Source: Escherichia phage 121Q. Taken from it: a stretch of 64,000 bases of DNA. The stretch lies in sequence record NC_025447.1. One strand, 5' to 3'. The notes beneath the pieces are model-generated. The model was not told the origin of the DNA and ran no database searches. It saw only the letters and a program-made list of their open reading frames with translations. A program made the translations under genes and the position numbers. This document shows positions 1 through 64,000 of this stretch, piece by piece; positions within the stretch are counted from its first letter, which is position 1; each line of letters begins with the position of its first letter.

Positions 1-3000
1 AGCACTATTAAGTGTTGAGCTACCAGAAATATTAGCACTAGAAGCAGTAATAGTTCCAGAATCAACTTGTATACCACCAGCAACAACCTGAATTCCACCA
101 GCATTAACTGTTAGTTTACCAGCAGTATTCAATGTATTTGAAACTGTTGTTGCACCAGTTAAAGTTGTAGTGCCAGTTACACCTAAGTTACCAGAAATAG
201 ATGGACTACCTGTAATGTTACCAGTAGTTAGTATCAAATCAGTACCTACGGTAGTGGAGCCAGTACTTTCTAGTGTTACACCGACGATGTTTGCAGAACT
301 TAGGTTAATAGTACCATCAACAGTTAAGTTACCTTGAACGGTTGCATCACCTAGAGAAGTTAATGTCTTCACAGACACATCAGTTGTGCTAAGATCAATA
401 ACACCCGCAGTTAGTGTTCCAGATACTGCTAAATTACCAGTAATCGCGGTATTTTTAGTAATGGATACATTTTCTGCCGCTGAAGTAATAGAACCAACAG
501 TAAGTACACCACCAACAGTTGCGTTATTAGTTACATTTAGAGCAGTTCCAACACCAGATAGTGTTGCTGACCCACCAGTAATTGCACCTGAGATTGAAGC
601 TGTTGCTGCTGAAACATCACCAGAAACTACTGCATTTGTTGCATTTAGAGCAGACACTGTAACTTCAGTACTTTGAACTTTAGGTAGAACGTTGATACCT
701 TCTGCACTACTAACTGTAATAATACCAGTACTTGTTAGAGATTTAACAGATACATCAGCACCACTTAAATCAACTGTACCAGAAACAACAAGATCTCCAC
801 CAATATTTGCTCCAGCGGTAGTAGTAATGGATTTTGCACTTACATCAGTTGTGCTCAAATCAATTGCACCTGGTGTTACTGTACCAGAAACTGTTAGGTC
901 ACCAGTAATAGATGTATTATTGGAAATAGATACACCATCAACGTTACTAATTGTTGGGGTTTCTACAGAAACTGCTTTAACTTTACCTGAAGAAGTTACG
1001 TCAGCTACGGTAGATGCACCAGTAACATTCAAATTAGTAATATTTGCAGTTGTTGAACCAAGGGTTGCAATAGTTGCATCAGTACTTTGAAGTTTAGGTA
1101 GAACACTACTAATTGTGGATTCATTACTAACAATTGCACCAGTACTAGTTAAAGATTTGACAGTAACATCAGCCGTAGTAAGATCTACTGTACCATTAAC
1201 AGTTAGGTTACCACCAATAGTTGCACCAGCAGTAGTAGTAATGGATTTAGCATTAACATCAGTTGTTGCTAGATCGATAGAGCCTGGAATAACTGCACCA
1301 GTAACAGTTAGGTCACCAGTTACATTTGTATTATTGGAAATAGTGACACCACTTGCATTTGAAATGGTTGGGGTAACCAACGATGCAGTTGTAGTTTCAC
1401 CAGTTACAGTTAAAGTTGACCCAACTAGAACAGATGAGCTTGAGTAAATTGTACCCAAATTAGCAGATCCGGTAACAGTTATATCATCAGCATTAACAGT
1501 AGTTGCCGTTATGGTAGTACTATTAAGTACTGGAAGTACGTTAGCATTAACAAGATCATTACTTTTAACAATACCAGAAGTAGTTAATGATTTAACATTA
1601 AGGTCGGCTGCTGATAAATCAAAAGAGCCTTGAACTACTAAATCACCACCAATAGTTGCACCAGCAGTAGTAGTGATTGATTTAGCATTAATATCGGTAG
1701 TGCTCAAGTCTAGAGAACCAACAGTTAAGCTACCAGTAATATCAACATTTTCTGTAAAGTTAGTATTACCACTAATAGTTGGTGCAGTCAGAGTTGTTGC
1801 ACTAATATTAGTACCGTTAATTGTTTGCCCACTTACAGTTCCACTCGCAGTGATAGTAGGGGCCGTTACTTCAGTAGATGCACTAATTGTTGGTGCAGAT
1901 ACAGAAGTTGTACCAGTAATAGAACCAGAACTTACTGAACCAGCGGATAATGCACCAGAAAGAGTTGCAGTTGTACCAGCAATATCACCAGTAACAGTTA
2001 GTTTAGCACCCACGGTAGTGTTACCAGTACTTTCAAGTGTTGCACCTTTAATATTTGCTGCCGCGACAACAGAATTAGGTGTTAGATCCTGCCCACTAAC
2101 ATCAACAGTTAGTCCAGTTACTGTTCCAGTAAATTCAACATCATTAAGAATTGCTTTACCACCAACTTGTAGGAATGGTGTACCTGGAGCTTGTGTTTCG
2201 TTACCAGTAATAGTTAGGTAATCTAGTTTGTTTAGACCGTTACCAGTAATACCATAAGTGGAAAGAGAAGCGTTACCGAAAGTTGCTGTTTTAAGAACGT
2301 TCAATGTAGAAGGAGAAACGACTTCTGATTGAACTTCGTTAGGTAGAATAACTGTTGGGCGTTGACCTGGTGCAGTATATCCAAAACCTAGTTTCACTGC
2401 CGCATCTTGACTATTTTGACCTAAGCTGATAGCTTTAAAGGATGCAGTACTGTTATAACCAGTAATATTAGAACCAAGAGTAACACCACCAACTAATGAA
2501 GTTACACCAGTAACGTTCAAAGATACTGCATTAATATCGTCTAGTTGGAACGTTCCACCAAGAAGACCAGAAACATTAATGTTATTAAAATTAGCAGTAC
2601 CAGTACTTTCGATATTTGGAATAGTTGCAGTTCCGGTTACTTCAAAGTCAGCAACTTTAGTTTTTCCTTTTTGAACTTCTAATAGTGGTGTGTCTGGTGA
2701 TTGTGTATTGTTACCAGAAACTGTTAGATAATCTAATTTGTTTAGACCATTACCAGTAATACCATAAGAAGATAATGACGCATTACCAAAAGAAGCAGAG
2801 GTCAATACTGTCAAGTTTGCAGGTGACATTAGCTCGGACTGAATTTCGTTTTGTAGAATAACAGTTGGGCGTTTACCAGGAGCAGTGTAAGGGAAGCTTA
2901 ATCTGAAGGTTTGTGATTCAGAGTTAGAACCAATACGAATGTCTTTAAAAGTAGCAGTACTGTTAATACCAGTTACGTTAGCACCGAAAGTTACTGCACC

Positions 3001-3612
3001 TTGTTGGTTAGATGCACCAGTAACGTTCAATGTTACTGCATTTAAGTCAGATAGATTAAACTCACCACCAAGTGTACCACTAATTGTCACATCGTTAAAT
3101 GTAGCAGTACCAGTACTACTAATATCTGTTGTACTTACATTAGTAATTTCTGCGGTATTAGCAGTAATTTTATCAAATGCAGCAGTAGTCCCAACATCAG
3201 CAGTAATATTACCTTTAAATGCTGTTGTTTCAGCAACTTCTAAGTTTTTAACTTTAGTTGCTTGTAGAGTGGTTGTACCAGCAGTTTGTGTAAAATCAGA
3301 ACCAACTGATACAGTACCGTTAAAGGTAGCGTTTGAATTAATTGTTGCTGTATCAGACCCGACAACTGCACTACCGATTGTAGTATTACCCTCAACACCA
3401 AGACCACCAGAAAGTGTTGCTTTGCCACCTACATCTAAAGTAGATGTAATGTTGGCAGTTGATGATTCAATGGCAGTAAAAGTTGCATTTGCAAAAGTTA
3501 CAGTACCATTTACAGTTAGGTTATTGTTGAAAACAGCATTTCCTTTGACTAAAAGATCCTTACCAACCGTACCAGCACCAGTAATATCTAAGTCAGTTTT
3601 TATTGAGTACAT
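1..3612 (-). CDS. Long tail fiber protein, partial (3' end lies beyond the window start); Gly/Thr/Ser/Asn-rich with internal tandem repeats
   Basis: Minus-strand ATG at 3610-3612 preceded by GGAGG; my translation begins MYSIKTDLDITGAGTVGKDLLVKGNAVFNNNLTVNGTV and stays open as far as I read. Absent from the ORF track, presumably because it has no stop inside the window. The plus-strand ORFs 386-3682 are its antisense frames. Confidence 0.6.
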   Translation of the reverse strand, partial: MYSIKTDLDITGAGTVGKDLLVKGNAVFNNNLTVNGTVTFANATFTAIESSTANITSTLDVGGKATLSGGLGVEGNTTIGSAVVGSDTATINSNATFNGTVSVGSDFTQTAGTTTLQATKVKNLEVAETTAFKGNITADVGTTAAFDKITANTAEITNVSTTDISSTGTATFNDVTISGTLGGEFNLSDLNAVTLNVTGASNQQGAVTFGANVTGINSTATFKDIRIGSNSESQTFRLSFPYTAPGKRPTVILQNEIQSELMSPANLTVLTSASFGNASLSSYGITGNGLNKLDYLTVSGNNTQSPDTPLLEVQKGKTKVADFEVTGTATIPNIESTGTANFNNINVSGLLGGTFQLDDINAVSLNVTGVTSLVGGVTLGSNITGYNSTASFKAISLGQNSQDAAVKLGFGYTAPGQRPTVILPNEVQSEVVSPSTLNVLKTATFGNASLSTYGITGNGLNKLDYLTITGNETQAPGTPFLQVGGKAILNDVEFTGTVTGLTVDVSGQDLTPNSVVAAANIKGATLESTGNTTVGAKLTVTGDIAGTTATLSGALSAGSVSSGSITGTTSVSAPTISASTEVTAPTITASGTVSGQTINGTNISATTLTAPTISGNTNFTENVDITGSLTVGSLDLSTTDINAKSITTTAGATIGGDLVVQGSFDLSAADLNVKSLTTSGIVKSNDLVNANVLPVLNSTTITATTVNADDITVTGSANLGTIYSSSSVLVGSTLTVTGETTTASLVTPTISNASGVTISNNTNVTGDLTVTGAVIPGSIDLATTDVNAKSITTTAGATIGGNLTVNGTVDLTTADVTVKSLTSTGAIVSNESTISSVLPKLQSTDATIATLGSTTANITNLNVTGASTVADVTSSGKVKAVSVETPTISNVDGVSISNNTSITGDLTVSGTVTPGAIDLSTTDVSAKSITTTAGANIGGDLVVSGTVDLSGADVSVKSLTSTGIITVSSAEGINVLPKVQSTEVTVSALNATNAVVSGDVSAATASISGAITGGSATLSGVGTALNVTNNATVGGVLTVGSITSAAENVSITKNTAITGNLAVSGTLTAGVIDLSTTDVSVKTLTSLGDATVQGNLTVDGTINLSSANIVGVTLESTGSTTVGTDLILTTGNITGSPSISGNLGVTGTTTLTGATTVSNTLNTAGKLTVNAGGIQVVAGGIQVDSGTITASSANISGSSTLNSA
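676..1800 (-). repeat. Three tandem copies of a ~400-bp coding repeat inside the long fiber gene
   Basis: Blocks starting near 676, 1088 and 1520 share long near-identical stretches (for example accagcggtagtagtaatggattttgcacttacatcagttgtgctcaaatc versus accagcagtagtagtaatggatttagcattaacatcagttgttgctagatc); boundaries approximate. Confidence 0.5.
2219..3210 (-). repeat. Two tandem copies of a ~480-bp coding repeat inside the long fiber gene
   Basis: Copy 1 about 2219-2700 and copy 2 about 2729-3210, both starting taatcta(g/a)tttgtttagacc...accagtaataccataag; encoded units share ...PGxRPTVILxNExQSExxSP...FGNASLSxYGITGNGLNKLDYLT.... Boundaries approximate. Confidence 0.5.
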
Positions 3613-3706
3613 TTATACCCTCCATTATAACCTTGTTAATATGTATATATTTAGTTTTATTATGCTGTTATCCAACAATTAATATGTTATTTGACAAAAG
3701 CAAATA

Positions 3707-3749
3707 TAATAAAAACCAGACTTATTTAGAACAAGTCTGGTTAATTTTT
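3707..3749. terminator. Bidirectional terminator hairpin between two fiber genes
   Basis: Stem CCAGACTT/AAGTCTGG (3716-3740) flanked by an A-run and a T-run. Confidence 0.55.
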
Positions 3750-4646
3750 TTACTTACCAGAGATGACAATCTTACCACTGAAAGAAATATCAGAAGTGAA
3801 GATTACATCACCAGTACTACTAATTTGTGTATCAGTCACTACCAATTCAAATGGAGATGACGAAACACTCCCAGGTGTTTTATTTGCATAAATTGAAATA
3901 TACAAATTATCTGGTGTTTGATTGTGTTCAGATGCAGGAATAGTGATTGTAAAATCACCATCACTAGAAACCCAATCTGCTTGGTTTACCAATTTACTAT
4001 AAGGTACTGTCATTGTTGTTGCTCCTATAATGTTTACTTTAACACTTGCATAATCTGTGATTTGACCAATCACATCAATTGTTATATCCCCAATACCACT
4101 AACTGTTACTGTGGTTTGGAATACTGATTCCAATGCAACATTACCTGGGTCACCTTGTAGTTGGATCATAATATCAGAACCTCTACCATGAACTGATTCT
4201 GGTAGTGTGTAAGTATAATGATCAGTAGTATCTGGCACTAATGTAAATGCAGAAACAGGAACTATTTCAGTAGTTACATATGAGCTATCAGTCCCAGGTG
4301 AGCTACCTTTAAATGGTTTCCAAATACCAAGATCTTTAATATAAATTTGAAGAACATTAGTACTATCAACCAAAAAGTAAACGTCACCATCTAGACCGAT
4401 CGAATCGGATGGTGCTGTTGTTCCACGTAAGATACCAGAACTACCACCACCACTGTGTGCGTTTAAATATCCCAATGTAACCAAGTGTGTGTTTGCAGTT
4501 GGTTCACCTGCTGAAATTGGAAGAAGTTGTGTTCCTGAGTAGTTTTGAATTTGCACAACACTACCATTTGTGGTAATCTGTGCACCATTCTTCCCAAGAA
4601 TGAAGGACTTCTTCATGGTTCCTTCTAAATTAGAAAAAACTGCCAT
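3750..4646 (-). CDS. Receptor-binding / tail fiber protein with N-terminal module shared with the 4663-6804 gene
   Basis: 298 aa; N-terminus MAVFSNLEGTMKKSFILGKNGAQI nearly identical to the neighbouring gene; GGAG ribosome-binding site upstream; terminator hairpin immediately downstream. Confidence 0.55.
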   Translation of the reverse strand: MAVFSNLEGTMKKSFILGKNGAQITTNGSVVQIQNYSGTQLLPISAGEPTANTHLVTLGYLNAHSGGGSSGILRGTTAPSDSIGLDGDVYFLVDSTNVLQIYIKDLGIWKPFKGSSPGTDSSYVTTEIVPVSAFTLVPDTTDHYTYTLPESVHGRGSDIMIQLQGDPGNVALESVFQTTVTVSGIGDITIDVIGQITDYASVKVNIIGATTMTVPYSKLVNQADWVSSDGDFTITIPASEHNQTPDNLYISIYANKTPGSVSSSPFELVVTDTQISSTGDVIFTSDISFSGKIVISGK

Positions 4647-4662
4647 TTTAATATAATCTCCT

Positions 4663-6804
4663 TTATGGTAGGGTTATGTAAGTTACGGGTTGGGCAGCTT
4701 TTAATGCTGCACCAGCGGCAGTTGCTGTTATGATAGGATCTGCAATATCAATTCTATATACGTTGTTTACAACATACACTGCACGAGTTATATACGTTCT
4801 CAAATCACCACCATTTTCACCAGCACCGGATATAATGATCTCAGTACCAGCAGCTTTTGCATATTGGTTTTCACCCCATGACACACCCAATGCTTCTATG
4901 TATGTTTGTCCTGCTACCGTTTGTCTAATTGTGTCATATTTTCCGAAAAAAGAACCACCAACAGTTACAATATATTTTCCACCCGATTGTTTATGAATAA
5001 TCGTGCCTTCAGAGAAATAGCGTCCCCCAGGAAAAGTATCGTATGGAATATAATATTGCTCAACTACAGGTATCAGTACTGGGCCACGGTGACCTGTACC
5101 ATCGATTGCAGTTGTAACTTTAAAGTTATTAGATGATTGGTCTATTCTGTCTACATACATTTTAGAAAAACTATATTTTGAAACATTACAATCATCTTGA
5201 ACAACACAGTTAGTCCAATTAGTATAAGTATATTTAGAGCGAGTATAGATACCACCACCTTCGCCTTCGGTAGAGAGGTGTTGACCAATTACATCTAATT
5301 CTTTAGTTCTAATATCACTAAATTTAGATGATGATGGCAAACCACGCCAAAGGATTTTAGAACAAGTGATATTGCTCAATTCTGTATTATTTAACCAATT
5401 ATCAGAACCGGAAGTATAAACAAGTATAGAAGACTCTGGAATATAGAGATTAGAAATTTTAAAGTTTCTAGGTGGTCCAGCAAAACGACCAGAAGTTACA
5501 CCCCAGTTTATTGAAACCATTCTATTTGTGATAGAAGGATCATTAAGCAAATGACCAGTCAACCCATCAATAATGAATTCTTTCGAACCATAAGTTATAA
5601 CACCAGCAGTGGTTAATCCAGTACCAACAGAAACTAAAGATGATGGATAAACTTCATTATTAAGTATTTTAAAGTCCATTCCTAATTCAACGTGTATACA
5701 TTGTCTAACATTATATAGTCTGTTATTTTTAATAACAAAGTTTCTGACATATTGTGTATCTGGTGCATCTAAACCATAAGGACCAGAACCAGCAACGCCA
5801 ATACCAATGCCCCAGTTTGAAAGTGGGATTGGAGCGTTAGAACCATCAACGTTTTCAATTACGTTTCCTTCAATCACAAAACCATCAGGATAATGTGAGT
5901 TAATTACGTTTAGTTCAATTGCATCACCATAGATATCATGAATATGGTTATATGAATATCTACCAACCTTCATTTTCTCACCAGTACCTTGTTGAAGAAC
6001 ACCATACTTACATTGGGTCATTTCATTAAAGCAAAAATCTATTGTTCCTGGTTGTGTCATACCTTGCATTAAAAATGCAGCAGTACTTGTGATGTTTATA
6101 AATTTATTAAAATAAAACTTACCATCTCCACCGAAGAATTTTAAATAACATCCAGTAAGTGTTGCAAATTGTATTTGGGAATTAATAACAGATACCATAG
6201 TACCACCGTTACCAGTAATAGTTCCCCCAAACCAAGTTACATCTTCTAGGTATATTGCAGTTTTGATACGGTAATTACCACCAGCCTGAATTTGGATTTT
6301 ATTTTCTTTAGCATAAGCAGCACATAAATTTACAGCAGCAGTGTCATCAGTTTCGCCATCACCTTTAGCACCAAATTCTTCTGGTGTTATATAAAACTGG
6401 GCCTGTTGAACTGTACCTCCAGTAATAAGTCCGATGAAATCACCACCATTTTTACTGGATAGAACTTTTTTATTAATGTATAATGATTTTACCCATGTAC
6501 CATTACTTTTTGCAAAAATATCAACAATACCATCTTCATCAATTTGAAAATACGTATTATTGTTCTTTCCTACATCATCGGTAGGGGGTACAACACCAAA
6601 TAATGCATTAGGGTTATCTTCAAGATATTTTACGTTAACTGCTGAATTAGGGTCAGATGAAGTTCCTACCTTCAGTGGTAGGAACTGTTCTCCTAGATAA
6701 TCTTTTATAGAAACTGAATCATTGATAAAATTTATTGAAGCACCTTTTTTCCCCAATATGAATTTGGGCTGCATAGTTCCTTCAAAATTAGAAAATACTG
6801 CCAT
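4663..6804 (-). CDS. Tailspike-like protein with pectate-lyase-type beta-helix motif (putative polysaccharide depolymerase)
   Basis: 713 aa; shared N-terminus MAVFSNFEGTMQPKFILGKKGASI; GDGETDDTAAV motif (encoded 6340-6363) typical of pectate lyase 3 / tailspike beta-helix domains; GGGAGG ribosome-binding site. Confidence 0.6.
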   Translation of the reverse strand: MAVFSNFEGTMQPKFILGKKGASINFINDSVSIKDYLGEQFLPLKVGTSSDPNSAVNVKYLEDNPNALFGVVPPTDDVGKNNNTYFQIDEDGIVDIFAKSNGTWVKSLYINKKVLSSKNGGDFIGLITGGTVQQAQFYITPEEFGAKGDGETDDTAAVNLCAAYAKENKIQIQAGGNYRIKTAIYLEDVTWFGGTITGNGGTMVSVINSQIQFATLTGCYLKFFGGDGKFYFNKFINITSTAAFLMQGMTQPGTIDFCFNEMTQCKYGVLQQGTGEKMKVGRYSYNHIHDIYGDAIELNVINSHYPDGFVIEGNVIENVDGSNAPIPLSNWGIGIGVAGSGPYGLDAPDTQYVRNFVIKNNRLYNVRQCIHVELGMDFKILNNEVYPSSLVSVGTGLTTAGVITYGSKEFIIDGLTGHLLNDPSITNRMVSINWGVTSGRFAGPPRNFKISNLYIPESSILVYTSGSDNWLNNTELSNITCSKILWRGLPSSSKFSDIRTKELDVIGQHLSTEGEGGGIYTRSKYTYTNWTNCVVQDDCNVSKYSFSKMYVDRIDQSSNNFKVTTAIDGTGHRGPVLIPVVEQYYIPYDTFPGGRYFSEGTIIHKQSGGKYIVTVGGSFFGKYDTIRQTVAGQTYIEALGVSWGENQYAKAAGTEIIISGAGENGGDLRTYITRAVYVVNNVYRIDIADPIITATAAGAALKAAQPVTYITLP

Positions 6805-6818
6805 TATGACATCCTCCC

Positions 6819-7970
6819 TTAAATATTATCTTGAATCGGTTGGATAGGAGCTTGCCATGAAAGAGTACAAATAATTTCCATTTTTCCATAAGGACTGTTG
6901 TTAACAGAATCGTTGAATACACATGAAATAATTTCATCAACATCGGATGCTGCATGATTAGTTTCATTAACAATAAAACGCATCTGACGATTGATATCAA
7001 AGTAGGAAGTTGGTGCAATTACCGTCCCGCCAATATCTTCTTGTGCTTCACCACCAAAACGTACAAACATATCAGTTACTGGAAGAGAATAAGGTTGTAT
7101 AACGTTTACATCAATATTAGAAACTACATATCCAGCAGGACATGTACCAATAACTAATAGTGCGTTAGTCCATGAGCTATCTATGGTATTTCTAATAGAA
7201 ATTGTATCTTTACCTGGTGCACCTGGTTCGCCTTGTATACCTTGAATACCTTGCTGGCCTTCTTTACCACGGAATAGAATACCCTCACTCCACTCTTTTG
7301 AAGGAGGGGTAGTTGTAGTTACTTCATCAACATAATATAGTTTTCCATCAGTGTTGTTATAAAAACAATAATCAACTGGAAGATTTTCAATACTTGGAAA
7401 TTGATCACCACTGCTATCAATATGGAAACGACCACGCGGACCTTGTTCACCACGGAAAGGTATACCATCACTCCAAGTAGCAGTTACACTTTGATAGAAA
7501 TAAAGTTTACCATCTTGAGTATTATAAAATGTATAGTTATTAAAAAGACCAGTTGTTGGGAAAGTAGTTCCAGCACTATCAATGTGGAACGGCTTACCCG
7601 CTTCACCCGTATCACCTTTACCAAACTCAACACTAATCCATGTACTTGTCGGATCTTGTGCATCATTTGATTTAAAGTATAGAGTACTGGTATTGTTAGC
7701 CAAGCTTAAGTAGCACCACCCAAGTGGTTCACCAACTTTAAATTGTTCGGAAGGAATTTCAAAACCAATCTCATTAGGATAAAAGTTTTTACCATTCTCG
7801 CCATTCTGTCCTACAACAAGACCTAAATCTTGAATTGTGTTATCTGCATAGGTTACAATTAAATGCCCAGCACCATTAATAACTAGACTTTTGATGCCGG
7901 AGTTATTACATGAACCATTAAATGAAATTGTCATAATATTTCCCTTGTATGAGTTAATGTCATATACCAA
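6819..7970 (-). CDS. Tail fiber protein with collagen-like Gly-X-Y triplets
   Basis: 383 aa; GEQGPRGR and GKEGQQGIQGIQGEPGAPGKD collagen-like runs, each preceded by a duplicated ~60-aa unit (FHIDSAGTTFP... and FHIDSSGDQFP...). Confidence 0.5.
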   Translation of the reverse strand: MVYDINSYKGNIMTISFNGSCNNSGIKSLVINGAGHLIVTYADNTIQDLGLVVGQNGENGKNFYPNEIGFEIPSEQFKVGEPLGWCYLSLANNTSTLYFKSNDAQDPTSTWISVEFGKGDTGEAGKPFHIDSAGTTFPTTGLFNNYTFYNTQDGKLYFYQSVTATWSDGIPFRGEQGPRGRFHIDSSGDQFPSIENLPVDYCFYNNTDGKLYYVDEVTTTTPPSKEWSEGILFRGKEGQQGIQGIQGEPGAPGKDTISIRNTIDSSWTNALLVIGTCPAGYVVSNIDVNVIQPYSLPVTDMFVRFGGEAQEDIGGTVIAPTSYFDINRQMRFIVNETNHAASDVDEIISCVFNDSVNNSPYGKMEIICTLSWQAPIQPIQDNI

Positions 7971-8044
7971 TATTTATCAGTACAAAATACATTTCGTTAT
8001 CATTAATAAATAAATGAAAGTTCACTACTAAAAGGGCTTAAACA

Positions 8045-8542
8045 ATGGCATTAAGATCAAAAGACTTTCTCTTCAGAAGAAAAACAAAAGATGGTTCATG
8101 GCAAGATTTTCCTGAATCTGATAGCTGGTATCCAGCTAACTTGGATTATCACTGGAATGAACAAACGTTACCACTAGCAAGTGGTGGCTACTATGGCTGT
8201 ACTACAGGTTTACATACGATTTCATTTACACTACGTAATTTTATTGGTAGAATTTATGTGTTAGCTACATTAGCTAGTAATCCTACTGATGATGATTGGT
8301 TTCCAATTAAATTCACTGAAAGTTGTAATTATTATCTTGAATTTACTGATATGGTTATTTTAAATCCAAATGGTGGGGATTTAATTAGACAACAAGGAAC
8401 TACCGGAACATTTGCTGAAACAGTAACTGGTAATTTTACTTACCTTAAAGTTGGTATAGACCGTGATTATATTAGTAAGTATCCATCAGATGTCCAAAAA
8501 AGTTTAGCTGGGAAGTTAGAACAAATTTTAATTAACTACTAA
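8045..8542 (+). CDS. Hypothetical protein (first gene of plus-strand island)
   Basis: 165-aa ORF with AAGGG ribosome-binding site; no recognisable motif. Confidence 0.4.
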   Translation: MALRSKDFLFRRKTKDGSWQDFPESDSWYPANLDYHWNEQTLPLASGGYYGCTTGLHTISFTLRNFIGRIYVLATLASNPTDDDWFPIKFTESCNYYLEFTDMVILNPNGGDLIRQQGTTGTFAETVTGNFTYLKVGIDRDYISKYPSDVQKSLAGKLEQILINY

Positions 8543-8551
8543 GGATTAGAA

Positions 8552-9160
8552 ATGAAATTAGAAACAGAACAACCAAAACTATTTGTTAAAGGTCATGTCC
8601 TAATTACTGACGTTACTGATCCATCAAATCAAAAAATCGTTTTAGATAAATCTAACGCTATTCACCCTGAAAATATGAGTACTGCCATTGCTAATGCGTT
8701 AGCATATAATCAAGACAGTACTGGTATTCCTATTGGTTCTATTAGCGAGATGCGTTTTGGTAATGGTGGTACAGTAGTTTTAAGTACTGGGCGTGTTACT
8801 TATAAAAAACCACGTGTTACATCATTTGGTGGTTTGTATTCACAAACATATTTGAAAAAAATCAACCCAAGAATTACGGCTGGTATCGATTCACAATATA
8901 ATAATATTACGACTGTTCATATACCAGGTCAGTCCTATACTGATATTGTATGTATTTGTACTTTAGGCTTAGGTGAACCATCAGATCAAGGTGTGAGTTC
9001 AGGGACAAGCATGGACGGAACATATGTGTTTGATGAATTGGGATTATACACCGATGGTGATAGTGGTATTCCTTTAACACATATTATTTTCCACCCAGTT
9101 GAAAAAAGTGCAAACCGTGTTTTGCAAATTAAATACACTGTGCGTGTACAACTACAATAA
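8552..9160 (+). CDS. Hypothetical protein
   Basis: 202-aa ORF tightly packed after the previous gene; GGA ribosome-binding site. Confidence 0.4.
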   Translation: MKLETEQPKLFVKGHVLITDVTDPSNQKIVLDKSNAIHPENMSTAIANALAYNQDSTGIPIGSISEMRFGNGGTVVLSTGRVTYKKPRVTSFGGLYSQTYLKKINPRITAGIDSQYNNITTVHIPGQSYTDIVCICTLGLGEPSDQGVSSGTSMDGTYVFDELGLYTDGDSGIPLTHIIFHPVEKSANRVLQIKYTVRVQLQ

Positions 9161-9172
9161 TGGGGTCATATA

Positions 9173-10273
9173 ATGAGTGTTAACTATACAATTTATCGAA
9201 GTAATGGTAGTGTTTATGCTACCATTCCAAATAACGTTATTTTAGGTCCAAATCAGCCAGGTAGTAACCCAGTTCCATTAAATTTAGTTGGTAGAAACAA
9301 AGTAAGTTATGGTCAAGCATGGAATGAAAACTTTTTACATTTAGTTGAAAACTTCAGTTCAGCTTCAGCACCACGTGGTAACGTAAATGGTCAACTTTGG
9401 TATCGAAATACTGGAAGTACTGGTGAGTTATTAATATCATTAGTGGATAATGCTAGACAACCAGCAGATATGGTAAGTGAAGCGGAATGGGCTTCTATTC
9501 CAATGATAACCGTATTCAACACTGTACCAGATGGTGAAAACAGTGTTATGGGTCGTATGGTATTAACCAGCAATGGTGATTCACTTCGTGTTTTGATGAA
9601 AAACAAAGAATGGCGTGAAATTCAAACATCTCGACCAGAAAACAAAGAATATACATCATTATTAGATATTAACTATGATAATGGAAAAAAATACATAGAG
9701 TTTACACAAAGTAACAGTACTAAACCAATTGCGTATTTTAACTTAGGCGGTACTTCACAAGTAGATACAAATAACTGGACAACATTAACTAATGGTACTG
9801 GTGTATTTGAATTTGGTAGCAACTATTTCTATGAATTAAAAATTATGATTAGAGAAGTAAATGATTCTTCTGGTGAGATAGTTTCTCTTCCATATAATTC
9901 AAAAACCTTTTTTATAAAAGGGCAATTCTATGTAGATAATCAAGGAACTTTTGTTCCTGGTTCGGTTGGGGCAAGTCAAATGCCAGACCCACGTAGGATT
10001 ACACAATTAGAATCCATAAAAGATGTTATTACCAGTAGTCGCCCAAACTGGGACGTAAATATTGTTATTAATGGTGTAGATCCATCTATCCCAAATCCTA
10101 ATGGAACATCTAAAGCTGATTATGAAAATTGGGTTATCAATTCTCTAAACTCAAATAAAAATTTAGGTTTTCGAGTTGATGGTAGCATTAGTAATCTAAC
10201 TGCTGGTGAATCCGTTAAACTACAAGCATCCGTGTTGTTAAATATTACAGGTATTCCGATTATTGGAGTATAA
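9173..10273 (+). CDS. Hypothetical protein, possibly fiber or baseplate associated
   Basis: 366-aa ORF, Asn/Ser/Thr/Gly-rich like the neighbouring fiber proteins; followed by a terminator hairpin. Confidence 0.4.
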   Translation: MSVNYTIYRSNGSVYATIPNNVILGPNQPGSNPVPLNLVGRNKVSYGQAWNENFLHLVENFSSASAPRGNVNGQLWYRNTGSTGELLISLVDNARQPADMVSEAEWASIPMITVFNTVPDGENSVMGRMVLTSNGDSLRVLMKNKEWREIQTSRPENKEYTSLLDINYDNGKKYIEFTQSNSTKPIAYFNLGGTSQVDTNNWTTLTNGTGVFEFGSNYFYELKIMIREVNDSSGEIVSLPYNSKTFFIKGQFYVDNQGTFVPGSVGASQMPDPRRITQLESIKDVITSSRPNWDVNIVINGVDPSIPNPNGTSKADYENWVINSLNSNKNLGFRVDGSISNLTAGESVKLQASVLLNITGIPIIGV

Positions 10274-10304
10274 AAAAAGGAGCCATGTGGCTCCTTTTTG
10301 TTTT
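10272..10304. terminator. Bidirectional rho-independent terminator
   Basis: A-run, stem GGAGCC/GGCTCC (10279-10294), T-run; sits between convergent genes. Confidence 0.6.
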
Positions 10305-10767
10305 AATATCTATATGGTAAACTGTTGACAAACTGTGTACCTTCACGTATACTTTCCCATAGTGAGTAAAAATCTTTCATTAAGTTTGTGTTAAGTAAAG
10401 TATTTTTAGCACCAGGGTGTAATGGTTTAGGCCAAGAACCAATTCTAACCCAAGCATAACCAGAGCTTTCATGATTTAAAGTTGGTACAAATTCATTCTC
10501 AACTACAATAACAAATGAATAATATTTAAATTTACCATTTTTTGTACAAAATACATCAAACGGTATAATATCAATAATGTTAGGTATTGAGTTGCCCAAC
10601 TCTTCTTTAATTTCTCGCATCAGACCTTGTAGTGGTGTTTCGTTATGTTCAAGCTTTCCACCAACAAATGCCCAGTTGTTAGAATAGGTACTTCTTTCAG
10701 AACGCAAGTTTAACATCATATGTCCAGTACTTTTTGATAAAAATATAGCACCAACCGCTTCATTCAT
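10303..10767 (-). CDS. Nudix hydrolase
   Basis: 154 aa; perfect Nudix box GGKLEHNETPLQGLMREIKEELG (G-x5-E-x7-REUxEExGU). Confidence 0.8.
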   Translation of the reverse strand: MNEAVGAIFLSKSTGHMMLNLRSERSTYSNNWAFVGGKLEHNETPLQGLMREIKEELGNSIPNIIDIIPFDVFCTKNGKFKYYSFVIVVENEFVPTLNHESSGYAWVRIGSWPKPLHPGAKNTLLNTNLMKDFYSLWESIREGTQFVNSLPYRY

Positions 10768-10780
10768 AACAACACCTCCT

Positions 10781-12124
10781 TTATTTGTCAGTGAAAGTTA
10801 TTTTCCAATATCCCTGACGATACACAGGCATGATACTTTTATGCCATTTAAATTTGTCATTATATCTATAATAACCATTGTCTTCTTTATTATAAATGTA
10901 ATTTCGTACAGTAGATGGATCAATTAATTGTGCACCATCATTTGTAATTTTAAACAAATAATTTGATGGGATTTCGGTTTCTTTATAAATGATGTTATGT
11001 ATACTGTTATTTACATAATATTGTTCAGGTAATGCACTTGAAAGTACTGAATCTTTCTGCACAAACCCATGTATAGTGTAATCAACAGTATAATTGGTAT
11101 TATCAAGCTGTACTATAATTTTGTTGGCATCTTCATTTTCACCATACGACGCTATATGACCTTTTAGTGGGTTGTCTTCTTCAATAGATTGTTGAAATTT
11201 AATCCCTACTTTTTTGTCATCAAAATTTGGTTCTAGATATTTAAGATATTTTTCCCATGAATATATTCCACCGTTGGGAGAAACCGCAGATAGCGATTGG
11301 CTAACCAAGGTAAGTTGGTATGTATCAGGTAAATTATACTTGGAATTAGTAATTTCTTCAACTTTAATGCATAAATTCTTGGGTGTAAAAACATCTGTTA
11401 TTATATCTGAATAATTTCCCATTTCAAAATCAAATTCGTCACGAGCACCTTTAATATTTGTAGTAATCTGTTGGATTAATTTTGGTTTTTCAACAATAGC
11501 TGGTAAAGAAAACCATATTGTCGTTTCAAATGTTAAAACCATTATATCCAAATCTGGGTCAGTTCCTTGTGGAAAACCACGAGTAGAAAACTGACAATCT
11601 ATTAGTTCAACATCACTAAGCGATGTCCAATCTAACGGGTTATCAGATAATTGAAGTTGTATACTAGGTGCAAACAAAGTTGAGATTTGTTCGAATAATT
11701 CCATTTTAGTTTGAGTTTGAGTTACCCAAATATTCAAATCAAACGTAAAAGTCCAAGGTACTGGGTTATGTCTTACAATTTTGTATTGTGTGTCAAGATC
11801 TTTTGTGTACTCATTAATAGCAGGGGACTTGTTAGACCCCATTACTATAGTTTCGTTGGCATTAGAACGAATATTTTTACGATCCAACTTTAGTTGATTA
11901 ACACTTATGGTCATTATAGGTGCTGATGGGAGAACATTTTCACTATTCCCATTTATAATTGCTGCTGCCATTCTTGAAATATCGGCATAGCGACATGGAA
12001 CCTTTTTGTATTTTGGGTTTCCATTAGCATCAATACCATTTTGTACTTGAAATTCACCAAAAACTCTGATAAGATGTTTCAGTACTCTGCGAAATTGACC
12101 GTCATAATAATAATCTATTTTCAT
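10781..12124 (-). CDS. Hypothetical protein, likely structural
   Basis: 447-aa ORF; 4-nt overlap with the upstream gene suggests translational coupling. Confidence 0.4.
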   Translation of the reverse strand: MKIDYYYDGQFRRVLKHLIRVFGEFQVQNGIDANGNPKYKKVPCRYADISRMAAAIINGNSENVLPSAPIMTISVNQLKLDRKNIRSNANETIVMGSNKSPAINEYTKDLDTQYKIVRHNPVPWTFTFDLNIWVTQTQTKMELFEQISTLFAPSIQLQLSDNPLDWTSLSDVELIDCQFSTRGFPQGTDPDLDIMVLTFETTIWFSLPAIVEKPKLIQQITTNIKGARDEFDFEMGNYSDIITDVFTPKNLCIKVEEITNSKYNLPDTYQLTLVSQSLSAVSPNGGIYSWEKYLKYLEPNFDDKKVGIKFQQSIEEDNPLKGHIASYGENEDANKIIVQLDNTNYTVDYTIHGFVQKDSVLSSALPEQYYVNNSIHNIIYKETEIPSNYLFKITNDGAQLIDPSTVRNYIYNKEDNGYYRYNDKFKWHKSIMPVYRQGYWKITFTDK

Positions 12125-13614
12125 TCTGTGTCCTTATGTATGCGATAAACAGTATTAGGTTTAACTGCGTCATGTAATGGAACTTTGTTATCACTATTTA
12201 CAAACTGTGTAAGTGCTAAGTCTGCACCTTCCCACGGTTTTCTTCCACCATAATCAAAAATAACCCATGAATTCTTAGTTGCATTGAATTCCCATAACGT
12301 AACTGGAGTATAATCGGTGCGATAGAAATAGTCACCATCTACTGCATCAGTTGGGAACATATTTCCTTCAGGGACTGTACCTCGTGCTGGTGGAATTTTA
12401 GGACGATAATCTTGTTGCGAATCAATATTACCATATACACAATTGGACGTGAATGGTTCATTGACATAAGTTACCTTTGGTTCCCCCCACTTGTCATCAT
12501 TATACTGATAAATGTGTGGTTCTTTATAAAAAATACAAAAATCTTCCACATCTTCTGGTGGAACATCACTGGTAGTATATTCTACATCACAATTTAACCA
12601 TTTTTTAGCACTTTTATCATATTGATACAACGTATAACCTGTCACATCTGCGTCATTTTCTTTAAAGAAGAAGTCACCATCCATTGGTTTTCTGGGAAAG
12701 ATGGTTCCACGCTTGACTTCCACAGAAATCCATGTATCATTAACAAACTCTTTGAGTACTGGGTATGTTTTTTTCAAAAAATACATTCCATCGGCAGGTT
12801 CTTCTGGAAAATCATAACCGTTAAGCATATATTTTGATAAATCTACTGTATCAGGTCGATCATCATACAAATGTTCATTTGTATAATGAATATAGGGTAC
12901 TTCATCATCAGCTTGCATGATGATACGGTTCATGATATCCATTTCATTGCCATAGTTACTGTTTTCCGACGAACCATCATCGGTATTTCCATTACCATTA
13001 TTAGGGTCATCTGGATTATCAGGATAATTATTGTTACCGAGTAAATCGGAGTACTCAGGTGAGTCGGTTAGCGGTTTAACTCTAAGTTTATAAATGTGAT
13101 GTTGCCACGTAACCGAGTATCCCTCAGATGTACGAAATGCATCTTGGACGACATAGAAGCGGTTTAGACCTGTATCTTTACCCAATACATCAAAATCACG
13201 TAAATTTGGTAGTTCTATCACATCCCCTGGCATGATTTTTCTACCTAAACGCTGCATCATTGTATTATAATGGATTGTGATGTCCATAGTGTTGAAATTA
13301 AAGAACAATCCTGGGATTTTCAAGTCTGGAGTTGCTTCTTGAACTTGATAGACACAACTAAGTGTGATAGCTTCAAGGTTGTAGTTTCTGTTTGGTGTGT
13401 CACCAAAAATTAAATCGCCAATACTTGACACAACTGATCCTGAAGATGTATAATCACCTCCATAGGATAAGTCAGTGTTGTCAGCAACTTGTTTTGGACC
13501 GACATATGCATAAAGCCACATGTCAACTCCACCAATGTTGTATTGTTCAGCAATGGCAGAATCAATGAACTTGTAATCATTGGTTCTACCTTTTTTCCAC
13601 ATTCTATATGTCAT
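12121..13614 (-). CDS. Hypothetical protein with low-complexity Asn/Asp/Gly/Pro segment
   Basis: ORF track starts at a TTG (13626); I prefer the ATG at 13612-13614, which has GGAGA 5 nt upstream. Contains PDNPDDPNNGNGNTDDGSSENSNYGN. Confidence 0.4.
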   Translation of the reverse strand: MTYRMWKKGRTNDYKFIDSAIAEQYNIGGVDMWLYAYVGPKQVADNTDLSYGGDYTSSGSVVSSIGDLIFGDTPNRNYNLEAITLSCVYQVQEATPDLKIPGLFFNFNTMDITIHYNTMMQRLGRKIMPGDVIELPNLRDFDVLGKDTGLNRFYVVQDAFRTSEGYSVTWQHHIYKLRVKPLTDSPEYSDLLGNNNYPDNPDDPNNGNGNTDDGSSENSNYGNEMDIMNRIIMQADDEVPYIHYTNEHLYDDRPDTVDLSKYMLNGYDFPEEPADGMYFLKKTYPVLKEFVNDTWISVEVKRGTIFPRKPMDGDFFFKENDADVTGYTLYQYDKSAKKWLNCDVEYTTSDVPPEDVEDFCIFYKEPHIYQYNDDKWGEPKVTYVNEPFTSNCVYGNIDSQQDYRPKIPPARGTVPEGNMFPTDAVDGDYFYRTDYTPVTLWEFNATKNSWVIFDYGGRKPWEGADLALTQFVNSDNKVPLHDAVKPNTVYRIHKDTE

Positions 13615-13654
13615 GATTGTCTCCAAAATAAATCGGGTATATCTTTATTTACCT

Positions 13655-13684
13655 TGTAGACAAACCGTAAGAATGTGATATAAT
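13655..13684 (+). promoter_or_regulatory. Sigma70-type promoter candidate for the ClpA-like gene
   Basis: TTGTAGAC -35-like element, 17-nt spacer, TGATATAAT with TATAAT at 13679-13684. Confidence 0.4.
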
Positions 13685-13724
13685 GTTTATTAATTAGAGT
13701 GACGTGAATCACATAGGAGAATAC

Positions 13725-16013
13725 ATGAATCTTACTCAATTGTTCAAAAAAAGCGACGAACTGGCAACATCTCTAGGTCATACATTCTTGACTATTGACC
13801 ACGTAAGTGCCACAGTACTGACTATTGATAGCATCAAGAACGTATTTGAAGATATGAACATTGATGCAGACAAACTGCACAACCGCCTGATGAACTATCT
13901 TAAAAATACAACAGTTCCACATGCACCAAAAAGTGTTAAAGATGAAGACGCGAATCGAACTTCACTTCTAGTGAATCGCGTTGTACATGAGCTTTCTAAA
14001 AAATCAGTCATTGAACAACTAAAAAGTGATGATTTTTCGATTGATGCATATTTTGTTCTATTCGAATGTCTGTCTTTCCCTAACACAGCACTAGAAGCTG
14101 CGTTAAAAGAAGAAGGTGTTAGCTGTACTGAAGCTGCACGTGCATTACAGAAACACGTTGAGTCACTTGATAAGGGTATCAACTTACAAAGTATTAATGA
14201 CGAACCGATTGGAGATAAAAAAGTGGCCCAACAGCAGCAATCATCTAAACAAAAAGGTTTGGAAGACTATACAACGAATCTAACTGCTCTTGCAAAAGAA
14301 GGCAAACTAGATCCTATGATTGGTCGCCAGAAAGAATTGTCTGCATTGATTGAGACTCTTGCTCGCAAAACCAAAAAGAATGCTATTCTCACTGGTGAAG
14401 CTGGTGTAGGTAAAACACAAATCATCGACGGGCTTGCACAAGCTATTGCTGATGGTAACGTACCTGAACACCTGAAAGACGTTGAAATTCTTTCACTAAA
14501 TGTTGGTGCATTGACTGCTGGTACTAAGTATCGTGGTGAATTTGAAGAACGCATCGACAATTTGCTAAAAGAACTAAAGAAACGTGAAAATACTATTGTT
14601 TTCATTGATGAAATTCATATTATGGTTGGGGCTGGTTCCGCAAGTAATGGTTCTATGGACATGAGCAATATGCTTAAGCCAGCACTTTCACGTGGTGAGA
14701 TTCGTGTAATTGGTGCAACAACATATGATGAATATCGTAAAAATATCGAGAAAGATAGTGCATTAACTCGTCGTTTTATGAAAATTGACGTAGTTGAGCC
14801 GACAATTGATGAAACTCGTGCAATTGTTAATGGTTTGAAACCAACGTATGAAAAATTCCATAATGTTGAGTTCACATCTGATGCAATGGATGCTGTAATT
14901 TCTCTCAGTGATAAATTCCTGAAGAATAAGCACTTCCCAGATAAAGCAATTGATCTAATGGATGCTGCTGCGGCTAAAGTTCGTTCACGTGACAACAATA
15001 GTAAGCTAATTACTGCCAATTTGATTCAAGAAGTTGTTGCTGGTATTGCCAATTTGGATATCAACGTGGTTGCATGTACTGAAAGTGATCGTATGCGTAA
15101 TCTACCAGATGCACTACGCTCACGTGTATACGGTCAAGAGGAAGCTATTCAAAAATTAGTTGATAACGTGATGGTAGCTCGTGCAGGACTGCGTGACAAA
15201 TCTAGTGTTCAGGGTGCATTTATGTTTGTTGGACCATCTGGTACTGGTAAAACAGAAATTACCAAAGCATTAGCAGACGCAACTGGTGCGGAACTCATTC
15301 GCTTTGATATGTCAGAATTTTCTCAAGAACATACTGTTTCTAAACTAATTGGTTCACCTCCAGGTTATGTTGGTCATGATTCTGGTAACGGTTTACTGTT
15401 GGATAAAATTGAGCAGTTCCCTAATGCAGTACTGTTACTTGATGAAATTGAAAAAGCAGATCGTAAAGTACTACTAACCTTCCTACAGGTTTTGGATGAA
15501 GGTCGTCTGACTGGTTCTCAAGGTAAAACTGTATATTTTAATAACGTAACTGTTATTATGACTACAAACCTTGGTGCGGCTGATTCAACAAAGCGTAGCA
15601 TTGGTATGAGCGGTAGTGACACTGCACAGGACAAGGCAATTAAAGCATTCTTGCCACCAGAGTTTATTAACCGTATTGATAGTATCGTTACGTTTAAAGA
15701 CCTAAGCAGTGAAGCTATTGACAGCATCATTGATAAGTTCATGGGTGGTTTGAATGAACAAGTCAAAGACCGTAATGTTAAAGTTACATTAACAAAAGCT
15801 GCACGTGAATGGCTTGCGAAAAATGGGGTAAAAGTTGGTATGGGTGCACGTCCAATGAAACGTACCATTGAACAAAACATTCGTGTGCCACTAGCTAAAG
15901 AAATGTTGTGTGGTTCACTTGTGAATGGTGGTAACATTACATTTGATGTTATTGATGGTAAAATCGGTATTAAGCCGAAACGTACCAAAGCTGTAGATAA
16001 AGCACTAGTATAA
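13725..16013 (+). CDS. ClpA-like AAA+ unfoldase (two nucleotide-binding domains, ClpP-docking-type IGM loop)
   Basis: Walker [10 protein letters not shown] (domain 1) and GPSGTGKTE (domain 2); Walker B FIDEIH and LLLDEIEKA; segment [10 protein letters not shown]...[20 protein letters not shown] resembles the E. coli ClpA IGL-loop region. Start moved to the ATG at 13725 (AGGAGA 5 nt upstream); the ORF-track start is a GTG. Confidence 0.85.
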
Positions 16014-16049
16014 AAAAAGAAAAGGAGAGCATAATGCTCTCCTTTTTTT
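16012..16049. terminator. Bidirectional rho-independent terminator
   Basis: Stem GGAGAGC/GCTCTCC (16024-16042) flanked by A-run and T-run, between the convergent ClpA-like and giant genes. Confidence 0.65.
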
Positions 16050-16050
16050 A

Positions 16051-19000
16051 TTACTTAACTAATAATATATTTTTAATATCATTACCACTAACTTGTAGAC
16101 TATCAGTGTATACTGAAAGATCTATAGTGTAACTATTTTGTGTGTAACGTTTTAACATATCATAATTACCTAAATTAATTCCATTGAAAGAATATGTAGT
16201 ATTAAGTTTAAAATCATGTTCTGCACTATACATTACACCACGGAGTAAATTATTTGCATTTCTAACTTCAACTTTTTCATATCCAATCGATATAATATCA
16301 TTCATGTTTGCGGCTGAACCGGATAAAACATTATTTCTAATACTATAAGGACTTATTGATTTAGGTTGAGAAACATAGGTTGTATTTTCTTCACTAATGG
16401 TTGTGATGTTAGTAACAGTACCACCAACAACACCGATATACATACCGTCAACCATTGGGAATCCATAAACCCATATCCCTTCATTATTTCTAAACGGTTG
16501 AATAACACTTGAATCATATTCGATAACGTTGATTTCTAAACTATCAGTCATTTTAGTTCTTGCCAATTCACTAAGAACTCCCGCACCCGTAATTGGTAAG
16601 TTATAACCGTTATCGATAGTAATTCCATCAACATCAAATATTTCATTAGAGATTATCCAAACGTCAACGTCATCTGGTGTTATTCCGTCATTGTACTTAC
16701 CACCATTTAAAGTAGTATCGTAGAAAACATCATAATTAATTACATCAATGGTGTAATTTCTATTTTGTTCATACAATTTAATACCATTCTTGACAAATTC
16801 AGGGTCAGCAAATGTTCTAACACGAACAATGTTCAATGCTAGAGGCTGTACTGGCTCATTTTGTTGTGCAAGAGTGATGTTATCATAACGGAGAACTGCA
16901 CCAGTACTCTCATCAATCAATTCAATCGTTTCCTTACCTGTATTTCTTACAGTGAATAGGATCGGAGTTGTATTGTTTTTGATGTTAGATACACGCAAGA
17001 TTGTTTCCCATGTGTGATTTTGATATCTCACAAAATCTTCACCATCAGGAGTGAAAATCATCACCTTATCACCATCAGATAGGTCATTGTCAACTATTTC
17101 TGCTTCAGTTAAGCTATTAATAGATCTCACACGATAGAAATATTTTTCATCAAACTTCGATGTTGTTTTATTAATATCATTTTCAATCTTAGCATATGAA
17201 GGAATACTTACAATTGCTTCTGTATGTTTATATGGATTGATAATTGCCATACCTTCAGTTTGATATCTGCTGTTATCACGTAATTGTACAAGAGATACAT
17301 TGTCAAACCCATATCCATCAACTGTAAATCTAATTTGACCTACATCACGCCCAGAAGGGTTTATGTCAGATATATCCACAATATAAGGATCAACTTCATC
17401 ATCTTTAACTTCCCATTTTATTGAAGAAGTTTGAGATTCCAATGCTAGGTTATCAAATGCATTCATATCATTGAAGTACTTAGCTTCAGTAATACTATCA
17501 AGTATATATTGATAATCAGAATACATTGGATTATTTTGATCTAGTGGTAAATCATCAAGATTTATTTCAGCTAGTTCAACCATTTCACCATTTGTGATAA
17601 AATAATCTTCCATGAAATCATCAATACTTTGTTCATCAGGTATACTTTGATATACACCGTTAACATTTAAGTAAACATATTTTCGTGGAATCATTGTAAT
17701 TGCATAGATATCAATTGGGGTCTTACTAAGAATCTCTTCAGCTTTTTCGTACTTATCAGTAGCGTCTTTGTCGAATAACCCTCTCATACCTGCTAATACG
17801 TGAATAGCATCAGTATAGAAACGGGTATCACCACCTACTTCATCATAACGATAAACATATACACCATACTCAACTTCAAGTTTAACTTTTACTTCATAGT
17901 CTGATGCGTCAGGATTTTTATCTTTAATTAATGAAATGTATTTTTGATACAATTCACTGCTTATTTCAAAATATCCATAGTTATAATCATTACTAGAAGA
18001 AAAGCCTAATGGAAGTCTAGTACTAGGATTGTCATTATAAGTAAGTCCACTAAATCCACATCCAACTTCATCGTGAATTTTCTCATCACTTATATCTTTA
18101 TAAAGTTTCAAACGGTTTGCCAATGTGTTATACTGAACATATTGTCTAAGGTCAGTAAACATATCGTTATGCGTTGATTCTTTATAAACACGTTCCAATG
18201 TAGCAGTGAATTCATCAGTTGCTTCTAAATCTTCCGCATGGTCTTTATACCACTGGTTAACGCCATATGCTGTTCCTAGTGTTACATCCAATTCTGGATA
18301 GTAGATTTGCATTTGATAAGCAATAAGAAGATCGAAAGTTTCTTCACTATATTCTGGGAAAGAATATATATAACGTTGTAATTCATAGTTACTAACAGCA
18401 TCCTTTTCATTGGATTGATATTTGTTATTAACACTTACTAATTCATTTATGCTTGCCAAATCTTCATTTGGTTTACACTGAATATTATCATAATGCATAA
18501 TAATATCAATTTCTTGGAATCTTCTATTTGGTGTAACGAAATCACTTGGTAGTGAACCTACCTGTTCCCATTTTTGGGTAATTTCATTAAATTGAGCGTA
18601 CTCATAATCCCAAATATCTTTTTCAGTTTTGATCCAAGAACCGTCAACGAAAATATATCCATTAGGATCTAAATCATTACATAGACCTTTTATTAAATCA
18701 TCATCAGATGTCTTTTGCTCTATTTGTGAACGAATTTTAGTTCTATAAGGTTTAACTTCTTCAAAATATTCAACAATTTGATTAATCAAATTATCGTTTG
18801 AATAGTTTTGAACTAATGATTGTTCCAAACCAACAATATAGATATATGATGTTTTAAATACCCAATCCACAACACTTTGTTCAACATGTACATATTTGAC
18901 CATATCAAAAACAATTTCGCTTTGATGTAAATCGAAAGAATTTTTGAGTAAAGCTAGTGCTTTACGAACGTTGATTTCACGATTGCTTAGTGATCCATTA

Positions 19001-22000
19001 TCATTATGAACACTATAATCTGCGTAAAGCATATCATTGAGTTCAACTGTACTGTTTTCACGACCAATCGCTTTCCAATAAATTGAATCGCGTGATTGTG
19101 ATTTAATATACAATGTCCAAATGTTTTCACTATCGGTAACTCTGATAATATCGCCAACTTGGTAGTTTTTAGTATTAGCATCTTCTAAGCTTGACTCTTG
19201 TGTATAAGTCGTGTTACTATCATACCCAACATCATACCAATCAGCATATGACCAGTACTGAGTCATGTCCAATGAAGTTCCCAGTGATTCAACATAATCA
19301 GATTGTTTAATCATTTTATGTTGACCCTCACCTTTGTTCTCTAACGTTATAGTAACAACACTACCCGCGTTTGCTGGACTATTCATTAACTGAATATATC
19401 CATTTTCGTCGAAGTGAATAAAATAAACAGCACTAGAAGTTAATGGATTTGGTAGATATCCACTAGTACTTAAAATAACAGCGTCATTTTCTTTAAATTT
19501 ATCACTTTCAACTGCAATAACTAATTCATTATTGTAAGACAATACACGGAAAGAAACTTCATTCGGATTAACTTCAGTGGTTTTAACATTAAACACATCT
19601 TCCATAACAACACTATTAGTGGTTATGTTTTGTGACCTATAATAATTATTAGCACTTTCTACAAAGTTTCTACGAGCTTCTATAACATTTTGGAACCAAG
19701 TTTTGTTTGAACCTAAACCGTTATCAACATCTGGATATAATAAATTAATCACAGAACCTGATTCAGTTGTTTCTTGACCAATTAGTGAGTTCCACATTGA
19801 ATCCCAAATTAGTGGGTTAAAGTTATAGCTGTCACCTTCTTTACATAGTTGATACTGGTCATGTTTAACAACTTCAGTACTATCCATGTAATAAGAAACA
19901 GTTAAAATACTGGTATCATCATTCACTTTAAATTGCATATTACTAAGAATAAACGAGTTTTCATTGATTGGAGCGAACCAAGGAATGTTTAGCTGTGTTG
20001 GATCTTTAATAATACGAGCAATGTCAGTACATGATTTTGTTCTGGTATGTAGTGGTGGTACATAAATTGTATCACGTACCCAGAAATAGTATTTTGTCAC
20101 ATAACTATCAGTTGAACTATCATATTCCAAAAATGTACTATAATTATCTTCAAGTGCAGTTCCACTTGGTAGATACATAGTATTATTTTTGTTTTTCTTA
20201 GCAACATCTTTACAGTATTTGTCCCAGTTATATGGCTCAACTGGTGAACAAACCCACTCTAACACATCAATTGTACTATGTGGTAATAAACGACCCCAGT
20301 TGTAACGTTTGTATTCATTGGTTGCATCAATATCAACATTACCGTCTGCGTCATAAATTGCACGAGTATAATCCAAATAAAATGCAGTGCTAGTGTTCCA
20401 CCATACTTGACCAACTTTATCAGCACCCCAAGCCTGGATTAACTCTCCATTACTATTATACTGTGCAGGATCAACTGGTGAAGTATATGTTACGTTTTGC
20501 ATAGCCGCACCTGGAATAACACCATTAATTGGGTCATAAACGTTTAGATATAGCTCAGTAATGTTAGTACGTTCATCATATGTCGTTGGACGATCAAATA
20601 AAGTACTTTGTGGTGCTTTAAAACTATATTTCTTGTCAATGTAAGCTTGACGTTCATCAGTACTGGCAAAACGTGATACATAACGATACAAACGTGGACG
20701 TGTATCTGGATCAGTAAATTCAATATCAATAGAAGTGTCAAATGGAACTACCATAACTTTAGGATCAGAACCAGCAGTATAATATTGACTTTCTACTGTT
20801 AAAGTATCTGGCATAAAGTTAGTTTCATCAACAAAATAATAATAATCACCATCTTCAAGTGGTACATTATCAGTTAAAGTTACTTTACAAAATTGTTCAG
20901 CATACACATCGGTATTTTCAATAGGTGTTATAGAAACCATTTGCACATTAGTATCAACCAATTCAAAAATGTTCCACAAACCATTACCGTCTTTAAACAT
21001 CCACACAGATTCAGGATTTTCACCTTTACCATTAGTATAAGTTATGCGGTCATTATATGCAGTACTGAAATCTTTTGTTGTGTACGATACTTCATCCAAT
21101 GTTACTGGACCAATATCTGGAAGTTGGATGTTTTCACTTCTTCCACTACGCATTGGGAATGAGAACTTACCATTTGGACGTGTAATCCAACGAGGATCTT
21201 TACCCTGCTCACCGAAGTATACAATATGATTACCATTACCATTTGAAGTTGCATTTACATCAAAAGAAACCATTTGAGGTTGTTGTTTAAATTGGTCATT
21301 GATTAGTTTAAATTGAAGGTTTTTCTTACCATCAATATTACCATATGTACCAATTTTAAATGCCCATTCTTGTAATGCTTTATATTCATCAGTGTCATAT
21401 GATTTAGAAACACGAAGTACACGTTCTAAAACTTGGTTAGTACCTTTATCGTGAATGAATCCTTTATAGAAATCAACACGACTAACATCACTGCTAATCA
21501 TACGCTGTAGATAATCACGAGATTGATAACCAATCAAATGGTTTGACAACTCTTGTAATTGTACATCACTTACTGGAGTTTCACTATCATAATAATGTTG
21601 GAAATCCGACACTAATTTTTCAAATGATGGTAGTGTTCCAGCTTCCAAGATAATAAATCCAGGAGCTTGTAGGCGACCAGTCCATGAACCAGTAATATAT
21701 CCATACATTTTAATTAGTTCTTGAATAGAACCATATGTTGGCTGATAAATGTAATCACCAAAAATAGTTTTATCATCAAAAATAACAGCATGTTCATATG
21801 AACACAAACTTAAACGAATCAATGCAATGCGTTTATTAGATTCTAAAGTTCTAACAGTGAAGATATTTCCAATACGAGAAGTTTCAATTTCATATTGGCG
21901 AATACCTTGGTTATTATCATCAAGTAATGACCATACACCACCATTATTTTGCGTAATAGATTGTACTGAACCAAAGTCTGCCCCAAATTTAGCGTTTGCA

Positions 22001-25000
22001 GCACTTGGGGTACAAGAAATAAATTCACCAGTTACTAGAGAATTCTGACTCCAGATCACGAAATCTTTAGCAATAGTGTTCCAATCTTGTTGAGCACCAC
22101 TATCATTTACATCTTCAAAAATCCAACCATGTTCTTTAAGATATTCACCATATCCACAAATAAAAGTATAAACTTCTTGGTAACTATTGAAAACTTTACC
22201 ATATTCAATTGAAGCTTCAGACTTCCATTCATTATAATGAACAACATTACGGTTTTCCAATTTAAGAGTTACTTTTCTACCATTTTTTACGGGAAGTTTA
22301 TATTTAAATTTAGCACCAACTAGATCATATCCATCAATCTGATATGCACTACCATTCCAAGTAATTTTGATCGCACTCATTTGCTCATCACGGATATTAT
22401 TAGAACGAACAAGACCAATGGTTTGGTTTTCTTGTGAAATAAGACCGAAAGATTTAGCATTGAATGTTAGCTGATCTGCTTTAGTAAATCCTCCAATTTT
22501 ATGACCAACATTTATATAAGAAGAACGAACTACATCCCCATACTTGGTGGTAATATTTTTATTTTGATACATCAAATGGTCACTTACAAACATTTGATAA
22601 CCAATTGTTCTTGTGCTATTTTCACCATGAACTACTGTATTTTTATCAAAATTAATACGCTTACGTGTATCACCATAAAGGAATTGTGAACCATCAGTGA
22701 ATACTTCTTTTAAGTTATCATTGCGGGTATCCCAGAAATAGTTAGCAAATTGTGCTGGTTTAGCTTTATACAAAAGCATCATTTGGTCATATGCAAACAA
22801 TGTAGTGTTCATGTATGTAAATTCCATGTCACCCATATCACCATATGTCCAAGGTTCTGCTCTATGATTTAAAGATCCAGACACTAAACCTAAAATTTCA
22901 GGTGCAATATATTCAACCACACAAATATCAATACCAGAAGATGTTTTATTTCCAGTTTTTGTAATTTTGAATGGCTGTACACCAAATCTTTTATATTTGT
23001 CATATTGACCACGACGATCACCAAATAAAATAGTTCCAGTACTGCTATCGCCAATAGTTCCGTCAATATCCCAAAGACCACTAGGAACTAAATCACCTTG
23101 CTCATTCATAACAAGTGCTTCATATACATATACAACATCACTATCACGTTCACCAACTTGAACAGCCGTTGGTTCGTATTCTTGGTTCCACCAAGTTGGA
23201 CGTTGTGTAAAGCCAAACATTTCCCACGGATGGGTAGCTGGGCGATATGTACCATATTGGTCAGTGTAAATGGCACGCCATGAACCACGTGCAGGAATTT
23301 CAGTACTTTGACCATTAACTACATAATAAGTGCCAGTATAGTTCCAAGTTCTCCAATTGTTAGGATCATAATCATGTGTACTATTACTGATACCATTAGT
23401 TGCGGTGAAGTTAATGTATCCACGTAGTAATAATGTTTGTTTCTCTTCAGCACTATATTCAGTTTTAGTGAAATATGGTGTAGGGAAAAGGTCATCACTA
23501 TTCAATACTGGTACGTAATCAACATCTTTGAATTTATTATCAATACTATTAAAAATTCTATTTTCTAATTCATATACAACATCATCCATTTTATCAACAC
23601 CATTGATAACACGGTATGCTTTGGAAATAATACCAGTATGACTGATGTTATAACAGCTTGGTTTACTACCAGCAGTGAGGAATGTCGCTTTTTCTGGTAC
23701 ATATGCTTGAAGAATACCTAAGAACTGTGGTGTTGGTGGTATAAATGCACGAATGAATCCAGAAGTACTTCCAACATTATCATAATAGAATGGGAATGAA
23801 CTATCACGTCCCATATTAATAGTAGTTAAAATTGCATCAACAATGTTTGCAGCACTATTTTGTAAAAAGTCTGATGGATTTTCATCATACATACGAAGCA
23901 TTTGTGTATTAAATTTATTAATGAATCTAAAATATTCAGATTGCATAAACATAGTTGCTTCAAATAAATCAATATCTTCATTTGCAGTATGTGCCATCAA
24001 TGGAAGCATAGATGCTTCATTTTGGATAATTTTAGTACCTACGCCATTATTAACCAATCCTTTAGCCAAACGTTCTTCATAGTCATTGAAATCATCAGAA
24101 GAACCACGTGTAATGTTCTTTTGAATAATATCCTGAAAATGTAAAGTGTAGTCACCTTGGTTAATGTATATAATATTGGAATTGTATGGGTTATTTTGTA
24201 AGTTAATTGGAACTTCATATGCACCTAATTCTTTATTAGGAGTTACAGTACTGCTATAAGTTCTAATTTGAATAACTGAATCTTCATCCAAATCTACAGT
24301 GCTATCTAAGGTGATACTTTGAACTTGACCTTTTGATACATTTTTGGTATATTTTGATACATCAACACCATCAACAACAACTTCAATTATGTCAGAATCA
24401 TTATCTAAAACTTTTTGTGCTAATTCGAATGTGTGGTCATATTTTACAATCTGAACACCATCACCAGTGATTGGATGCCAGTCTAGATAAGTTTCGCGGT
24501 CTGCTTTATAGTACTGATAGGTTCTATCAACTTCAATAACATATGCATACATACCATCAACTGGTTCTTTAAAAACTTCCATATCATAAACAGTACTGAA
24601 TACACGATACATATCAGTACGTTTGACTTGTGGAGTTTGTTTTACAAATTGTTTAGAGTACTCTTCTGAACGAACCCAATCGGTTTGAAGATTCATTTCA
24701 TTATTTTCATCAATAATGTTATAATAGTATAAACCATCAATTTCAACTTCTTTTCCAAGATGGTCATAGGTATAACGTTGGGATTGTAAAAAGTTTTCAT
24801 AAATGTAATAATTATAATCACCAAGTTCAATGTTATATCCATATACACTATCAGTTGCATAGTTGTAATTTATTTTAAAACCAAACAACTCTGAACCTTT
24901 AAAGTTACTGGATGGATATGTAGTACTGTTGTCAAGTTTGATACCATTACGATCATAAAGTTGGAATTTAGGGAATATGTTAACACTAGTTTTTGATTGT

Positions 25001-26052
25001 GCACGAACCCACAAAGAACCATTCCAGTACATAGAACTGTTACCATACTCATTACCTTTGGTGATTAGAACAACATCACCATCTTGAGGTTCACCACTTG
25101 GGCGTGATTCGGTTTCTTCTTCTGGATCTAATGCCAAACCATAAACACGAGTACCATCCTGCATTTTTTTGACATATACATTATAAATTCTATTATTTTC
25201 ACCATTGTTACCAATACTGGTGAATAGAATACGCATACCATCTTGTGGAATAATACCATCAATACGGATGCCACTATTAATATCTTTTTGTACGATATCT
25301 TCAGGTTTGATTATATCTGAGAATAGATCGACAGTTCCACGGAATTTTGTACCGTAGTTAATTAGTTCAATATTTTTATTATATTCGATAATTGGAGCAC
25401 GGGCACGAATAAAGCGAGAATCTTGCATTAATTCTTCAGTTAAAATTGAACCATCTTCTAAAGTTTCACCTAAAGTATACCAAAAGTTTTGTAGTGACCA
25501 TGTATTACCATTAAGTGCACCACGTTCCATTACAATGTAATCAGGTGAAGTAATATTATAAGAGTTTTTAGTATCCCAAAGATATGAGCTAAAATTGTTC
25601 ATTTTATTTGGGTTAATAGCTGGAGTCCATGCATAAAACTTACCGTTGAACAAACGGCTTTCATTATCGGTTAGTGCTCCATAATGATTCATGTATCCAA
25701 CTAGATCATCATAAAATTGAATTGAACGAATTGTCGAATCATCATTTTTTGAGACGTAAGCAGTGGACAACTGATAAAGTTGACGTGCTACAGTACTTTC
25801 ATGTAAGAAGATATTACCAGCAGCGGCAGGAGAACCCATATCACCAATATAGCCGTCAACTAATTCGTTTTCAGCCGGATTAAACCATTGTTGAATAACA
25901 TCATCACTGACTTTTTGAATATCTTCTAAGCCTTGCATCCACTCAGGCAATCTTTTAATAAAAAGCTTCTTCTGTACTGCTTCAGCCATCTGTGTAGGTT
26001 GAAACTTAAAATTATTAGTCATTTTTGGACTCCATATAATTCGTTCATTCAT
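16051..26052 (-). CDS. Giant virion structural protein (3333 aa), probably baseplate or fiber associated
   Basis: Uninterrupted 10-kb ORF directly downstream of the gpJ/gp6-like gene in the same operon; no enzymatic motif recognised. Start is ambiguous: ATG at 26052 has no Shine-Dalgarno, the in-frame ATG at 26022 has GGAG upstream. Confidence 0.6.
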   Translation of the reverse strand: MNERIIWSPKMTNNFKFQPTQMAEAVQKKLFIKRLPEWMQGLEDIQKVSDDVIQQWFNPAENELVDGYIGDMGSPAAAGNIFLHESTVARQLYQLSTAYVSKNDDSTIRSIQFYDDLVGYMNHYGALTDNESRLFNGKFYAWTPAINPNKMNNFSSYLWDTKNSYNITSPDYIVMERGALNGNTWSLQNFWYTLGETLEDGSILTEELMQDSRFIRARAPIIEYNKNIELINYGTKFRGTVDLFSDIIKPEDIVQKDINSGIRIDGIIPQDGMRILFTSIGNNGENNRIYNVYVKKMQDGTRVYGLALDPEEETESRPSGEPQDGDVVLITKGNEYGNSSMYWNGSLWVRAQSKTSVNIFPKFQLYDRNGIKLDNSTTYPSSNFKGSELFGFKINYNYATDSVYGYNIELGDYNYYIYENFLQSQRYTYDHLGKEVEIDGLYYYNIIDENNEMNLQTDWVRSEEYSKQFVKQTPQVKRTDMYRVFSTVYDMEVFKEPVDGMYAYVIEVDRTYQYYKADRETYLDWHPITGDGVQIVKYDHTFELAQKVLDNDSDIIEVVVDGVDVSKYTKNVSKGQVQSITLDSTVDLDEDSVIQIRTYSSTVTPNKELGAYEVPINLQNNPYNSNIIYINQGDYTLHFQDIIQKNITRGSSDDFNDYEERLAKGLVNNGVGTKIIQNEASMLPLMAHTANEDIDLFEATMFMQSEYFRFINKFNTQMLRMYDENPSDFLQNSAANIVDAILTTINMGRDSSFPFYYDNVGSTSGFIRAFIPPTPQFLGILQAYVPEKATFLTAGSKPSCYNISHTGIISKAYRVINGVDKMDDVVYELENRIFNSIDNKFKDVDYVPVLNSDDLFPTPYFTKTEYSAEEKQTLLLRGYINFTATNGISNSTHDYDPNNWRTWNYTGTYYVVNGQSTEIPARGSWRAIYTDQYGTYRPATHPWEMFGFTQRPTWWNQEYEPTAVQVGERDSDVVYVYEALVMNEQGDLVPSGLWDIDGTIGDSSTGTILFGDRRGQYDKYKRFGVQPFKITKTGNKTSSGIDICVVEYIAPEILGLVSGSLNHRAEPWTYGDMGDMEFTYMNTTLFAYDQMMLLYKAKPAQFANYFWDTRNDNLKEVFTDGSQFLYGDTRKRINFDKNTVVHGENSTRTIGYQMFVSDHLMYQNKNITTKYGDVVRSSYINVGHKIGGFTKADQLTFNAKSFGLISQENQTIGLVRSNNIRDEQMSAIKITWNGSAYQIDGYDLVGAKFKYKLPVKNGRKVTLKLENRNVVHYNEWKSEASIEYGKVFNSYQEVYTFICGYGEYLKEHGWIFEDVNDSGAQQDWNTIAKDFVIWSQNSLVTGEFISCTPSAANAKFGADFGSVQSITQNNGGVWSLLDDNNQGIRQYEIETSRIGNIFTVRTLESNKRIALIRLSLCSYEHAVIFDDKTIFGDYIYQPTYGSIQELIKMYGYITGSWTGRLQAPGFIILEAGTLPSFEKLVSDFQHYYDSETPVSDVQLQELSNHLIGYQSRDYLQRMISSDVSRVDFYKGFIHDKGTNQVLERVLRVSKSYDTDEYKALQEWAFKIGTYGNIDGKKNLQFKLINDQFKQQPQMVSFDVNATSNGNGNHIVYFGEQGKDPRWITRPNGKFSFPMRSGRSENIQLPDIGPVTLDEVSYTTKDFSTAYNDRITYTNGKGENPESVWMFKDGNGLWNIFELVDTNVQMVSITPIENTDVYAEQFCKVTLTDNVPLEDGDYYYFVDETNFMPDTLTVESQYYTAGSDPKVMVVPFDTSIDIEFTDPDTRPRLYRYVSRFASTDERQAYIDKKYSFKAPQSTLFDRPTTYDERTNITELYLNVYDPINGVIPGAAMQNVTYTSPVDPAQYNSNGELIQAWGADKVGQVWWNTSTAFYLDYTRAIYDADGNVDIDATNEYKRYNWGRLLPHSTIDVLEWVCSPVEPYNWDKYCKDVAKKNKNNTMYLPSGTALEDNYSTFLEYDSSTDSYVTKYYFWVRDTIYVPPLHTRTKSCTDIARIIKDPTQLNIPWFAPINENSFILSNMQFKVNDDTSILTVSYYMDSTEVVKHDQYQLCKEGDSYNFNPLIWDSMWNSLIGQETTESGSVINLLYPDVDNGLGSNKTWFQNVIEARRNFVESANNYYRSQNITTNSVVMEDVFNVKTTEVNPNEVSFRVLSYNNELVIAVESDKFKENDAVILSTSGYLPNPLTSSAVYFIHFDENGYIQLMNSPANAGSVVTITLENKGEGQHKMIKQSDYVESLGTSLDMTQYWSYADWYDVGYDSNTTYTQESSLEDANTKNYQVGDIIRVTDSENIWTLYIKSQSRDSIYWKAIGRENSTVELNDMLYADYSVHNDNGSLSNREINVRKALALLKNSFDLHQSEIVFDMVKYVHVEQSVVDWVFKTSYIYIVGLEQSLVQNYSNDNLINQIVEYFEEVKPYRTKIRSQIEQKTSDDDLIKGLCNDLDPNGYIFVDGSWIKTEKDIWDYEYAQFNEITQKWEQVGSLPSDFVTPNRRFQEIDIIMHYDNIQCKPNEDLASINELVSVNNKYQSNEKDAVSNYELQRYIYSFPEYSEETFDLLIAYQMQIYYPELDVTLGTAYGVNQWYKDHAEDLEATDEFTATLERVYKESTHNDMFTDLRQYVQYNTLANRLKLYKDISDEKIHDEVGCGFSGLTYNDNPSTRLPLGFSSSNDYNYGYFEISSELYQKYISLIKDKNPDASDYEVKVKLEVEYGVYVYRYDEVGGDTRFYTDAIHVLAGMRGLFDKDATDKYEKAEEILSKTPIDIYAITMIPRKYVYLNVNGVYQSIPDEQSIDDFMEDYFITNGEMVELAEINLDDLPLDQNNPMYSDYQYILDSITEAKYFNDMNAFDNLALESQTSSIKWEVKDDEVDPYIVDISDINPSGRDVGQIRFTVDGYGFDNVSLVQLRDNSRYQTEGMAIINPYKHTEAIVSIPSYAKIENDINKTTSKFDEKYFYRVRSINSLTEAEIVDNDLSDGDKVMIFTPDGEDFVRYQNHTWETILRVSNIKNNTTPILFTVRNTGKETIELIDESTGAVLRYDNITLAQQNEPVQPLALNIVRVRTFADPEFVKNGIKLYEQNRNYTIDVINYDVFYDTTLNGGKYNDGITPDDVDVWIISNEIFDVDGITIDNGYNLPITGAGVLSELARTKMTDSLEINVIEYDSSVIQPFRNNEGIWVYGFPMVDGMYIGVVGGTVTNITTISEENTTYVSQPKSISPYSIRNNVLSGSAANMNDIISIGYEKVEVRNANNLLRGVMYSAEHDFKLNTTYSFNGINLGNYDMLKRYTQNSYTIDLSVYTDSLQVSGNDIKNILLVK

Positions 26053-26070
26053 TTGATTTATTTATGATAT

Positions 26071-26094
26071 AAAAAAGGCGTTCCGAAGAACGCC
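26071..26094 (-). terminator. Intra-operon terminator or attenuator hairpin
   Basis: Minus strand reads GGCGTTC-TTCG-GAACGCC followed by TTTTTT, between the stop of the 1153-aa gene and the giant gene start. Confidence 0.5.
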
Positions 26095-26101
26095 CGTTAT
26101 A

Positions 26102-29100
26102 TTAAGAACCGATATTAATATTACTTTTAGCTAGTGAGTTAACAATTTGAACATTTTCAACAGATGCAGTACTCAAAAATATTTGGTCTGAACGTGAAGG
26201 GATTTCAAATAGAGAACCAAATTTTGAATTTGGATTTTGTGCAACTATAACAATAGTACTAATATGTCTACCTAACTGTGAGTGTATGTAAGTACACAAA
26301 TCAGTATAATAGAAACTTTCACCGAAATCCCAGTTATCAACATTGAAGTATTCATTAGTTAATGCTATGACATTTTGACGAATTTCATCATCACTCATTG
26401 TGCTGTTTGGTAATTTCACTACTTTAAAATCAGCTTTGTAATCTTCAGCAGCACTGTTTCCAAATAAAGGTAAGTACTCAGCACTATGCCAAATGATACT
26501 ATCACTAATGACTATTTTTTGTTCAACATCTTTGAACATATCTTTTAATTCAACCGATGTTGGTGGTTTAGGAATACTACCAACAGCATTATTTTTCAAC
26601 CAAACGTCAACTTCAGTTTTATATGAATTGGTTAATACATACATATCAATTAAGTTTGTTCTACTAGGATCAATGCGATTGTCGTCAGGTGCATAGTGTT
26701 TCCAATGGAAGTCTATACTAGTACGTGCATTAGTTTTAACAGTGTACTGTGAAGTAACATCTTTGTATCCATAATAATCTAGCTTCTGATTCTCGTCAGC
26801 ATTAGTTCCCATGTTATTAATTGCACGATAAAAAGCCAATTCAGGACTAACAGTGCCAGTATCATCGGAATAAGTTAAATTACTAATTAGTTGTCCCAAA
26901 CGATCATTGTTATTGCCAACTGTTTGTTCAATAAAATAATATTTACCATCATAGTTAAAACCAACTAAAAATCCAGAACCTTTACTATATAATCCACTCA
27001 ATGTGGTTGAACGAATTGCGTTATTTCTAACAAATTCAGTTCTTTTATATGCATTCGGCTCTGCCAAAGCTTGTTCCATTGTATAAGACCACGATGAATC
27101 AAGAAGTGTGAAGGTATCATTTGGTAACGACAGTACTGATATAGTGAAATCACTATTTTCCTGAAATACCAAAATACCACCATATTTTAATGCATCGGTT
27201 CCAGTCCAAGTAGGAACAATTTCTTTAAATTGGTTTGGTTCCAATGGTATACCATTACTATCTACTTTCCTAGATGTAACAATAACACGAGAACCATCTA
27301 GATAGCCATTCTCTTGTTGAATTGTGTCATAAATTTGAAAATCTATATTACTTGTCAATCCTGAATTACTACTACTAGTAGTGTTAGATGATAAAATTTC
27401 AATCTTATCACTTTGAACTGTACCAGTACTTATATCAGTAATTTTTTTAGATGATACAAAGTAAAATCTTACTTTTTCTCCACCCACAAAAATATATTCA
27501 ATACCGTTAGCATCAAATTCCCAAGTTTCTGCTGTATATTTTACATTTATTATAATTAAAACTTCATTACCATTATACACAATAGTATCGTCATTAGTAC
27601 TTGCTTCGATTGGAACCCATGAAGTTGTTTCTTTATCATGTACAATTACAAAATCGGTTTTTTTATCCAACATAGCAGAAATAGACTGAACTTCAACTGT
27701 GTTAAATCTAGTTCTATATGGTAATATGTACTCTATTGCTTGCATTCCACTAGGAACAGATGTGCTTAGTACATAAAAACCATTATCTAACACACTTACA
27801 ACACTTGCCCATATCGTAGTACCAGAATTAGAAAATTTAATAAGAGTACCTACCTGATACGAACCATACACTGTTCCAGACGAACCCAAAATTCTGCCAT
27901 ATGTATTGGTTGTGTAATTTGAATTGTACACTGGAGTCCATGCTTGTTGTATTTCAATACCAATTGTATTGGATGGATACGCTTGGTAACGTTGTATTAC
28001 TGCATTTTCCCCAATCAATGGTTGAATATTGTCAATAACAATACTAGCATTTGTTTTTGTAGTTGGGAGCAATAACGATCTATTAAATTGCGTGTTTTCT
28101 TGATATAATGCACCATCATCACTAAAAACGTCGGTATTCTGATACTTACCAGTAGGATCATTGATATCAATGAACCTTGATTGACCACTATAAATTCTAT
28201 TAATAGCTTTAGATTTAAGTACTGTATTTCCTAAACTAAGTGGTGCTATATTATAATCTTCACCATTGACAAAACGGTTTTGGGTATAGTACATTTGTGG
28301 TGCACGTGCTTTAATCTGCTCAATAGTTTCAGCACTTTGTGCACGGTCGGATTCATATTGTAATGAAAAACGTATATCCAATGTACTAGATTCATAACTT
28401 GACTGTGTTTTTGTACGATATGTATATTTTACGCTTTTGTTTTGAATTTCAGAAGTTTTAATGTTATATGTTTTACCATTACTAACACGATACCATACAC
28501 GGAACGTCCCACGGGGAACAACACCACTTCTTGAGTCTGGGTACTTAATTGTTATTTGGTCTTTATCACGAGTAGTAACAGCAAAAATTGTTTTTAATTG
28601 ACGATTAACAGTGTTATATGCAATACTTTCCATTGATGGAACTTTTGTCCATTTGGTACGAACAATACCATCTTCATTTATTTCTTGAACCCATACATCA
28701 GTTTCGTTGATATTATCAACGTTAATATCTTGTATACGGTTCTCTTCACGGATAGCATATTGATAATCTTGATATGTTAATGTACCTTGTACGAAATATA
28801 CAAAAAACCCAGTATTTGGTGAGCTAAATCCATTACCATCATTTTGATAAACAATATATTTTTGCTCTTGTGGTTCTGGATGTCGTTCTTCAACACCAAC
28901 AGACGTAATATCAGGATTCACTACTTCAAATGTCATAGATTCACCATTGACAGTTGCAATAAATGGAATACTGGGTGCTGTCATTGGGATGGTGTTCATT
29001 CGATATAGTTGACGGGAGACACCATTAACATCAATACGCTTGACTGGATTACCAAATTGGTTAGTACTGACAAATGAACTGTTCATTACTAGAATAAAGT

Positions 29101-29563
29101 TTTCATACCAGTTAGCATCCATCGGGTCATTCCAACGAATAATTTTATCTTTTAATGATTCATTAAAACTATTACGAACATCTTGGTTTGTTTTAATTTC
29201 GGTTAATTTAGCAACTGCACGACCTGGATATGAGCGGCGTGGTGAGTAAGAAATCATTTTAGCTAGTTTTAGTACTGACGCACGACGAGTTGCAGTATCT
29301 AAAAAGTTTTCACGCGTGTTCAAATCCATACGAAATGCCAAGTTTTGTCCTAGCATAGAAATCGTATCTAAAATAAAAATAAACTGGTCGTTTTCGATCC
29401 AGTCGTTAAATGAATCTGGGTAAGTTGCACGTAGATAATCAATCATACTCTGACGGATAGTGTCGAAGTCATAAGCTGTTAGATTGATTTTATAAAAACT
29501 TTCATATACTTGAGTCCAATCCTCACCACTATATAAATTAGACTGTCTTTTTTGTTGTGACAT
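26102..29563 (-). CDS. Baseplate wedge protein, gpJ/gp6-like N-terminus
   Basis: 1153 aa; N-terminal region (DFDTIRQSMIDYLRATYPDSF...ATRRASVLKLAKMISYSPRRSYPGRA) resembles the baseplate J family as I recall it; position after the gp25-like gene matches the usual spike-W-J order. Confidence 0.5.
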   Translation of the reverse strand: MSQQKRQSNLYSGEDWTQVYESFYKINLTAYDFDTIRQSMIDYLRATYPDSFNDWIENDQFIFILDTISMLGQNLAFRMDLNTRENFLDTATRRASVLKLAKMISYSPRRSYPGRAVAKLTEIKTNQDVRNSFNESLKDKIIRWNDPMDANWYENFILVMNSSFVSTNQFGNPVKRIDVNGVSRQLYRMNTIPMTAPSIPFIATVNGESMTFEVVNPDITSVGVEERHPEPQEQKYIVYQNDGNGFSSPNTGFFVYFVQGTLTYQDYQYAIREENRIQDINVDNINETDVWVQEINEDGIVRTKWTKVPSMESIAYNTVNRQLKTIFAVTTRDKDQITIKYPDSRSGVVPRGTFRVWYRVSNGKTYNIKTSEIQNKSVKYTYRTKTQSSYESSTLDIRFSLQYESDRAQSAETIEQIKARAPQMYYTQNRFVNGEDYNIAPLSLGNTVLKSKAINRIYSGQSRFIDINDPTGKYQNTDVFSDDGALYQENTQFNRSLLLPTTKTNASIVIDNIQPLIGENAVIQRYQAYPSNTIGIEIQQAWTPVYNSNYTTNTYGRILGSSGTVYGSYQVGTLIKFSNSGTTIWASVVSVLDNGFYVLSTSVPSGMQAIEYILPYRTRFNTVEVQSISAMLDKKTDFVIVHDKETTSWVPIEASTNDDTIVYNGNEVLIIINVKYTAETWEFDANGIEYIFVGGEKVRFYFVSSKKITDISTGTVQSDKIEILSSNTTSSSNSGLTSNIDFQIYDTIQQENGYLDGSRVIVTSRKVDSNGIPLEPNQFKEIVPTWTGTDALKYGGILVFQENSDFTISVLSLPNDTFTLLDSSWSYTMEQALAEPNAYKRTEFVRNNAIRSTTLSGLYSKGSGFLVGFNYDGKYYFIEQTVGNNNDRLGQLISNLTYSDDTGTVSPELAFYRAINNMGTNADENQKLDYYGYKDVTSQYTVKTNARTSIDFHWKHYAPDDNRIDPSRTNLIDMYVLTNSYKTEVDVWLKNNAVGSIPKPPTSVELKDMFKDVEQKIVISDSIIWHSAEYLPLFGNSAAEDYKADFKVVKLPNSTMSDDEIRQNVIALTNEYFNVDNWDFGESFYYTDLCTYIHSQLGRHISTIVIVAQNPNSKFGSLFEIPSRSDQIFLSTASVENVQIVNSLAKSNINIGS

Positions 29564-29567
29564 TATT

Positions 29568-30332
29568 TTAATCCTTTAATAATATGTTAAAATTATCATA
29601 AAAGTACTTTTTTAGTACCGAAATATAGTCTTCATTATACTTCAATCGAAGTAAATTTATTCCATTCTCGGTGCAGTACGTGTTTTTAATTTTATCATTG
29701 TGTTGAGTTTGTTTTAGTGATTTTGTTCCACCCCAATGCTCTGAACATTGAAAATGTTGTTCACCATCATATTCGATACACAAGTTTAAATCTTCAATAT
29801 AAAAATCAAATGGCAATGTTAAAATATTCTTACAATTATCAAATCTCTTTTCTCTAACATATTTAAATGAAGATAATATATTTTCTATATCTGATACTGC
29901 CTTGGATTGAGTACTATCTCTCATACATTTTTCACACCCGTATCTACTATTCAAGTGATTATCAGGTCGCTGGTAGAATATACCATGTATTGGACAAATT
30001 ATTGATATATGTGTTTTATTATTAACATAATTAGCCATACTATAATCAAATTTATTTTTAAATTTAAAATTGGCTTTTTTCTTGAAATTTAAAAAATTAT
30101 GTGGACTTTTTTGCCTATTTGTATTATATTCAATAGAACATTTCATGCATCCTTTGCCACATGTATGGTCATTTGGTGTTTGTAGAAAAAATCCATGTTT
30201 TGCACAGCCAATCCATACTTTTGTTTTAGCATTATGATATTTAACCATACTATAGTCATATCGTATACCATGAACTTTTATCGCATTGGTTACAAATTTA
30301 TATTTTGTCGATCTAGTGGTTGCATATTTCAT
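29568..30332 (-). CDS. Homing-endonuclease-like protein: two zinc-ribbon repeats plus C-terminal PD-(D/E)XK-like motif
   Basis: 254 aa; repeats KVWIGCAKHGFFLQTPNDHTCGKGCMKC and HISIICPIHGIFYQRPDNHLNSRYGCEKC; C-terminal FDFYIEDLNLCIEYDGEQH. Inserted between baseplate genes. Confidence 0.5.
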   Translation of the reverse strand: MKYATTRSTKYKFVTNAIKVHGIRYDYSMVKYHNAKTKVWIGCAKHGFFLQTPNDHTCGKGCMKCSIEYNTNRQKSPHNFLNFKKKANFKFKNKFDYSMANYVNNKTHISIICPIHGIFYQRPDNHLNSRYGCEKCMRDSTQSKAVSDIENILSSFKYVREKRFDNCKNILTLPFDFYIEDLNLCIEYDGEQHFQCSEHWGGTKSLKQTQHNDKIKNTYCTENGINLLRLKYNEDYISVLKKYFYDNFNILLKD

Positions 30333-30367
30333 ACATCACTCCATGATTTATATAGAAATATTTATTC

Positions 30368-30394
30368 AAAAAGAAAAGCACTCCGAAGAGTGCT
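30368..30394 (-). terminator. Rho-independent terminator
   Basis: Stem AGCACTC/GAGTGCT (30377-30394) followed on the minus strand by a T-run. Confidence 0.5.
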
Positions 30395-30401
30395 TTTGTA
30401 A

Positions 30402-30797
30402 TTATAAAGACGATACTGAATATGTTGCCATTCTGTTATTACTTCTTGCATCGAATACAATAGTAAGTTCTTCTAATGTATCCAATACTACGTACTGTAA
30501 TACAATATTCATTTGGTATCCATATTCTATTCTTGAAATTTGTAATTTTTTAAGATTTAAACGTGGGTCTAAGCTAATTATTCTACGGGCATCTGCTTCT
30601 AAAAGGTTGATAGTATTATAACCTTCCAATTCAAATAGCAAATCCCATGCAATAAACCCATAGTCAGCATCAAATGCTCGTTCACCTTTTTTTGTATTGA
30701 AATGATTCATTAAATCTTGGCGAACCAATTCACTATCATACAATGTTTCAGTTCTACCAACTACAGGGGTAGAAAACCCTTTAAAAACAACTGCCAT
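30402..30797 (-). CDS. Baseplate wedge protein, gp25/gpW-like
   Basis: 131 aa; TKKGERAFDADYGFIAWDLLFE matches my recollection of T4 gp25 TRKGSRPFDPEFGCDLSDQLFE. Confidence 0.6.
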   Translation of the reverse strand: MAVVFKGFSTPVVGRTETLYDSELVRQDLMNHFNTKKGERAFDADYGFIAWDLLFELEGYNTINLLEADARRIISLDPRLNLKKLQISRIEYGYQMNIVLQYVVLDTLEELTIVFDARSNNRMATYSVSSL

Positions 30798-30812
30798 TGT
30801 CTATTTCCTTTA

Positions 30813-31301
30813 TTATACGGATTCAACGATACGTGCCATCTTTTCCGCTCGTGAAGTGGTTTGTTTATACCATGTACTATCACGCAATTCTTTACCAGCA
30901 GTTTTGTAATCAGCTTTACCTAATGCGGTCATTGCTTTTTTAAATTTCAAAACTTTGGTTTTTCCCATTTGGAATACCATTAACCATAATACACGTTGTA
31001 CCTGTACTGGTGCGGTCATACCGAATTGTTCATAAATTGATTTTGCATCATTGTACGCAGTTTGAGCATCTTTGAGAAGAAGTTGGTCAGCTTGAGCTTC
31101 GGTCAAACCATTCTTGAAATTTTCACCAGGAAGAACTAGATGACCATAACCAATAGTATCAAGACCTAAACTGTCTTTATATACCCAAAACTTATCATTT
31201 TTAAAATAACCAAGTTTTTTCTGATAAGCAATAGTTCCTTCAAATTCTTTAATTTCCTTAAAAAATTGCTCATCTGTATTTTTAATTTCCCATTTACTCA
31301 T
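30813..31301 (-). CDS. Endolysin, T4-lysozyme-like (GH24)
   Basis: 162 aa; FEGTIAY...LDTIGYGHL and VLWLMVFQMGKTKVLKFKKAM...WYKQTTSRAEKMARIV parallel T4 lysozyme (MVFQMG, WYNQTPNRAKRV). Confidence 0.85.
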   Translation of the reverse strand: MSKWEIKNTDEQFFKEIKEFEGTIAYQKKLGYFKNDKFWVYKDSLGLDTIGYGHLVLPGENFKNGLTEAQADQLLLKDAQTAYNDAKSIYEQFGMTAPVQVQRVLWLMVFQMGKTKVLKFKKAMTALGKADYKTAGKELRDSTWYKQTTSRAEKMARIVESV

Positions 31302-31337
31302 AAAGATATCCTCGTTTTATTTATAGTGCTAAAATAT

Positions 31338-34001
31338 TTATTGACATGCCTCCAAACGACGAGCCATTAACTCCGCACGGCGTGTGGTTTGGCGATACCA
31401 AGCAGAATTGCGGATTTGTGCCGCTGCTTGTTTATAATTACCTTTTGCCATTTCTGATAACATAGTTTTAAATTTCAATACACCACCTTTACCCATCTGA
31501 AATACCATTTGGCATAGTACTTGTTGAGCAAGATAAGGAGTTTTCATGTTATATGAAGCATAAATTGATTTGGCATCATAAATTGCTTTACTACTATCAC
31601 GAACTAACATATCATTTGCTTGTTGTTCAGTTATTCCATCAGAGAAGTTTTCACCGCTAACAATTAAGTGACCGTAACCAATAGTTGGATATCCACGACT
31701 ATCTAAATAACGCCAGAACTTACCATTACGATAATATCCCTTTGCTTGTTGATATTGTAATGTACCCTCATATTCTTTTAATTCAGAAATAAACTGAGCA
31801 TCACCTGGAACAACTTTCCAATCTATGGCTGTTTTATCAACATTACCTATATTATAAGTTGGTTGCTCAACTGGCGTAGTTGAAACACCACTTCTTTGTG
31901 TTCTTCTTCGACGAGGAACATGTCGTGAACCACGTTGTGAATAACCTGTACCAATTGTTTTAATTTTTGTAGTAACTACTAATTCATCACTATCAACAGA
32001 AGGTTGCACTACTGCTTGAGGTGCAGATTGATTGGTTGCTTTTCCTGCAATTAATGTTTTATTGGCTGCGTCAGAACCAGTACCAGTTTGAGATGCATAA
32101 AATAGACCCGGATCAACTGAACCGCTAAAACCAAGCACGTTAGCTGATGTAACACGTATTTCAAACTGTATAACACCATTTGCTTTACCAACAACTTGGC
32201 CTTTTTGAACAACATCTTTGTTTAATAAATCAGATTGAATATTATAAAATACAGATTTATATCCTGACTTATGTTGTATTAACAGTGCACCATTAGTAAT
32301 TACTATTACACCACCATCGGGTGCAACTATGTCACCTTTACATTGTATTTCCCATCCAGAACGATCTGACTTCCCACCACTTTGTGTTGGAACACCTTTC
32401 CCCCAATAACCATATTGGCGAATAGTACCACTACATGGCATGAACATATGTAAACCTTCATATGTAATACTATATCCAGTCATCCCAGGGTCAGATGTCA
32501 TTAAATCTTGAGATTGCACTTGTTCAGTTTCTGATGTATAGTTAACAAACTGAACAGCTTCAGTGTCTTGTGCTACGGGTAATTCTGGTGATACATCATT
32601 TGCTGGTTGTGGTTGTACTGGTGATTCACTAGAACCACTTCCACCACCTTGTCTTGGTGGTTCAACATAACTACCATGATTTTCAGCGTTAACCCATGCA
32701 GCAATATCATGAATGTGTTCATTAAGACCAGCAGATGGTGTTCTAAAGTTTGGTGCAGTAAATTCAGCAGTACCGCTATTACCACCACTATTAACTGTTA
32801 ATGTTTGTCCACCACCACTAATAATTGCTGATGATGATCCAATTAGGTTTGCAGATGTTGCGGCAGAAATAGAAGCATTTGAACCAGCCGTAATATCAGT
32901 ACTGCTACCACTTTGCATACGTAATGATGCAGCAGTAACTAAACGAAGGTCTGCCCCAGAATTAACAACAACTTGTCCACCAACTTTTGCATCAAGAGCA
33001 CCAATTAGATCTAATTTAGTATTTGCACCAACTCGTGCATTGAAATCTTGTCCGGTTTCAATATTATATGAACGTCCAGCAGTAATATTAATATCTTGAC
33101 CAGCACGAATATTAATATTCTTATCACAGTGCATGTCAATATCACCTTCACCAGTGAATTTTATACGTGCAGTGCCATCACGGTTAATTAAAAGAACATC
33201 ACCAGTAGCTTCTGATAAAAGAAGTTGTGCACCACTACGTGTTTTTATTACGACACCTTCATTTTTACGAGAACCAACACGTGTATCGTTTACTGGGTTA
33301 TTAAATTGTGTATCTTGATATCCATCTGGGTCTTGATCCCACGTTGGTGCTGTTAATTCCTCTTCAGTATATCCATCATCAATAATAAAACTATTACCAC
33401 GTGGCGAAGACATACCATATACAGTACTGGTGGTTTGTCGAGTACTACTACGATTCGCCAACCCAGCTTCTTCGTCATATAAAAGGTTTTGCTTTTTAAG
33501 ACCTGCGATAATTGGAACGTTAGCATATTTGTCTTGCATATCGGTAGTGATAGTGTTACGATCATAGTCAGTAACAGGAAGTGGCATATCAGTTCCACCA
33601 TAATTACTTACTTCAGTTGCCATGCCTGGAACCATAGTATTCATACGCTGGTCATATACACAACCAATCCAATATGCTTGGAATGTACGGGCTTGTGCAA
33701 AAATTACAACAACTGTACACCCTACATCTGGTGGTACTGCCCAAAAACCGTATCCTTTTGGATATTGACCATATGCATCAGCACTTGGAATACCTGGTGT
33801 TTTACCAGCAAAAGGAGACATGTAAGATGCTTCTATCCATGATTCTTTTGAGTTTTTATCACTTTGAGAACCTTGTATCCAAACTTTCAGTTTTCCTGAT
33901 TTAGTTGGATCTCTGTTATCCATAACAGTTGCTAACTGCGGATAAGATGGGTCAAAACGACCCAACTGCTGTTGTGCATACTTTTTACTTGTATCTGCCA
34001 T
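31338..34001 (-). CDS. Baseplate central spike: gp5-like N-terminus, beta-helical repeats, degenerate M23/LytM-like domain, C-terminal T4-lysozyme-like domain
   Basis: 887 aa; repeat region INIRAGQDINITAGRSYNIETGQDFNARVGANTKLDLIG...; M23-like GDIVAPDGGVIVITNGALLIQHKSGYKSVFYNI...VQKGQVVGKANGVIQFEIRV with the HxH motif replaced by QFE; C-terminal EYEGTLQY...PTIGYGHL...MVFQMGKGGVLKF lysozyme domain (about 31338-31829). Confidence 0.7.
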   Translation of the reverse strand: MADTSKKYAQQQLGRFDPSYPQLATVMDNRDPTKSGKLKVWIQGSQSDKNSKESWIEASYMSPFAGKTPGIPSADAYGQYPKGYGFWAVPPDVGCTVVVIFAQARTFQAYWIGCVYDQRMNTMVPGMATEVSNYGGTDMPLPVTDYDRNTITTDMQDKYANVPIIAGLKKQNLLYDEEAGLANRSSTRQTTSTVYGMSSPRGNSFIIDDGYTEEELTAPTWDQDPDGYQDTQFNNPVNDTRVGSRKNEGVVIKTRSGAQLLLSEATGDVLLINRDGTARIKFTGEGDIDMHCDKNINIRAGQDINITAGRSYNIETGQDFNARVGANTKLDLIGALDAKVGGQVVVNSGADLRLVTAASLRMQSGSSTDITAGSNASISAATSANLIGSSSAIISGGGQTLTVNSGGNSGTAEFTAPNFRTPSAGLNEHIHDIAAWVNAENHGSYVEPPRQGGGSGSSESPVQPQPANDVSPELPVAQDTEAVQFVNYTSETEQVQSQDLMTSDPGMTGYSITYEGLHMFMPCSGTIRQYGYWGKGVPTQSGGKSDRSGWEIQCKGDIVAPDGGVIVITNGALLIQHKSGYKSVFYNIQSDLLNKDVVQKGQVVGKANGVIQFEIRVTSANVLGFSGSVDPGLFYASQTGTGSDAANKTLIAGKATNQSAPQAVVQPSVDSDELVVTTKIKTIGTGYSQRGSRHVPRRRRTQRSGVSTTPVEQPTYNIGNVDKTAIDWKVVPGDAQFISELKEYEGTLQYQQAKGYYRNGKFWRYLDSRGYPTIGYGHLIVSGENFSDGITEQQANDMLVRDSSKAIYDAKSIYASYNMKTPYLAQQVLCQMVFQMGKGGVLKFKTMLSEMAKGNYKQAAAQIRNSAWYRQTTRRAELMARRLEACQ

Positions 34002-34014
34002 AATATTTTATTCC

Positions 34015-36264
34015 TTAATCAACTATACTATCGTGACGTTTGAGTGCACGAATTACAATTGCAGCTTGAATTTGTTGTGTAAAAGAACCACCTGCACCAA
34101 AATCATGAACAATTTTATTAACACGATAAATTGTTTGGTTAAATGTGGTTGGTGTATTAATATCCAAAACACCAGTGTTATCATTTATTGATATTACTGG
34201 TTGTAATTTTAGTAATAGATACGCTTCAGATGTTATATAATTTGCTACATGATAATCATCTGGGTTAATTTCCATATCTTCACCATTAATTACTTGTTCT
34301 AGATATTGTAAGTAAGAGTAATCACTCCACCCTAACCAGTACGGGTCGCCTACTACACGCATATCGAGTTTACACAAAAAAGGTCTATTGTAATAGTTGT
34401 CACGTATTTTACGTCTATCCATTTCATATGTGCTGCTGTTATCGTTTAACGAAGCGGATAAAGTTGTTTCATTGTTAGTTGCTTCGGTTGGCATTGTGAA
34501 CACTTCACCATAACGGTGACCAACACCATCAGTACCGCCATCGTTTTCTTCATAAGTGGTTACATAATCTTCAATATATTGAGGTAAAACATTGACTTGA
34601 TAGTTATTATAACGGTCTTGTTCTTCTGCGTTACCAACCTGCATTTGATTTTTTGCTAAAGTTTCAACTTCAGTTAACAATTGTTGTTGGGCTTGTGTTA
34701 ACATCCCTCCTAAATCACGAGTTACACGTAAATCACTTGTTTTTGCCCATGCGTCTGGTATACTATTGTATTGTACACCTTGAATATTGAGTTCTTGGGA
34801 TGTATGTGTACCTGCATGGTTCGCTACATCTTGTATCGGACCAGGGTTACGTGTAGTGGCTACGAAAAATTGCTGATCAAATTTCAAATCCAAATCAAGT
34901 ATCTCACTATTAAGCCCACTAAATTGATAATTATAAGTTTTCATGTTTATTTTTGGTTTTTGATCATTAGGATCTACGTATTTTTCTGCGTTCTCAAAAA
35001 AGTACTCAAATGTGAAATTTTCAGGTTGTAAATCCGATTCATGAACAATATCACCTATTTTAAATCTAACAATATAAAAAATTACTTTATAAACAGAAGT
35101 ATTACGATAATTATCAAAACCAACGTATTGTTTAACTGGTATAATGTTTACAAATTGACGCACACTAGTACTATCATCGGCTTGTACAGTACATGTATCA
35201 ATAACGTCATCAATAATTCGAGATATAGGAGTACTTGGGTTCCATGAAAAGTTTTTAGAACCTTGTGCACCACTTTTAGTTGTTCCGGCCTCTGCCATTT
35301 GTTTAGAATCATAGTTTATAAACAAATCTTGCAAATCAGGTGCTACTTTAAATTCGAAAAATTTACCTTCGGATAATTCACCAAATTTATATCTAAGATA
35401 ACCATATTGTTGGTCAGCCATCTGATTTAATTTATCTTCTAAATCAAAGCAGAAGTCACCAAAGTTTTCAGCAGTACAATTGAATGGTTCTTTTAAGGTC
35501 CATTCAATGTTATCAACTAAAGCTGCTCTATTATGAACTAAGTTCATAGTATACATCATAGTACTACCACTTTGTGAAGCACTTGCAGTAACACTATTAA
35601 TTTTAACTGACCAGCGTCTTGTTGTTTCTGGGATAATTTCAGGTATTCCATTTTTATTAAAGCCAATAAACTTTAATTCCAAGATCAATGGCAAGTCCAT
35701 AAATTTATGATATCTAAGTTTGTTACTTAACGAAATTAATTCATCATATAGACTCATACTATTATTTTCAGACATATTAAGTACTGCTGTATTAAAACAA
35801 TAGTTTGTTGTCATTCCTGGTGTTGAAGGTCCAGCTTGTGTCATTTGTACACTAGTGATATTATATTTGCCAGTAACACCACTTTCTGATATCACATGTC
35901 GTTGCACTTCTGCATCTGGGTAAAGCCAAAAGTTTTTAAAATCATCTTTATCTAAGGCAAATAAACAAAAGTGCCAAGTTGGGTTATCATATTTCAATAA
36001 TTTATTGTCATACGGTATTACAAACTGACTTAAATCGAGATCTTCATAAACTTGATCAACACTAGCACTTTGTTTTGGTAATGATACTACATTACTTACA
36101 TTTGCTTTGTAATTATTTTTTGTAATAGTTTTTACATCATTTTGTAATGTATTTGCTGTAGCTTTCAAACTATCAAGTGCATTAGATGTGGTGGTTTTAG
36201 CCTTACCAGTAATACTTGTAATATCATTTTGAAAATTATCAACTGTACTTCGTAAATCTGCCAT
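34015..36264 (-). CDS. Hypothetical baseplate or tail protein (749 aa)
   Basis: ORF immediately upstream of the spike gene in the same operon; coiled-coil-like N-terminus; function not determinable from sequence. Confidence 0.4.
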   Translation of the reverse strand: MADLRSTVDNFQNDITSITGKAKTTTSNALDSLKATANTLQNDVKTITKNNYKANVSNVVSLPKQSASVDQVYEDLDLSQFVIPYDNKLLKYDNPTWHFCLFALDKDDFKNFWLYPDAEVQRHVISESGVTGKYNITSVQMTQAGPSTPGMTTNYCFNTAVLNMSENNSMSLYDELISLSNKLRYHKFMDLPLILELKFIGFNKNGIPEIIPETTRRWSVKINSVTASASQSGSTMMYTMNLVHNRAALVDNIEWTLKEPFNCTAENFGDFCFDLEDKLNQMADQQYGYLRYKFGELSEGKFFEFKVAPDLQDLFINYDSKQMAEAGTTKSGAQGSKNFSWNPSTPISRIIDDVIDTCTVQADDSTSVRQFVNIIPVKQYVGFDNYRNTSVYKVIFYIVRFKIGDIVHESDLQPENFTFEYFFENAEKYVDPNDQKPKINMKTYNYQFSGLNSEILDLDLKFDQQFFVATTRNPGPIQDVANHAGTHTSQELNIQGVQYNSIPDAWAKTSDLRVTRDLGGMLTQAQQQLLTEVETLAKNQMQVGNAEEQDRYNNYQVNVLPQYIEDYVTTYEENDGGTDGVGHRYGEVFTMPTEATNNETTLSASLNDNSSTYEMDRRKIRDNYYNRPFLCKLDMRVVGDPYWLGWSDYSYLQYLEQVINGEDMEINPDDYHVANYITSEAYLLLKLQPVISINDNTGVLDINTPTTFNQTIYRVNKIVHDFGAGGSFTQQIQAAIVIRALKRHDSIVD

Positions 36265-36275
36265 ACGTTACTCCA

Positions 36276-36590
36276 TTAGCCTATGTTTCGAGTACCATTA
36301 AGATAATTCTGTACTCTTTGATTTGCTGGTATTCTAATTGTTACTCCACTTTTAAAATTATATATAGGATCTTCTCCTAGTATGTCTGGATTTAACAATG
36401 CGAAAATATAATATAAGCGTTCATTACCATACATTTCGTATGCTAAACGCCAAGGTTGATATTCATATTTCAATGGGATCTCATAAAAATCATCAGTATC
36501 AGCCGGAACAATATCACGTGGTAAATTATACCCAAGATACCATGTTTGTTTCACCTTAGCGTAAGGTGAGTATTGACTATAGTTGGACAT
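36276..36590 (-). CDS. Small tail protein with possible LysM-like segment
   Basis: 104 aa; LYYIFALLNPDILGEDPIYNFKSGVTIRIP loosely resembles a LysM motif; 1-nt overlap with the upstream gene. Confidence 0.35.
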   Translation of the reverse strand: MSNYSQYSPYAKVKQTWYLGYNLPRDIVPADTDDFYEIPLKYEYQPWRLAYEMYGNERLYYIFALLNPDILGEDPIYNFKSGVTIRIPANQRVQNYLNGTRNIG

Positions 36591-37321
36591 TAAATGAATC
36601 CTCCTTTACGTAATAGTTCACCACGTTTGAATGCATTGAGGTTGAACGTTTTAGTCATATAATCCGATGTTGGTTGTTCTTCAAGTTGTAACATAACTGA
36701 GATTTTTTGTGGAACCCAAACTTCATCTTGTGGGTTCATATATCCAGTACTTCTAAGTTGTTCGAAGAATTTTCTACTATCCATGTCGGATAAATTAAAA
36801 GTACTATCGCTACTATTCAACGGAACTTGAATATAAGAAACATCATTTGGGTAAGTAAAATTATAAGATTTTAAAATAACAGGAATATCATTATATGTAT
36901 AACGACCATATCCACTTAGAAGTAAGATTGGTGGTGGTGCACCTGCAATTGCGAGTTCGGGGTTATTAGCCGAAGCAGCTTGTCTACCAAAATCCATCAA
37001 TGAAACAGAACGTATAAAATGAACACATGCCAACGCATACATAGCTTCTGCTGCTGTATTTGCATAAAATTCACCCTGAATAGTGAAAACTGTATTAGTA
37101 GTGTTCTTATAGTTGTTATAGTTACTGTTGGTATGTATAGGAGACTGTGTTTCATACTGAATTGACCTTTGTTCAGTAATTGTTGGTGTTACAGTCCAAA
37201 CCAACCCATTAGTTGGACGCAGAAACGAAAGTAGTGTTGGTTCGGAGCTATCCCCGAAATCACCATATACATAGTTAGCACCTGCGGCTTTAGGTCGTAA
37301 TCGAATTCTACGATCAATCAT
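36590..37321 (-). CDS. Hypothetical tail or baseplate protein
   Basis: Start moved to the ATG at 37319-37321 (GGAGAA 8 nt upstream, downstream of a TATAAATA late promoter); the ORF-track start at 37411 has no ribosome-binding site. Confidence 0.4.
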   Translation of the reverse strand: MIDRRIRLRPKAAGANYVYGDFGDSSEPTLLSFLRPTNGLVWTVTPTITEQRSIQYETQSPIHTNSNYNNYKNTTNTVFTIQGEFYANTAAEAMYALACVHFIRSVSLMDFGRQAASANNPELAIAGAPPPILLLSGYGRYTYNDIPVILKSYNFTYPNDVSYIQVPLNSSDSTFNLSDMDSRKFFEQLRSTGYMNPQDEVWVPQKISVMLQLEEQPTSDYMTKTFNLNAFKRGELLRKGGFI

Positions 37322-37356
37322 CTTTTTGATTCTCCATAATAAGGGAACATTTGATG

Positions 37357-37364
37357 TATTTATA
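37357..37364 (-). promoter_or_regulatory. T4-type late promoter TATAAATA
   Basis: Minus strand reads TATAAATA about 36 nt upstream of the ATG at 37321. Confidence 0.45.
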
Positions 37365-37366
37365 CG

Positions 37367-37395
37367 TGGGACAAAATGCTTTTTGGTGCTATAAT
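37367..37395 (+). promoter_or_regulatory. Sigma70-type promoter (TGGGAC-N17-TATAAT) for the sigma-like gene
   Basis: TGGGAC 37367-37372, 17-nt spacer, GGTGCTATAAT with TATAAT at 37390-37395; same motif as at 42068 and 63957. Confidence 0.5.
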
Positions 37396-37452
37396 AACAT
37401 TGATGGTACAAGGATTGTACCTATTGGATTTAAACATGGAGAGTAAAATACA

Positions 37453-38292
37453 ATGACAAATAGACCAAAGCGTAAAAAGTATCTCAATAATGCTGATTTA
37501 CTTCGTGAAATACAAAAAAGTAAGATTTCATACTGCTGGTTATTAGACAAATCATATAGTATGTATGATTATATTGTTTTTCATGAGTCAGAAATTACTG
37601 CTGAGTTACTTGAAAAAGCCAAAGCAGCACGAATCAAACGACTAAACAATGAAATGCTTGATAGTATTCGTGAAAAGGAAAGTATGAGTGCTAAAAAAGC
37701 TAAAGAATATGCAGATGAAAATAATTTAGTTATCACTGATGTTCCAATCGATGAAGTTGTTATTCGTGTTATCACTGATGAACATATTCCACCCGACACT
37801 AGAGTTAACTTTGAACCATTCAAGCATTACATTGTAGATAATGAAGGAATTCTCTATGAAGTATGTCGTTCTCATTGGAAAGGAGATCTTGAAACTGGTG
37901 AATTCAGTACTGTTCATGGTAAAATTACAAATGAACTAGGGAAGATGTTCATTAAACTTGCTGAGGAAATCTCTCATAAATCTAATTACAGAAACTATAC
38001 ATACTTAGATGAAATGATGGGTGATGCAAGAATACAATTAGTTAAAAACGCACTTCTCTTTAAAGAGAGCATTCTTTATAAAAAAGATAAACCAGCAGTT
38101 CAGCTAAATCCTTTCTCTTACTATACATCATTCGTAAACAATAGTTTTCGTTCTATATTGAATAGTGAGAAAAATGTTCGAAATATACGTGATGATTTAC
38201 TTGAAATGCATGGCTTTACGCCATCACATACACGTCAAATTGAAATTGAATTGAACATGATTGAAAGGAAAAATGAAGATGGCTCTGTTTGA
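37453..38292 (+). CDS. Putative late-transcription sigma factor, gp55-like
   Basis: N-terminus PKRKKYLNNADLLREIQKSK resembles my recollection of T4 gp55 (PKYNYVNNKELLQAII); adjacent to the gp47/gp46 homologs as in T4; TATAAATA motifs occur upstream of structural genes. Longer than T4 gp55, so tentative. Confidence 0.45.
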   Translation: MTNRPKRKKYLNNADLLREIQKSKISYCWLLDKSYSMYDYIVFHESEITAELLEKAKAARIKRLNNEMLDSIREKESMSAKKAKEYADENNLVITDVPIDEVVIRVITDEHIPPDTRVNFEPFKHYIVDNEGILYEVCRSHWKGDLETGEFSTVHGKITNELGKMFIKLAEEISHKSNYRNYTYLDEMMGDARIQLVKNALLFKESILYKKDKPAVQLNPFSYYTSFVNNSFRSILNSEKNVRNIRDDLLEMHGFTPSHTRQIEIELNMIERKNEDGSV

Positions 38293-39310
38293 TAAAGCAA
38301 TTACATTCACTGATATTCACTTAGGTTTAAAGAATAACAGCAAGCAACACAATGAAGATTGTTTAAACTTCATTAAATTCATGATTGATGTAGCTAAAAA
38401 AAATAATATCAAAGTTTGTGTTTTTATGGGAGATTATTTTCATAATAGAAGTAATATCAATATTCAAACACTAAACTATGGTTTACAAATTCTTCAATTA
38501 TTAAATGATAATTTTGAAAAAGTATATTTTTTAGTAGGCAACCATGATATGTATCATAAAAACAAACGTGATATAACAAGTATCAATATGGCTCAAGTTT
38601 ATGAAAATATAGAATTCATTAATGAAATTACAACCTTTGATGATTGTACTTTCATTCCATTTATGATTGAAGATGAATATAAGTTGTTACCTCAACTAAA
38701 AAGTAAGTATGTTTTTGGTCACTTAGAGTTACCAGGTTACTTGCTTAACAAGATGGTAGAAATGCCTGATCATGGAAAAGAAACAGAAGGTTCTTTTGGT
38801 GGATGTGAGTATGTTTTTAGTGGACATTTTCATAAACGACAGTCAAAAACAACTTCAAAAGGAACTCGTGTAGTTTATACTGGTAATTGTTTTCCACATA
38901 ATTTTTCCGATACATGGGATGATGCAAGAGGTGTGATGATTCTTGAACATGGCAAAGAACCTATTTTCAAGTCATGGGATAATGCACCAAAATATAGAAC
39001 ATTCACACTTTCTGAATTGTTGACTGATCCAAGCTATTATCTACAAGATAACACAATATCAAAAGTTCAAGTTGATATATCAATAACAACTGATGAGATT
39101 AGTTTTATTCGTGATACATTTACTAAACTTTATAACATTAGGGAGTTTAATGTTGTAACTAGCAAGCAAAGTATTTCAGAATTAATCGAAGATGGTGTTA
39201 GTTTTGAAAGTACTGAATCAGTTGATGAGATAGTTTTACAGCAAATTATGGAAATTGATTCACCAATGTTTGATAAAAATCTTCTAATCCAAATTTACAG
39301 ATCGTTATAA
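38279..39310 (+). CDS. Mre11/SbcD-like recombination nuclease (T4 gp47-like)
   Basis: Calcineurin-like phosphoesterase motifs TDIHLG, GDYFH, GNHD, GHLE and GHFH. Start set to the ATG at 38279 (AAAGGA 9 nt upstream); the ORF-track start is a TTG. Confidence 0.8.
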   Translation: MALFDKAITFTDIHLGLKNNSKQHNEDCLNFIKFMIDVAKKNNIKVCVFMGDYFHNRSNINIQTLNYGLQILQLLNDNFEKVYFLVGNHDMYHKNKRDITSINMAQVYENIEFINEITTFDDCTFIPFMIEDEYKLLPQLKSKYVFGHLELPGYLLNKMVEMPDHGKETEGSFGGCEYVFSGHFHKRQSKTTSKGTRVVYTGNCFPHNFSDTWDDARGVMILEHGKEPIFKSWDNAPKYRTFTLSELLTDPSYYLQDNTISKVQVDISITTDEISFIRDTFTKLYNIREFNVVTSKQSISELIEDGVSFESTESVDEIVLQQIMEIDSPMFDKNLLIQIYRSL

Positions 39311-39318
39311 GGGACTAT

Positions 39319-41466
39319 ATGCTAAACATTACACGTATATCTATGAGGAACTTCTTTTCATTTGGTAATGCACCACAATCAATTGATTTGAATGGTTCCG
39401 ACATTTCATTAGTACTGGGTCAAAATAATGATGCAGTTATTGAAGGTGGTGACAGTACCGGACGTCGAAATGGTGTAGGGAAAAGTGCTATTATTCAAGG
39501 ATTAGTTTTTGGATTATTTGGTAAAAGTATTGGTAATGATATTAAAATTCCGAACCTAGTCAATAAAACTAATGGCAAAAATTGTGAAGTAGTTGTAGAG
39601 TTTGAAAAAGATGGTGTACAATATCTGGTTGAACGTGGGAGAAGTCCCACGTATTTCAATTTTGTTACTTTAGGGAAAGATAATAAAATTGAAGATGAAT
39701 CAAGGGGAGAAAAGAAAGACACACAAGAAGATTTGAATGAAATTCTTGGTATATCTCAATTATTATTTGAACATATTGTAGTACTGAATGCTAACGTTGA
39801 ACCTTTCTTAGCTTTATCCACACAAAAACAACGTGATATGATAGAAGAACTTCTTGGAATAACACAGTTGACGGAAAAAGCTGAAATGCTAAAGGAGATG
39901 TATAAGGATACTAAACGTTTAGCCGAACAAGAAAAGTTCAAAAATGAAACTGTAGCTGCAAGTAATGAACGTATTCAAAAAAGTATTGAGGCACTACAAG
40001 AACAGGCAAACCAGTTTGAAATTGATAAAAATAATAGAGTATCTAAGTTAAATGAAGAGTTGAATATATATAAAACTTTAGACTTTAATGACCTCTATGA
40101 AGCTGCTGACATAAAAGAGAAAGCTCTTATTCATAACGCAAAGCGTGGTGAAATCGAACGCCGTGTACAAGAGTTGGCTTTAAAATTTGATGCATATGAC
40201 CGTGAACTTGAAAGATCTAAAAGAGCATTAAATCTAAGCATTGATAAGCTAAAAACTATTGATATTAGTGCAGAATTGGAAAATCATAATGAGTTGGAGA
40301 TATGGAAACAGTTAGAGGGTATTCTAAAAGAGAATAATAACCAAAAACGTTTCAAAGAACAAAAACTAAACTCACTAAAAATAGCTTTAAAAGGATATGA
40401 ATGTTCAATTAATGCTGAAATTGACAAATTATCAACAGTTGAAAACAGCAAATGTCCACTTTGTATGTCTGAATTGGAACATAACGAACATACTTCTTCA
40501 ATTAAAGACAAAATCCAAAGTACTATTAATGATCTTCGAGCTAAAATTGATAGTTCTTCTTCTGAAATTGAAACATTACTTCAAGAAATTGATAGTATTG
40601 AGATTTTTGATATGCCACCTAAACCTGTGACATATTATAATACACTTTCGGAAGCACAAATGCATGAACATAAGCTTCAAGAATTGGTCAGAAAGAGTGA
40701 AGAAGAACCAATAAACATCTATGCAAATGAACTTATGTCATCATATGATGAACTTAACTCATATGAACTAATGGAAGTTCCAGATACATTAAACAAATAT
40801 GAAGTTAAAGAGTTAGAAATGACTGTAAATTCATTATCACAGCAATTAGATCGTGAATTGAAGACTACTAACACATTTATTAGCCAAATTAATACTCTGA
40901 AGACTGATTCTTTAGTACCAATCGATTATAGCGACTATAATAATCTTGATAAAATGTCAAATCACCAAGATTTCTTGGTTAAATTACTTTTAAACAAGGA
41001 TTCTTATGTCCGTAAACGTATTATTGAGCAAAATATCTCATATTTGAATACACGTCTCCAGTACTATATCGATATGTGCGGTTCTGAGCATAATGTTGTG
41101 TTTTTGAATGATTTGAGTGTTGAAATTGAGAAGAGTGGACAGTACTTTGACTATAAACAGCTTAGTAGAGGTGAGCGTACAAGGGTAAACATCGCATTAT
41201 CTTGTGCTTTCCGTGATACATATGAGTCATTATACCAAAGTATTAATATTCTTATCATTGATGAGATGATTGACCAAGGTCTTGACTCAAGTGGTGTTCT
41301 ACGTGTGTGGTCTATCTTCCAAGATATGGCTGCTGTACGTGGTAAGAACGTTTATGCTATTTCCCACAGAGAAGAGTTACTATCTAAGACTGAAAAAATC
41401 CTCAAAGTTGTTAAAGAGGACGGTTTCAGTACTGTTGAATATGCAACCCTTGACGATGTTTTCTAA
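39319..41466 (+). CDS. Rad50/SbcC-like ATPase (T4 gp46-like)
   Basis: 715 aa; P-loop GRRNGVGKSA, long coiled-coil middle with CxxC zinc hook (NSKCPLC), signature LSRGERTRVNIALSCA, Walker B ILIIDE. Confidence 0.8.
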   Translation: MLNITRISMRNFFSFGNAPQSIDLNGSDISLVLGQNNDAVIEGGDSTGRRNGVGKSAIIQGLVFGLFGKSIGNDIKIPNLVNKTNGKNCEVVVEFEKDGVQYLVERGRSPTYFNFVTLGKDNKIEDESRGEKKDTQEDLNEILGISQLLFEHIVVLNANVEPFLALSTQKQRDMIEELLGITQLTEKAEMLKEMYKDTKRLAEQEKFKNETVAASNERIQKSIEALQEQANQFEIDKNNRVSKLNEELNIYKTLDFNDLYEAADIKEKALIHNAKRGEIERRVQELALKFDAYDRELERSKRALNLSIDKLKTIDISAELENHNELEIWKQLEGILKENNNQKRFKEQKLNSLKIALKGYECSINAEIDKLSTVENSKCPLCMSELEHNEHTSSIKDKIQSTINDLRAKIDSSSSEIETLLQEIDSIEIFDMPPKPVTYYNTLSEAQMHEHKLQELVRKSEEEPINIYANELMSSYDELNSYELMEVPDTLNKYEVKELEMTVNSLSQQLDRELKTTNTFISQINTLKTDSLVPIDYSDYNNLDKMSNHQDFLVKLLLNKDSYVRKRIIEQNISYLNTRLQYYIDMCGSEHNVVFLNDLSVEIEKSGQYFDYKQLSRGERTRVNIALSCAFRDTYESLYQSINILIIDEMIDQGLDSSGVLRVWSIFQDMAAVRGKNVYAISHREELLSKTEKILKVVKEDGFSTVEYATLDDVF

Positions 41467-41477
41467 TTAAAGATAAA

Positions 41478-41500
41478 GGGAGCCTTAGCTCCCTTTTTTT
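41478..41500 (+). terminator. Rho-independent terminator (between convergent genes)
   Basis: Stem GGGAGC/GCTCCC with CTTA loop (41478-41493) then a T-run; overlaps the stop of the minus-strand gene. Confidence 0.6.
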
Positions 41501-41976
41501 ATATCAACCATATTTAATTTACCGTCCTTAATCAGCTTTCTAGCTTGCTTTACACGAGCAGTAGTGTTACTACCAGGGACAACTCCTAACCCTTCCAGAA
41601 TCGCGTTTTGCTGTGTTGCTGGAAGCCTTTTAAACTTATTAACATCCACAGTTAGTGCAGTGTGATGTATAACTTGTTCATCGTCAGGAATGCTGTTATT
41701 ACGCTCTAAGTAATCAGCAAGATTTCTGAGTACCTCATATAATGGTTTATCAGTTAAGTGCTTCATATATCGATTGAAGCTGTTTTGTACCTTTCCTTCC
41801 CAAGCATTGACTTCATTTTGAAGAACTTGTCTACAATGTTGGTTTCCATAGTGGTAGTGATCCAGTACTGGTTTAGTTATTGGTTCTTTAATTATAGGAT
41901 CTATTCCATTTTGTTTCTTTAGTAATTCGTTTCGATAGTTTGCAGCATCCTTACTATCTTTTAATCTTTTTTTCAT
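41485..41976 (-). CDS. Endonuclease VII-like protein (junction resolvase or homing-endonuclease-like)
   Basis: 163 aa; VLDHYHYGNQHCRQVLQNEVNAWEGKVQNSFNRY resembles the T4 endonuclease VII core (HLDHDHELNG...AAEGQMKHKFNR) as I recall it; minus-strand TATAAATA at 42007-42014 upstream. Confidence 0.5.
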   Translation of the reverse strand: MKKRLKDSKDAANYRNELLKKQNGIDPIIKEPITKPVLDHYHYGNQHCRQVLQNEVNAWEGKVQNSFNRYMKHLTDKPLYEVLRNLADYLERNNSIPDDEQVIHHTALTVDVNKFKRLPATQQNAILEGLGVVPGSNTTARVKQARKLIKDGKLNMVDIKKGS

Positions 41977-42006
41977 AATTCCTCACCAAACTATTTGTTA
42001 TCAAAA

Positions 42007-42014
42007 TATTTATA
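42007..42014 (-). promoter_or_regulatory. T4-type late promoter TATAAATA
   Basis: Minus strand reads TATAAATA about 30 nt upstream of the ATG at 41976. Confidence 0.45.
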
Positions 42015-42067
42015 GATTAGTTATTTGCAATATTTTAAGTACTTAATGAATATTTTTATAAAAATAG

Positions 42068-42096
42068 TGAGACAACTTTAAAGTTTGTGCTATAAT
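42068..42096 (+). promoter_or_regulatory. Sigma70-type promoter (TGAGAC-N17-TATAAT) with no downstream ORF
   Basis: TGAGAC 42068-42073, 17-nt spacer, TGTGCTATAAT with TATAAT at 42091-42096. Confidence 0.5.
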
Positions 42097-42102
42097 GTTT
42101 GT

Positions 42103-42557
42103 TGTAGTAATGACAATCCTGTTGAATGCAGAAATGCATATAAATTAGAACCTGATCCTATCGAAAATGTAGATGGCAGATGAGCAGTTCAACAGTGCGA
42201 TGAGCAAAAGAAACCCGTTAGATGTGGGCATAGTTTGAACCCCTCACGGCAATGCGGCTCAATAAAGAACTCCGATAAGCATACAGAGAGTTCCTCGATA
42301 GACATATAAGGATCGCACCTTACCAGATTTGCTAAGGGAGTTTATTAAGTGATTTTAATAAACAGCCTGAAGTTTGATTGTATAGACTTTCAGGTGAGTG
42401 TCAGGATGATTAAGACTGACGACCGTTGCACATGACTGCGATAGAGAGAAACAGAGCAACCCGCTTTCGTTCTTAATATATTTTTAAGAAATTCGCAATA
42501 CAATAAATGCTGAAACCATCAGCGTCAAGAAATAGAGACTTCATTGTCTCTTTTTTA
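42103..42557 (+). ncRNA. Candidate structured non-coding RNA (~450 nt), function unknown
   Basis: Bracketed by the promoter at 42068-42096 and the terminator at 42534-42557; no ORF of 60 aa or more on either strand; visibly more GC-rich than its surroundings; several local hairpins (CCTGAA/TTCAGG, GTCAG/CTGAC, GTTGC/GCAAC, CCTTA/TAAGG). No tRNA T-loop signature found. Confidence 0.4.
42534..42557 (+). terminator. Rho-independent terminator
   Basis: AGAGAC-TTCATT-GTCTCT followed by TTTTTT. Confidence 0.6.
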
Positions 42558-42773
42558 TTGTCTTCATTCCCCTGCGGGGGGATGAAAATGTCCTCAACAA
42601 ATCCCGTCAAGTATTAAATCTTTTAAAGTTCTTTATAATTAATTTAATTAAATGAATATGAGTTACGTAGTAACGAATATTCTTCAGCTAACGAATGAAA
42701 TGAGTTAGATGAATCCAATAATATTAAAATTAATCCTTTCATAATTCAATTCAAATAATTCTGTAGTTTAAAA

Positions 42774-42801
42774 CCAAAAAAAACCAGCAACAATGTGCTG
42801 G
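42774..42801 (-). terminator. Rho-independent terminator of the minus-strand operon ending at 42813
   Basis: Stem CCAGCA/TGCTGG (42784-42801); the plus-strand A-run 42774-42783 is a T-run on the minus strand. Confidence 0.55.
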
Positions 42802-42812
42802 CTATATGAAAA

Positions 42813-43022
42813 TTAGTGCTTCTCGTTTTGTTTTTTAATTTTTTTATTAAAAGACTTAACTAATAAGTCTCTATCTATTAATGGCATATTAAGGAGTGTT
42901 CCATAGTCAATGTTATCCATATATACAGAACATTCCATTAGTGCATTTTTGATTTCTGACTTATTCAGTTCTATCTCCTTCAGTACTTCTTGTATTTCTT
43001 CAGGAGATGACTGGAGAAGCAT
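42813..43022 (-). CDS. Hypothetical small protein
   Basis: 69-aa ORF with 1-nt overlap to the upstream gene; charged, coiled-coil-like. Confidence 0.35.
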   Translation of the reverse strand: MLLQSSPEEIQEVLKEIELNKSEIKNALMECSVYMDNIDYGTLLNMPLIDRDLLVKSFNKKIKKQNEKH

Positions 43023-43858
43023 TACTCGAAAAAATGACTAGGATCATATTTTAGTCCATCAATTTCCCATTGATGATTACATCCATCACATTCTACTTCC
43101 ATACTATGTGATACTCCAATTTCAAGTACTTCATCCATTTTTTCACGAATTAGTTTAAGTACTCCCTTCGATTGTTGTCCAAGCCATTCATTAATAAATT
43201 CTTTTTCAACTACTTCATCACCATCTGGTGTTATAATTTTTGCAATAACTCCACCGATCATGTCGAAGTTAAGTTGAGCCATGTTTTCAAATACTTCAGA
43301 AAATATTTTTACTTTTTCATCTTTATCAATATCAGCAGTTTCAAGAAACTTAGTCTTCTGTTGCTCACTGAACATGCGTTCAGCAAACGATGAATATTCT
43401 TTCCATGTCAGTGGTCTAAATTCTAAACGGAGTCCATTATCTAAATCAATTGATGGGATTTCTTCAAATGCTTGTGCAGTTTCAAGAAGATATGATAGAT
43501 TACGCTCAAATCGACCTTCTTTTTCACATTCAGGACATACAACGTTAATATCATATGTTTCTTCTTTAGAAGCAACTTTAATAGCAATAAGAAGCATTTC
43601 AACGTCATTTACATACAACTCATCAGCGTCAATTACATTAGGAACACAGTTTTCAATAACACGGGATACTGCATCTCCGTTTAGTAACATATCGGGGGTA
43701 TTAAGTGTCATTTCATCACGTGCACTACGTGCACAAACTCCACATTTGACACCTTTTGGACCTAGAACTCCTTCTTTATAAGGAATAACGCCGTTTGTAA
43801 CTAACTTAGTACTGATCTCTTCAATTTTAGTGTACTTAGCAAGTGGATTCATAGCCAT
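43022..43858 (-). CDS. Hypothetical Cys-rich, probably zinc-binding protein
   Basis: 278 aa with three CxxC pairs (CGVC, CPEC, CDGC); function not assigned. Confidence 0.45.
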   Translation of the reverse strand: MAMNPLAKYTKIEEISTKLVTNGVIPYKEGVLGPKGVKCGVCARSARDEMTLNTPDMLLNGDAVSRVIENCVPNVIDADELYVNDVEMLLIAIKVASKEETYDINVVCPECEKEGRFERNLSYLLETAQAFEEIPSIDLDNGLRLEFRPLTWKEYSSFAERMFSEQQKTKFLETADIDKDEKVKIFSEVFENMAQLNFDMIGGVIAKIITPDGDEVVEKEFINEWLGQQSKGVLKLIREKMDEVLEIGVSHSMEVECDGCNHQWEIDGLKYDPSHFFE

Positions 43859-43988
43859 TTTATTAAATCTCCATGTAATAAATGTGTTTTAGTATTTATA
43901 AGACCAAAAAAGATTAAATTAAACTAATTTTTATATTCTCTATAGTTTCATAAATATTTCTATAATACATCTATTAAAAGGGAATGTT

Positions 43989-46193
43989 ATGGCTGGAAAT
44001 ACAAGTGATTACCTACTCCAGCAGTTGGTTAATCAAACTAAAGATAACAACGATAGTTTGAGTGCTATACGTGAGTTATTGGCTGAAAATATAAAAAATG
44101 ATAGAAAGAAATCCGGTTCTAAAAGTGGAAAACGTAATGGAAGTAATTCATCAAGTACTGGAAACCGTGGCTCTCGAACAAATAACAAAGCTGATGATGG
44201 TAAAGAATTTGGAAAAATATTTAAATCATTATCATCTGAAGTATCGAATGTCGGCAAAACTATGATGAGTACGTCTGCAAACGTTAGCAATGTTGTAAAC
44301 TCACTAGGAATGAGTGCATCTTCATTTGCTGGTTCATTAGCAATGATCCCAGGTCCAGTTGGTGCAGCAGCATCTGCCTTCAAATTGGTTGCTGACGCTG
44401 GTTTAGCAGTTTATAATGTGTTAAATGCACAGCTTGAAGTTTATAATAGAATAAACAGTGCTGGTGTCGCTCTATCTGAAGGTTACGGCTCCATATTAAA
44501 AGGTGCTGGTGCATCAATGATGAGTATTGATGCATTTGGTGAAGCATTACAAACTCATAGTGCCGTTGTTGCACAATTAGATGGTGCATATGGTGATGGT
44601 GTTTCTACATTTGGTAAATTATTGGGTACTGTGCAACAAGCACAAAATCAATTAGGTTTATATGGTGTTTCTCAAAAAACATTAACTGATTTAACTGCAC
44701 GTAATATTAAATTCCAAAAGCAATTTGGTGGAAGAGAAATGTTACGTAGTATGGATCAAGCAAAAAGTACTGAACAGTTTATCATGAGCATGACTAAGTT
44801 CAGTAAAAGCATGGGTGAGTCAGTTGATGCACTATTAAATAAAACACAAAACTTAGATAAATCATTAGACACACGTTCAATGCAAATCGCATTACAAAAC
44901 TATTCTGGATTATCTAGTAAAGCAGCAGTTGCAACATCAAAAGCATTTAACGAAGCGGCTGCCAGTATGGGTGATGCTGGTGCAGATTTTCTACGTTTAA
45001 TTTCACATCGTTTAACTATTGGTGGAGTACCAGATGATTTATTGACTCCAGTACTGAACCAATTTGCTGATTTAGGTGAGAACTTGGTACGTAGTGGTGT
45101 TACTGATTCACAAGAAATTCGCCGTCAACAATTGGAATTTGTTAAAAAGAACAAAGAACTAATAAAGCAAGATTTATTAAATCAGATACAATTAGGAAAC
45201 ACTACGGCAGCAACCTTCAACCAACAACTACTTGATATGGAAGCTGCGATTAATGATCCTAAGAGTCAACCAGCAGATAAACTAACACAATTCACTGATA
45301 GATTCAATAGATGGATTAGTAAAGAATTTACTGAACCATTTAATAAAATGTATGCAGATACACAAAATTCTATTGCGGATTACCTTACTGATATTGCAGA
45401 CCGTACTGATGGTGCATGGGAATTTATCGGAGAGTTAGCACTTGATGGTTTTGGTTTGGTTCCTATTGCGAAAGATGCAGTTGCGTATTTGGATAGGATT
45501 GGTGGTGAGTTTGAGCAGTGGTTAGAAGGGTTAGGTACTGAAATTTTTGGTAGTGGATATAATAAAGTTTCAGAAGCATTTGATAGCTTTATGAATAACC
45601 TAATGGATCTTCCTGGTAAACTTTGGGATTCTGTTAAAGGTTGGTTTGGTGGTTCAGACGACAAAGTAAAAGTAGAAAACAATTCTGTTACCGATGGTGC
45701 AGAAAAAGTTAATAATTATTTTGAAGAAAAAATGAATTCATTTGGTGATTATATTTCTAGTTCATTTGATGGTTTTTTAAAATGGAATTCAAGTAGAAAC
45801 TTTAAACAACCAAAACCCCTTGATGAATCAGTTGCTGAAAAACTTATTAGTAGTGGTCTTGAAAATAAGCCAAGAGCAACTGCGAGAATCGAAAAATCTG
45901 AACATGTTGCACCATATGTTACCATAACTCCAAAAACTTTTGATAAATCAGCATGGGGTCCAAATGAACCACCAATTCAAGCTGAACCGGACGATTATGA
46001 GGCCATGAAAGCGATGATAAATAGTGGTAGTAGTATGGCAAATGCTAATAATAATGCCACAATATCAGAAGACATGAAAGAGTTACTTAAAAAACTTGCT
46101 GATGTTAATGAGCAATCTCTATCTGCTGTGCAACAGACAAATAACTATCTAAGAACTATCTCTGAAAACACTCAAGGTGAGAGAAACAGTTAA
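43989..46193 (+). CDS. Hypothetical virion protein with Gly/Ala/Ser-rich hydrophobic segments
   Basis: 734 aa; basic Ser/Gly-rich N-terminal region, hydrophobic stretch LAMIPGPVGAAASAFKLVADAGLAVYNVL; sits directly upstream of the portal gene. Confidence 0.4.
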   Translation: MAGNTSDYLLQQLVNQTKDNNDSLSAIRELLAENIKNDRKKSGSKSGKRNGSNSSSTGNRGSRTNNKADDGKEFGKIFKSLSSEVSNVGKTMMSTSANVSNVVNSLGMSASSFAGSLAMIPGPVGAAASAFKLVADAGLAVYNVLNAQLEVYNRINSAGVALSEGYGSILKGAGASMMSIDAFGEALQTHSAVVAQLDGAYGDGVSTFGKLLGTVQQAQNQLGLYGVSQKTLTDLTARNIKFQKQFGGREMLRSMDQAKSTEQFIMSMTKFSKSMGESVDALLNKTQNLDKSLDTRSMQIALQNYSGLSSKAAVATSKAFNEAAASMGDAGADFLRLISHRLTIGGVPDDLLTPVLNQFADLGENLVRSGVTDSQEIRRQQLEFVKKNKELIKQDLLNQIQLGNTTAATFNQQLLDMEAAINDPKSQPADKLTQFTDRFNRWISKEFTEPFNKMYADTQNSIADYLTDIADRTDGAWEFIGELALDGFGLVPIAKDAVAYLDRIGGEFEQWLEGLGTEIFGSGYNKVSEAFDSFMNNLMDLPGKLWDSVKGWFGGSDDKVKVENNSVTDGAEKVNNYFEEKMNSFGDYISSSFDGFLKWNSSRNFKQPKPLDESVAEKLISSGLENKPRATARIEKSEHVAPYVTITPKTFDKSAWGPNEPPIQAEPDDYEAMKAMINSGSSMANANNNATISEDMKELLKKLADVNEQSLSAVQQTNNYLRTISENTQGERNS

Positions 46194-46204
46194 GGACGAA
46201 AATA

Positions 46205-47944
46205 ATGAGTTGGAAACGACATATGACAGTGGGAAGGTCTAAACTATCGACCATCCCAAATCAGTCCAGTAATAGCAATAAATCAACAGGAACGAAAACA
46301 AATTTCGCTTCCTATCTTCCTGTTGTATATAATGGATTGGCAAACCGTACTGAGCGTTATAGTCAGTATGAGCAAATGGACCAAGATCCTGAAATTAGAA
46401 CTGCATTGAATATAATTGCTGACTTTTGTACCCAAAGTACTGAAGATTTTGGTTTACCATATAAAATCAAATATAAAGATGATATTGGTGATACTGAAGT
46501 AACGACTATTGAAGATCGTTTAGATGCATGGACTGAACAAAATGATTTTAAAACACGAATGTATGAAATTATGCGTGGTCTTCTGAAATATGGTGATCAA
46601 TTTTTCATTCGAGATCCAGAAACATTCGATTGGTATTGGGTAAGTCCCAAAAATGTTGAGCAAGTATTTGTTAACGAAGCCACTGGTAAAACACCAGTAA
46701 TTTATTATATACGTGACGTATCATTAAATTTGAAAGATAAAGTTTTTAGTAACCTTCAAGTAGGATTTGATAAAACCGCTTATCCAGGAGCTATTCCGAC
46801 AACAATGGGTGGTGGTGGTTCAGTAGCTGCGGGTGGTGCATCTGGTTTTACAAGTCAAGGAAATACTGCTGATCCATTCAGTACTAACGGTCAATTAGAC
46901 GTTATTCCTGTTGGTGCAGAACACGTAATTCATCTAACGCTAAATACAGGACAAGATGGGGTATGGCCTTTTGGTACTAGTATACTTGAGGACGTATTTA
47001 AAGTCTATAAGCAAAAAGAACTTCTGGAAGATAGTATCATAATTTATCGTGTACAACGTGCACCTGAGCGTCGTGTATTTAAAATTGATGTTGGTGATAT
47101 GCAAGCACACCAAGCAATGGCTTATGTTGAAAGATTTAAAAATGAAATCCACCAGCGTAGAATACCTTCAAACAAAGGTGGAAGTACTTCATTAATGGAT
47201 GCAGCATATAATCCATTAAGCATTTTAGAAGACTACTTTTTCCCACAAACTTCTGAAGGTCGTGGTTCAGATGTTCAAACATTACCAGGCGGTGATAACT
47301 TAGGACAAATTGATGACTTACGTTATTTCAATAATAAATTGATTCGTGGTCTTCAAATACCAGCTTCTTATCTACCACAAGGTCCAGATGATGGTGGTGT
47401 TTCATTATTTGGTGATGGTGCTACACAAGCTATGGCAAGTGAATTGCGATTCAATAATCAATGTATGCGTTATCAACGTTTAGTTGCAAAACATTTTGAT
47501 GCTGAATTCAAAAGATTTATGGTTAAAAATGGATATAACATTAGTACTTCATCTTTTGAAGTTATTATGAATCCACCTATTAACTTAGCTTCTTATCGTA
47601 AAGCTGAACTAGATGCTAAACTAATTAATACATATCTTCCTCTTAATGACTTGCCTTATATGGCGAAACAAACAATTCTTGAAAAAATGGGCTTTTCTAA
47701 AGCTGATATTGTTAAGAATGAACAAATGTGGTTACAAGAGAATCCACAAGATGGTTCCCAACCTTCTGGTGGTGAAGAAGATTCCGCAGGATTACAGTCT
47801 GTTGGTATTGATGCTCCAAATGATCCTGGAATGGATCTTGGTATTGATGGAGAAGGTAATTTGGAAAGTGCTGATGCCGAATACCAAGAGCAACAGAGTG
47901 GAAGTGGTGGTTTCAACCCTAATAATTTAGGCAATTCTTTTTAA
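46205..47944 (+). CDS. Portal protein (T4 gp20-like)
   Basis: LEDSIIIYRVQRAPERRVFKIDVGDM...TLPGGDNLGQIDDLRYFNNKLIRGLQIP aligns with T4 gp20 [26 protein letters not shown]...[28 protein letters not shown] as recalled. Confidence 0.85.
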   Translation: MSWKRHMTVGRSKLSTIPNQSSNSNKSTGTKTNFASYLPVVYNGLANRTERYSQYEQMDQDPEIRTALNIIADFCTQSTEDFGLPYKIKYKDDIGDTEVTTIEDRLDAWTEQNDFKTRMYEIMRGLLKYGDQFFIRDPETFDWYWVSPKNVEQVFVNEATGKTPVIYYIRDVSLNLKDKVFSNLQVGFDKTAYPGAIPTTMGGGGSVAAGGASGFTSQGNTADPFSTNGQLDVIPVGAEHVIHLTLNTGQDGVWPFGTSILEDVFKVYKQKELLEDSIIIYRVQRAPERRVFKIDVGDMQAHQAMAYVERFKNEIHQRRIPSNKGGSTSLMDAAYNPLSILEDYFFPQTSEGRGSDVQTLPGGDNLGQIDDLRYFNNKLIRGLQIPASYLPQGPDDGGVSLFGDGATQAMASELRFNNQCMRYQRLVAKHFDAEFKRFMVKNGYNISTSSFEVIMNPPINLASYRKAELDAKLINTYLPLNDLPYMAKQTILEKMGFSKADIVKNEQMWLQENPQDGSQPSGGEEDSAGLQSVGIDAPNDPGMDLGIDGEGNLESADAEYQEQQSGSGGFNPNNLGNSF

Positions 47945-47965
47945 ACATAAATAACAGTGTATAAG

Positions 47966-47991
47966 AATGAGGGTTTATTTTTACCCTCATT
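47966..47991 (+). other. Perfect 9-bp stem-loop after the portal gene
   Basis: AATGAGGGT-TTATTTTT-ACCCTCATT, followed by TATAAT. Confidence 0.4.
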
Positions 47992-48017
47992 TATAATGCA
48001 TATTTCAAGGAGATCAA

Positions 48018-48245
48018 ATGTTAAAGGACATCTTTGAATCTAGCAGTGATTCAATGTACGACCCTGAAGATGATCAGAACGTATATAAAATTACTGATTC
48101 CAGAAAACCGAAACTAACATTACAAGTATTAAACAACTTAAGAAAGTACCGTGAATTTAAAGCACATGAAGAACAACGCCGCAAAAATGTGGTTGCAGTT
48201 GTTTATGCCGCTGCACCAACTGGTGACGGTTCTGGGTTAATGTAA
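48018..48245 (+). CDS. Small head-module protein (hypothetical)
   Basis: 75-aa ORF with AAGGAG ribosome-binding site between portal and core genes. Confidence 0.35.
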   Translation: MLKDIFESSSDSMYDPEDDQNVYKITDSRKPKLTLQVLNNLRKYREFKAHEEQRRKNVVAVVYAAAPTGDGSGLM

Positions 48246-48334
48246 ATCAAAAATCGCACTTTTTAAAGCTTTTAAAAAAGGCGATTTTATTCAGTACTAA
48301 ATAATATCATACTTTATACGAATGTAATATATCT

Positions 48335-49195
48335 ATGGAGGATATAATGGCGAATTTAAAACTACTACAAGAAGCAATTGCGGCGTTTGCAAATGGCGAA
48401 CAAGATATTGCTGATAAAAAAATGCGTAAGTATTTCGTTGAGCAAGCTCAAGAAATTAACAAACAACTAGAAGAAAGCATGGAAGATGAAGACGACGATG
48501 AAGATTGTGAAGTCGAAGTTAAAGTCAAAGATGAAGAAAAGCTTGACGAAGATTTTGATGTACAACCAGACGAAGGTCTAAATGCTGAAATCGAATACAC
48601 CCTTGGTGAAGAAGATGAAAGTGCAGAAGAAGAAGTTGAATTCTCTGCTGATGCAGATGGTGACGGTGAAGACGATGTTGACGTTGAAGTGAAAGCTGAT
48701 GCTGATGTTCCTTCCGAAGACCAATGGGAATCAATCCAAGATGCTTTCCGTGGCCTACAACAAATGTTTGATGAAATCGGTGACGGTGAAGTTGATCTAG
48801 ATTCTGAAGAAGAAGTAGAAGATAGCGAAGAAGAAGTTGGCGTTGACGGTGACGACGAATTTGCTGATGTTGAATTCGGTGATGAAAAATTCGGTGAATC
48901 CTTCAAACTAGAAAAAGTTGCTCCAGTTGATAAGAAAGAAAAAGCTGGCACTCATTCCAAATCTCCAGTAGCACCAGAAGCTAAATCTCCAGTAGCAGGA
49001 GCAGAGCCAGTTAAATTCGCTAAGAAAACTGACCAAGCACCACTACTAGACCTAGATGATAAATCTGTTCTACCAAAAGATAGTCTAGATCTTGGTAAAA
49101 ATGCTCGCGGTGAAATGAAAGATGTTAAAGCACCAAAAACTACTGCATCTAATTCTAAATCACCACTAAGCAAAGCACAACCTAAACTAAAATAA
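48335..49195 (+). CDS. Highly acidic prohead core or scaffold-like protein
   Basis: 286 aa with long Asp/Glu-rich runs (EDEDDDEDCEVEVKVKDEEKLDEDFD...); GGAGGA ribosome-binding site; located between portal and protease genes. Confidence 0.5.
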   Translation: MEDIMANLKLLQEAIAAFANGEQDIADKKMRKYFVEQAQEINKQLEESMEDEDDDEDCEVEVKVKDEEKLDEDFDVQPDEGLNAEIEYTLGEEDESAEEEVEFSADADGDGEDDVDVEVKADADVPSEDQWESIQDAFRGLQQMFDEIGDGEVDLDSEEEVEDSEEEVGVDGDDEFADVEFGDEKFGESFKLEKVAPVDKKEKAGTHSKSPVAPEAKSPVAGAEPVKFAKKTDQAPLLDLDDKSVLPKDSLDLGKNARGEMKDVKAPKTTASNSKSPLSKAQPKLK

Positions 49196-49215
49196 ATATC
49201 TGAAAGGAGATCATT

Positions 49216-49839
49216 ATGAGTAGTATGATTCGTGAATGGTCTTCATTCAATGATTCTAAAGTTGTTTTGGAACATCGTGATAATGGATTTGGTGGGCGTG
49301 ACTGCTATCTTCGTGGTATTGCTATTCAAGCCGACCAACGAAATTTGAACGAGAGAATTTACCCTTTATCTGAAATTACAAGGGCAGTAAATAACATGAA
49401 CCAGCGTTTAGCTAAAGGTGAAAGCATTCTTGTTGAATGTGACCATCCAGAAACACTAACTATTAACCTAGACCGAGTAGCAGCAATGATTACTAAGGTT
49501 TGGATGGAAGGTGCTAATGGTATGGCAGAAATCAAACTACTTGATACTGCACATGGTCAAAATATCCGTAAAATGCTAGAGGCTGGTGTAAAACTTGGTG
49601 TAAGTTCTCGCGGTTCCGGTAACGTTGATTATAATGGAATAGTTTCTGATTTTGAAATTATCACTATTGATATTGTTGCTCAACCTAGTGCTCCAGAAGC
49701 ATACCCAACAGCGGTATTTGAATCTCTGATGAGTAAGTACGGATCACCTTGTAATAGTTCTAAAAAAATCACTGAATCTAAAAAAGTAAATAATTTAGAT
49801 TCTGAAATATACGATTTTTTCAAGAAATTAAAAGGTTAA
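49216..49839 (+). CDS. Prohead protease (T4 gp21-like)
   Basis: 207 aa; VECDHPE and GVSSRGSGNV segments consistent with the prohead serine protease family; position upstream of the scaffold and major capsid genes. Confidence 0.7.
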   Translation: MSSMIREWSSFNDSKVVLEHRDNGFGGRDCYLRGIAIQADQRNLNERIYPLSEITRAVNNMNQRLAKGESILVECDHPETLTINLDRVAAMITKVWMEGANGMAEIKLLDTAHGQNIRKMLEAGVKLGVSSRGSGNVDYNGIVSDFEIITIDIVAQPSAPEAYPTAVFESLMSKYGSPCNSSKKITESKKVNNLDSEIYDFFKKLKG

Positions 49840-49850
49840 CATTTTAAAAA

Positions 49851-49858
49851 TATAAATA
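49851..49858 (+). promoter_or_regulatory. T4-type late promoter TATAAATA upstream of the scaffold gene
   Basis: TATAAATA at 49851-49858, about 48 nt upstream of the ATG at 49906; overlapped by an inverted repeat at 49856-49881. Confidence 0.45.
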
Positions 49859-49905
49859 TCTGTATGTTGAAGTACAGATATTTCAGTACTTAAAGGAGAG
49901 AACGA

Positions 49906-51021
49906 ATGTCTAAATTAGAAAAGCTTCTAAAAGAATCATCTCTTTCTGATGAGGCAAAACAGCTAATTCAGGAAGCATGGAATGAAGAAAAGAATACACT
50001 AGCCGCAGAGATGCGTGAAGAAATGAAAGGCCGTTATCAGCAAGATTTGGCTGAACTAACCGAAGGTTTGAACACTATGGTTACTCAAGTCATTGCTGAA
50101 GAAATGGGTGCTGTATATGAAGAGAAAAAACGTCTCGTTGAAGATCGTGTAACTCTACGTAAAACACTAAGCAATTTCTCTGCGTTTTCAAACTCTGTTT
50201 TGGCTGAAGAAGTTAAACAAATGCGTAAAGAACGTAAGCATCTTCATGAATGCATGGGTAAATTCGTTAATTTTTCTAACGGTATCCTAGCAGAAGAGCT
50301 AAAAGAATTCCACACTGAAAAACGCCAACTAGTAGAAACTCGCGTTAAACTACTTGCTGAAGGTTCACGTCAAATTGCTGAAGCTCGTAATAACTTCATC
50401 AAACGTACATCTGAAAGTGCTGCTAAATATATTGCAGAAACCACTCAGAAGAATCTATATGCGTTGAAACAAGATCTAGTGGAAGCAAAACAAAATATGT
50501 TTGGTCGTAAAATCTTTGAAGCATTTGCTCAAGAGTTTAATGTCAAACAATTTAATGAAAACTCATTGCTACGTTCCCTAACTGAATCAATTAAATCTAA
50601 AGAAGATGAAATTGCTCAAGTTAAGCAAGAACTACATGAAACTGCTAATGCCGTTAAAGCTGCTAAAACCAAACTACGTATTATGGAAGATGCACAAGCA
50701 CGTAATGCGATTATGTCTGAACTAGTAAAACCACTAACTGCACAGCAAAAACAAATTATGGAATCCCTTCTAGCTACTTCACCTACTGAAAAGCTTAAAG
50801 AAGATTTCAGCAAGTACCATAAGTCAGTACTTAACGGTACTAAAGTAAATGAATCTGCTACCACTCGTCAAGCAGTTCAGTCTTCCGCTAAGAAAACTCT
50901 TGCAGAAGGTAAAGTAATCACTGGCAACCGTCAGGCTATTGTTGAAAGCGAAGAAATGACCGCTGACGATATGGCATTCCTAAAAGAACTAGATGTTCTT
51001 TCAGGTATCAATAAAAAATAA
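49906..51021 (+). CDS. Prohead scaffold protein (T4 gp22-like)
   Basis: 371 aa, Glu/Lys/Ala/Leu-rich and predicted alpha-helical; sits between the protease and major capsid genes. Confidence 0.6.
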   Translation: MSKLEKLLKESSLSDEAKQLIQEAWNEEKNTLAAEMREEMKGRYQQDLAELTEGLNTMVTQVIAEEMGAVYEEKKRLVEDRVTLRKTLSNFSAFSNSVLAEEVKQMRKERKHLHECMGKFVNFSNGILAEELKEFHTEKRQLVETRVKLLAEGSRQIAEARNNFIKRTSESAAKYIAETTQKNLYALKQDLVEAKQNMFGRKIFEAFAQEFNVKQFNENSLLRSLTESIKSKEDEIAQVKQELHETANAVKAAKTKLRIMEDAQARNAIMSELVKPLTAQQKQIMESLLATSPTEKLKEDFSKYHKSVLNGTKVNESATTRQAVQSSAKKTLAEGKVITGNRQAIVESEEMTADDMAFLKELDVLSGINKK

Positions 51022-51059
51022 ACATTTTAAAGCATTTTAATAATCAAATTTTTCAGTTC

Positions 51060-51067
51060 TATAAATA
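51060..51067 (+). promoter_or_regulatory. T4-type late promoter TATAAATA upstream of the major capsid gene
   Basis: TATAAATA at 51060-51067, 45 nt upstream of the ATG at 51113; the extended motif TAAATAATATCATACT recurs upstream of 48335. Confidence 0.5.
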
Positions 51068-51112
51068 ATATCATACTGAAAAACGAATATAACATCTTTA
51101 AGGAGATATATA

Positions 51113-52288
51113 ATGTCACAACTACTAAATGAATCCAAATGGGTAGCAGTAAAAGAGAAACTAGTTGAAGGTCTACAGGGTACTCGTAAGTCTGTAATGG
51201 AAACTGTTCTTGATAACCATCGTAAAGTTATGCTAACTGAATCCGCAACTTCTGGTGCAACTACCGCTGGTAACATCGCTACTCTAAACAAAGTGATTCT
51301 ACCAATTATGCGTCGTGTAATGCCAACCGTTATTGCTAACGAAATCATCGGTGTTCAACCTATGACTGGTCCAGTTGGTCAGATCCACACCCTACGTGTA
51401 CAATATGCTGATAACGCACCTGGTGTAATCGCTGGTGAAGAAATGCTTTCTCCATACAAAATCGCTAAATCTTACTCTGGTGATCTAAATGCGGATAATA
51501 GCAACCCACAAGCTGCTCCTACTAGCCAACTAGAAGGTACTATGGGTCGTCGCGTTAACATCCGTATTCTACGTGAAACTGTTGAAGCGAAATCTCGTCG
51601 TCTATCTGCACGTTGGACTGTTGAATCTGCACAAGATGCTCAATCCCAACATGGTGTTGACGTTGAAGCAGAACTAATGGCTGCAATCGCTCAAGAAGTT
51701 ACTGTAGAAATCGACCAAGAGCTACTAAGCCGTCTACGTGCACTACCTGGTGCTGCTGCTGTAACTTATGACCAATCTAAAGTTACTGGTGTTGCAACCT
51801 TCGTTGGTGATGAGCACGCTGCTCTAGCTACTCTAATTAACCGTCAAGCAAACGAAGTTGCTCGTCGTACTAAGCGTGGTGCTGCAAACTGGGCTGTTGT
51901 TTCCCCAACTGCACTAACCATTCTACAATCTGCTACTACTTCTAGCTTTGCACGTACCACTGAAGGTACTTTTGAAGCACCAACTAACGTTAAGTTTGTA
52001 GGTACTCTAAACAGCACTATGCGTATTTTCGTTGATACCTATGCTAGTGATGCAGAAGATATTCTAATTGGTTATAAAGGAAATGCGGAAACTGATGCTG
52101 GTGTATTCTATTGCCCATACATCCCACTAATGGCTTCCGGTACTGTAATGGACCCTAACACTGGGGAACTCGTTACAACTTTCTTAACCAGATACGGGTA
52201 TGTTCAGTTGACCGATAGCACCAGTTCACTAGGTAACGCTGCGGACTACTACAGCAAAATCGCTATCAAAAACGTTACTTTCATGTAA
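51113..52288 (+). CDS. Major capsid protein (T4 gp23-like)
   Basis: RVMPTVIANEIIGVQPMTGPVGQIHTLRVQY and RILRETVEAKSRRLSARWTVESAQDAQSQHGVDVEAEL align with T4 gp23 (RRAIPNLIAFDICGVQPMNSPTGQVFALRAVY; RIDKQVIEAKSRQLKAAYSIELAQDLRAVHGMDADAEL) as recalled. Confidence 0.9.
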   Translation: MSQLLNESKWVAVKEKLVEGLQGTRKSVMETVLDNHRKVMLTESATSGATTAGNIATLNKVILPIMRRVMPTVIANEIIGVQPMTGPVGQIHTLRVQYADNAPGVIAGEEMLSPYKIAKSYSGDLNADNSNPQAAPTSQLEGTMGRRVNIRILRETVEAKSRRLSARWTVESAQDAQSQHGVDVEAELMAAIAQEVTVEIDQELLSRLRALPGAAAVTYDQSKVTGVATFVGDEHAALATLINRQANEVARRTKRGAANWAVVSPTALTILQSATTSSFARTTEGTFEAPTNVKFVGTLNSTMRIFVDTYASDAEDILIGYKGNAETDAGVFYCPYIPLMASGTVMDPNTGELVTTFLTRYGYVQLTDSTSSLGNAADYYSKIAIKNVTFM

Positions 52289-52333
52289 TTGTAATAGATT
52301 TAAAAGATTTAATCAAAAAAAATAAAAACAAAA

Positions 52334-52360
52334 GGGACTCTTCGGAGTCCCTTTTCTTTT
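52334..52360 (+). terminator. Rho-independent terminator after the major capsid gene
   Basis: GGGACTC-TTCG-GAGTCCC followed by a T-run. Confidence 0.7.
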
Positions 52361-52434
52361 TATTAAAAAACCCTTTACACAATGTTCTGGAATGTATATA
52401 ATACGCACATACACGAAAATAAAGAGACAAAATT

Positions 52435-53532
52435 ATGCCAAACGTAAGTATCAACAAAGAAGAGTTTATCAGCAAAATGACTGCTAAGTATGGTGAATTT
52501 GATTTCAGTACTTTAGTATTCAAAGCAAGTAAAACAACTGTGAAATGTAACAAGTGTGGAAAAGAAAACATAAAATCTGCACTTCGTCACATTGCATGTA
52601 CATGTGCATCATGTTATTCAAACATGTCGCAACGTTCAAACAACGACACATTCATCAGCACGGTAGAAAATAAATTTGGTAAAGATAAATTCAAATTTGA
52701 TAAACTAAATTACACTAACGCTATAACAAAAGTAACACTCTTTTGCACTGATGAAGAGCACAACGATTACTTTGAAATAACACCAAACAAATTTCTTTCT
52801 GGTAAGGGATGTCCTGTGTGTAATAAAAATGAAGCATACAGTACTGAATCATTCACTGCAAAAGTAAAAGAAAACTATGGTGATGCATTGGATTTGACAA
52901 ATACTGTTTATGTCAATCAGAAAACTAAAGTAACGGTTCATTGCACAAAAGGACATCACGACTGGACAGTAGATCCAAAAACTTTAATCGTCGGTAAAAC
53001 TGGCTGTGGTACATGCTCTGGTAAAGGTGGACGAAGTACTGAGCGTTTCATTGAACTAGTATCACCAATTCATAACCATAAGTATGATTATAGCTTGGTG
53101 GATTATACAACAAGTGAGAAGTATGTGGATATTGTGTGTCCGACGCATGGTGTTTTTTCCCAACAACCAAAAGCACATATGGCGGGTAAAGGATGTCCAT
53201 CATGTGGTGAATATGGATATCAACCATCAAAACCTGGATATTTCTATGTTCAAAAACTAACTAACAATGACAAGACGGTGTACAAATATGGAATCACTGG
53301 TGATATGAAACGCCGTGTAAACGAACAAAGTCGTAATTCTGGGTTCGAACATGAAGTACTAGTAGAACGCTACTTTGAAGATGGAAATCAACCATTACTG
53401 TTGGAAAAGTTCATAAAGAAATACATTGAAAGTGGAGTAGTAAGTACTGAAGAGTTGCCGTCAGGATTTACTGAAACGTTTGATGAAAAGTATCTAAAAT
53501 CTGTACTGGAAATTGTAAATAACTTTAAGTAA
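52435..53532 (+). CDS. Homing-endonuclease-like protein: three zinc-ribbon repeats plus C-terminal GIY-YIG/T5orf172-like domain
   Basis: 365 aa; repeats ...CTDEEHNDYFEITPNKFLSGKGCPVC, ...CTKGHHDWTVDPKTLIVGKTGCGTC, ...CPTHGVFSQQPKAHMAGKGCPSC; C-terminal GYFYVQKLTNNDKTVYKYGITGDMKRRVNEQ. Confidence 0.5.
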   Translation: MPNVSINKEEFISKMTAKYGEFDFSTLVFKASKTTVKCNKCGKENIKSALRHIACTCASCYSNMSQRSNNDTFISTVENKFGKDKFKFDKLNYTNAITKVTLFCTDEEHNDYFEITPNKFLSGKGCPVCNKNEAYSTESFTAKVKENYGDALDLTNTVYVNQKTKVTVHCTKGHHDWTVDPKTLIVGKTGCGTCSGKGGRSTERFIELVSPIHNHKYDYSLVDYTTSEKYVDIVCPTHGVFSQQPKAHMAGKGCPSCGEYGYQPSKPGYFYVQKLTNNDKTVYKYGITGDMKRRVNEQSRNSGFEHEVLVERYFEDGNQPLLLEKFIKKYIESGVVSTEELPSGFTETFDEKYLKSVLEIVNNFK

Positions 53533-53546
53533 ACAATCTAAAGGAG

Positions 53547-53906
53547 TTGACACGGATGTTAACTGTATACAAATTTAATAGAGAAGAGTACTTAAAGAGT
53601 CAGTACTCAAACATAGAAATAAATGTTCCTTATGGGACATTAGTTGGTTATGATGAATCCACCGAAACTTTATATTATAATGATGATAGATTGGATTATA
53701 GTTTAGATTCTTTTATAGAAGATATACTAAACACACATACTGAAGATATGTTATATGAAGAATACATAGATCATTATAGGGAACGTATGTCACAATTACA
53801 CTCGGACGCTCCAGTACTAAACATTACACAAGAACCTTCTGAATTTCAGCCCCATAATCCTTTTCAACGTTTAATAGATATTGGTTTGAAATTCACTATT
53901 AGTTGA
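53547..53906 (+). CDS. Hypothetical protein
   Basis: 119-aa ORF with GGAG ribosome-binding site inside the endonuclease island. Confidence 0.35.
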   Translation: MTRMLTVYKFNREEYLKSQYSNIEINVPYGTLVGYDESTETLYYNDDRLDYSLDSFIEDILNTHTEDMLYEEYIDHYRERMSQLHSDAPVLNITQEPSEFQPHNPFQRLIDIGLKFTIS

Positions 53907-53927
53907 TAGATAAATATCTCCATATTA

Positions 53928-54254
53928 ATGATGGAGATTGAATCTATGTCACAGATATGTTATGTTATAATAAATTCTGCATGGCCTGAGTATGTTAAAA
54001 TTGGTTTTACTTCAAAATCAGAAATGACAGAACGTCTAAGAACGTATCAGACTGCTACACCATTTCGTGACTTTGAAGTATATCATGAAGTTCATTTTGA
54101 TGACGCACGTTTAGCTGAAAAAGAGATACATAAAAGGCTTAAACAAATGAATGCAACTAGACAACCAAACACGGAGTGGTTTAAAATGTCTAAAAAGATA
54201 GCAGCAAACATCATTGATTCTGTGTGGGATGATATGGATAACGACTTGCTATAG
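53928..54254 (+). CDS. GIY-YIG/T5orf172-like domain protein
   Basis: 108 aa; CYVIINSAWPEYVKIGFTSKSEMTERLRTYQT fits the pattern of a hydrophobic strand, then KIG-T, then a conserved Arg. Confidence 0.45.
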   Translation: MMEIESMSQICYVIINSAWPEYVKIGFTSKSEMTERLRTYQTATPFRDFEVYHEVHFDDARLAEKEIHKRLKQMNATRQPNTEWFKMSKKIAANIIDSVWDDMDNDLL

Positions 54255-54294
54255 GAATAAATATAGTATATATTAATCATAAAGGGATTTATAC

Positions 54295-55905
54295 ATGAGC
54301 ATAAGTTTTAATAACCCATTGGATACAATGACCAGTACTGGTGCTAATGGATCTTTAGAACTAATAGTGCTTGGTGGTACACCAACTAACCCAAGACCTA
54401 TTCGTTTTAATTCGTCATCAGTTATTATACCAGTACAAACGTTACCTACTGGTGAACAAGGTGCAATGGTTTTTGATCGAAACGAATTAGTTTTGAAGTA
54501 TCATAACGGTACAAGTTGGATTGCAGTATACGATACTGATACTATTTTGGAACCAATTAGAATTTCATTAGATGAAGTAAACAGAAAATTAAATTTAAAA
54601 GTAGAAAGTGTAACATACAGTAGTAGTACTGTTCCTAGTGCAAGTATTAGTGGAACAAACTTAAACATTGTATTCCCTACTGCTTCTAGTGGTGGTTCTG
54701 GTCCAACTGGTCTTTACACTTCACTTAAACCAGGTGCTATTACACAATATTCATTGACTTCTGGTCAATCTGTTGCTAGTATACGTGAACAAATGTCAGG
54801 ACAATCGAATGGACAAAGTGGGAGAAACGGTTCACAAGGTGCTCCGTGGAAAACGTCTGACGGTTGGTGTTTTGCTGATGGTATGTGGTGGCAATGGGAG
54901 GGGGAAAATGGTACAATTACCAAACAAGTACCAAACCTTAACCAAAACGCGTACTTAAAAGGGATATCCACATCAGGTGTAACTAAAACTGATAGTGTTA
55001 TTGGTAGTAGCGGTAATATTAGCGGCACAGTATTAAGTGTTGCCCAATTACCATCACACTCATTTAGTTTTAGTGGGACCACAGGGGCTGCTGGTCGTCA
55101 TGGTCATAGTCAAGCACTAAAAGGTATGGACCGTAGTGGTCTAAATGCGTTAACTTCAAGTAATGATAACGGTATACCAACTGTAATCAATAACATTAAC
55201 GAAGCACCAGACCACATTCACTCATTTAGTGGAAACACTAACACACTTGGTGGAAACCAACCACACTATCATGGTATTAGTAACATTGATGTGGAACACT
55301 TTAACGTTGCATATCTATATAACATTGCTGAATCTAACGTCGCATTGAGTGAAAAAGTTGCAAACACTCGTTATGTACTAAAAACTGGTGATACAATGAC
55401 TGGTTCATTGACTATTGCAAACAGTGCGTCAATTAAGTCAAATGATACATCATTAGTTCTATATTTCCGTAACGCAAGCGGTGGTGAGCGTGCGGCAGTG
55501 TATCATAACTCTTCAAATAATACATTGAGATTACGTTCCGGTGGAGCAGAAGTTACTGTAAACTCTTCTGGTACTTTAGCTGCTCCATCATTAACTGTTT
55601 CTAACAACTCAGCTACTGTTGGTGGTAAAAATATTGTTCGTTCAATTAACGGTACTGCTGCTGATGCTAGTGGCAACGTTACTTTGCAAATTAGTACTAA
55701 TAACGTACAAAGTATTCGTTTGAGTGCACGTATTGAAACAAGTAAAATACCTGATTCTTCATGGACATATACACCAGAAGGTGCATTTATGGATGGCGTA
55801 TGGATTTCTGTTAATGGTAGTTCAGGCACTCACTTAGAACGAATTAGTTATCGCTATGTTCAAATGCAAATAAATGGTAACTGGGAAACAGTACGTCAAC
55901 AATAA
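54295..55905 (+). CDS. Tail-fiber-like protein with His-rich (HxH) motifs
   Basis: 536 aa, Ser/Thr/Gly/Asn-rich; SHSFSFSGTTGAAGRHGHS and DHIHSFSGNTNTLGGNQPHYHGIS resemble metal-binding HxH motifs of T4 fiber tips. Confidence 0.45.
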   Translation: MSISFNNPLDTMTSTGANGSLELIVLGGTPTNPRPIRFNSSSVIIPVQTLPTGEQGAMVFDRNELVLKYHNGTSWIAVYDTDTILEPIRISLDEVNRKLNLKVESVTYSSSTVPSASISGTNLNIVFPTASSGGSGPTGLYTSLKPGAITQYSLTSGQSVASIREQMSGQSNGQSGRNGSQGAPWKTSDGWCFADGMWWQWEGENGTITKQVPNLNQNAYLKGISTSGVTKTDSVIGSSGNISGTVLSVAQLPSHSFSFSGTTGAAGRHGHSQALKGMDRSGLNALTSSNDNGIPTVINNINEAPDHIHSFSGNTNTLGGNQPHYHGISNIDVEHFNVAYLYNIAESNVALSEKVANTRYVLKTGDTMTGSLTIANSASIKSNDTSLVLYFRNASGGERAAVYHNSSNNTLRLRSGGAEVTVNSSGTLAAPSLTVSNNSATVGGKNIVRSINGTAADASGNVTLQISTNNVQSIRLSARIETSKIPDSSWTYTPEGAFMDGVWISVNGSSGTHLERISYRYVQMQINGNWETVRQQ

Positions 55906-55915
55906 GGAATGTGTA

Positions 55916-56431
55916 ATGCAACTAACAAATTTTAAGATGTATGAAAAAGAAGGTGGTAATCCTAATTCTTTGTATATGATGTCCGATGAAGGTATGGATT
56001 GGTATGAATCTCGTGAATTGTTTGACATTAATAAAGCAAAATTTATGTATGATACTAATGGTTTAATTGTTTCAGCATCATATAACATTTATGATCTAGT
56101 ACCTTTAGGTTTTAGTGTTTCTGAAATTGAATATGATGGTGATATTAACAAACTTTATGGTATGGTTTACGATGGAAATACTATTCATGACTATATTGAA
56201 ACTAAAGAAGAAAAAATTGAACGCCTAAAAAATGAATTATCTAATTTGAAATACATTGCAATTCAAGAACTTGGACACTTAAAAACTGCTATGGATCTTG
56301 AGTTAGCAACTGATGAAGAAGCTGTATTGTTTGTAAAATTGAAAGATTATGTAACGCAATTGAATTCAATCAAACCAGCAGACATGATCAAGAAAACATT
56401 TTCATTTCCAGTTAAACCGGAAAAAAAATGA
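55916..56431 (+). CDS. Putative tail fiber assembly chaperone
   Basis: Immediately downstream of the fiber-like gene; start set to the ATG at 55916 (AAGGA 7 nt upstream). Assignment is by position and size only. Confidence 0.35.
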   Translation: MQLTNFKMYEKEGGNPNSLYMMSDEGMDWYESRELFDINKAKFMYDTNGLIVSASYNIYDLVPLGFSVSEIEYDGDINKLYGMVYDGNTIHDYIETKEEKIERLKNELSNLKYIAIQELGHLKTAMDLELATDEEAVLFVKLKDYVTQLNSIKPADMIKKTFSFPVKPEKK

Positions 56432-56464
56432 GACAACACGTAAAGACGTGATACAATTAAGTCA

Positions 56465-56497
56465 TCTCACCGATTGTGGTGAGGTGGCATTTTTTTT
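56465..56497 (+). terminator. Rho-independent terminator candidate
   Basis: CTCACC-GATTGT-GGTGAG hairpin followed within a few bases by an 8-nt T-run. Confidence 0.45.
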
Positions 56498-56522
56498 GAA
56501 AACACACATGGAGAAATACAAA

Positions 56523-56825
56523 ATGGCTAAATCTAAAAAAGAAGTTAAAGTTGAAATTCGTGATCTAAACGATGAACAACGTAAACGTCTCGGTGATGCA
56601 CTGAACAACATTGTCGTACAACTAACTTTCATTGATGATACCAAAGCATCCTTATCTGATTTTGTTTCTAGTGTTTCTGATGAACTTGGTATCGATGCAT
56701 CTGATATCAAGCAAGCTGCACAACGTATGTACAAAGGTGATTACTTTGACAAACAAAATAAACTCGATAATATCGAAACTATTCTTAGTGTTACTAATAA
56801 TCTTCCACAAGCAGATGATTACTAA
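56523..56825 (+). CDS. Hypothetical protein
   Basis: Start set to the ATG at 56523 (GGAGAA 7 nt upstream); the ORF-track start runs through the terminator hairpin. Confidence 0.4.
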   Translation: MAKSKKEVKVEIRDLNDEQRKRLGDALNNIVVQLTFIDDTKASLSDFVSSVSDELGIDASDIKQAAQRMYKGDYFDKQNKLDNIETILSVTNNLPQADDY

Positions 56826-56847
56826 TTAGTACTAAAATATATTAAAT

Positions 56848-56876
56848 AGCCTCCAATGACGGAGGCTTTCTTTTTA
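56848..56876 (+). terminator. Rho-independent terminator
   Basis: AGCCTCC-AATGAC-GGAGGCT followed by a T-rich run. Confidence 0.6.
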
Positions 56877-56904
56877 ACTTAATAAACGTAAGGGAATACA
56901 AACG

Positions 56905-59900
56905 ATGTATATCGATGCTTATATGGAACGTAAACGTACTGGTGATATTCTTCATGTAGTTGAACGTAAGAATGGTAAACGTATTCTACGCGAATTAGAT
57001 CCAGTATATGAATATTATGTTGAATCCCCACAAGGAACACATAAAACTGTTTATGGTACAATGGCTAAACATTTTGAGTTTCAAACTCAAGCTCAAATGA
57101 ATAAAAGTGTAGAGCAACACAAAAGTGAAGGTCTACGTATTTTTGAAAGTGATTGTAACATTACATTTAAAACATTAGCTAAAGAATATATGGGAAAAGG
57201 TTCACCCGATTTGAACATCGTGTTCTTCGATATCGAGACTGATTTCCATAAGAAATTTGGTTATGCTCCACCATCAGACCCGTTTAACCGAGTAACCGCT
57301 ATTTCTCTATATCAATCATGGACTGGAAAGGATTATGTACTTACTTTACCACCTGCTGATATGGAAATTTATGAAGCACAAGATATTGTTCGCCAACTAA
57401 ATGAAGAAACAAACGATCCTAACAGTACTGTAATTTTATATACAGACGAAAAGGAAATGTTTATGGAATTCTTTAGTTTAATTGATGATTCTGATGTTAT
57501 TTCAGGATGGAATAGTGAATTCTTTGATATTCCATATATGATCAATCGAACTAAAAAAATCTTCAATGAAGCAACAACTGCTCGTTGGTGTTTATGGAAT
57601 AAAAAACCAAATTCACGTGAAGCAGACAACTTTGGTAAAACTGTTCAAACATATGATCTGGTAGGTCGCGTCCATCTTGATTATTTGGCTTTGTATAAGA
57701 AACATGCTGGTCAAGTTGAACAATCTTATAAACTAGATTATATTGCTGAAAAAGTAACTAAAGAAAATAAAGTATCATATGAAGGTTCATTGGATAAACT
57801 TTACAGAGAGGATTACATTACTTTCTTGCGTTATTCTAAACAGGATAGTATTCTTCTTAAAAAGATTGATGCTAAATGTGACTATATCAACCTACACAAT
57901 CGACTTGCACACAAAGAATGTGTACTTATCAGTACAACAATGGGTTCAGTAGCACTAATCGACACTGCTATTATCAACTTAGCACATACTCGTGGTGAAG
58001 TTGTTTTCAACAAAGCACCGAAAGATGATCTTGAGTTTGATCCAGAAATGGAATATTATGGTGAAGATGGTGAAGATGAAGATGAGAAAATTAGTGCAAA
58101 AGCAGCAGGTGCATGGGTACAAGATCCAGTACTAGGACTTGTAAGTGACCTTGGGTGTACTGACTTTAACTCTCTTTACCCTACTGTTCTACGTACTTTG
58201 GGTATGAGTACTGAATGTATTCTTGGTCAATTACGTCAAGATTACACCGATGCGTATCTTGCAGCTAAAATCCAAGAACAGAAGAACAAATCTAAATCTA
58301 AATCATTTGAACCAGATTGGACTGCGGCATGGCATGGTTTATTTGCTGCTGTTGAATTTACAATGGTTCATGAAAAGTCAGAAGAAACATTGATTGTTGA
58401 TTTAGAAGATGGGAGTTCTTTTAAAGCAACGGGCAAAGAGCTATATGATATTATTTTTGCAGAAGATAGTACTATTGTACTTAGTGCAAACGGAACACTT
58501 TTTGATAAGTCTAAGTCTGGTGTAATTCCTGACATTCTAACTCAATGGTATTCTGAACGTAAAGCACAGCAAAAAATGGTCATTGACTACAAACATATGT
58601 ATACTGATGGTTGGGAGTTTAATGGCTATGAAAAAGTCGAACCACTACTATCAAACTATACCCCTGGTACAATGTTTAGAACTAATATTCATGATAATGA
58701 TCCTGTATACTTACTTCGTAAAGAAATTGGTAAAGGACAGTGGGATGAAGTTGCTAAGTTGATTGTAGAAAACGGATTAGTACTAAAAGATGGTCGTATT
58801 TTCTGTCCTAAAGAAGAAAAAGATTACTTCAAACAACGTAGTGCTTTCTGGAAACAGAACCAACAGATTCGTAAGATTCTTCTAAACAGTCTATATGGTG
58901 CACTATTGAACAAAGGTTCTCGTTTTTTTGACAAACGTTTAGGTCAATCCGTAACATTAACTGGACGTTCTATGACCAAACATATGGCAAGTCGTATCAA
59001 TGAAATTACTACTGGTGTATATAACCACCAAGGTGGTTCAGTAATTTATGGTGATACTGACTCAGTTTACTTTAGTGTAACTCATTATCTGAAAGAACAA
59101 GGTATTCCATATAATCTATCTAAAGAAGAGATTGTTGATATGTATATTAAAATTGGTGAAGAAGTTGGTGAATCTTTCCCATCATTTATGCATGAGATGT
59201 TCAACACTGGTATTGAAAAAGGTAAGATTGTTGGTGCAGACCTTGAGATGGTTGGTTCGCGTGGCCTATTCTTGAAGAAAAAACGTTATGCAATTCTGAA
59301 GTACTGGGAAGATGGGTTCCGTAAAGATATTGATGGTAAACCAGGTGAAATCAAAGCGATGGGTCTTGAAATTAAACGCTCAGACACGCCAAAATACATC
59401 CAGAACTTCCTAGAAGAGACTCTAATCGCATTACTGGTAGGTGAGAGTGAACAACAGCTAAAACAGCGTGTACGTGAGTTTAAGGACGTATTTAAGGATA
59501 TGCCTGTACATGAAAAAGGTTCACCAAAAACTGTAAAAAACTACACTAATTTAGAGGCTGAATATCAGCTAACTGGTAAGTGTAAAGTTGGTCACGTTCT
59601 TGCTGGTATCCAATGGAACCGTCTACGTGAAGTTTATGATGATAAATCTGTTCCAGAAGTAACAGATGGAACAAAAGTAATTGTCTGTAACTTAAAAGAT
59701 AATCCTATGGGAATTAAAGCAGTTGGTTATCCAATTGACTGTGTTGAGTATCTTCCAGAATGGTTCTTGGAACTACCATTTGATACTGAAAAAATGGAAG
59801 AGATTGTTCTAACTAAAAAATTAGAGAATATTTTTGGTATTTTGGATATGGATATTGGTATTCATGAAAAAAGTACTGCGTCAGTAAACAATGGATTCTT

Positions 59901-59910
59901 CACTTGGTAA
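56905..59910 (+). CDS. Family B DNA polymerase (T4 gp43-like)
   Basis: 1001 aa; exonuclease motif VFFDIETDF; polymerase motif A DFNSLYPTVL; motif C YGDTDSVYF. Confidence 0.9.
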   Translation: MYIDAYMERKRTGDILHVVERKNGKRILRELDPVYEYYVESPQGTHKTVYGTMAKHFEFQTQAQMNKSVEQHKSEGLRIFESDCNITFKTLAKEYMGKGSPDLNIVFFDIETDFHKKFGYAPPSDPFNRVTAISLYQSWTGKDYVLTLPPADMEIYEAQDIVRQLNEETNDPNSTVILYTDEKEMFMEFFSLIDDSDVISGWNSEFFDIPYMINRTKKIFNEATTARWCLWNKKPNSREADNFGKTVQTYDLVGRVHLDYLALYKKHAGQVEQSYKLDYIAEKVTKENKVSYEGSLDKLYREDYITFLRYSKQDSILLKKIDAKCDYINLHNRLAHKECVLISTTMGSVALIDTAIINLAHTRGEVVFNKAPKDDLEFDPEMEYYGEDGEDEDEKISAKAAGAWVQDPVLGLVSDLGCTDFNSLYPTVLRTLGMSTECILGQLRQDYTDAYLAAKIQEQKNKSKSKSFEPDWTAAWHGLFAAVEFTMVHEKSEETLIVDLEDGSSFKATGKELYDIIFAEDSTIVLSANGTLFDKSKSGVIPDILTQWYSERKAQQKMVIDYKHMYTDGWEFNGYEKVEPLLSNYTPGTMFRTNIHDNDPVYLLRKEIGKGQWDEVAKLIVENGLVLKDGRIFCPKEEKDYFKQRSAFWKQNQQIRKILLNSLYGALLNKGSRFFDKRLGQSVTLTGRSMTKHMASRINEITTGVYNHQGGSVIYGDTDSVYFSVTHYLKEQGIPYNLSKEEIVDMYIKIGEEVGESFPSFMHEMFNTGIEKGKIVGADLEMVGSRGLFLKKKRYAILKYWEDGFRKDIDGKPGEIKAMGLEIKRSDTPKYIQNFLEETLIALLVGESEQQLKQRVREFKDVFKDMPVHEKGSPKTVKNYTNLEAEYQLTGKCKVGHVLAGIQWNRLREVYDDKSVPEVTDGTKVIVCNLKDNPMGIKAVGYPIDCVEYLPEWFLELPFDTEKMEEIVLTKKLENIFGILDMDIGIHEKSTASVNNGFFTW

Positions 59911-59921
59911 GGAGTAATAAT

Positions 59922-60071
59922 ATGGTTATTGTAAATGAAATTGAACTAAACTATGACGAAGTAAACGATACTTTCACTAATGAGATGTTGAATCTTACTG
60001 AAGAAAGTGTAAATGAGGCATGGGAAAAATATGTAGAATGGACTTCATTACAAGGTAAAAATGATGAGTAA
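59922..60071 (+). CDS. Small ORF (49 aa) translationally coupled to the next gene
   Basis: ATG at 59922 preceded by AAGGAG; my translation is MVIVNEIELNYDEVNDTFTNEMLNLTEESVNEAWEKYVEWTSLQGKNDE; its end overlaps the start of the 60061 gene. Below the 60-aa cutoff of the ORF track. Confidence 0.35.
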   Translation: MVIVNEIELNYDEVNDTFTNEMLNLTEESVNEAWEKYVEWTSLQGKNDE

Positions 60072-60360
60072 TATATATAAGCGTATTGGTGAAGTATTAG
60101 AAGGTAATGGTATCATTAATTCTGTACTAGCGTATGATAATGATGAAGAAGTAGTTCTAATTGGTGCGGGTTTTACTCGCACTGGTTCCGTGGAAGTTGA
60201 CGGAGAGATTGCTGATGTTTACACTCTTGTGAAAAAGCGTAAAGTTGTTTTTGTCGATGATGTACATACATTAAAAGACTTGAAAAAATTACGCGATAAA
60301 ATTGGCATGAGTTCTACAATTGATAAGCCTTATCTTCAACGTTGGAATACAAAATACTGA
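60061..60360 (+). CDS. Hypothetical protein
   Basis: 99-aa ORF. Confidence 0.4.
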   Translation: MMSNIYKRIGEVLEGNGIINSVLAYDNDEEVVLIGAGFTRTGSVEVDGEIADVYTLVKKRKVVFVDDVHTLKDLKKLRDKIGMSSTIDKPYLQRWNTKY

Positions 60361-60462
60361 TAAAAAATTGAGACAAGCATCATTTTTGAGATATAATGGT
60401 GCTTGTAGTAATCTTACATAAAAAAACATTTTTGATTAACAAATAAAACGGAGAATTATATA

Positions 60463-61194
60463 ATGGATCTACGCAACGTACTACGTGACCTCGTAAACAC
60501 AACCAGCGGTATTGACTTCTCTTGTATTGCAGTAAGCAGTGAAGACCGTGGTGAAGGACAACGTGTATATCTAGAAGCGTACACGGATGACCGAACTCTT
60601 GTAATGCGAGCATATACTAAAGAAGATGTTCCTGAAGTTCAGGGTCGTTTTGGTTTAGGTAATCTAGGTCTTCTTCAGGGTCTAATGTCTCTAAAAACAT
60701 ACAGTACTGAAGGAACCACAATCACATCAAATGTTAAAGATGGTTCAGTTAAAAGTCTGGCATTTAAATCTGAAGATGCAAGCACTACATTTATGGTACA
60801 AGCTGAAAAACTTATTCCAGTTCAACCACGTTTCCATGAACAACCATATGACGTACAGGTTATTCCTAGTGCAGCAAAAGTTCAGGAACTAAAGAGTTTT
60901 TCTGGCGTATTTAAATCTTTTAGTTCTCTTGTAACTCCATATACTGAAGGTGACACCCTATACTTTCACGTTGGTGAGAAAAACAAAAGCAACCACGTTG
61001 GTTCTCTAGCTTTTTCTAAAACTGAAGGTGAATTAGGTCTTGGTTTTGGTTATAATATTGATCGCGTACTTCAAGCATTATCTCGCGTATCCAATGCCGA
61101 ATCAGTATCACTTGGTATTACTAAAACTGGTATGCTAAATGTAACACTAGATACTGGAATTGCAGTATACAAATTTTACGTAACAGGCTGCTAA
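60463..61194 (+). CDS. Putative sliding clamp (T4 gp45-like)
   Basis: 243 aa (T4 gp45 is 228 aa); LRDLVNTTSGIDF and GLGNLGLLQGLMSL loosely match recalled gp45 segments (LKNFATINSGIML; YDLNGFLGILSLV); downstream of the polymerase. Confidence 0.4.
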   Translation: MDLRNVLRDLVNTTSGIDFSCIAVSSEDRGEGQRVYLEAYTDDRTLVMRAYTKEDVPEVQGRFGLGNLGLLQGLMSLKTYSTEGTTITSNVKDGSVKSLAFKSEDASTTFMVQAEKLIPVQPRFHEQPYDVQVIPSAAKVQELKSFSGVFKSFSSLVTPYTEGDTLYFHVGEKNKSNHVGSLAFSKTEGELGLGFGYNIDRVLQALSRVSNAESVSLGITKTGMLNVTLDTGIAVYKFYVTGC

Positions 61195-61258
61195 TATAAA
61201 TAACGGGGAACATAGTGTTCCCCAAATTGGTTTGATTTAAAAAGTAAAGGAATACAAA

Positions 61259-61465
61259 ATGCCATTATATACATATCGTTGTGAAAAAGAAGAATGCAAA
61301 CATAGCATGGAAAAAATTGTTAAAATTGCAAACCGTGATGAACCTCATGATTGTCCTAAATGTAATGGTGAAAAAACTATGAAGTTGGAAGTATTCACTC
61401 CAGGTGATAAGGGTGCTAATCTTTATTTCCGTGGAAAATGGTTTGCAAATACTGGAGGTTACTAA
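61259..61465 (+). CDS. Zinc-ribbon protein (FmdB-like)
   Basis: 68 aa; MPLYTYRCEKEEC ... CPKCNG gives two CxxC pairs. Confidence 0.5.
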   Translation: MPLYTYRCEKEECKHSMEKIVKIANRDEPHDCPKCNGEKTMKLEVFTPGDKGANLYFRGKWFANTGGY

Positions 61466-61466
61466 T

Positions 61467-61766
61467 ATGAAAATTAAAATGATTAATGATTACGTTCTTG
61501 TTCGACAAATTGAAGCACAGAATAAAAGTACTGGTGGTATTATTCTAGGTAATGTTGAACCACCATGTATTGGGATGGTAATTTCCGTTGGTCCAGGTAA
61601 AATTCTTCCGAACGGACAACTTGCAGAACATAATATTAAAGAAGGTGATATGGTTGTGTTTGGTCGTTCATCTTTGAACACACCTCTGACTGAAGATCTT
61701 GGTGGTGGTGAAGATACATATTATGTAATGAAAATCGAAGAGATTTTTGGTAAGAAAAATGGCTAA
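61467..61766 (+). CDS. GroES-like co-chaperonin (Cpn10)
   Basis: MKIKMINDYVLVRQIEAQNKSTGGIILGN...GMVISVGPGKILPNGQ...IKEGDMVVF parallels E. coli GroES ([25 protein letters not shown]...GEVLAVGNGRILENGE...VKVGDIVIF). Start set to the ATG at 61467 (GGAGG upstream). Confidence 0.75.
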   Translation: MKIKMINDYVLVRQIEAQNKSTGGIILGNVEPPCIGMVISVGPGKILPNGQLAEHNIKEGDMVVFGRSSLNTPLTEDLGGGEDTYYVMKIEEIFGKKNG

Positions 61767-62484
61767 AAAGAAATTTATTCCATTTTGGATGGTCCCTGCT
61801 CACTGGGGACTTTCTGGAAAGGCAAAAGAGATAGCTAAAGCATACTACTACAATGATGATTATGAAGCTGATATGAAAGTTGCTGAATTGACATATCTAA
61901 CTCCATATGAAGTTGAACTGGCCCAATTGGATATTAAAAAGAAATATAGCGTAATTGGAGATTTGGAATATCTAATTACAGTACTTGATGTTGAACTAAA
62001 ATATTCTAAAATTACTCGTGAACAGTATAATGTTAAAGTTCTTGATGCAAAACTAAGTACTGGTTCTATTACTGAAAAAGAATATGATATGGAAATCATT
62101 GAGTTAATGCCAGACGGTGATGAAAAAAGGCTTAAGGCTATAGAATTTGCATATCGTTATGAAGAAATCACTCAAAGTGAATATTCAAAGGAGATATATA
62201 CACTTCGAAAAGAGCCTTGGATTGATTTGGATGTGGTTCTTGATCCTGAAACAAATGAAGTTGAGTTTGTTTTTGACTATAACGAATATTTCTGGAAAAA
62301 GTTGAAAGCCGAAGGTCATCCAGGTAATGATGAAGAAGAAATCATAGATAACTTTGTTAGAGACTTGGGGCGTAAACTTGCTACGGATGATTTCAGTGAT
62401 GATTACGACACAAAGCTAGTGAGTGCGAACGAAGGATTAGACAAGCTACCTGGTTTACCTGAAGGATTTCGTTCATATAGATAA
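61747..62484 (+). CDS. Hypothetical protein
   Basis: 245-aa ORF overlapping the end of the GroES-like gene; Glu/Lys/Tyr-rich. Confidence 0.4.
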   Translation: MVRKMAKKKFIPFWMVPAHWGLSGKAKEIAKAYYYNDDYEADMKVAELTYLTPYEVELAQLDIKKKYSVIGDLEYLITVLDVELKYSKITREQYNVKVLDAKLSTGSITEKEYDMEIIELMPDGDEKRLKAIEFAYRYEEITQSEYSKEIYTLRKEPWIDLDVVLDPETNEVEFVFDYNEYFWKKLKAEGHPGNDEEEIIDNFVRDLGRKLATDDFSDDYDTKLVSANEGLDKLPGLPEGFRSYR

Positions 62485-62494
62485 AAATAAAAAA

Positions 62495-62520
62495 GGAGAG
62501 CATTTGCTCTCCTTTTCTTT
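62495..62520. terminator. Bidirectional rho-independent terminator
   Basis: Stem GGAGAGC/GCTCTCC with ATTT loop, flanked by A-run and T-run; the stem is nearly identical to the one at 16024-16042. Confidence 0.65.
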
Positions 62521-62529
62521 TGTAAAATA

Positions 62530-63219
62530 TTAAACCAATGCTGGGATGTATTGGAAAAGTTTAACACCGAAATCCCCTGCTGCATCAGCAGACTGGGAAC
62601 GTAGATAAACTTCAGTAACACCATCTTTAGCAAGTAGCGGAACACCAGTTAGATCATCAATTAGTAGACGGCCTTCTTCGGATTCAGTACTTGGTACACC
62701 TTGTGGTGATTTAAGATCTTTGTTAAAGACACCAGCACGTTCAACTAGGAAGGTTACAACGGAAGCATCAGCAATACTAACTGAACCTGCACTCAATACA
62801 CCATCAGGTGCGTTGGTGAAACCAGTAACTGGAAATACTTCAAGACCATTACCTGCGATGTTAGAGGTAGCGATGATAACCGCACGTTGTTGAACAACAT
62901 CGACAATACGTTTAACGTTAGTTTGTGCTGCATAAGATGCATTGTAATCAGCTTCTAGTGTGCCAAGAACAAATGCAGTTCCATCAATACGTTTGATACC
63001 TTTATCATTTAGATATGCTAGAATTTCTTCTGGAATATCAGTGTTTAGAAAACGTTGTAGACCAGCATAAGAAGAAACTGCACCAGTAACTAGAACGTTT
63101 ACGTTTCCTAGCTTACTGATAGCAATGGATGCTAGGGCGTTAGTGCCACAAAAGTAACCTAGAATACGTTCAAAGGAATAACCATTGATACGTTCAAAAG
63201 AAGTATTAGTATATGACAT
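62530..63219 (-). CDS. Hypothetical protein, paralog of the 63234-63833 gene
   Basis: 229 aa; shares a central block (QQRAV..., FL/FICER..VFNKD/Q) with the neighbouring gene. Confidence 0.45.
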   Translation of the reverse strand: MSYTNTSFERINGYSFERILGYFCGTNALASIAISKLGNVNVLVTGAVSSYAGLQRFLNTDIPEEILAYLNDKGIKRIDGTAFVLGTLEADYNASYAAQTNVKRIVDVVQQRAVIIATSNIAGNGLEVFPVTGFTNAPDGVLSAGSVSIADASVVTFLVERAGVFNKDLKSPQGVPSTESEEGRLLIDDLTGVPLLAKDGVTEVYLRSQSADAAGDFGVKLFQYIPALV

Positions 63220-63233
63220 AATCTATCCTCCTA

Positions 63234-63833
63234 TTATAGTTGAACAGGAAGAGCAGCACGTACTTTAATTGCTACAGCAGTAGATGCACCTGCATCACCA
63301 ACACCATCAGTACCTTGACTTACGAAAGTTTTGGTACGGAAAACTTTAGCTTGAGCGATAGACTTAGCTAGGTCAACAGTTGGATCAACTGGAGCAGGAC
63401 ATGCTGAACCAGGACGAACTTCTTGCTTGTTAAATACGTCTTGACGTTCACAGATGAAAGTCAATGCAACAGAATTAGCACCACCTGCTACATCAGCACC
63501 ACTAGTACCGAACGCAACTACGTTTGGATTAGCATTTTTGAAATCAGCAGGAATAACAACTTCTGAATCAAGAGCTAGTAGAGAGGTAGTAACTAGAACT
63601 GCACGTTGTTGTAGTAGTTGGGTAACCATGAATAGGTTATATTGAGCATTACTTAGAGCAGTTTGATACGCTTCAGCTTGAACATCAGAACCGTCAGAAG
63701 TAACTTTGGTAGTACCTAGTTCAACATCAGTTGGTAGATCGATTACGATGGTAACGAAACCGTTATTACCACCCCACCATTCGCGAGCAACGCTAGACAT
63801 ACCATAGTTACGGTTAAAAGAATTAAGACTCAT
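63234..63833 (-). CDS. Hypothetical protein, paralog of the 62530-63219 gene
   Basis: 199 aa; shared QQRAVLVTTS...TFICERQDVFNKQ block; Ala/Val/Gly-rich. Confidence 0.45.
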   Translation of the reverse strand: MSLNSFNRNYGMSSVAREWWGGNNGFVTIVIDLPTDVELGTTKVTSDGSDVQAEAYQTALSNAQYNLFMVTQLLQQRAVLVTTSLLALDSEVVIPADFKNANPNVVAFGTSGADVAGGANSVALTFICERQDVFNKQEVRPGSACPAPVDPTVDLAKSIAQAKVFRTKTFVSQGTDGVGDAGASTAVAIKVRAALPVQL

Positions 63834-63956
63834 GAAAATCTCCTTGTCAAATTTTGTGCAGGTATATCCTGCTTAAAGTTATTTATCAAAAAATATCACT
63901 AGCATTTAAATTTACTGAGATATTTAATGAATTTCTATGATATTATTTATCAAATC

Positions 63957-63985
63957 TGGGAAAGTGATTCAAGATGTGCTATAAT
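63957..63985 (+). promoter_or_regulatory. Sigma70-type promoter (TGGGAA-N17-TATAAT) reading out of the window
   Basis: TGGGAA 63957-63962, 17-nt spacer, TGTGCTATAAT with TATAAT at 63980-63985. Confidence 0.45.
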
Positions 63986-64000
63986 TATCAATGAAAATCA

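What the first reader, a model, noticed from the sequence alone, without database searches (positions are those of the whole stretch)
37357..37395. Divergent promoter pair: late TATAAATA (minus) overlapping an early-type TGGGAC-N17-GGTGCTATAAT (plus)
The same early-type motif recurs at 42068-42096, 63957-63985 and, less exactly, 13655-13684. The late motif recurs at 51060, 49851 and 42007 (minus). This gives a sequence-level map of temporal classes; the overlap at 37357-37395 could couple the switch between the sigma-like gene and a structural operon.
Basis: partly seen in the sequence, partly recalled or inferred. Interest (0 to 1): 0.45.

Follow-up and report, generated by a model that had tools for sequence, protein, structure and literature searches.

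The report
Back-to-back late and middle-type phage promoters

Summary
The window is an Asteriusvirus (Rak2-like jumbo myovirus), 99.6-100% identical to phages G17 and Sharanji. Both motifs are at the stated coordinates. They are 2 bp apart, not overlapping.

TATAAATA (minus, 37364-37357) lies 35 nt upstream of a virion-structural and baseplate operon. TGGGAC-N17-TGCTATAAT (plus, 37367-37395) lies 57 nt upstream of a gp55-like late sigma gene. Neither is a chance match:
- All 7 TATAAATA and 19 of 20 ATAAATA in the window are intergenic or at a gene end, and point at a nearby start codon.
- The second motif peaks only at a 17-bp spacing.
- 16 relatives from at least four genera keep both motifs 2-4 bp apart.

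The "early-type" label is doubtful. Canonical TTGACA/TTGCAA promoters cluster in the small-ORF early region. This motif precedes replication genes and matches the "divergent RpoD-like" class published for phages CBB and GAP32, whose tables already list this same pair. The phage's own sigma-70-like factor probably reads it, but this is inferred. Coupling between the two promoters is untested.

Two extras came up. The sigma mRNA starts with a covarying 5' hairpin. The recurrence at 42068 drives a four-copy, roughly 0.5-kb structured RNA that is absent from Rfam.

The parts
37357..37364 (-). T4-type late promoter TATAAATA. Predicted start is near 37351.
   Evidence: It lies 35 nt upstream of the ATG at 37321. 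The core TATTTAT is invariant in 13 relatives.
37331..37335 (-). Shine-Dalgarno sequence GGAGA of the leftward gene
   Evidence: TCTCC is conserved in all relatives.
36590..37321 (-). Virion structural protein gene (homologue of PBECO4 gp531), the first gene of the leftward baseplate and structural operon
   Evidence: PHROG 12050, E = 2e-150.
37367..37372 (+). -35-like box TGGGAC of the class-M promoter
   Evidence: Relatives have TGGGAC, TGAGAC, TGGAAC or TGAAAC at the same place.
37387..37395 (+). Extended -10 box TGCTATAAT. Predicted start is near 37402.
   Evidence: TATAAT is invariant except for TATACT in XaC1.
37405..37421 (+). 5'-terminal hairpin of the sigma mRNA: GGTAC-AAGGATT-GTACC
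   Evidence: found by the stem scan; predicted fold. Covariation: 100% of cells paired, and 3 of 5 pairs show compensatory changes across 8 distinct sequences. The loop motif is unique in the PBECO4 genome.
37438..37443 (+). Shine-Dalgarno sequence GGAGAG of the sigma gene
   Evidence: CATGGAG is conserved in relatives.
37453..38292 (+). gp55-like late sigma factor gene (279 aa; homologue of PBECO4 gp530)
   Evidence: PHROG 12791 (E = 3e-154) and PHROG 234 'late sigma transcription factor' (E = 8e-18, residues 125-262). No Pfam or PDB sequence match.
13656..13684 (+). Class-M promoter, looser copy (GTAGAC-N17-TGATATAAT), upstream of the ATP-dependent protease gene. A late-like GGTAAATAAAG lies on the other strand 1-2 bp away.
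42068..42096 (+). Class-M promoter TGAGAC-N17-TGCTATAAT, which drives the structured RNA
42103..42613 (+). Structured non-coding RNA, one of four paralogous copies per genome. The covariation-supported core is 42157-42608.
   Evidence: no ORF; no Rfam match.
56429..56457 (+). Class-M promoter TGAGAC-N17-TGATACAAT, upstream of the gp513/DNA-polymerase genes
60369..60397 (+). Class-M promoter TGAGAC-N17-GAGATATAAT
63957..63985 (+). Class-M promoter TGGGAA-N17-TGCTATAAT. A late-type ATAAATA lies on the other strand 6 bp away.
31318..31325 (-). Late promoter TATAAATA, 16 nt upstream of the baseplate hub/lysozyme gene
42007..42014 (-). Late promoter TATAAATA, 30 nt upstream of the endonuclease VII gene
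43893..43900 (-). Late promoter TATAAATA, 34 nt upstream of the baseplate hub gene
43950..43956 (+). Late promoter ATAAATA, 32 nt upstream of a virion structural gene. It is paired divergently with the late promoter at 43893.
49851..49858 (+). Late promoter TATAAATA, 47 nt upstream of the gene at 49906
51060..51067 (+). Late promoter TATAAATA, 45 nt upstream of the major head protein gene
61195..61202 (+). Late promoter TATAAATA, 56 nt upstream of the gene at 61259
7971..7977 (-). Late promoter, 7-mer form ATAAATA. Other 7-mer-only sites: 8006+, 26059-, 30359-, 47947+, 53910+, 54257+, 63880-, 63944-.
   Evidence: All are non-coding and point at a start codon 26-110 nt away.

Best explanation
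The 131-bp gap at 37322-37452 is a conserved bidirectional promoter region of a Rak2-like jumbo phage.

Leftwards. A T4-type late promoter (core ATAAATA, here TATAAATA) is read by host RNA polymerase carrying the phage's gp55-like sigma. It starts transcription about 29 nt upstream of a virion-structural and baseplate operon.

Rightwards, 2 bp away. A promoter of a phage-specific class (class M: TG(G/A)GAC, a 17-bp spacer, TGnTATAAT) starts transcription near 37402. The transcript begins with a conserved 5'-terminal hairpin and encodes the gp55-like late sigma factor itself.

Class M differs from the phage's canonical sigma-70-type early promoters. It serves replication and nucleotide-metabolism genes, the late sigma gene and four structured RNAs, so it behaves like a middle (delayed-early) class. 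The most likely order is: host sigma-70 early promoters, then class M, then late promoters.

What is shown and what is inferred:
- Shown: the motifs, their geometry, their genome-wide distribution, and their conservation.
- Inferred: the transcription start sites, the timing, and the identity of the factor that reads the class-M -35 box. The phage's own sigma-70-family protein (the PBECO4 gp356 homologue) is the leading candidate.
For: Identity of the window. It is 99.6-100% identical to phages G17 and Sharanji, and 99.4% to PBECO4.

Geometry. The late motif is 35 nt from its ATG and the class-M -10 box is 57 nt from its ATG, each with a Shine-Dalgarno sequence. The flanking genes are a structural protein and a gp55-like sigma.

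Late class.
- 7 of 7 TATAAATA and 19 of 20 ATAAATA in the window are intergenic or at a gene end, and point at a start codon.
- The 8-mer is about five times depleted genome-wide, and 13 of 15 copies are non-coding.

Class M.
- There is a sharp peak at N17 only.
- About 23 non-coding sites in PBECO4 lie upstream of the genes for DNA polymerase, topoisomerase II, SSB (two sites), primase, exonuclease, RNase H, the thymidylate synthase operon, a Lon-like protease and gp55-like sigma.

A separate early class. The TTGACA/TTGCAA type clusters at 132-153 kb and 174-200 kb.

Conservation. All 16 relatives examined keep both motifs 2-4 bp apart. They come from Asteriusvirus, Alcyoneusvirus, Eneladusvirus, Mimasvirus and unclassified groups.

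Published parallel. CBB Tables S6 and S7 list Porf_244 (168,994-169,022, TGGAAC...TATAAT) and Porf_243 (168,976-168,989, ATAAATACTTGATA). The text places the gp55-like gene under the 'divergent RpoD-like' promoter. The fHe-Yen9-03 GenBank record annotates a -35 and a -10 box at this site.

Candidate reader.
- A protein with sigma-70 regions 2, 3 and 4 is encoded by every Rak2-like genome found.
- In PBECO4 it lies downstream of an early-type TTGACA promoter.
- Its putative -35-reading helix is SR(S/T)S(I/L)HR in the PBECO4, Ecwhy_1 and fENko phages, which use TGGGAC. It is SKATLSR in CBB and Serratia BF, which use TGGAAC or TGAAAC. Yet the fENko sigma is closer overall to CBB's (45% identity) than to PBECO4's (38%).
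Against: - No transcription start or timing data exist for any Rak2-like genus in the paper library. The class names are therefore predictions.
- A perfect TATAAT with an extended -10 TG and a partial GACA -35 box should also be usable by host sigma-70 alone. That would make the class early.
- The phage sigma lacks the W433/W434 pair of region 2.3 (aligned by eye against E. coli sigma-70 recalled from memory). This sits oddly with reading a canonical TATAAT.
- The helix/motif co-variation rests on three lineages. For the fENko lineage it rests on a single promoter.
- Gene maps for the statistics came from my own simple ORF caller (616 genes against 551 annotated). They were checked against the RefSeq annotation only inside the window.
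Confidence: 0.72

Rival explanations
1. The plus-strand promoter is an ordinary early promoter read by unmodified host sigma-70. It is an extended -10 promoter with a weak -35 box, so the late sigma gene is switched on immediately after infection.
For: - GGGACA with a 16-bp spacer matches TTGACA at 4 of 6 positions. Together with TGnTATAAT it scores 10 of 12 in the sigma-70 scan.
- A-rich tracts like an UP element (an A/T-rich upstream promoter element bound by the polymerase alpha subunit) precede most class-M sites.
- No AsiA-like anti-sigma factor is detectable.
Against: - The G residues at the first positions of the box are conserved and the spacing is fixed at one value. The phage's TTGACA promoters use spacers of 16, 17 or 18 bp.
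- The class is absent from the early small-ORF cluster and enriched before replication genes.
- The box changes between genera together with the phage sigma's helix.
- The CBB authors separated it from their RpoD-like early set.
Confidence: 0.3
2. Coupled switch. Because the two promoters are 2 bp apart, a polymerase bound at one excludes a polymerase at the other. Once late complexes load on TATAAATA they shut off further synthesis of the late sigma (negative feedback). Before that, class-M complexes keep the structural operon silent.
For: - The 2-4 bp spacing is kept in all 16 relatives, although the rest of the gap diverges.
- Two more late/class-M pairs in the window are 1-6 bp apart, at 13641/13656 and 63944/63957.
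- CBB lists Porf_234 and Porf_235 3 bp apart.
- Known polymerase footprints (about -55 to +20 for sigma-70 holoenzyme; about -35/-40 to +20 at T4 late promoters, from general knowledge) would overlap over roughly 37347-37391.
Against: - The gap (131 bp) is about the sum of the two promoters and their leaders, so compaction alone predicts abutting promoters.
- One late/class-M pair is 53 bp apart (42007/42068), and late/late pairs are 28-49 bp apart. Abutment is therefore not obligatory.
- There is no functional test.
Confidence: 0.3
3. The motifs are chance matches in AT-rich intergenic DNA.
For: - The TATAAATA count in the window is below the shuffle expectation.
- The generic sigma-70 scan finds as many sites as in shuffled sequence, 76 against 74.
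Against: Position, orientation, the peak at a single spacing, genome-wide depletion inside genes, and invariance across at least four genera.
Confidence: 0.02

Closest known systems
Promoter classes predicted for the Rak2-like phages vB_PcaM_CBB and GAP32 (Buttimer et al. 2017, PMC5259590; the paper cites Abbasifar et al. 2014 for GAP32)
   Same: - The same three classes are described: RpoD-like promoters with an UP-like element in the early small-ORF region; 'divergent RpoD-like' promoters (TGAAACG-type -35 box plus TATAAT) before DNA-synthesis genes and the gp55-like gene; and ATAAATA before structural genes.
- The homologous pair Porf_243/Porf_244 is in their Tables S6 and S7, 4 bp apart.
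   Different: - Here the -35-like box is TG(G/A)GAC rather than TG(A/G)AAC.
- No promoter analysis of an Asteriusvirus was found in the papers searched.
- The CBB paper does not comment on the back-to-back arrangement, on its conservation, or on the 5' hairpin.
Bacteriophage T4 late promoters (TATAAATA, read by gp55 with gp33 and the gp45 clamp; Geiduschek and Kassavetis 2010, cited from memory and)
   Same: - The 8-mer is identical and sits as a -10-like element a few tens of nt before late and structural genes.
- A gp55-family sigma is encoded.
- The motif is avoided inside genes.
   Different: - The effective core here is the 7-mer ATAAATA.
- The gp55-like protein is 279 aa, with an N-terminal extension of about 120 residues. 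T4 gp55 is 185 aa (from memory).
- A gp33 homologue was not found by the CBB authors, but is reported for this phage group by Iyer et al.. I did not test this.
T4 middle promoters (sigma appropriation by MotA and AsiA)
   Same: - A sigma-70-type -10 box is combined with a non-canonical upstream box.
- The class serves replication genes and the late-sigma gene, between the early and late classes.
   Different: - The box lies at the -35 position with a fixed 17-bp spacer, not as a MotA box centred at -30.
- The TGCTT at 37377-37381 is 6 bp too close to the -10 box and is not conserved.
- No AsiA homologue is detectable.
- The phage encodes a full sigma-70-family factor instead.
Sigma cascades of Bacillus phage SPO1 (gp28, then gp33/34), recalled from memory
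   Same: Successive phage-encoded sigma factors redirect the host core polymerase from early to middle to late promoters.
   Different: - The proteins and motifs are unrelated.
- Here the last step uses a T4-type gp55.
- The middle step is inferred, not shown.

Membership tests
T4-type late promoter | TATAAATA (or a close variant) acting as the only promoter element, at about -13 to -6 | tested here: met
   There is an exact 8-mer at 37364-37357. The core is invariant in 13 relatives.
T4-type late promoter | Located upstream of late (virion) genes in the right orientation | tested here: met
   It is 35 nt upstream of a structural and baseplate operon. All 7 window copies behave the same way.
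T4-type late promoter | The phage encodes a gp55-family sigma | tested here: met
   PHROG 234, E = 8e-18.
T4-type late promoter | Co-activator gp33 and a sliding clamp acting as a mobile enhancer | not tested
   The literature conflicts: not found in CBB, but reported for this phage group.
T4-type late promoter | Transcripts start about 6 nt downstream of the motif, late in infection | not testable with these tools
   No transcriptome of a Rak2-like phage is in the library.
Rak2-like 'divergent RpoD-like' (class M) promoter | A TG(A/G)(A/G)AC box, a 17-bp spacer, and TATAAT usually preceded by TG | tested here: met
   TGGGAC-N17-TGCTATAAT. There is a peak at a single spacing.
Rak2-like 'divergent RpoD-like' (class M) promoter | Precedes the gp55-like gene and the DNA-synthesis genes | tested here: met
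   CBB Porf_244 is the homologous site.
Canonical sigma-70 early promoter of this phage | A TTGACA or TTGCAA -35 box | tested here: not met
   The box is TGGGAC, or GGGACA with a 16-bp spacer, which matches TTGACA at 4 of 6 positions.
Canonical sigma-70 early promoter of this phage | Membership of the early small-ORF clusters | tested here: not met
   The early cluster lies at 132-153 kb and 174-200 kb of PBECO4. This site is at 310 kb, between late genes.
T4 middle (MotA/AsiA-dependent) promoter | A MotA box (a/t)(a/t)(a/t)TGCTT(t/c)A centred at -30 | tested here: not met
   TGCTT lies at -25 to -21 and is not conserved in relatives.
T4 middle (MotA/AsiA-dependent) promoter | The phage encodes AsiA | tested here: not met
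   tblastn of T4 AsiA against PBECO4 gives a best E-value of 0.83. None of the sampled rows from 1173 matching records is a genome of this size. A remote homologue cannot be excluded.

The most novel reading that the evidence does not exclude
The TG(G/A)GAC-N17-TGnTATAAT promoters are read not by host sigma-70 but by the phage's own sigma-70-family factor, whose -35-reading helix changes together with the box between genera. A T4-related jumbo phage would then run a three-sigma cascade: host sigma-70, then a phage sigma-70-like factor, then gp55-like sigma. The same regulon would express four paralogous structured RNAs of about 0.5 kb that are unknown to Rfam. The back-to-back geometry and the 5' hairpin would give feedback control of late-sigma synthesis.
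Probability: 0.3. Interest if true: 0.7.

Novelty: new member of a known kind. Interest (0 to 1): 0.35.

Why it matters
For the promoter pair itself, the value is mainly in annotation. It gives a sequence-level map of temporal classes for Asteriusvirus phages, which are being developed for therapy and have about 80% unknown genes. It also shows that the late-sigma gene sits under a distinct, conserved promoter class.

The wider interest lies in what the class points to. One is a testable case of a phage-encoded sigma-70-family factor with its own -35 specificity placed upstream of a T4-type late system. The other is a set of abundant-looking structured RNAs under the same control, whose function is unknown.

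Tried and rejected
- MotA-box reading of the spacer TGCTT: wrong position and not conserved.
- AsiA homologue: none found by tblastn.
- Pfam and PDB sequence searches of the gp55-like protein: no hits. Only the PHROG families identify it.
- Rfam on the whole window at gathering thresholds, and on 41950-42850 at E up to 1: nothing credible.
- Homology of the structured RNA to the RNA-seq-supported ncRNA001 and ncRNA002 of the distant relative PA5oct: no nhmmer hit. PA5oct expression data therefore cannot be used to time class M.
- Literature searches for transcriptomes or promoter studies of Asteriusvirus, Alcyoneusvirus or Eneladusvirus: none found.
- Generic sigma-70 consensus scan: uninformative, 76 sites against 74 in shuffled sequence.
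- The 5' hairpin as a terminator or a Shine-Dalgarno decoy: rejected. No U-run follows it in most relatives, and the loop variant ACGGAT is not Shine-Dalgarno-like.
- The hairpin as a palindromic DNA operator: disfavoured. The outer stem positions co-vary instead of being conserved.

Full report
**What the window is.** A 6-kb stretch around the finding is 99.6% identical to Escherichia phages vB_EcoM_G17 and Sharanji, and 99.4% to PBECO4. The window therefore comes from an Asteriusvirus, one of the Rak2-like jumbo myoviruses. In the RefSeq annotation of PBECO4 the finding lies between two genes. One is gp531, a virion structural protein, on the minus strand in the window at 36590-37321. It heads a run of baseplate wedge and hub genes. 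The other is gp530, annotated "sigma factor for late transcription", on the plus strand at 37453-38292.

**The observation.** The sequence reads GTATTTATA-CG-TGGGAC-AAAATGCTTTTTGGTGC-TATAAT.
- TATAAATA is on the minus strand at 37364-37357.
- TGGGAC is at 37367-37372.
- TATAAT is at 37390-37395, after a 17-nt spacer, and is preceded by TGC (an extended -10).
- The two motifs abut, 2 bp apart, rather than overlap.
- The late motif ends 35 nt before the ATG at 37321, with GGAGA as the Shine-Dalgarno sequence.
- The -10 box ends 57 nt before the ATG at 37453, with GGAGAG as the Shine-Dalgarno sequence.

Several were missed. For the late motif these are 31318(-), 43893(-) and 61195(+). For the two-box motif they are 56429(+) and 60369(+).

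**Is it more than chance?**
- The raw count of TATAAATA is unremarkable: 7 found against 11 expected. The placement is what matters. All 7 copies are intergenic, and each points at a start codon 16-56 nt away.
- For the 7-mer ATAAATA, 17 of 20 copies are non-coding, 2 straddle a gene end and 1 is coding. About 5% of the window is non-coding.
- I assembled the PBECO4 genome. It has only 15 TATAAATA, against a median of 70 for 8-mers of the same composition, and 13 of the 15 are non-coding. The word is therefore avoided inside genes, as expected for a functional promoter element.
- For the two-box motif I varied the spacer. TG[AG][GA]A[CA]-Nk-TA[TC]AAT gives 27 hits (18 non-coding) at k = 17, and 1-8 hits (0-2 non-coding) at every other k from 8 to 27. 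The window alone gives 6 non-coding hits at k = 17, all on the plus strand.

**Conservation.** I fetched the homologous gap from 16 relatives: Asteriusvirus, Alcyoneusvirus, Eneladusvirus, Mimasvirus and unclassified phages of Klebsiella, Salmonella, Erwinia and Xanthomonas. Their flanking genes are 66-99% identical to the window. Every one of them has TATTTAT(N), then 2-4 nt, then TG(G/A)(G/A)A(C/T) (TTGAAT in RaK2 and K64-1), then 17 nt, then TG(N)TATAAT. In the alignment the invariant blocks are the late core, the TG of the upstream box, the -10 box, the two Shine-Dalgarno sequences and the start codons.

**Which class is the plus-strand promoter?** I listed every non-coding TATAAT of PBECO4 together with its upstream sequence. 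The sites fall into groups.
- One group carries TTGACA, or a repeated cassette (aaaGTACTTGCAa...GCGTATAATgttttacatc). It is concentrated at 132-153 kb and 174-200 kb, among very small ORFs. This is the expected host-takeover early region.
- The other group carries TG(G/A)GACAa...tGTG(a/c)TATAATg and is dispersed. It lies upstream of the DNA polymerase operon, topoisomerase II, the single-strand DNA-binding protein SSB (two sites), primase, an exonuclease, RNase H, the thymidylate synthase operon, a Lon-like protease and the gp55-like gene.

This matches the paper on phage CBB, which reports three classes:
- RpoD-like promoters with an UP-like element (an A/T-rich upstream promoter element) in the early region.
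- A second, "divergent RpoD-like" class, with TGAAACG in place of TTGACA. It precedes DNA-synthesis genes and the gp55-like gene, and was also seen in GAP32.
- An ATAAATA motif before structural genes.

Its supplementary tables list Porf_244 (TGGAACGTTTTTTAAAATTGTGGTATAAT, 168,994-169,022) and Porf_243 (ATAAATACTTGATA, 168,976-168,989). These are the homologues of the two motifs of the finding. The GenBank record of Yersinia phage fHe-Yen9-03 also annotates a -35 and a -10 signal at this site. The pair itself has already been tabulated in a relative, though not discussed.

**Who reads it?**
- The gp55-like protein matches PHROG 234, "late sigma transcription factor" (E = 8e-18), over residues 125-262. 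It has no Pfam or PDB sequence match.
- PBECO4 also encodes gp356, with sigma-70 regions 2, 3 and 4. Its closest solved relatives are RpoD and SigA. It lies downstream of an early-type TTGACA promoter.
- A homologue is present in every Rak2-like genome found.
- I aligned six of these proteins. By my own by-eye alignment to E. coli sigma-70 region 4.2, recalled from memory, one segment should be the -35-reading helix. It reads SR(S/T)S(I/L)HR in PBECO4, Ecwhy_1 and fENko-Kae01, whose sigma-gene promoters carry TGGGAC. It reads SKATLSR in CBB and Serratia BF, whose promoters carry TGGAAC or TGAAAC.
- Overall, the fENko protein is closer to CBB's (45% identity) than to PBECO4's (38%). The helix therefore tracks the promoter box rather than the overall protein tree.

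This is suggestive, not proof. It rests on three lineages, on one fENko promoter, and on a protein that lacks the tryptophan pair of region 2.3. Host sigma-70 could plausibly use these extended -10 promoters unaided. I found no AsiA homologue. The spacer's TGCTT is not a MotA box: it is in the wrong position and is not conserved.

I put the probability that class M needs a phage factor, and is therefore "middle", at about 0.6-0.65. The probability that it is simply early is about 0.3.

**Coupling.**
- The predicted start sites are about 37351 (minus) and 37402 (plus), which is 51 bp apart.
- From what is generally known of polymerase footprints, both promoters cannot be occupied at once. Mutual exclusion is therefore physically likely.
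- Two other late/class-M pairs in the window are 1-6 bp apart (13641/13656 and 63944/63957). CBB lists Porf_234 and Porf_235 3 bp apart.
- However, the gap is no longer than the two promoters plus their leaders. A fourth pair is 53 bp apart (42007/42068).
- Whether the adjacency is a regulatory device or mere compaction cannot be decided from sequence.

**An additional feature of the site.** The sigma mRNA would begin, 3 nt after its predicted start, with the hairpin GGTAC-AAGGATT-GTACC (37405-37421).
- In relatives the outer three stem pairs change in a compensatory way: GGCAC/GTGCC, AGGAC/GTCCT, GGGAC/GTCTC, AGAAC/GTTCT, AAAAC/GTTTT, TGAAC/GTTCA.
- The closing AC...GT and the loop A(A/C)GGAT(N) stay fixed.
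- On the eight distinct sequences, 100% of cells pair and 3 of 5 pairs show double changes. No shuffle or slid register comes close. I chose the alignment by eye, so it leans towards the structure.
- The motif occurs once in the PBECO4 genome.
- A 5'-terminal stem fits mRNA protection. The invariant loop suggests a specific binding partner. Both are inferences.

**Where the recurrence at 42068 led.** That promoter fires into an 836-bp stretch with no annotated gene, no ORF over 45 aa and no Rfam match.
- The stretch is conserved at 67-76% identity in all Rak2-like genera and occurs 4-5 times per genome.
- PBECO4 has four copies, each in its own gene-free gap and each behind a class-M promoter. 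One lies directly after the sigma-70-like gene.
- A pattern search of viral contigs gave 19 further copies, nearly all on contigs of 350-370 kb.
- RNAalifold on 18 sequences predicts 86 pairs, 49 of them with compensatory changes. 96% of cells pair, against about 40% in slid registers, and no shuffle out of 500 reaches the observed values.
- This is a structured RNA family of roughly 450-500 nt. Its core is window 42157-42608. Its function is unknown, and I found no description of it.
- It is not detectably related to the RNA-seq-defined ncRNA001 and ncRNA002 of phage PA5oct.

**Verdict.**
It is wrong or imprecise about "early-type" and "overlapping". The coupling idea is untested.
- Both promoter kinds, and this very pair, are already in the literature on related phages. 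The finding itself is therefore a new member of a known kind and of modest interest.
- Three by-products are the more novel leads: a likely phage-sigma-specific middle regulon, a covarying 5' hairpin on the late-sigma mRNA, and a four-copy structured RNA.

Noticed in passing
window 42103-42613 (core 42157-42608); PBECO4 copies at about 305471-304920, 38576-37965, 94225-93655 and 195560-195097; loci L024-L042: A structured non-coding RNA of about 450-500 nt. It occurs 4-5 times per genome in all Rak2-like jumbo phages, and each copy follows a class-M promoter. 86 pairs are predicted, 49 with compensatory changes, and 96% of cells pair. It is not in Rfam 15 and is not annotated in most records (UE-S1 calls it 'repeat_region'). 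Its function is unknown.
   Followed up: partly
window 37405-37421: A conserved 5'-terminal hairpin on the mRNA of the gp55-like sigma. The stem co-varies, and the loop A(A/C)GGAT(N) is invariant across genera. The motif is unique in the PBECO4 genome.
   Followed up: yes
window 56429-56500: The class-M promoter upstream of the DNA-polymerase operon is followed, within about 10 nt of its predicted start, by a terminator-like hairpin CTCACC-GATTGT-GGTGAG and a U-run. This may be an attenuator, or only the terminator of the upstream tail-fibre genes.
   Followed up: no
window 52375-53532: A 365-aa gene absent from PBECO4 is inserted just after the major head protein gene. It has its own TTTACA-N17-TATAAT promoter (52375-52403). 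It has treble-clef zinc-finger (DUF4379) and DUF723 matches, so it looks like a mobile, homing-endonuclease-type gene. A GIY-YIG/T5orf172 gene lies nearby at 53946-54254.
   Followed up: partly
PBECO4 132-153 kb (loci L004, L005): About 18 near-identical copies of an early promoter cassette (aaaGTACTTGCAa-N-GCGTATAATgttttacatc). Each precedes a very small ORF.
   Followed up: no
window 338-2940: Stretches that my ORF caller left 'intergenic' are mutually similar repeats, for example 677-826 and 1091-1240. They probably belong to one long repetitive fibre or adhesin-like ORF that runs off the window or lies on the other strand.
   Followed up: no
L005 45592-46557 (PBECO4 gp356) and homologues L044-L048: The phage sigma-70-family factor diverges fast (30-60% identity between genera). 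It lacks the W433/W434 pair of region 2.3. Its putative region 4.2 helix differs between phages that use TGGGAC and those that use TGGAAC.
   Followed up: partly

What the first reader, a model, noticed from the sequence alone, without database searches (positions are those of the whole stretch)
37453..38292. gp55-like late sigma candidate in T4-like synteny, but about 90 aa longer than T4 gp55
The N-terminal similarity, the position next to the gp47/gp46 homologs and the TATAAATA motifs support a gp55-type late transcription system. The extra length suggests an added domain.
Basis: partly seen in the sequence, partly recalled or inferred. Interest (0 to 1): 0.4.

Follow-up and report, generated by a model that had tools for sequence, protein, structure and literature searches.

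The report
Phage late sigma factor with inserted domain
This gene of a giant E. coli phage is a relative of the phage T4 gp55 late-gene sigma factor, already labelled as such in public records, and its extra length is a compact, uncharacterised domain inserted inside the sigma fold.

Summary
The ORF at 37453..38292 (+, 279 aa) is real. The window is an Asteriusvirus (PBECO4/121Q-like, Rak2-like jumbo coliphage). RefSeq already calls this gene 'sigma factor for late transcription', and a 2017 paper on the relative CBB reports a gp55-like sigma plus ATAAATA late promoters.

gp55 homology is firm:
- PHROG 234, E 8e-18.
- Family profile against PDB 7D7C gp55, E 1e-7.
- hhalign probability 92%.

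The gp55-gp47-gp46 gene order matches T4. All 7 TATAAATA copies sit in intergenic DNA, 16-56 nt upstream of genes in the sense orientation.

The extra 94 aa is not a terminal extension. About 116 aa (residues ~26-141) are inserted between helix H1 and helix H2. Alone, this segment is predicted to fold as an alpha/beta domain (pLDDT 94). It has no Pfam match and no convincing PDB fold match, and it occurs in more than 400 protein clusters, nearly always at the same place in gp55-like proteins.

The T4 clamp-binding C-terminal tail is absent. No gp45 or gp33 homolog was detected in a complete genome. What the insert does is inferred: an extra RNA polymerase contact, analogous by position to the sigma70 non-conserved region.

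The parts
37368..37395 (+). Promoter upstream of the sigma gene: GGGACA, 16-nt spacer, TGcTATAAT (extended -10)
   Evidence: Consensus scan gives 10 of 12 matches plus TG. The same composite motif, GGGACA-N15-18-TATAAT, occurs 12 times in the complete related genome, always on one strand, and 11 of the 12 carry TG before the -10. This fits pre-late expression. Which sigma factor reads it was not tested.
37438..37443 (+). Ribosome-binding site GGAGAG, 9-11 nt before the ATG
   Evidence: Read directly from the sequence.
37453..38292 (+). Coding sequence of the long-form gp55-type late sigma factor (279 aa)
37474..37527 (+). Helix H1 (residues 8-25), with the YLNNxDLL motif equivalent to T4 gp55 Y10-L17, including N13
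   Evidence: HMM and hhalign local alignments of residues 1-28 to T4 1-28, with high posterior probability over the motif. Y10, L11, N13 and L17 are at least 90% conserved across 27 homologs. AlphaFold predicts a helix at 13-25.
37528..37875 (+). Inserted alpha/beta domain (residues ~26-141) between H1 and H2, absent from T4 gp55
37876..38277 (+). Sigma region-2-like core (helices H2-H4) plus the helix-loop-helix H4-H5 (residues 142-275). A 13-aa loop insert lies at residues 206-218
   Evidence: Aligned to T4 residues 23-116. Predicted helices at 160-174, 185-202, 220-252 and 259-275. Residues corresponding to T4 functional residues: E187, D191, F203, Y223, T225, K240.
38279..39310 (+). gp47 homolog (SbcD/Mre11-like nuclease subunit). 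Its start overlaps the 3' end of the sigma gene by 14 nt
   Evidence: Metallophos and phrog_100 hits. RefSeq places the start at the position equivalent to window 38279.
39319..41466 (+). gp46 homolog (SbcC/Rad50-like subunit)
   Evidence: phrog_77 E 4e-108 and Rad50 zinc hook.
37357..37364 (-). TATAAATA late-promoter motif, 35 nt upstream of the divergent virion structural gene (start at 37321)
31318..31325 (-). TATAAATA, 16 nt upstream of the baseplate hub/lysozyme gene (start at 31301)
42007..42014 (-). TATAAATA, 30 nt upstream of the endonuclease VII gene
43893..43900 (-). TATAAATA, 34 nt upstream of the baseplate hub gene
49851..49858 (+). TATAAATA, 47 nt upstream of the gene that follows the prohead protease
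51060..51067 (+). TATAAATA, 45 nt upstream of the major head protein gene
61195..61202 (+). TATAAATA, 56 nt upstream of a small ORF (start at 61259)

Best explanation
The gene encodes the late-gene promoter-specificity subunit of a Rak2-like jumbo coliphage, a homolog of T4 gp55.

Proposed sequence of events:
1. The gene is made before the late phase, from a sigma70-like promoter with an extended -10 element.
2. The protein binds the clamp helices of the host RNA polymerase beta' subunit through its region-2-like helices.
3. It recognises the single -10-like element (T)ATAAATA upstream of virion and other late genes, by flipping adenines into pockets, as T4 gp55 does.
4. Its H4-H5 helix-loop-helix holds the template strand.

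It has no region 3 or 4 and reads no -35 element.

It differs from T4 gp55 in two ways. A ~116-aa acidic alpha/beta domain is inserted between H1 and H2, and there is no C-terminal sliding-clamp-binding tail. If H1 is the counterpart of sigma region 1.2, an equivalence I inferred rather than read from a residue-level alignment, the insertion site corresponds to the place where primary sigma factors carry their non-conserved region.

Shown here: homology, fold, architecture, conserved contact residues and promoter placement. Inferred: binding to host core polymerase, timing of expression, and the role of the insert. My preferred reading is that the insert makes an extra contact with RNA polymerase (beta' clamp side) that stabilises the holoenzyme or open complex.
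For: Homology:
- phrog_12791 over the full length, and phrog_234 at E 8e-18.
- Reciprocal hits of T4 gp55 to both families.
- PDB profile hit to 7D7C_F at E 1.2e-7.
- hhalign probability 92%.

Functional residues defined by Shi et al. 2021 (PMC7892883), mapped through the alignments:
- Identical: N13=N13, F86=F203, Y97=Y223, T99=T225. All four are invariant or nearly invariant in the family.
- Conservative: L54->I173, R57->K176, R114->K240.
- Changed: H95->F221.
- The acidic residues that bind the clamp helices, E70=E187 and D74=D191, are kept; E77 is not.

Promoters:
- 7 of 7 TATAAATA and 17 of 20 ATAAATA copies in the window are intergenic. All 7 TATAAATA and all 17 intergenic ATAAATA copies point at a gene start.
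- Genome-wide there are only 14 TATAAATA in 352 kb, 10 of them intergenic.
- The same late motif was reported for the relatives CBB and GAP32 (PMC5259590).

Insert:
- Confident autonomous fold.
- Conserved in 407 cluster representatives in the same context.
- Net charge -8.
- The sigma70 non-conserved region lies between regions 1 and 2, contacts the beta' clamp-toe and has an acidic loop (PMC7822876).
- The RpoS fragment 'partial region 1.2 + region 2' aligns over 94 of its 96 residues to the model.

Context:
- The gp55-gp47-gp46 order is kept even in a homolog only 47% identical.
- The related jumbo phage PA5oct is reported to rely on host RNA polymerase (PMC7318152, abstract and text).
Against: - No biochemical data exist for this protein or for any long-form homolog.
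- Two alignments compete for T4 helix H1: residues 8-25, or residues 124-139, which BLASTP and the top hhalign alignment prefer.
- No conserved sequence element was seen upstream of ATAAATA, apart from a weak T-rich tract that is partly made of terminator tails.
Confidence: 0.85

Rival explanations
1. The inserted domain replaces the T4 gp33/gp45 'mobile enhancer' in cis. The long-form sigma would then be self-sufficient, and late transcription in Rak2-like phages would not be coupled to a sliding clamp loaded at replication forks.
For: - There is no T4-type clamp-binding motif. The protein ends 4 residues after H5, whereas T4 gp55 has a 21-residue linker followed by SLDFLYEAND.
- In a complete related genome, phmmer with T4 gp45, gp33 and gp62 finds nothing, while gp44 is found at E 9e-22.
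- No clamp was found among the neighbours of the gp44 homolog.
- No clamp family appears among the strongest 25 of the 44 Pfam families matched by all 118 ORFs of 170-300 aa.
- The CBB paper also found no gp33, gp45 or gp62.
Against: - Absence was tested by sequence methods only, and gp33 and clamps diverge quickly.
- In one search only the strongest 25 of 44 matched Pfam families were displayed. A weak clamp hit (E between 2e-5 and 0.01) could be hidden.
- Iyer et al. 2021 state that group-2 jumbo phages generally have a gp33 ortholog and a PCNA-like clamp.
- A clamp-loader homolog is present, which implies some clamp.
- Some distant long-form homologs carry both the insert and acidic, aromatic C-terminal tails (e.g. 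...LNDIISYDD...TLVDFDDWEDD) that look like clamp-binding motifs. The insert is therefore not a general substitute for the tail.
- The insert is acidic, so a role in upstream DNA contact is unlikely.
Confidence: 0.25
2. The inserted domain is a docking platform for another phage protein, such as a co-activator, a replisome component or an anti-sigma regulator. Late transcription would then still be controlled in trans.
For: - The domain is autonomous, confidently predicted and acidic, with a set of invariant residues (C28, I41, R105, F120, K124, plus the SHW.G...G.F connector).
- It has no DNA-binding fold match.
- It is retained together with clamp-motif-like tails in some relatives.
Against: No partner has been identified, and no conserved neighbouring gene other than gp47/gp46 and baseplate genes was seen. 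This idea could not be separated from the RNA-polymerase-contact idea with the tools available.
Confidence: 0.2
3. The protein is a sigma-like factor for a different promoter class (for example middle genes), or is not a transcription factor at all.
For: The phage group has at least three promoter classes and a second, sigma70-family sigma factor (CBB paper). No experiment links this protein to ATAAATA.
Against: - Most of the residues that T4 gp55 uses to read the adenines of TATAAATA are conserved (four identical, two conservative substitutions, H95 changed to F221), and several are invariant.
- The only T4-late-like motif in the genome is ATAAATA, and it sits upstream of structural genes.
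- The fold is closest to gp55.
Confidence: 0.05
4. The extra length is an artefact: a wrongly called start, a fusion of two genes, or the remnant of a mobile insertion.
For: Inteins do invade this gene family.
Against: - The conserved H1 motif sits at the extreme N terminus, so the start is right.
- The full-length architecture is conserved down to about 40% identity and across 407 cluster representatives.
- AlphaFold gives one confident model (pLDDT 87.7, pTM 0.78).
- The inteins sit in a different loop (H2-H3), and the insert has no intein or endonuclease signature.
Confidence: 0.02

Closest known systems
Bacteriophage T4 gp55 (late sigma factor; PDB 7D7C/7D7D; PHROG 234)
   Same: - Region-2-like four-helix core plus an H4-H5 helix-loop-helix.
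- Conserved residues for reading the -10-like element and for binding the beta' clamp helices.
- No regions 3 or 4.
- Cognate TATAAATA-type promoters upstream of late genes.
- The gene lies upstream of gp47 and gp46.
   Different: - 279 aa against 185 aa.
- A ~116-aa alpha/beta domain is inserted between H1 and H2, and a 13-aa loop is inserted between H3 and H4.
- The C-terminal linker and sliding-clamp-binding motif are missing.
- H95->F and E77->I.
- The first T of the promoter octamer is not conserved in this phage group.
- Partners gp33 and gp45 were not detected.
Rak2-like phage 'gp55-like sigma factor' (CBB_244; PBECO4 YP_009150844; PHROG 12791)
   Same: This is the same protein family. 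The window's protein is 98-100% identical to those of the Asteriusvirus genomes listed (H1, H2; P0001), and is annotated as a late sigma factor in RefSeq and in GenBank submissions.
   Different: Nothing differs in sequence terms. What is added here is the domain architecture, which the papers I could search do not describe.
Non-conserved region (sigmaNCR) of primary sigma factors such as E. coli sigma70
   Same: A lineage-specific module inserted between the first helix of domain 2 (region 1.2) and region 2.1. It is acidic, lies on the outside of domain 2, and in sigma70 contacts the beta' clamp-toe (PMC7822876).

Membership tests
T4 gp55-type late sigma factor | Sigma region-2-like helical core (H1-H4) detectably homologous to T4 gp55 | tested here: met
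T4 gp55-type late sigma factor | Long H4 plus H5 forming a helix-loop-helix, with a basic residue (T4 R114) that contacts the template strand | tested here: met
   Predicted helices at 220-252 and 259-275. K240, invariant in the family, aligns with R114. This rests on a predicted structure only.
T4 gp55-type late sigma factor | Pocket residues that read the -10-like element (T4 N13, L54, R57, F86, H95, Y97, T99) | tested here: met
   Four are identical (N13, F203, Y223, T225), two are conservative changes (I173, K176) and one is changed (F221).
T4 gp55-type late sigma factor | Acidic H3 residues that bind the beta' clamp helices (T4 E70, D74, E77) | tested here: inconclusive
   E187 is invariant. 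D191 is present here but variable in the family. E77 corresponds to I194.
T4 gp55-type late sigma factor | C-terminal sliding-clamp-binding motif ((S/T)LDFL-type) after a flexible linker | tested here: not met
   The protein ends at ...IERKNEDGSV, 4 residues after H5. No such motif is present, and the tail is about 32 aa shorter than in T4.
T4 gp55-type late sigma factor | Cognate TATAAATA-type promoters upstream of late (virion) genes, with no -35 element | tested here: met
   7 of 7 TATAAATA and 17 of 20 ATAAATA copies are intergenic, and the intergenic copies point at a gene start. Genome-wide counts. No conserved upstream element was found.
T4 gp55-type late sigma factor | Works with the co-activator gp33 and the sliding clamp gp45 | tested here: inconclusive
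   Neither was detected by phmmer in a complete genome, by PHROG scan of the gp44 homolog's neighbours, or among the strongest 25 of 44 Pfam families matched by ORFs of 170-300 aa. Sensitivity is limited, and the literature disagrees.
T4 gp55-type late sigma factor | Binds host RNA polymerase core and directs late transcription | not testable with these tools
   Needs biochemistry or genetics.
Sigma70-family non-conserved region (as an analogue of the insert) | Insertion between region 1.2 and region 2.1 of sigma domain 2 | tested here: inconclusive
Sigma70-family non-conserved region (as an analogue of the insert) | Structural similarity to a known sigmaNCR fold | tested here: not met

The most novel reading that the evidence does not exclude
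The inserted domain makes this sigma factor self-sufficient. It would supply in cis the stabilisation that T4 obtains from gp33 plus the DNA-loaded sliding clamp, so late transcription in Rak2-like jumbo phages would be uncoupled from replication forks. This would be a second, clamp-independent solution within the gp55 family, represented by hundreds of uncultured phage lineages.
Probability: 0.25. Interest if true: 0.6.

Novelty: new variant of a known kind. Interest (0 to 1): 0.33.

Why it matters
T4 gp55 is the only characterised member of its family. It is the textbook case of a minimal sigma factor that needs a DNA-loaded sliding clamp as a 'mobile enhancer'.

This work defines a widespread long form. 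It has more than 400 clusters at 50% identity and is found in Rak2-like, PA5oct-like and many uncultured phages. It carries a confidently predicted domain without a recognisable relative at the position where primary sigma factors have their non-conserved region. In the Asteriusvirus group it lacks the clamp-binding tail.

This makes a concrete question testable: can a gp55-type sigma factor work without the clamp, and does the insert provide the missing affinity?

On the practical side, the sigma identity itself is already annotated. For genome annotation, this finding is ordinary.

Tried and rejected
Searches that found nothing useful:
- phmmer of the single sequence against PDB: no gp55 hit. 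A family profile was needed.
- Pfam and NCBIfam have no model that matches this protein; NCBIfam also has none for T4 gp55.

Ideas about the insert that were rejected:
- A fused gp33, gp45 or gp62: hhalign probability below 1%.
- An internal duplication of the sigma core: N-terminal against C-terminal half, probability 0.1%.

The alignment of T4 H1 to residues 124-139, preferred by BLASTP and by the top hhalign alignment, was rejected for three reasons:
- The region is predicted as a beta-hairpin.
- Its alignment posteriors are low.
- The residue that would match the functionally required N13 is not conserved there, whereas the N-terminal YLNN motif is.

Search for gp45, gp33 and gp62:
- phmmer on all 1809 ORFs of a complete genome.
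- PHROG scan of ten neighbours of the gp44 homolog.
- Pfam on 118 ORFs of 170-300 aa.
- tblastn of T4 gp33 reaches only T4-like phages, so no diverse profile could be built.
- All negative, but of limited sensitivity. Reading a full annotated genome table was abandoned after the first 50 kb because it was almost all 'hypothetical protein'.

Other checks:
- No strong conserved element upstream of ATAAATA that the insert might read.
- The 5'-UTR hairpin at 37405-37421 is not more stable than shuffled sequences (z -1.05).
- Rfam search of the 0.8-kb ORF-free stretch at 41977-42812: nothing above threshold.
- No tRNA genes in the window.

Full report
**What the window is.** Bases 36000-42000 match Escherichia phages vB_EcoM_G17, Sharanji and PBECO4 at 99.3-99.6% identity. 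PBECO4 is classified in the genus Asteriusvirus, a Rak2-like jumbo phage of ~350 kb. RefSeq NC_027364 annotates the gene at the position of the finding as 'sigma factor for late transcription'. It is flanked on one side by baseplate and virion genes on the opposite strand. On the other side lie a metallophosphoesterase and an AAA ATPase, the gp47 and gp46 homologs.

**Check of the observation.**
- The ORF at 37453..38292 (+) starts with ATG, encodes 279 aa and has GGAGAG 9-11 nt upstream. T4 gp55 is 185 aa, so the difference is 94 aa.
- The next genes are gp47-like (Metallophos; phrog_100, E 3e-75) and gp46-like (phrog_77, E 4e-108; Rad50 zinc hook).
- In T4 the order in the direction of transcription is 55, then (after several small genes) 47, then 46. 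The window has the same order without the intervening genes.
- The gp47-like gene starts at 38279 and overlaps the sigma gene by 14 nt.
- The same arrangement (baseplate genes, long sigma, gp47-like, gp46-like) is found on a metagenomic contig whose sigma is only 47% identical.

**The TATAAATA motifs.**
- The raw count in the window (7) is below the chance expectation of 11.1 +/- 2.7. The count by itself supports nothing.
- Position is decisive. All 7 copies are intergenic, in the sense orientation, 16-56 nt upstream of a gene start. The genes include the major head protein, baseplate hub genes, endonuclease VII and the virion gene divergent from the sigma gene. Only 1.5% of all placements in the window qualify.
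- None occurs in the 92% of the window that is coding.
- For the 7-mer ATAAATA, 17 of 20 copies are intergenic, and all 17 point at a gene start.
- In a complete related genome (OR844650, 352 kb) there are only 14 TATAAATA copies, 10 of them intergenic, and 23 intergenic ATAAATA copies within 100 nt upstream of a start.
- The first T of the octamer is not conserved. An A is favoured 6 nt after the motif (17 of 23 sites), where T4 late transcripts start (the T4 start position is from my own knowledge).
- Buttimer et al. 2017 reported the same ATAAATA late motif for the relatives CBB and GAP32 (PMC5259590).

**Is it a gp55 homolog?** Yes.
- The protein matches phrog_12791 ('sigma factor for late transcription') over its full length (E 3e-154). 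It also matches phrog_234 over residues 125-262 (E 8e-18).
- T4 gp55 itself hits phrog_234 at E 3e-69, and hits phrog_12791 at E 5e-7.
- BLASTP against T4 gp55 is weak (E 2e-4, 24% identity), and a single-sequence search of PDB finds nothing.
- A profile of 27 homologs (alignment A1) finds PDB 7D7C chain F, gp55, at E 1.2e-7. hhalign gives probability 92%.
- An AlphaFold2 model built on A1 is confident (pLDDT 87.7, pTM 0.78).

**Functional residues.** Shi et al. 2021 (PMC7892883) defined the T4 gp55 residues that form the pockets for the flipped adenines, bind the beta' clamp helices, and hold the template strand. Mapping through the alignments:

| T4 residue | Role | Here |
|---|---|---|
| N13, F86, Y97, T99 | adenine pockets | N13, F203, Y223, T225 (identical; invariant or nearly invariant in the family) |
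| L54, R57 | adenine pockets | I173, K176 (conservative) |
| H95 | adenine pocket | F221 (changed) |
| E70, D74 | bind clamp helices | E187, D191 (kept) |
| E77 | binds clamp helices | I194 (not kept) |
| R114 | holds template strand | K240 (conservative) |

The long H4 (220-252) and H5 (259-275) reproduce the helix-loop-helix.

**Where the extra length is.** The HMM alignment to T4 gp55 comes in two pieces: residues 1-28 to T4 1-28, and residues ~142-243 to T4 23-116. hhalign shows the same, with high posteriors on KKYLNNADLLREI against KYNYVNNKELLQAI. The length difference adds up as follows:
- Residues ~26-141 have no T4 counterpart (+~116-119 aa).
- A loop at residues 206-218 is extra (net about +7 aa over that stretch).
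- The tail after H4 is ~32 aa shorter than in T4.
- Together these give the observed +94 aa.

BLASTP and the top hhalign alignment instead place T4 H1 on residues 124-139. I rejected that placement for three reasons:
- The segment is predicted as a beta-hairpin with pLDDT above 90.
- Its alignment posteriors are low.
- The residue that would match the functionally required N13 is not conserved there, whereas Y10, L11, N13 and L17 are at least 90% conserved.

I could not inspect model coordinates. The packing of H1 onto H2-H4 is therefore inferred and was not verified.

**The inserted domain.**
- Predicted on its own (alignment A2, residues 26-156), it folds with pLDDT 94.4 and pTM 0.83. It forms a small beta-sheet together with a long helical hairpin (helices at whole-protein residues 50-76 and 80-89).
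- It has no Pfam family and hits no PHROG other than 12791.
- It is unrelated to gp33, gp45 or gp62, and is not a duplication of the sigma core (hhalign probabilities below 1%).
- Its net charge is -8.
- An exhaustive HMM search of 1.84 billion cluster representatives with the insert profile found 407 proteins at E <= 1e-3 and 261 at E <= 1e-10. In nearly all of these the match starts at residue ~22-28 of a 240-320-aa protein, the same context as here.
- The few short matches look like truncated gene calls, so the search gave no clear stand-alone or other-context occurrence among the 150 listed.
- Some members (P0164, P0180) have a shortened helical hairpin. The beta part and the invariant SHW.G...G.F connector are the conserved core.

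**Position of the insert in sigma terms.** The RpoS fragment 'partial region 1.2 and region 2' aligns over 94 of its 96 residues to the model. This suggests that H1 corresponds to region 1.2. If so, the insertion lies where primary sigma factors carry the non-conserved region. In E. coli sigma70 that region lies between regions 1 and 2, has an acidic loop and contacts the beta' clamp-toe; sigmaS and sigmaE lack it (PMC7822876). There is no fold similarity between the two, so the analogy is positional.

**The clamp-coupling apparatus.**
- T4 gp55 has a 21-residue linker and a C-terminal clamp-binding motif (SLDFLYEAND) after residue 153. The window's protein ends 4 residues after H5 with ...RKNEDGSV, so there is no such motif. 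Its last codons overlap the gp47 start.
- Across the long-form family the tails are heterogeneous. The Rak2-like clade ends right after H5. Some distant members end in acidic, aromatic tails (for example LNDIISYDD, TLVDFDDWEDD) that resemble clamp-binding motifs.
- In the complete genome OR844650, phmmer finds the gp44 clamp-loader homolog (E 9e-22) but nothing for gp45, gp62 or gp33.
- The gp44 homolog's neighbours are not clamps.
- Pfam on all 118 ORFs of 170-300 aa shows no clamp family among the 25 strongest of the 44 matched families.
- This agrees with the CBB paper. It conflicts with the general statement of Iyer et al. 2021 that group-2 jumbo phages have a gp33 ortholog and a PCNA-like clamp. 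The sequence methods used here are not sensitive enough to settle it.

**Expression of the gene.**
- A promoter-like site, GGGACA-16 nt-TGcTATAAT, lies at 37368-37395.
- The same composite motif recurs 12 times in the complete genome, always on one strand. Eleven of the 12 carry TG before the -10. By my rough estimate, about 0.3 copies would be expected by chance.
- The CBB paper places its gp55-like gene behind a 'divergent RpoD-like' promoter class that also precedes replication genes.
- This fits pre-late (middle-type) expression, as for T4 gene 55 (my own knowledge). It has not been tested.

**How it most likely works.**

Shown here:
- Homology and fold.
- Conserved contact residues.
- The insertion architecture.
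- The missing clamp-binding tail.
- The placement of ATAAATA motifs upstream of late genes.

Inferred:
- The protein replaces sigma70 on host core polymerase. The related phage PA5oct is reported to rely on host RNA polymerase (PMC7318152).
- It recognises ATAAATA as single-stranded DNA in the transcription bubble.
- The acidic insert adds a contact on the beta' clamp side that stabilises the holoenzyme or open complex.

Rivals for the insert's role:
- An in-cis substitute for gp33 and gp45, giving clamp-independent late transcription (probability about 0.25).
- A docking site for an unidentified phage partner (about 0.2).

**Novelty.** The sigma identity is already known: it is in RefSeq and GenBank annotations, in PHROG 12791 and in Buttimer et al. 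2017. I found no paper describing the inserted domain or the loss of the clamp-binding tail. I therefore rate this as a new variant of a known kind, of moderate interest to specialists in phage transcription and ordinary for annotation purposes.

Noticed in passing
Proteins P0130, P0133, P0147, P0155, P0219, P0244, P0246 (homologs found); equivalent to window residues 182/183, nt ~37996-38001: Several long-form gp55 homologs are 445-980 aa long because they carry inteins. Five of the ten scanned give weak, sub-threshold Intein_splicing or LAGLIDADG Pfam hits. In the three sequences inspected (P0130, P0133, P0147), the intein sits exactly in the conserved NYRNY|(T/S)Y.DEM loop between H2 and H3. 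This is just before the helix that binds the beta' clamp helices in T4 gp55. Inteins in a phage sigma factor gene appear not to have been described.
   Followed up: partly
window 37368-37395 (+); 12 copies in OR844650 (L004-L011), listed: A recurrent promoter-like composite, GGGACA-N15-18-(TG)nTATAAT, occurs 12 times in the 352-kb genome, always on the same strand. By my rough estimate about 0.3 copies would be expected by chance. It is probably the Asteriusvirus counterpart of the 'divergent RpoD-like' (middle?) promoter class described for CBB with a different -35 (TGAAACG). TGAAACG itself gives no intergenic hits here.
   Followed up: partly
window 37405-37421 (+): A 7-bp hairpin, GGTACAAGGATTGTACC, lies at the predicted 5' end of the sigma mRNA and was flagged as terminator-like. 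It is not more stable than shuffled sequence (z -1.05).
   Followed up: yes
window 41977-42812: An 836-bp stretch between the endonuclease VII gene and a baseplate gene has no ORF longer than 45 aa and no annotation in RefSeq. It has no tRNA and no Rfam hit above threshold (best: Arrc14 sRNA, 35 bits against a gathering score of 99). A 1.5-kb stretch at 1448-2938, where my ATG-only gene set called no gene (ORF listing shows a 182-aa GTG ORF at 1673-2221), was not examined.
   Followed up: partly
window 26053-26101, 30333-30401 (- strand); also OR844650 sites: Several late-promoter motifs sit immediately after a GC-rich hairpin plus T-run, for example gggcgttcttcggaacgcc-tttttt-atatcATAAATA. 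These look like back-to-back terminator-promoter units between structural genes. They account for part of the apparent T-tract upstream of the motif.
   Followed up: no
window 7971-7977 (-) / 8006-8012 (+) and 43893-43900 (-) / 43950-43956 (+): Pairs of divergent ATAAATA motifs sit in the two ~110-130-bp intergenic regions between divergently transcribed gene blocks. These are likely bidirectional late-promoter regions.
   Followed up: no
window 16051-26052 (-): A single 3333-aa ORF, annotated in RefSeq as a virion structural protein, lies just upstream of the baseplate wedge gene.
   Followed up: no
OR844650 60301-61290 (L005) and the rest of that genome: A clamp-loader (gp44) homolog is present (E 9e-22), but no sliding clamp, gp62 or gp33 is detectable by sequence. 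A fragment matching the DNA polymerase III alpha family is present (Pfam DNA_pol3_alpha, E 2e-9). Which clamp this phage uses is open.
   Followed up: partly

What the first reader, a model, noticed from the sequence alone, without database searches (positions are those of the whole stretch)
42068..42557. Promoter-to-terminator unit with no ORF: candidate structured ncRNA between the recombination and head modules
A consensus-like promoter (TGAGAC-N17-TGTGCTATAAT) and an intrinsic terminator (AGAGAC-TTCATT-GTCTCT-TTTTTT) bracket about 450 nt containing no ORF of 60 aa or more on either strand. The stretch is visibly more GC-rich than the flanking DNA and contains several perfect local hairpins. 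I found no tRNA cloverleaf signature and no convincing small ORF with a ribosome-binding site (the longest ATG frames are 8-37 aa). This is the best candidate in the window for an undescribed functional RNA.
Basis: partly seen in the sequence, partly recalled or inferred. Interest (0 to 1): 0.75.

Follow-up and report, generated by a model that had tools for sequence, protein, structure and literature searches.

The report
New large pseudoknotted phage RNA family
The ORF-free stretch is a real gene for a roughly 500-nt, heavily pseudoknotted noncoding RNA that matches no described RNA family, is present in 2-5 old copies in every Rak2-like jumbo phage examined, and also occurs in prophages and an E. 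coli defence island, which makes it a tractable new large RNA of unknown function.

Summary

The interpretation as a structured ncRNA is strongly supported, with four corrections.
- **A family, not a singleton.** There are four paralogs (65-72% identical) in this Asteriusvirus genome and 2-5 in other Rak2-like jumbo phages. Each sits at a locus conserved across genera. Single copies lie between the serine integrase and the CI repressor of two prophages, and in an E. coli island.
- **A complex fold.** On 21-45 non-redundant sequences a model of about 20 helices plus four pseudoknots is 84% paired. Shuffled controls give 68% and slid controls 39-42%. Of 119 pairs, 80 show compensatory double changes.
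- **The "terminator" is internal.** It is a weak, optional insertion. Conservation runs on to 42617 and to a second structured element at 42651-42716.
- **A conserved special promoter.** It combines a TGGAAC(A/G)-type upstream box with TGnTATAAT.

The region has no conserved ORF and no tRNA or tmRNA. Rfam found no match in any of 4227 families, and I found no literature description.

The function is unknown. My best inference is a stand-alone folded RNA carried as accessory cargo of mobile elements, comparable to GOLLD and ROOL. The rivals (cis-acting leader, replication-primer RNA, ribozyme) are less likely.

The parts
42068..42074 (+). Upstream (-35 region) promoter box TGAGACA. The family consensus is TGGAAC(A/G), with variants TGAAAC and TGGGAC.
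   Evidence: Conserved at the same distance from the -10 box in 36 of the 42 representatives that have a canonical -10. It matches the 'divergent RpoD-like' promoter class with -35 TGAAACG described for phage CBB (PMC5259590).
42086..42096 (+). Extended -10 box TGTGCTATAAT. The transcription start is predicted near 42103 (inferred, not measured).
   Evidence: TGnTATAAT is nearly invariant across the family.
42103..42617 (+). Core of the structured RNA, about 515 nt including the optional terminator insertion.
   Evidence: nhmmer and covariance-model matches. Alignments A1 and rep45. Structure statistics.
42119..42195 (+). 5' region. Pseudoknot PK1 pairs CTGTTGA (42119-25) with TCAACAG (42189-95). 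P1 is a hairpin at 42126-39 with a GAAA loop. P3 is a hairpin at 42152-79 with the conserved loop GAAAATGTA. The P4 stem, GCA (42184-86) with TGC (42196-98), encloses the 3' strand of PK1.
   Evidence: PK1: 77% of cells paired, 4 of 6 pairs with double changes. P3: 86% paired, 7 of 8 pairs with double changes. P4: 95% paired. P1 is poorly aligned and only weakly supported.
42201..42261 (+). P5 pairs TGAGC (42201-05) with GCTCA (42257-61). It encloses P7, CCGT (42215-18) with ACGG (42246-49), and P6, GGG (42226-28) with CCC (42240-42).
   Evidence: P5: 93% paired, 4 of 5 pairs with double changes. P7: 93% paired but nearly invariant. P6: 67% paired.
42267..42340 (+). P8 is a hairpin pairing GAACTC (42267-72) with GAGTTC (42288-93). 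Pseudoknot PK2 pairs the P8 loop AGCA (42278-81) with TGCT (42330-33). P9 is a hairpin at 42307-22. The single-stranded sequence CUAAGGGAG at 42332-40 is invariant.
   Evidence: P8: 88-90% paired, all pairs with double changes. PK2: 84% paired, 3 of 4 pairs with double changes. AAGGGAG is invariant in A1.
42341..42362 (+). P10, a variable hairpin. In many other members this position carries an optional inserted hairpin module with loop TACAATATAG.
42364..42395 (+). P11, a 13-bp hairpin. Its 6-nt loop ATTGTA (42377-82) forms pseudoknot PK4 with TACAAT (42499-42504).
   Evidence: P11: 89% paired, 10 of 12 pairs with double changes. PK4: 96% paired, 5 of 6 pairs with double changes, for example UA:13 with CG:7 and GC:15 with AU:5. 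PK4 was discovered by the covariation scans.
42400..42504 (+). 3' core. P12 pairs GTCAG (42400-04) with CTGAC (42416-20). Pseudoknot PK3 pairs GTTGC (42425-29) with GCAAC (42456-60). P14 pairs TGCGA (42437-41) with TCGCA (42493-97). P15 pairs GAGAG (42444-48) with CTTTC (42464-68). P16 is a hairpin at 42470-90. The 3' strand of PK4 lies at 42499-504.
   Evidence: PK3 and P15: 100% paired. P14: 97% paired with 4 of 5 double changes. P12: 98% paired. Covariance model R1, built on this region, finds the window at 101 bits, E = 7e-20.
42507..42529 (+). P17 is a hairpin pairing ATGCTGA (42507-13) with TCAGCGT (42519-25). The first copy of the direct repeat CGTCAAG lies at 42523-29.
   Evidence: The hairpin is present in all members, but its register differs between clades, so the column-based score is only 39%; I inspected it by hand. 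The repeat was seen.
42534..42557 (+). Weak intrinsic terminator with a 6-bp stem and a T6 run. It is an optional insertion inside the conserved unit.
   Evidence: Absent from paralogs c and d, XbC2, mg023 and mg106. Where present, the stem covaries and is 98.5% paired. The ARNOLD annotation of the G17 record does not call it.
42563..42617 (+). P18 is a hairpin pairing TTCATTCCCC (42563-72) with GGGGGATGAA (42577-86); its G-run is nearly invariant. The conserved 3' tail CCTCAACAAATCCCGTCAAGTATTAA follows at 42592-617 and carries the second CGTCAAG repeat at 42605-11.
   Evidence: P18: 85% paired, with 8 of 10 pairs varying on the C side only.
42651..42716 (+). Downstream conserved element. Stem GAATAT (42654-59) pairs with ATATTC (42677-82) and encloses hairpin GTTAC-GTA-GTAAC (42662-74). 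Hairpin B pairs CTAAC (42688-92) with GTTAG (42704-08).
   Evidence: Conserved in phage and prophage copies. The 6-mers CGAAGT, ACGAAG and AACGAA are enriched 13-17 fold. Consensus. Hairpin B covaries, for example AT:19, TA:10, GC:5, GT:3. Whether it lies on the same transcript as the core is not known.

Best explanation
The region 42068 to about 42617, with an associated element up to 42716, is a gene for a large noncoding RNA. It belongs to a family that I could not find described anywhere.

**Shown by the evidence.**
- The RNA folds, on the plus strand, into about 20 helices tied together by four pseudoknots.
- It is driven by its own conserved promoter, a TGGAAC(A/G)-type box plus TGnTATAAT.
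- It is kept in 2-5 anciently diverged paralogs in Rak2-like jumbo phages; this window holds copy 'a' of four.
- Single copies sit in temperate-prophage lysogeny modules and in an E. coli defence island.

**Inferred.**
- It acts as a stand-alone folded RNA in trans, working through its three-dimensional shape (binding a partner, assembling, or catalysing). It does not appear to code for a peptide or to regulate one particular downstream gene.
- The hairpin with T-run at 42534-57 gives partial termination, so short and long forms would coexist.
- Its distribution as accessory cargo of mobile elements suggests a role in phage-host or element-element conflict, as is suspected for GOLLD and ROOL.
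- The biochemical activity itself is unknown.
For: **Conservation and copy number.**
- blastn finds the element only in about 70 Rak2-like jumbo phage records, down to 66% identity.
- nhmmer and model R1 find exactly four copies in one Asteriusvirus genome and one in the window.
- IMG/VR holds 54 true copies, with 2-5 per genome of 345-378 kb.
- Each paralog has its own syntenic locus conserved across genera.

**Structure.**
- RNAalifold predicts 57 pairs, 37 of them with compensatory changes.
- My 119-pair model, including PK1-PK4, was scored on an alignment not fitted to it. It is 83.9% paired against 67.6 +/- 0.6 in shuffles (0 of 500 reach it) and 39-42% when slid by 1-3 columns.
- Its covariation score is 0.42 against at most 0.10 for the slid controls, and 80 pairs show double changes. 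The same holds on 45 sequences.
- G-U cells number 354 against 118 A-C cells, which identifies the plus strand as the folded one.

**Promoter.** It is conserved in 36 members.

**Not coding.** The only recurrent ORF ranges from 2 to 46 aa, is broken by frame-shifting indels, and lacks its ATG in 7 of 45 sequences.

**Stand-alone unit.**
- In the window and in the prophages the downstream genes are convergent.
- In other copies the downstream genes are unrelated to one another: an ADP-ribosylglycohydrolase-like gene (my reading of the N-terminal motif), a methyltransferase-like gene, and genes of unknown function.

**Mobile-element cargo.**
- Serine integrase, then the RNA, then a convergent CI repressor, in a Silvania genome and in metagenome contig L112.
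- A full-length copy (E = 1e-122) lies in an E. coli island next to ffs that also carries candidate defence genes of the PDC-M45 system.
- R1 scores these copies, which were not used to build it, at E = 1e-14 to 1e-23.
Against: - No expression data exist for any member. I found no RNA-seq study of these phage genera.
- The 5' and 3' ends are predictions.
- In several paralogs a gene with its ribosome-binding site starts right after the downstream element, with no visible promoter of its own. At least those copies also serve as long 5' leaders.
- The proposed conflict role rests only on genomic location.
- The family may be among the 10,006 unnamed candidate structured RNAs predicted from IMG/VR (PMC10690425). 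Its supplement is not held in the library, so I could not check.
Confidence: 0.7

Rival explanations
1. A cis-acting giant leader of the riboswitch or attenuator type. The folded domain would sense a signal and set read-through of the internal terminator (42534-57). That would control transcription or translation of whatever lies downstream, through the downstream element whose hairpin B can hold a Shine-Dalgarno sequence.
For: - The terminator lies inside the conserved unit.
- In some paralogs hairpin B carries GGAG in its loop and is followed directly by an ATG.
- Some copies have no terminator and run straight into same-strand genes.
- Paralog group c has a second terminator-like hairpin right after the promoter.
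Against: - The downstream genes are unrelated between paralogs.
- In the window copy, both prophage copies and the E. coli island, downstream genes are absent or convergent.
- The terminator is optional and weak.
- No known riboswitch or leader family matches.
- A 500-nt fold with four pseudoknots far exceeds known expression platforms (my own knowledge).
Confidence: 0.13
2. A replication-origin primer RNA, working like ColE1 RNA II or the transcripts at T4 oriF and oriG. A promoter-driven structured transcript would form a persistent RNA-DNA hybrid at the invariant G-run and the AT-rich DNA that follows, priming DNA synthesis at several dispersed origins.
For: - In phage CBB this promoter class sits mainly upstream of DNA-synthesis genes (PMC5259590).
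- There are 2-5 dispersed copies, all in the same orientation, in genomes of about 350 kb with a T4-like replisome.
- The GGGGGG run is invariant while its pairing partner drifts.
- AT-rich DNA and repeated ACGAAG motifs lie downstream.
- The size is similar to RNA II, about 550 nt (my own knowledge).
Against: - Single copies lie between integrase and CI in temperate prophages and in a small integrative island. An origin of this type is not expected there.
- The GC-skew profile follows transcription direction over most of the genome. Its only reversal near a copy, at about 130 kb close to copy a, coincides with a change of gene orientation, so it gives no support for origins at the four copies.
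- Covariation in about 20 helices and four pseudoknots indicates selection on a full three-dimensional fold.
Confidence: 0.06
3. A ribozyme or ribozyme-derived selfish element. The RNA would process itself, for example by cleaving or joining at the two CGTCA(A/G) repeats that flank the P18 segment, and would have spread between phages, prophages and islands as a mobile RNA-based element.
For: - The complexity and the invariant junction nucleotides are typical of catalytic RNAs.
- The direct repeat changes in both copies together in RaK2.
- The family is present in unrelated mobile elements whose flanking genes share nothing.
- A hairpin module recurs at different positions within the RNA.
Against: - No match to group I or II introns or to any self-cleaving ribozyme, even at E-values up to 10.
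- No interrupted host gene, and no exon-like conservation in the flanks.
- The paralogs are old and syntenic rather than recently copied.
- No associated reverse transcriptase, and no endonuclease that is consistently adjacent.
Confidence: 0.08
4. Small protein-coding genes, as annotated in some GenBank records ('hypothetical protein' x2-3 over the region), or a micropeptide.
For: - Several records annotate short CDS here.
- An ATG-initiated ORF starting with MADE.. recurs at 42173.
Against: - ORF lengths range from 2 to 46 aa and reading frames differ because of indels.
- The ATG is missing in 7 of 45 sequences, and there is no Shine-Dalgarno sequence.
- The substitution pattern follows base pairing, not codons.
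Confidence: 0.02

Closest known systems
GOLLD and ROOL (and more loosely OLE and raiA): large 'ornate' bacterial and phage RNAs of unknown function
   Same: - Size class of about 500-800 nt, many helices and pseudoknots, and strong covariation.
- Carried by phages and prophages and transcribed as independent units.
- No known biochemical function.
- GOLLD and ROOL form RNA-only multimeric cages (bioRxiv 10.1101/2024.12.08.627333, listed).
   Different: - No sequence or structure match to their Rfam models.
- Hosts are Enterobacteria and their jumbo phages rather than Firmicutes or lake and rumen bacteria (the host ranges of GOLLD and ROOL are from my own knowledge).
- Not adjacent to tRNA genes.
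- Present as several diverged paralogs per genome.
- Multimer formation has not been tested.
PA5oct 'putative lncRNA' ncRNA001-004 (RNA-seq-defined ncRNAs of a distantly related Pseudomonas jumbo phage, PMC7318152)
   Same: - Four ORF-free transcribed regions of 236-619 nt in a jumbo phage related to the Rak2-like group; two are very abundant.
- ncRNA004 ends in a C-run/G-run hairpin followed by a CCCG tail, which resembles P18 and the 3' tail.
   Different: No detectable homology, either with nhmmer --max or with covariance model R1 run with filters off; the best E-value was 1.6 and lay off target.
ColE1 RNA II and T4 oriF/oriG origin transcripts
   Same: - A promoter-driven, structured, roughly 500-nt untranslated transcript with a G-run.
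- Several copies per phage genome.
- A promoter class linked to replication genes (the properties of RNA II are from my own knowledge).
   Different: - Occurs in prophage lysogeny modules and in a defence island.
- Much more elaborate conserved tertiary pairing.
- No evidence of origin activity.
Group I and group II introns of T4-like phages
   Same: Large pseudoknotted RNAs that are common in T4-like phage genomes.
   Different: - No Rfam hit, even at E-values up to 10.
- The strand order of the pseudoknots (PK3-P14-P15-PK3'-P15'-P16-P14') is not the P3-P7 arrangement of group I introns.
- It has its own promoter.
- It interrupts no gene.
Riboswitches and other long 5' leaders
   Same: A structured domain followed by an intrinsic terminator, with a hairpin around a Shine-Dalgarno sequence in some copies.
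   Different: - No consistent downstream gene.
- Several copies have nothing downstream.
- The terminator is optional.

Membership tests
Any Rfam 15 family (4227 covariance models, including GOLLD, ROOL, OLE, HEARO, raiA, RNase P, tmRNA, 6S, SRP, group I/II introns, riboswitches and self-cleaving ribozymes) | A score at or above the family's gathering threshold. | tested here: not met
   No hits in the whole window and none in 8 loci holding other members. With E-values up to 10 on 41950-42850, only weak sRNA and terminator-like chance matches appeared. The best (E = 0.027) lies on the opposite strand outside the element.
tRNA / tmRNA | A cloverleaf, or a tRNA-like domain with a tag reading frame. 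| tested here: not met
   ARAGORN finds none in the window. The 7 tRNAs of the related genome lie 12 kb or more from any copy.
Group I intron | The P3-P7 pseudoknot core with a G-binding site, flanking exons of an interrupted gene, and an internal guide sequence. | tested here: not met
   - No RF00028 match at E-values up to 10.
- The flanks are a promoter and intergenic DNA, not exons.
- The helix order differs.
Group II intron | Domain V/VI catalytic hairpins, usually with an intron-encoded reverse transcriptase. | tested here: not met
   No RF00029 match. No reverse-transcriptase ORF in or near the element.
Riboswitch / cis-regulatory leader | A consistent position upstream of one functional class of genes. 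| tested here: not met
   Downstream genes are convergent or absent in the window, the prophages and the island. Elsewhere they are unrelated to one another.
Riboswitch / cis-regulatory leader | An expression platform (terminator or Shine-Dalgarno-sequestering hairpin) coupled to the sensing domain. | tested here: inconclusive
   An internal terminator is present in some copies only. Hairpin B holds GGAG in some paralogs. No alternative pairing between the core and the terminator was identified.
Origin-priming RNA (ColE1 RNA II-like or T4 ori-like) | The transcript forms a persistent hybrid with the DNA and primes DNA synthesis at that site. | not testable with these tools
   Only indirect evidence is available. 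The promoter class and the invariant G-run point towards it. The prophage and island locations and an uninformative GC-skew profile point away.
PA5oct lncRNAs (ncRNA001-004) | Sequence or structure homology to those RNA-seq-defined transcripts. | tested here: not met
   nhmmer --max gives no hit on the correct strand. Model R1 with filters off gives a best E-value of 1.6, off target.
The new family itself (working definition) | The motif GACCGT..GAAAC.G....ACCCGC with PK3, P14 and P15, together with AAGGGAG, the P11/PK4 kissing interaction, and the P18 G-run with the CCCGTCA tail. | tested here: met
   The window scores 467 bits with the family HMM and 101 bits, E = 7e-20, with R1. All helices are present at the coordinates listed under parts.
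Protein-coding gene / micropeptide | An ORF conserved in frame, with a start codon and a ribosome-binding site. | tested here: not met
   ORF lengths of 2-46 aa, frames broken by indels, the ATG absent in 7 of 45 sequences, and no Shine-Dalgarno sequence.

The most novel reading that the evidence does not exclude
This would be a new class of ornate RNA machine of mobile elements: a roughly 500-nt fold with four pseudoknots that works without a dedicated adjacent protein gene.

The 2-5 diverged paralogs in each jumbo phage would be non-redundant subunits or specificity variants. They could form a homo- or hetero-oligomeric RNA assembly, or act as a ribozyme or decoy that counters or mimics a host defence. 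The single copies in prophages and in a defence island would perform the same activity for their carriers.

Because it occurs in E. coli phages and in E. coli itself, it would be the first such orphan large RNA that can be studied genetically in the standard model host.
Probability: 0.3. Interest if true: 0.95.

Novelty: categorically new. Interest (0 to 1): 0.85.

Why it matters
- **Rarity.** Few large, intricately folded bacterial or phage RNAs are known, and the ones with known functions are central to the cell (ribosomal RNA, RNase P, tmRNA, self-splicing introns). The orphan ones (OLE, GOLLD, ROOL) have recently been shown to form unexpected assemblies.
- **Tractability.** This family adds an orphan large RNA in culturable E. 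coli, Salmonella and Klebsiella jumbo phages, in at least two E. coli strains and in prophages. Knock-outs, probing, pull-downs and cryo-EM are therefore directly feasible.
- **Evolution.** Several anciently diverged copies are retained per 350-kb genome, and the RNA is shared between virulent phages, temperate prophages and a defence island. That pattern points to a selectable activity in the conflict between mobile elements and hosts.
- **Annotation and phage therapy.** Several of these phages are isolated or proposed as therapeutic candidates (for example EJP2 and JP4). Current records either leave these loci blank or annotate spurious "hypothetical proteins" over them.

Tried and rejected
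1. **Rfam.** Gathering and E-value searches on the window and on 8 other loci found nothing.
2. **tRNA and tmRNA.** None found, and no copy lies near a tRNA gene.
3. **More copies inside the window.** There are none. The only other similarity is a promoter at 60360-60412.
4. **Homology with the four PA5oct RNA-seq ncRNAs.** Rejected by both nhmmer and the covariance model, despite a similar 3' hairpin.
5. **A common neighbouring protein partner.** The proteins flanking paralogs a-d are unrelated to each other; they are conserved only between orthologous loci.
6. **A conserved micro-ORF.** Rejected.
7. **GC skew as an origin signal.** The skew follows transcription direction. Its only reversal near a copy coincides with a change of gene orientation, so it is uninformative.
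8. **Pairing of the P11 loop with the CGTCAAG repeats.** I abandoned this idea because the loop pairs with TACAAT at 42499-504 instead (PK4).
9. **A helix closing the 5' and 3' ends.** The candidates are TGA with TCA, and GCGG (42254-57) with CCGT (42604-07). Both are too short or too invariant to accept.
10. **Plasmids.** No match.
11. **Literature.** The papers I checked on phAPEC6, fEgEco12, CBB, Sharanji and PA5oct, plus general searches for jumbo-phage structured RNAs, give no description of this element. The supplement of the 10,006-candidate IMG/VR screen is not available, so overlap with an unnamed candidate cannot be excluded.
12. **Metagenome and genome scans.** The true spread outside jumbo phages is therefore underestimated.
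Full report
**1. What is in the window.**

The window is 99.5-100% identical to Asteriusvirus jumbo coliphages such as vB_EcoM_G17, PBECO4, Sharanji and phAPEC6.

The finding lies in an 836-bp gap with no ORF of 60 aa or more. On one side is the endonuclease VII gene (41485-41976, minus strand). On the other is a 69-aa gene followed by the baseplate-hub gene (42813-43858, minus strand).

- TGAGAC at 42068-73, then 17 nt, then TATAAT at 42091-96, preceded by TGTGC. This is an extended -10 box.
- A 6-bp hairpin at 42534-51 followed by T6.
- No ORF longer than 45 aa.
- GC content of 0.38-0.42 against 0.23-0.28 in the immediate flanks.
- No tRNA or tmRNA.
- A folding energy 3 standard deviations below that of shuffled sequence.

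**2. It is a family, not a singleton.**

*In isolated phages.* blastn finds the stretch in about 70 phage records. All are Rak2-like jumbo myoviruses of Escherichia, Salmonella, Klebsiella, Erwinia, Yersinia, Serratia, Pectobacterium, Cronobacter and Xanthomonas, with identity down to 66%. Most records leave the region unannotated. A few place 2-3 short "hypothetical proteins" on it. Every record showed 2-5 separate matching places.

*In one complete genome.* I fetched an unannotated Asteriusvirus genome (OR844650.1, 350 of its 352 kb). It holds four copies, 65-72% identical to each other, all on the same strand, each with its own promoter. A profile HMM and a covariance model both find exactly these four, and only one in the window.

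*Synteny.* Copy 'a', the window copy, keeps its position between endonuclease VII and a small gene plus the baseplate hub in CBB, BF and Hallingskeid. In Munch only the baseplate side of this arrangement was seen. Copy c corresponds to one RaK2 locus and copy d to the other, judged by homologous flanking genes. The paralogs therefore predate the split of these genera.

*In sequence collections.* A degenerate pattern from the most conserved block, filtered with nhmmer, gave these results:
- IMG/VR: 54 true members, with 2-5 per genome of 345-378 kb.
- Metagenome contigs: 15 true members among the first 120 pattern matches.

**3. It is also outside jumbo phages.**

*Silvania prophage.* The bacterial-genome scan returned one true member. 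It lies on a 185-kb contig of Silvania hatchlandensis, and that locus shares no protein similarity with the Asteriusvirus genome. Its neighbours are a large serine recombinase (integrase) directly upstream in the same direction and a CI-type S24 repressor converging from downstream.

*Metagenome contig L112.* It has the same order, next to a bacterial type II secretion ATPase gene.

*E. coli.* Two of 5,426 complete E. coli genomes carry a full-length copy (nhmmer E = 1e-122). It sits in an unannotated 1.4-kb gap of a roughly 10-kb island between ffs and ybaA. The island also holds integrase remnants, an IS3 element, a recombinase, and the candidate defence genes PDC-M45 (dual-OB, DUF488, DUF4326).

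*Further checks.* A covariance model of the 3' core, built without these sequences, scores them at E = 1e-14 to 1e-23. No plasmid carries the element.

**4. Structure.**

RNAalifold on a plain MAFFT alignment of 21 diverse members predicted 57 pairs, 37 of which show compensatory double substitutions.

I extended this by hand and with a covariation scan over 45 non-redundant sequences. The result is a model of 119 pairs. It comprises hairpins and stems P1, P3-P9, P11, P12 and P14-P18, the optional terminator stem, and four pseudoknots. P10 is a variable hairpin seen by inspection and is not part of the scored model. The pseudoknots are:

| Pseudoknot | 5' strand | 3' strand |
|---|---|---|
| PK1 | 42119-25 | 42189-95, in the loop of P4 |
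| PK2 | P8 loop, 42278-81 | 42330-33 |
| PK3 | 42425-29 | 42456-60, in the loop of P15 |
| PK4 | P11 loop, 42377-82 | 42499-504 |

I scored the model on the alignment that was not fitted to it:

| Measure | Model | Shuffled control | Slid by 1-3 columns |
|---|---|---|---|
| Cells forming standard pairs | 83.9% | 67.6 +/- 0.6% (0 of 500 reach it) | 39-42% |
| Covariation score | 0.42 | 0.16 | at most 0.10 |

- 80 of the 119 pairs show changes on both sides.
- PK3, P14, P15, P12 and PK4 are 96-100% paired with multiple pair types.
- The weakly supported parts are P1, P6 and P17. P1 and P17 are variable hairpins that MAFFT does not align in register.
- In the helices, G-U cells outnumber A-C cells 354 to 118, so the plus strand is the folded one.
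- Invariant unpaired motifs include GAAAATGTA, GATGAG, CACGGCAAUGCGGC, CUAAGGGAG and GAGAAAC.

**5. Boundaries and accessory parts.**

The sequences on both sides of it are conserved in all members. It is therefore an optional, rather weak terminator inserted inside the unit. The ARNOLD-based annotation of G17 does not call it.

*Beyond the terminator.* After it come P18 and a conserved tail ending at about 42617. P18 has a nearly invariant G-run, while its C-strand drifts through G-U intermediates.

*Direct repeat.* The heptamer CGTCAAG occurs at 42523-29 and again at 42605-11. In RaK2 both copies change together to CTTCAAG. I found no proven pairing partner for it.

*Downstream element.* About 35 nt further on lies a second conserved element (42651-42716), with a covarying hairpin B and enriched ACGAAG-type motifs. 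In some paralogs a gene's ribosome-binding site and start codon follow it immediately. In the window and in the prophages nothing follows.

*Optional module.* A hairpin with loop TACAATATAG is inserted at P10 and/or P16 in many members.

**6. Promoter.**

Across 36 representatives the promoter consensus is TGGAAC(A/G), with variants TGAAAC and TGGGAC, followed about 14-15 nt later by TGnTATAAT.

This is the "divergent RpoD-like" class (-35 TGAAACG) that Buttimer et al. found in CBB and GAP32, mostly upstream of DNA-synthesis genes (PMC5259590). The upstream box is kept in the E. coli island copy (TGGGAT with an extended -10, TGTGATATAAT) and in the Silvania prophage copy (TGAAACA with a -10 of TATACT and no adjacent TG). 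Its use by unmodified host RNA polymerase is therefore plausible. That last point is an inference.

**7. What it is not.**

- **Not coding.** The one recurrent ORF (MADE.., from 42173) ranges from 2 to 46 aa. Indels shift its frame between members, it lacks a Shine-Dalgarno sequence, and its ATG is missing in 7 of 45 sequences.
- **Not a known RNA family.** No match in any of 4227 Rfam families.
- **Not homologous to the four RNA-seq-defined lncRNAs of the related jumbo phage PA5oct**.
- **Not described in the literature I could search.** The phage genome papers and structured-RNA screens available to me do not mention it. One caveat: the unnamed 10,006 candidates of PMC10690425 could not be inspected.

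**8. How it most likely works.**

*Shown.* It is a conserved, promoter-equipped, plus-strand RNA fold with four pseudoknots. It is maintained in several old paralogs in jumbo phages and carried as cargo by unrelated mobile elements.

*Inferred.* It is a stand-alone RNA acting through its three-dimensional fold. The reasons are that downstream genes are convergent, absent or unrelated, and that selection acts on the whole fold. The internal terminator probably gives both a short and a long form.

*Possible role.* Its location suggests a part in conflict between mobile elements and hosts: between integrase and repressor in prophages, in a defence island, and in jumbo phages. This resembles what is suspected for GOLLD and ROOL, which is the closest analogy in kind but not in sequence.

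*Confidence.*
- That it is a genuine structured ncRNA family: above 0.95.
- The full statement, including trans action: about 0.7.
- The conflict role on its own: about 0.35.

*Rivals.*
- Giant cis-acting leader: 0.13.
- Ribozyme or selfish RNA element: 0.08 (not exclusive of the main explanation).
- Origin-priming RNA: 0.06, weakened mainly by the prophage and island copies.
- Small proteins: 0.02.

**9. Verdict.**

This is one of four copies of a large, ornate RNA that matches no described family and has a wide mobile-element distribution. It is experimentally tractable in E. coli.

Novelty is high. There is no relative among known RNA families, and the function is unknown. I score interest at 0.85.

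Noticed in passing
window 60360-60412: A 54-nt stretch 76% identical to the RNA's promoter region (42058-42111). It is probably another promoter of the same TGnnAC..TGnTATAAT class.
   Followed up: no
L011 (OR844650.1), between the endonuclease VII gene and the RNA promoter; absent from the window: Records OR844650 and OR845138 carry an extra 323-aa ORF (MRYTRMAKITQQQF...) inserted just upstream of the RNA. It looks like a free-standing mobile gene.
   Followed up: no
L014 about 11990-12044 (paralog c); also L019, L106, L203, L213, L202: In paralog group c a strong hairpin followed by a U-run sits directly after the -10 box. This is a terminator-like 5' hairpin ahead of the RNA body.
   Followed up: partly
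L013 8058-8648 (paralog b); L344 7225-7265 and 7385-7420; many others: A hairpin module (loop TACAA(T/G)A(T/A)AG, stem ending ..ATCCGTC) is inserted at P10 and/or P16. It occurs twice in paralog b and twice in the E. coli copy. Its TACAAT does not covary with the P11 loop.
   Followed up: partly
L344 (E. coli LR-29-1, NZ_AP027515.1) 9996-11727: The island that holds the RNA also carries the candidate defence system PDC-M45 (dual-OB, DUF488, DUF4326). The island is inserted beside the SRP RNA gene ffs.
   Followed up: partly
L221 (PA5oct ncRNA004) 3' end: The transcript ends in a C-run/G-run hairpin followed by a ..CCGCCCGAATATCA tail, which resembles P18 and the 3' tail. Neither nhmmer nor the covariance model supports homology.
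   Followed up: yes
window 41475-41496 and 42782-42803: A bidirectional terminator lies between the SbcC-like gene and the endonuclease VII gene. A minus-strand terminator for the 69-aa gene faces the RNA locus.
   Followed up: no
window 42332-42340: The invariant single-stranded CUAAGGGAG resembles a Shine-Dalgarno sequence. In the window a GTG follows 8 nt later and opens a 28-aa ORF (42349-42435), but this ORF is not conserved in other members.
   Followed up: partly
GenBank records PQ390715, PP886230, PQ330092, OR699181-88, PQ464590 and others: Two or three short 'hypothetical protein' CDS are annotated across the RNA. Given the lack of any conserved ORF, they are most likely spurious.
   Followed up: partly
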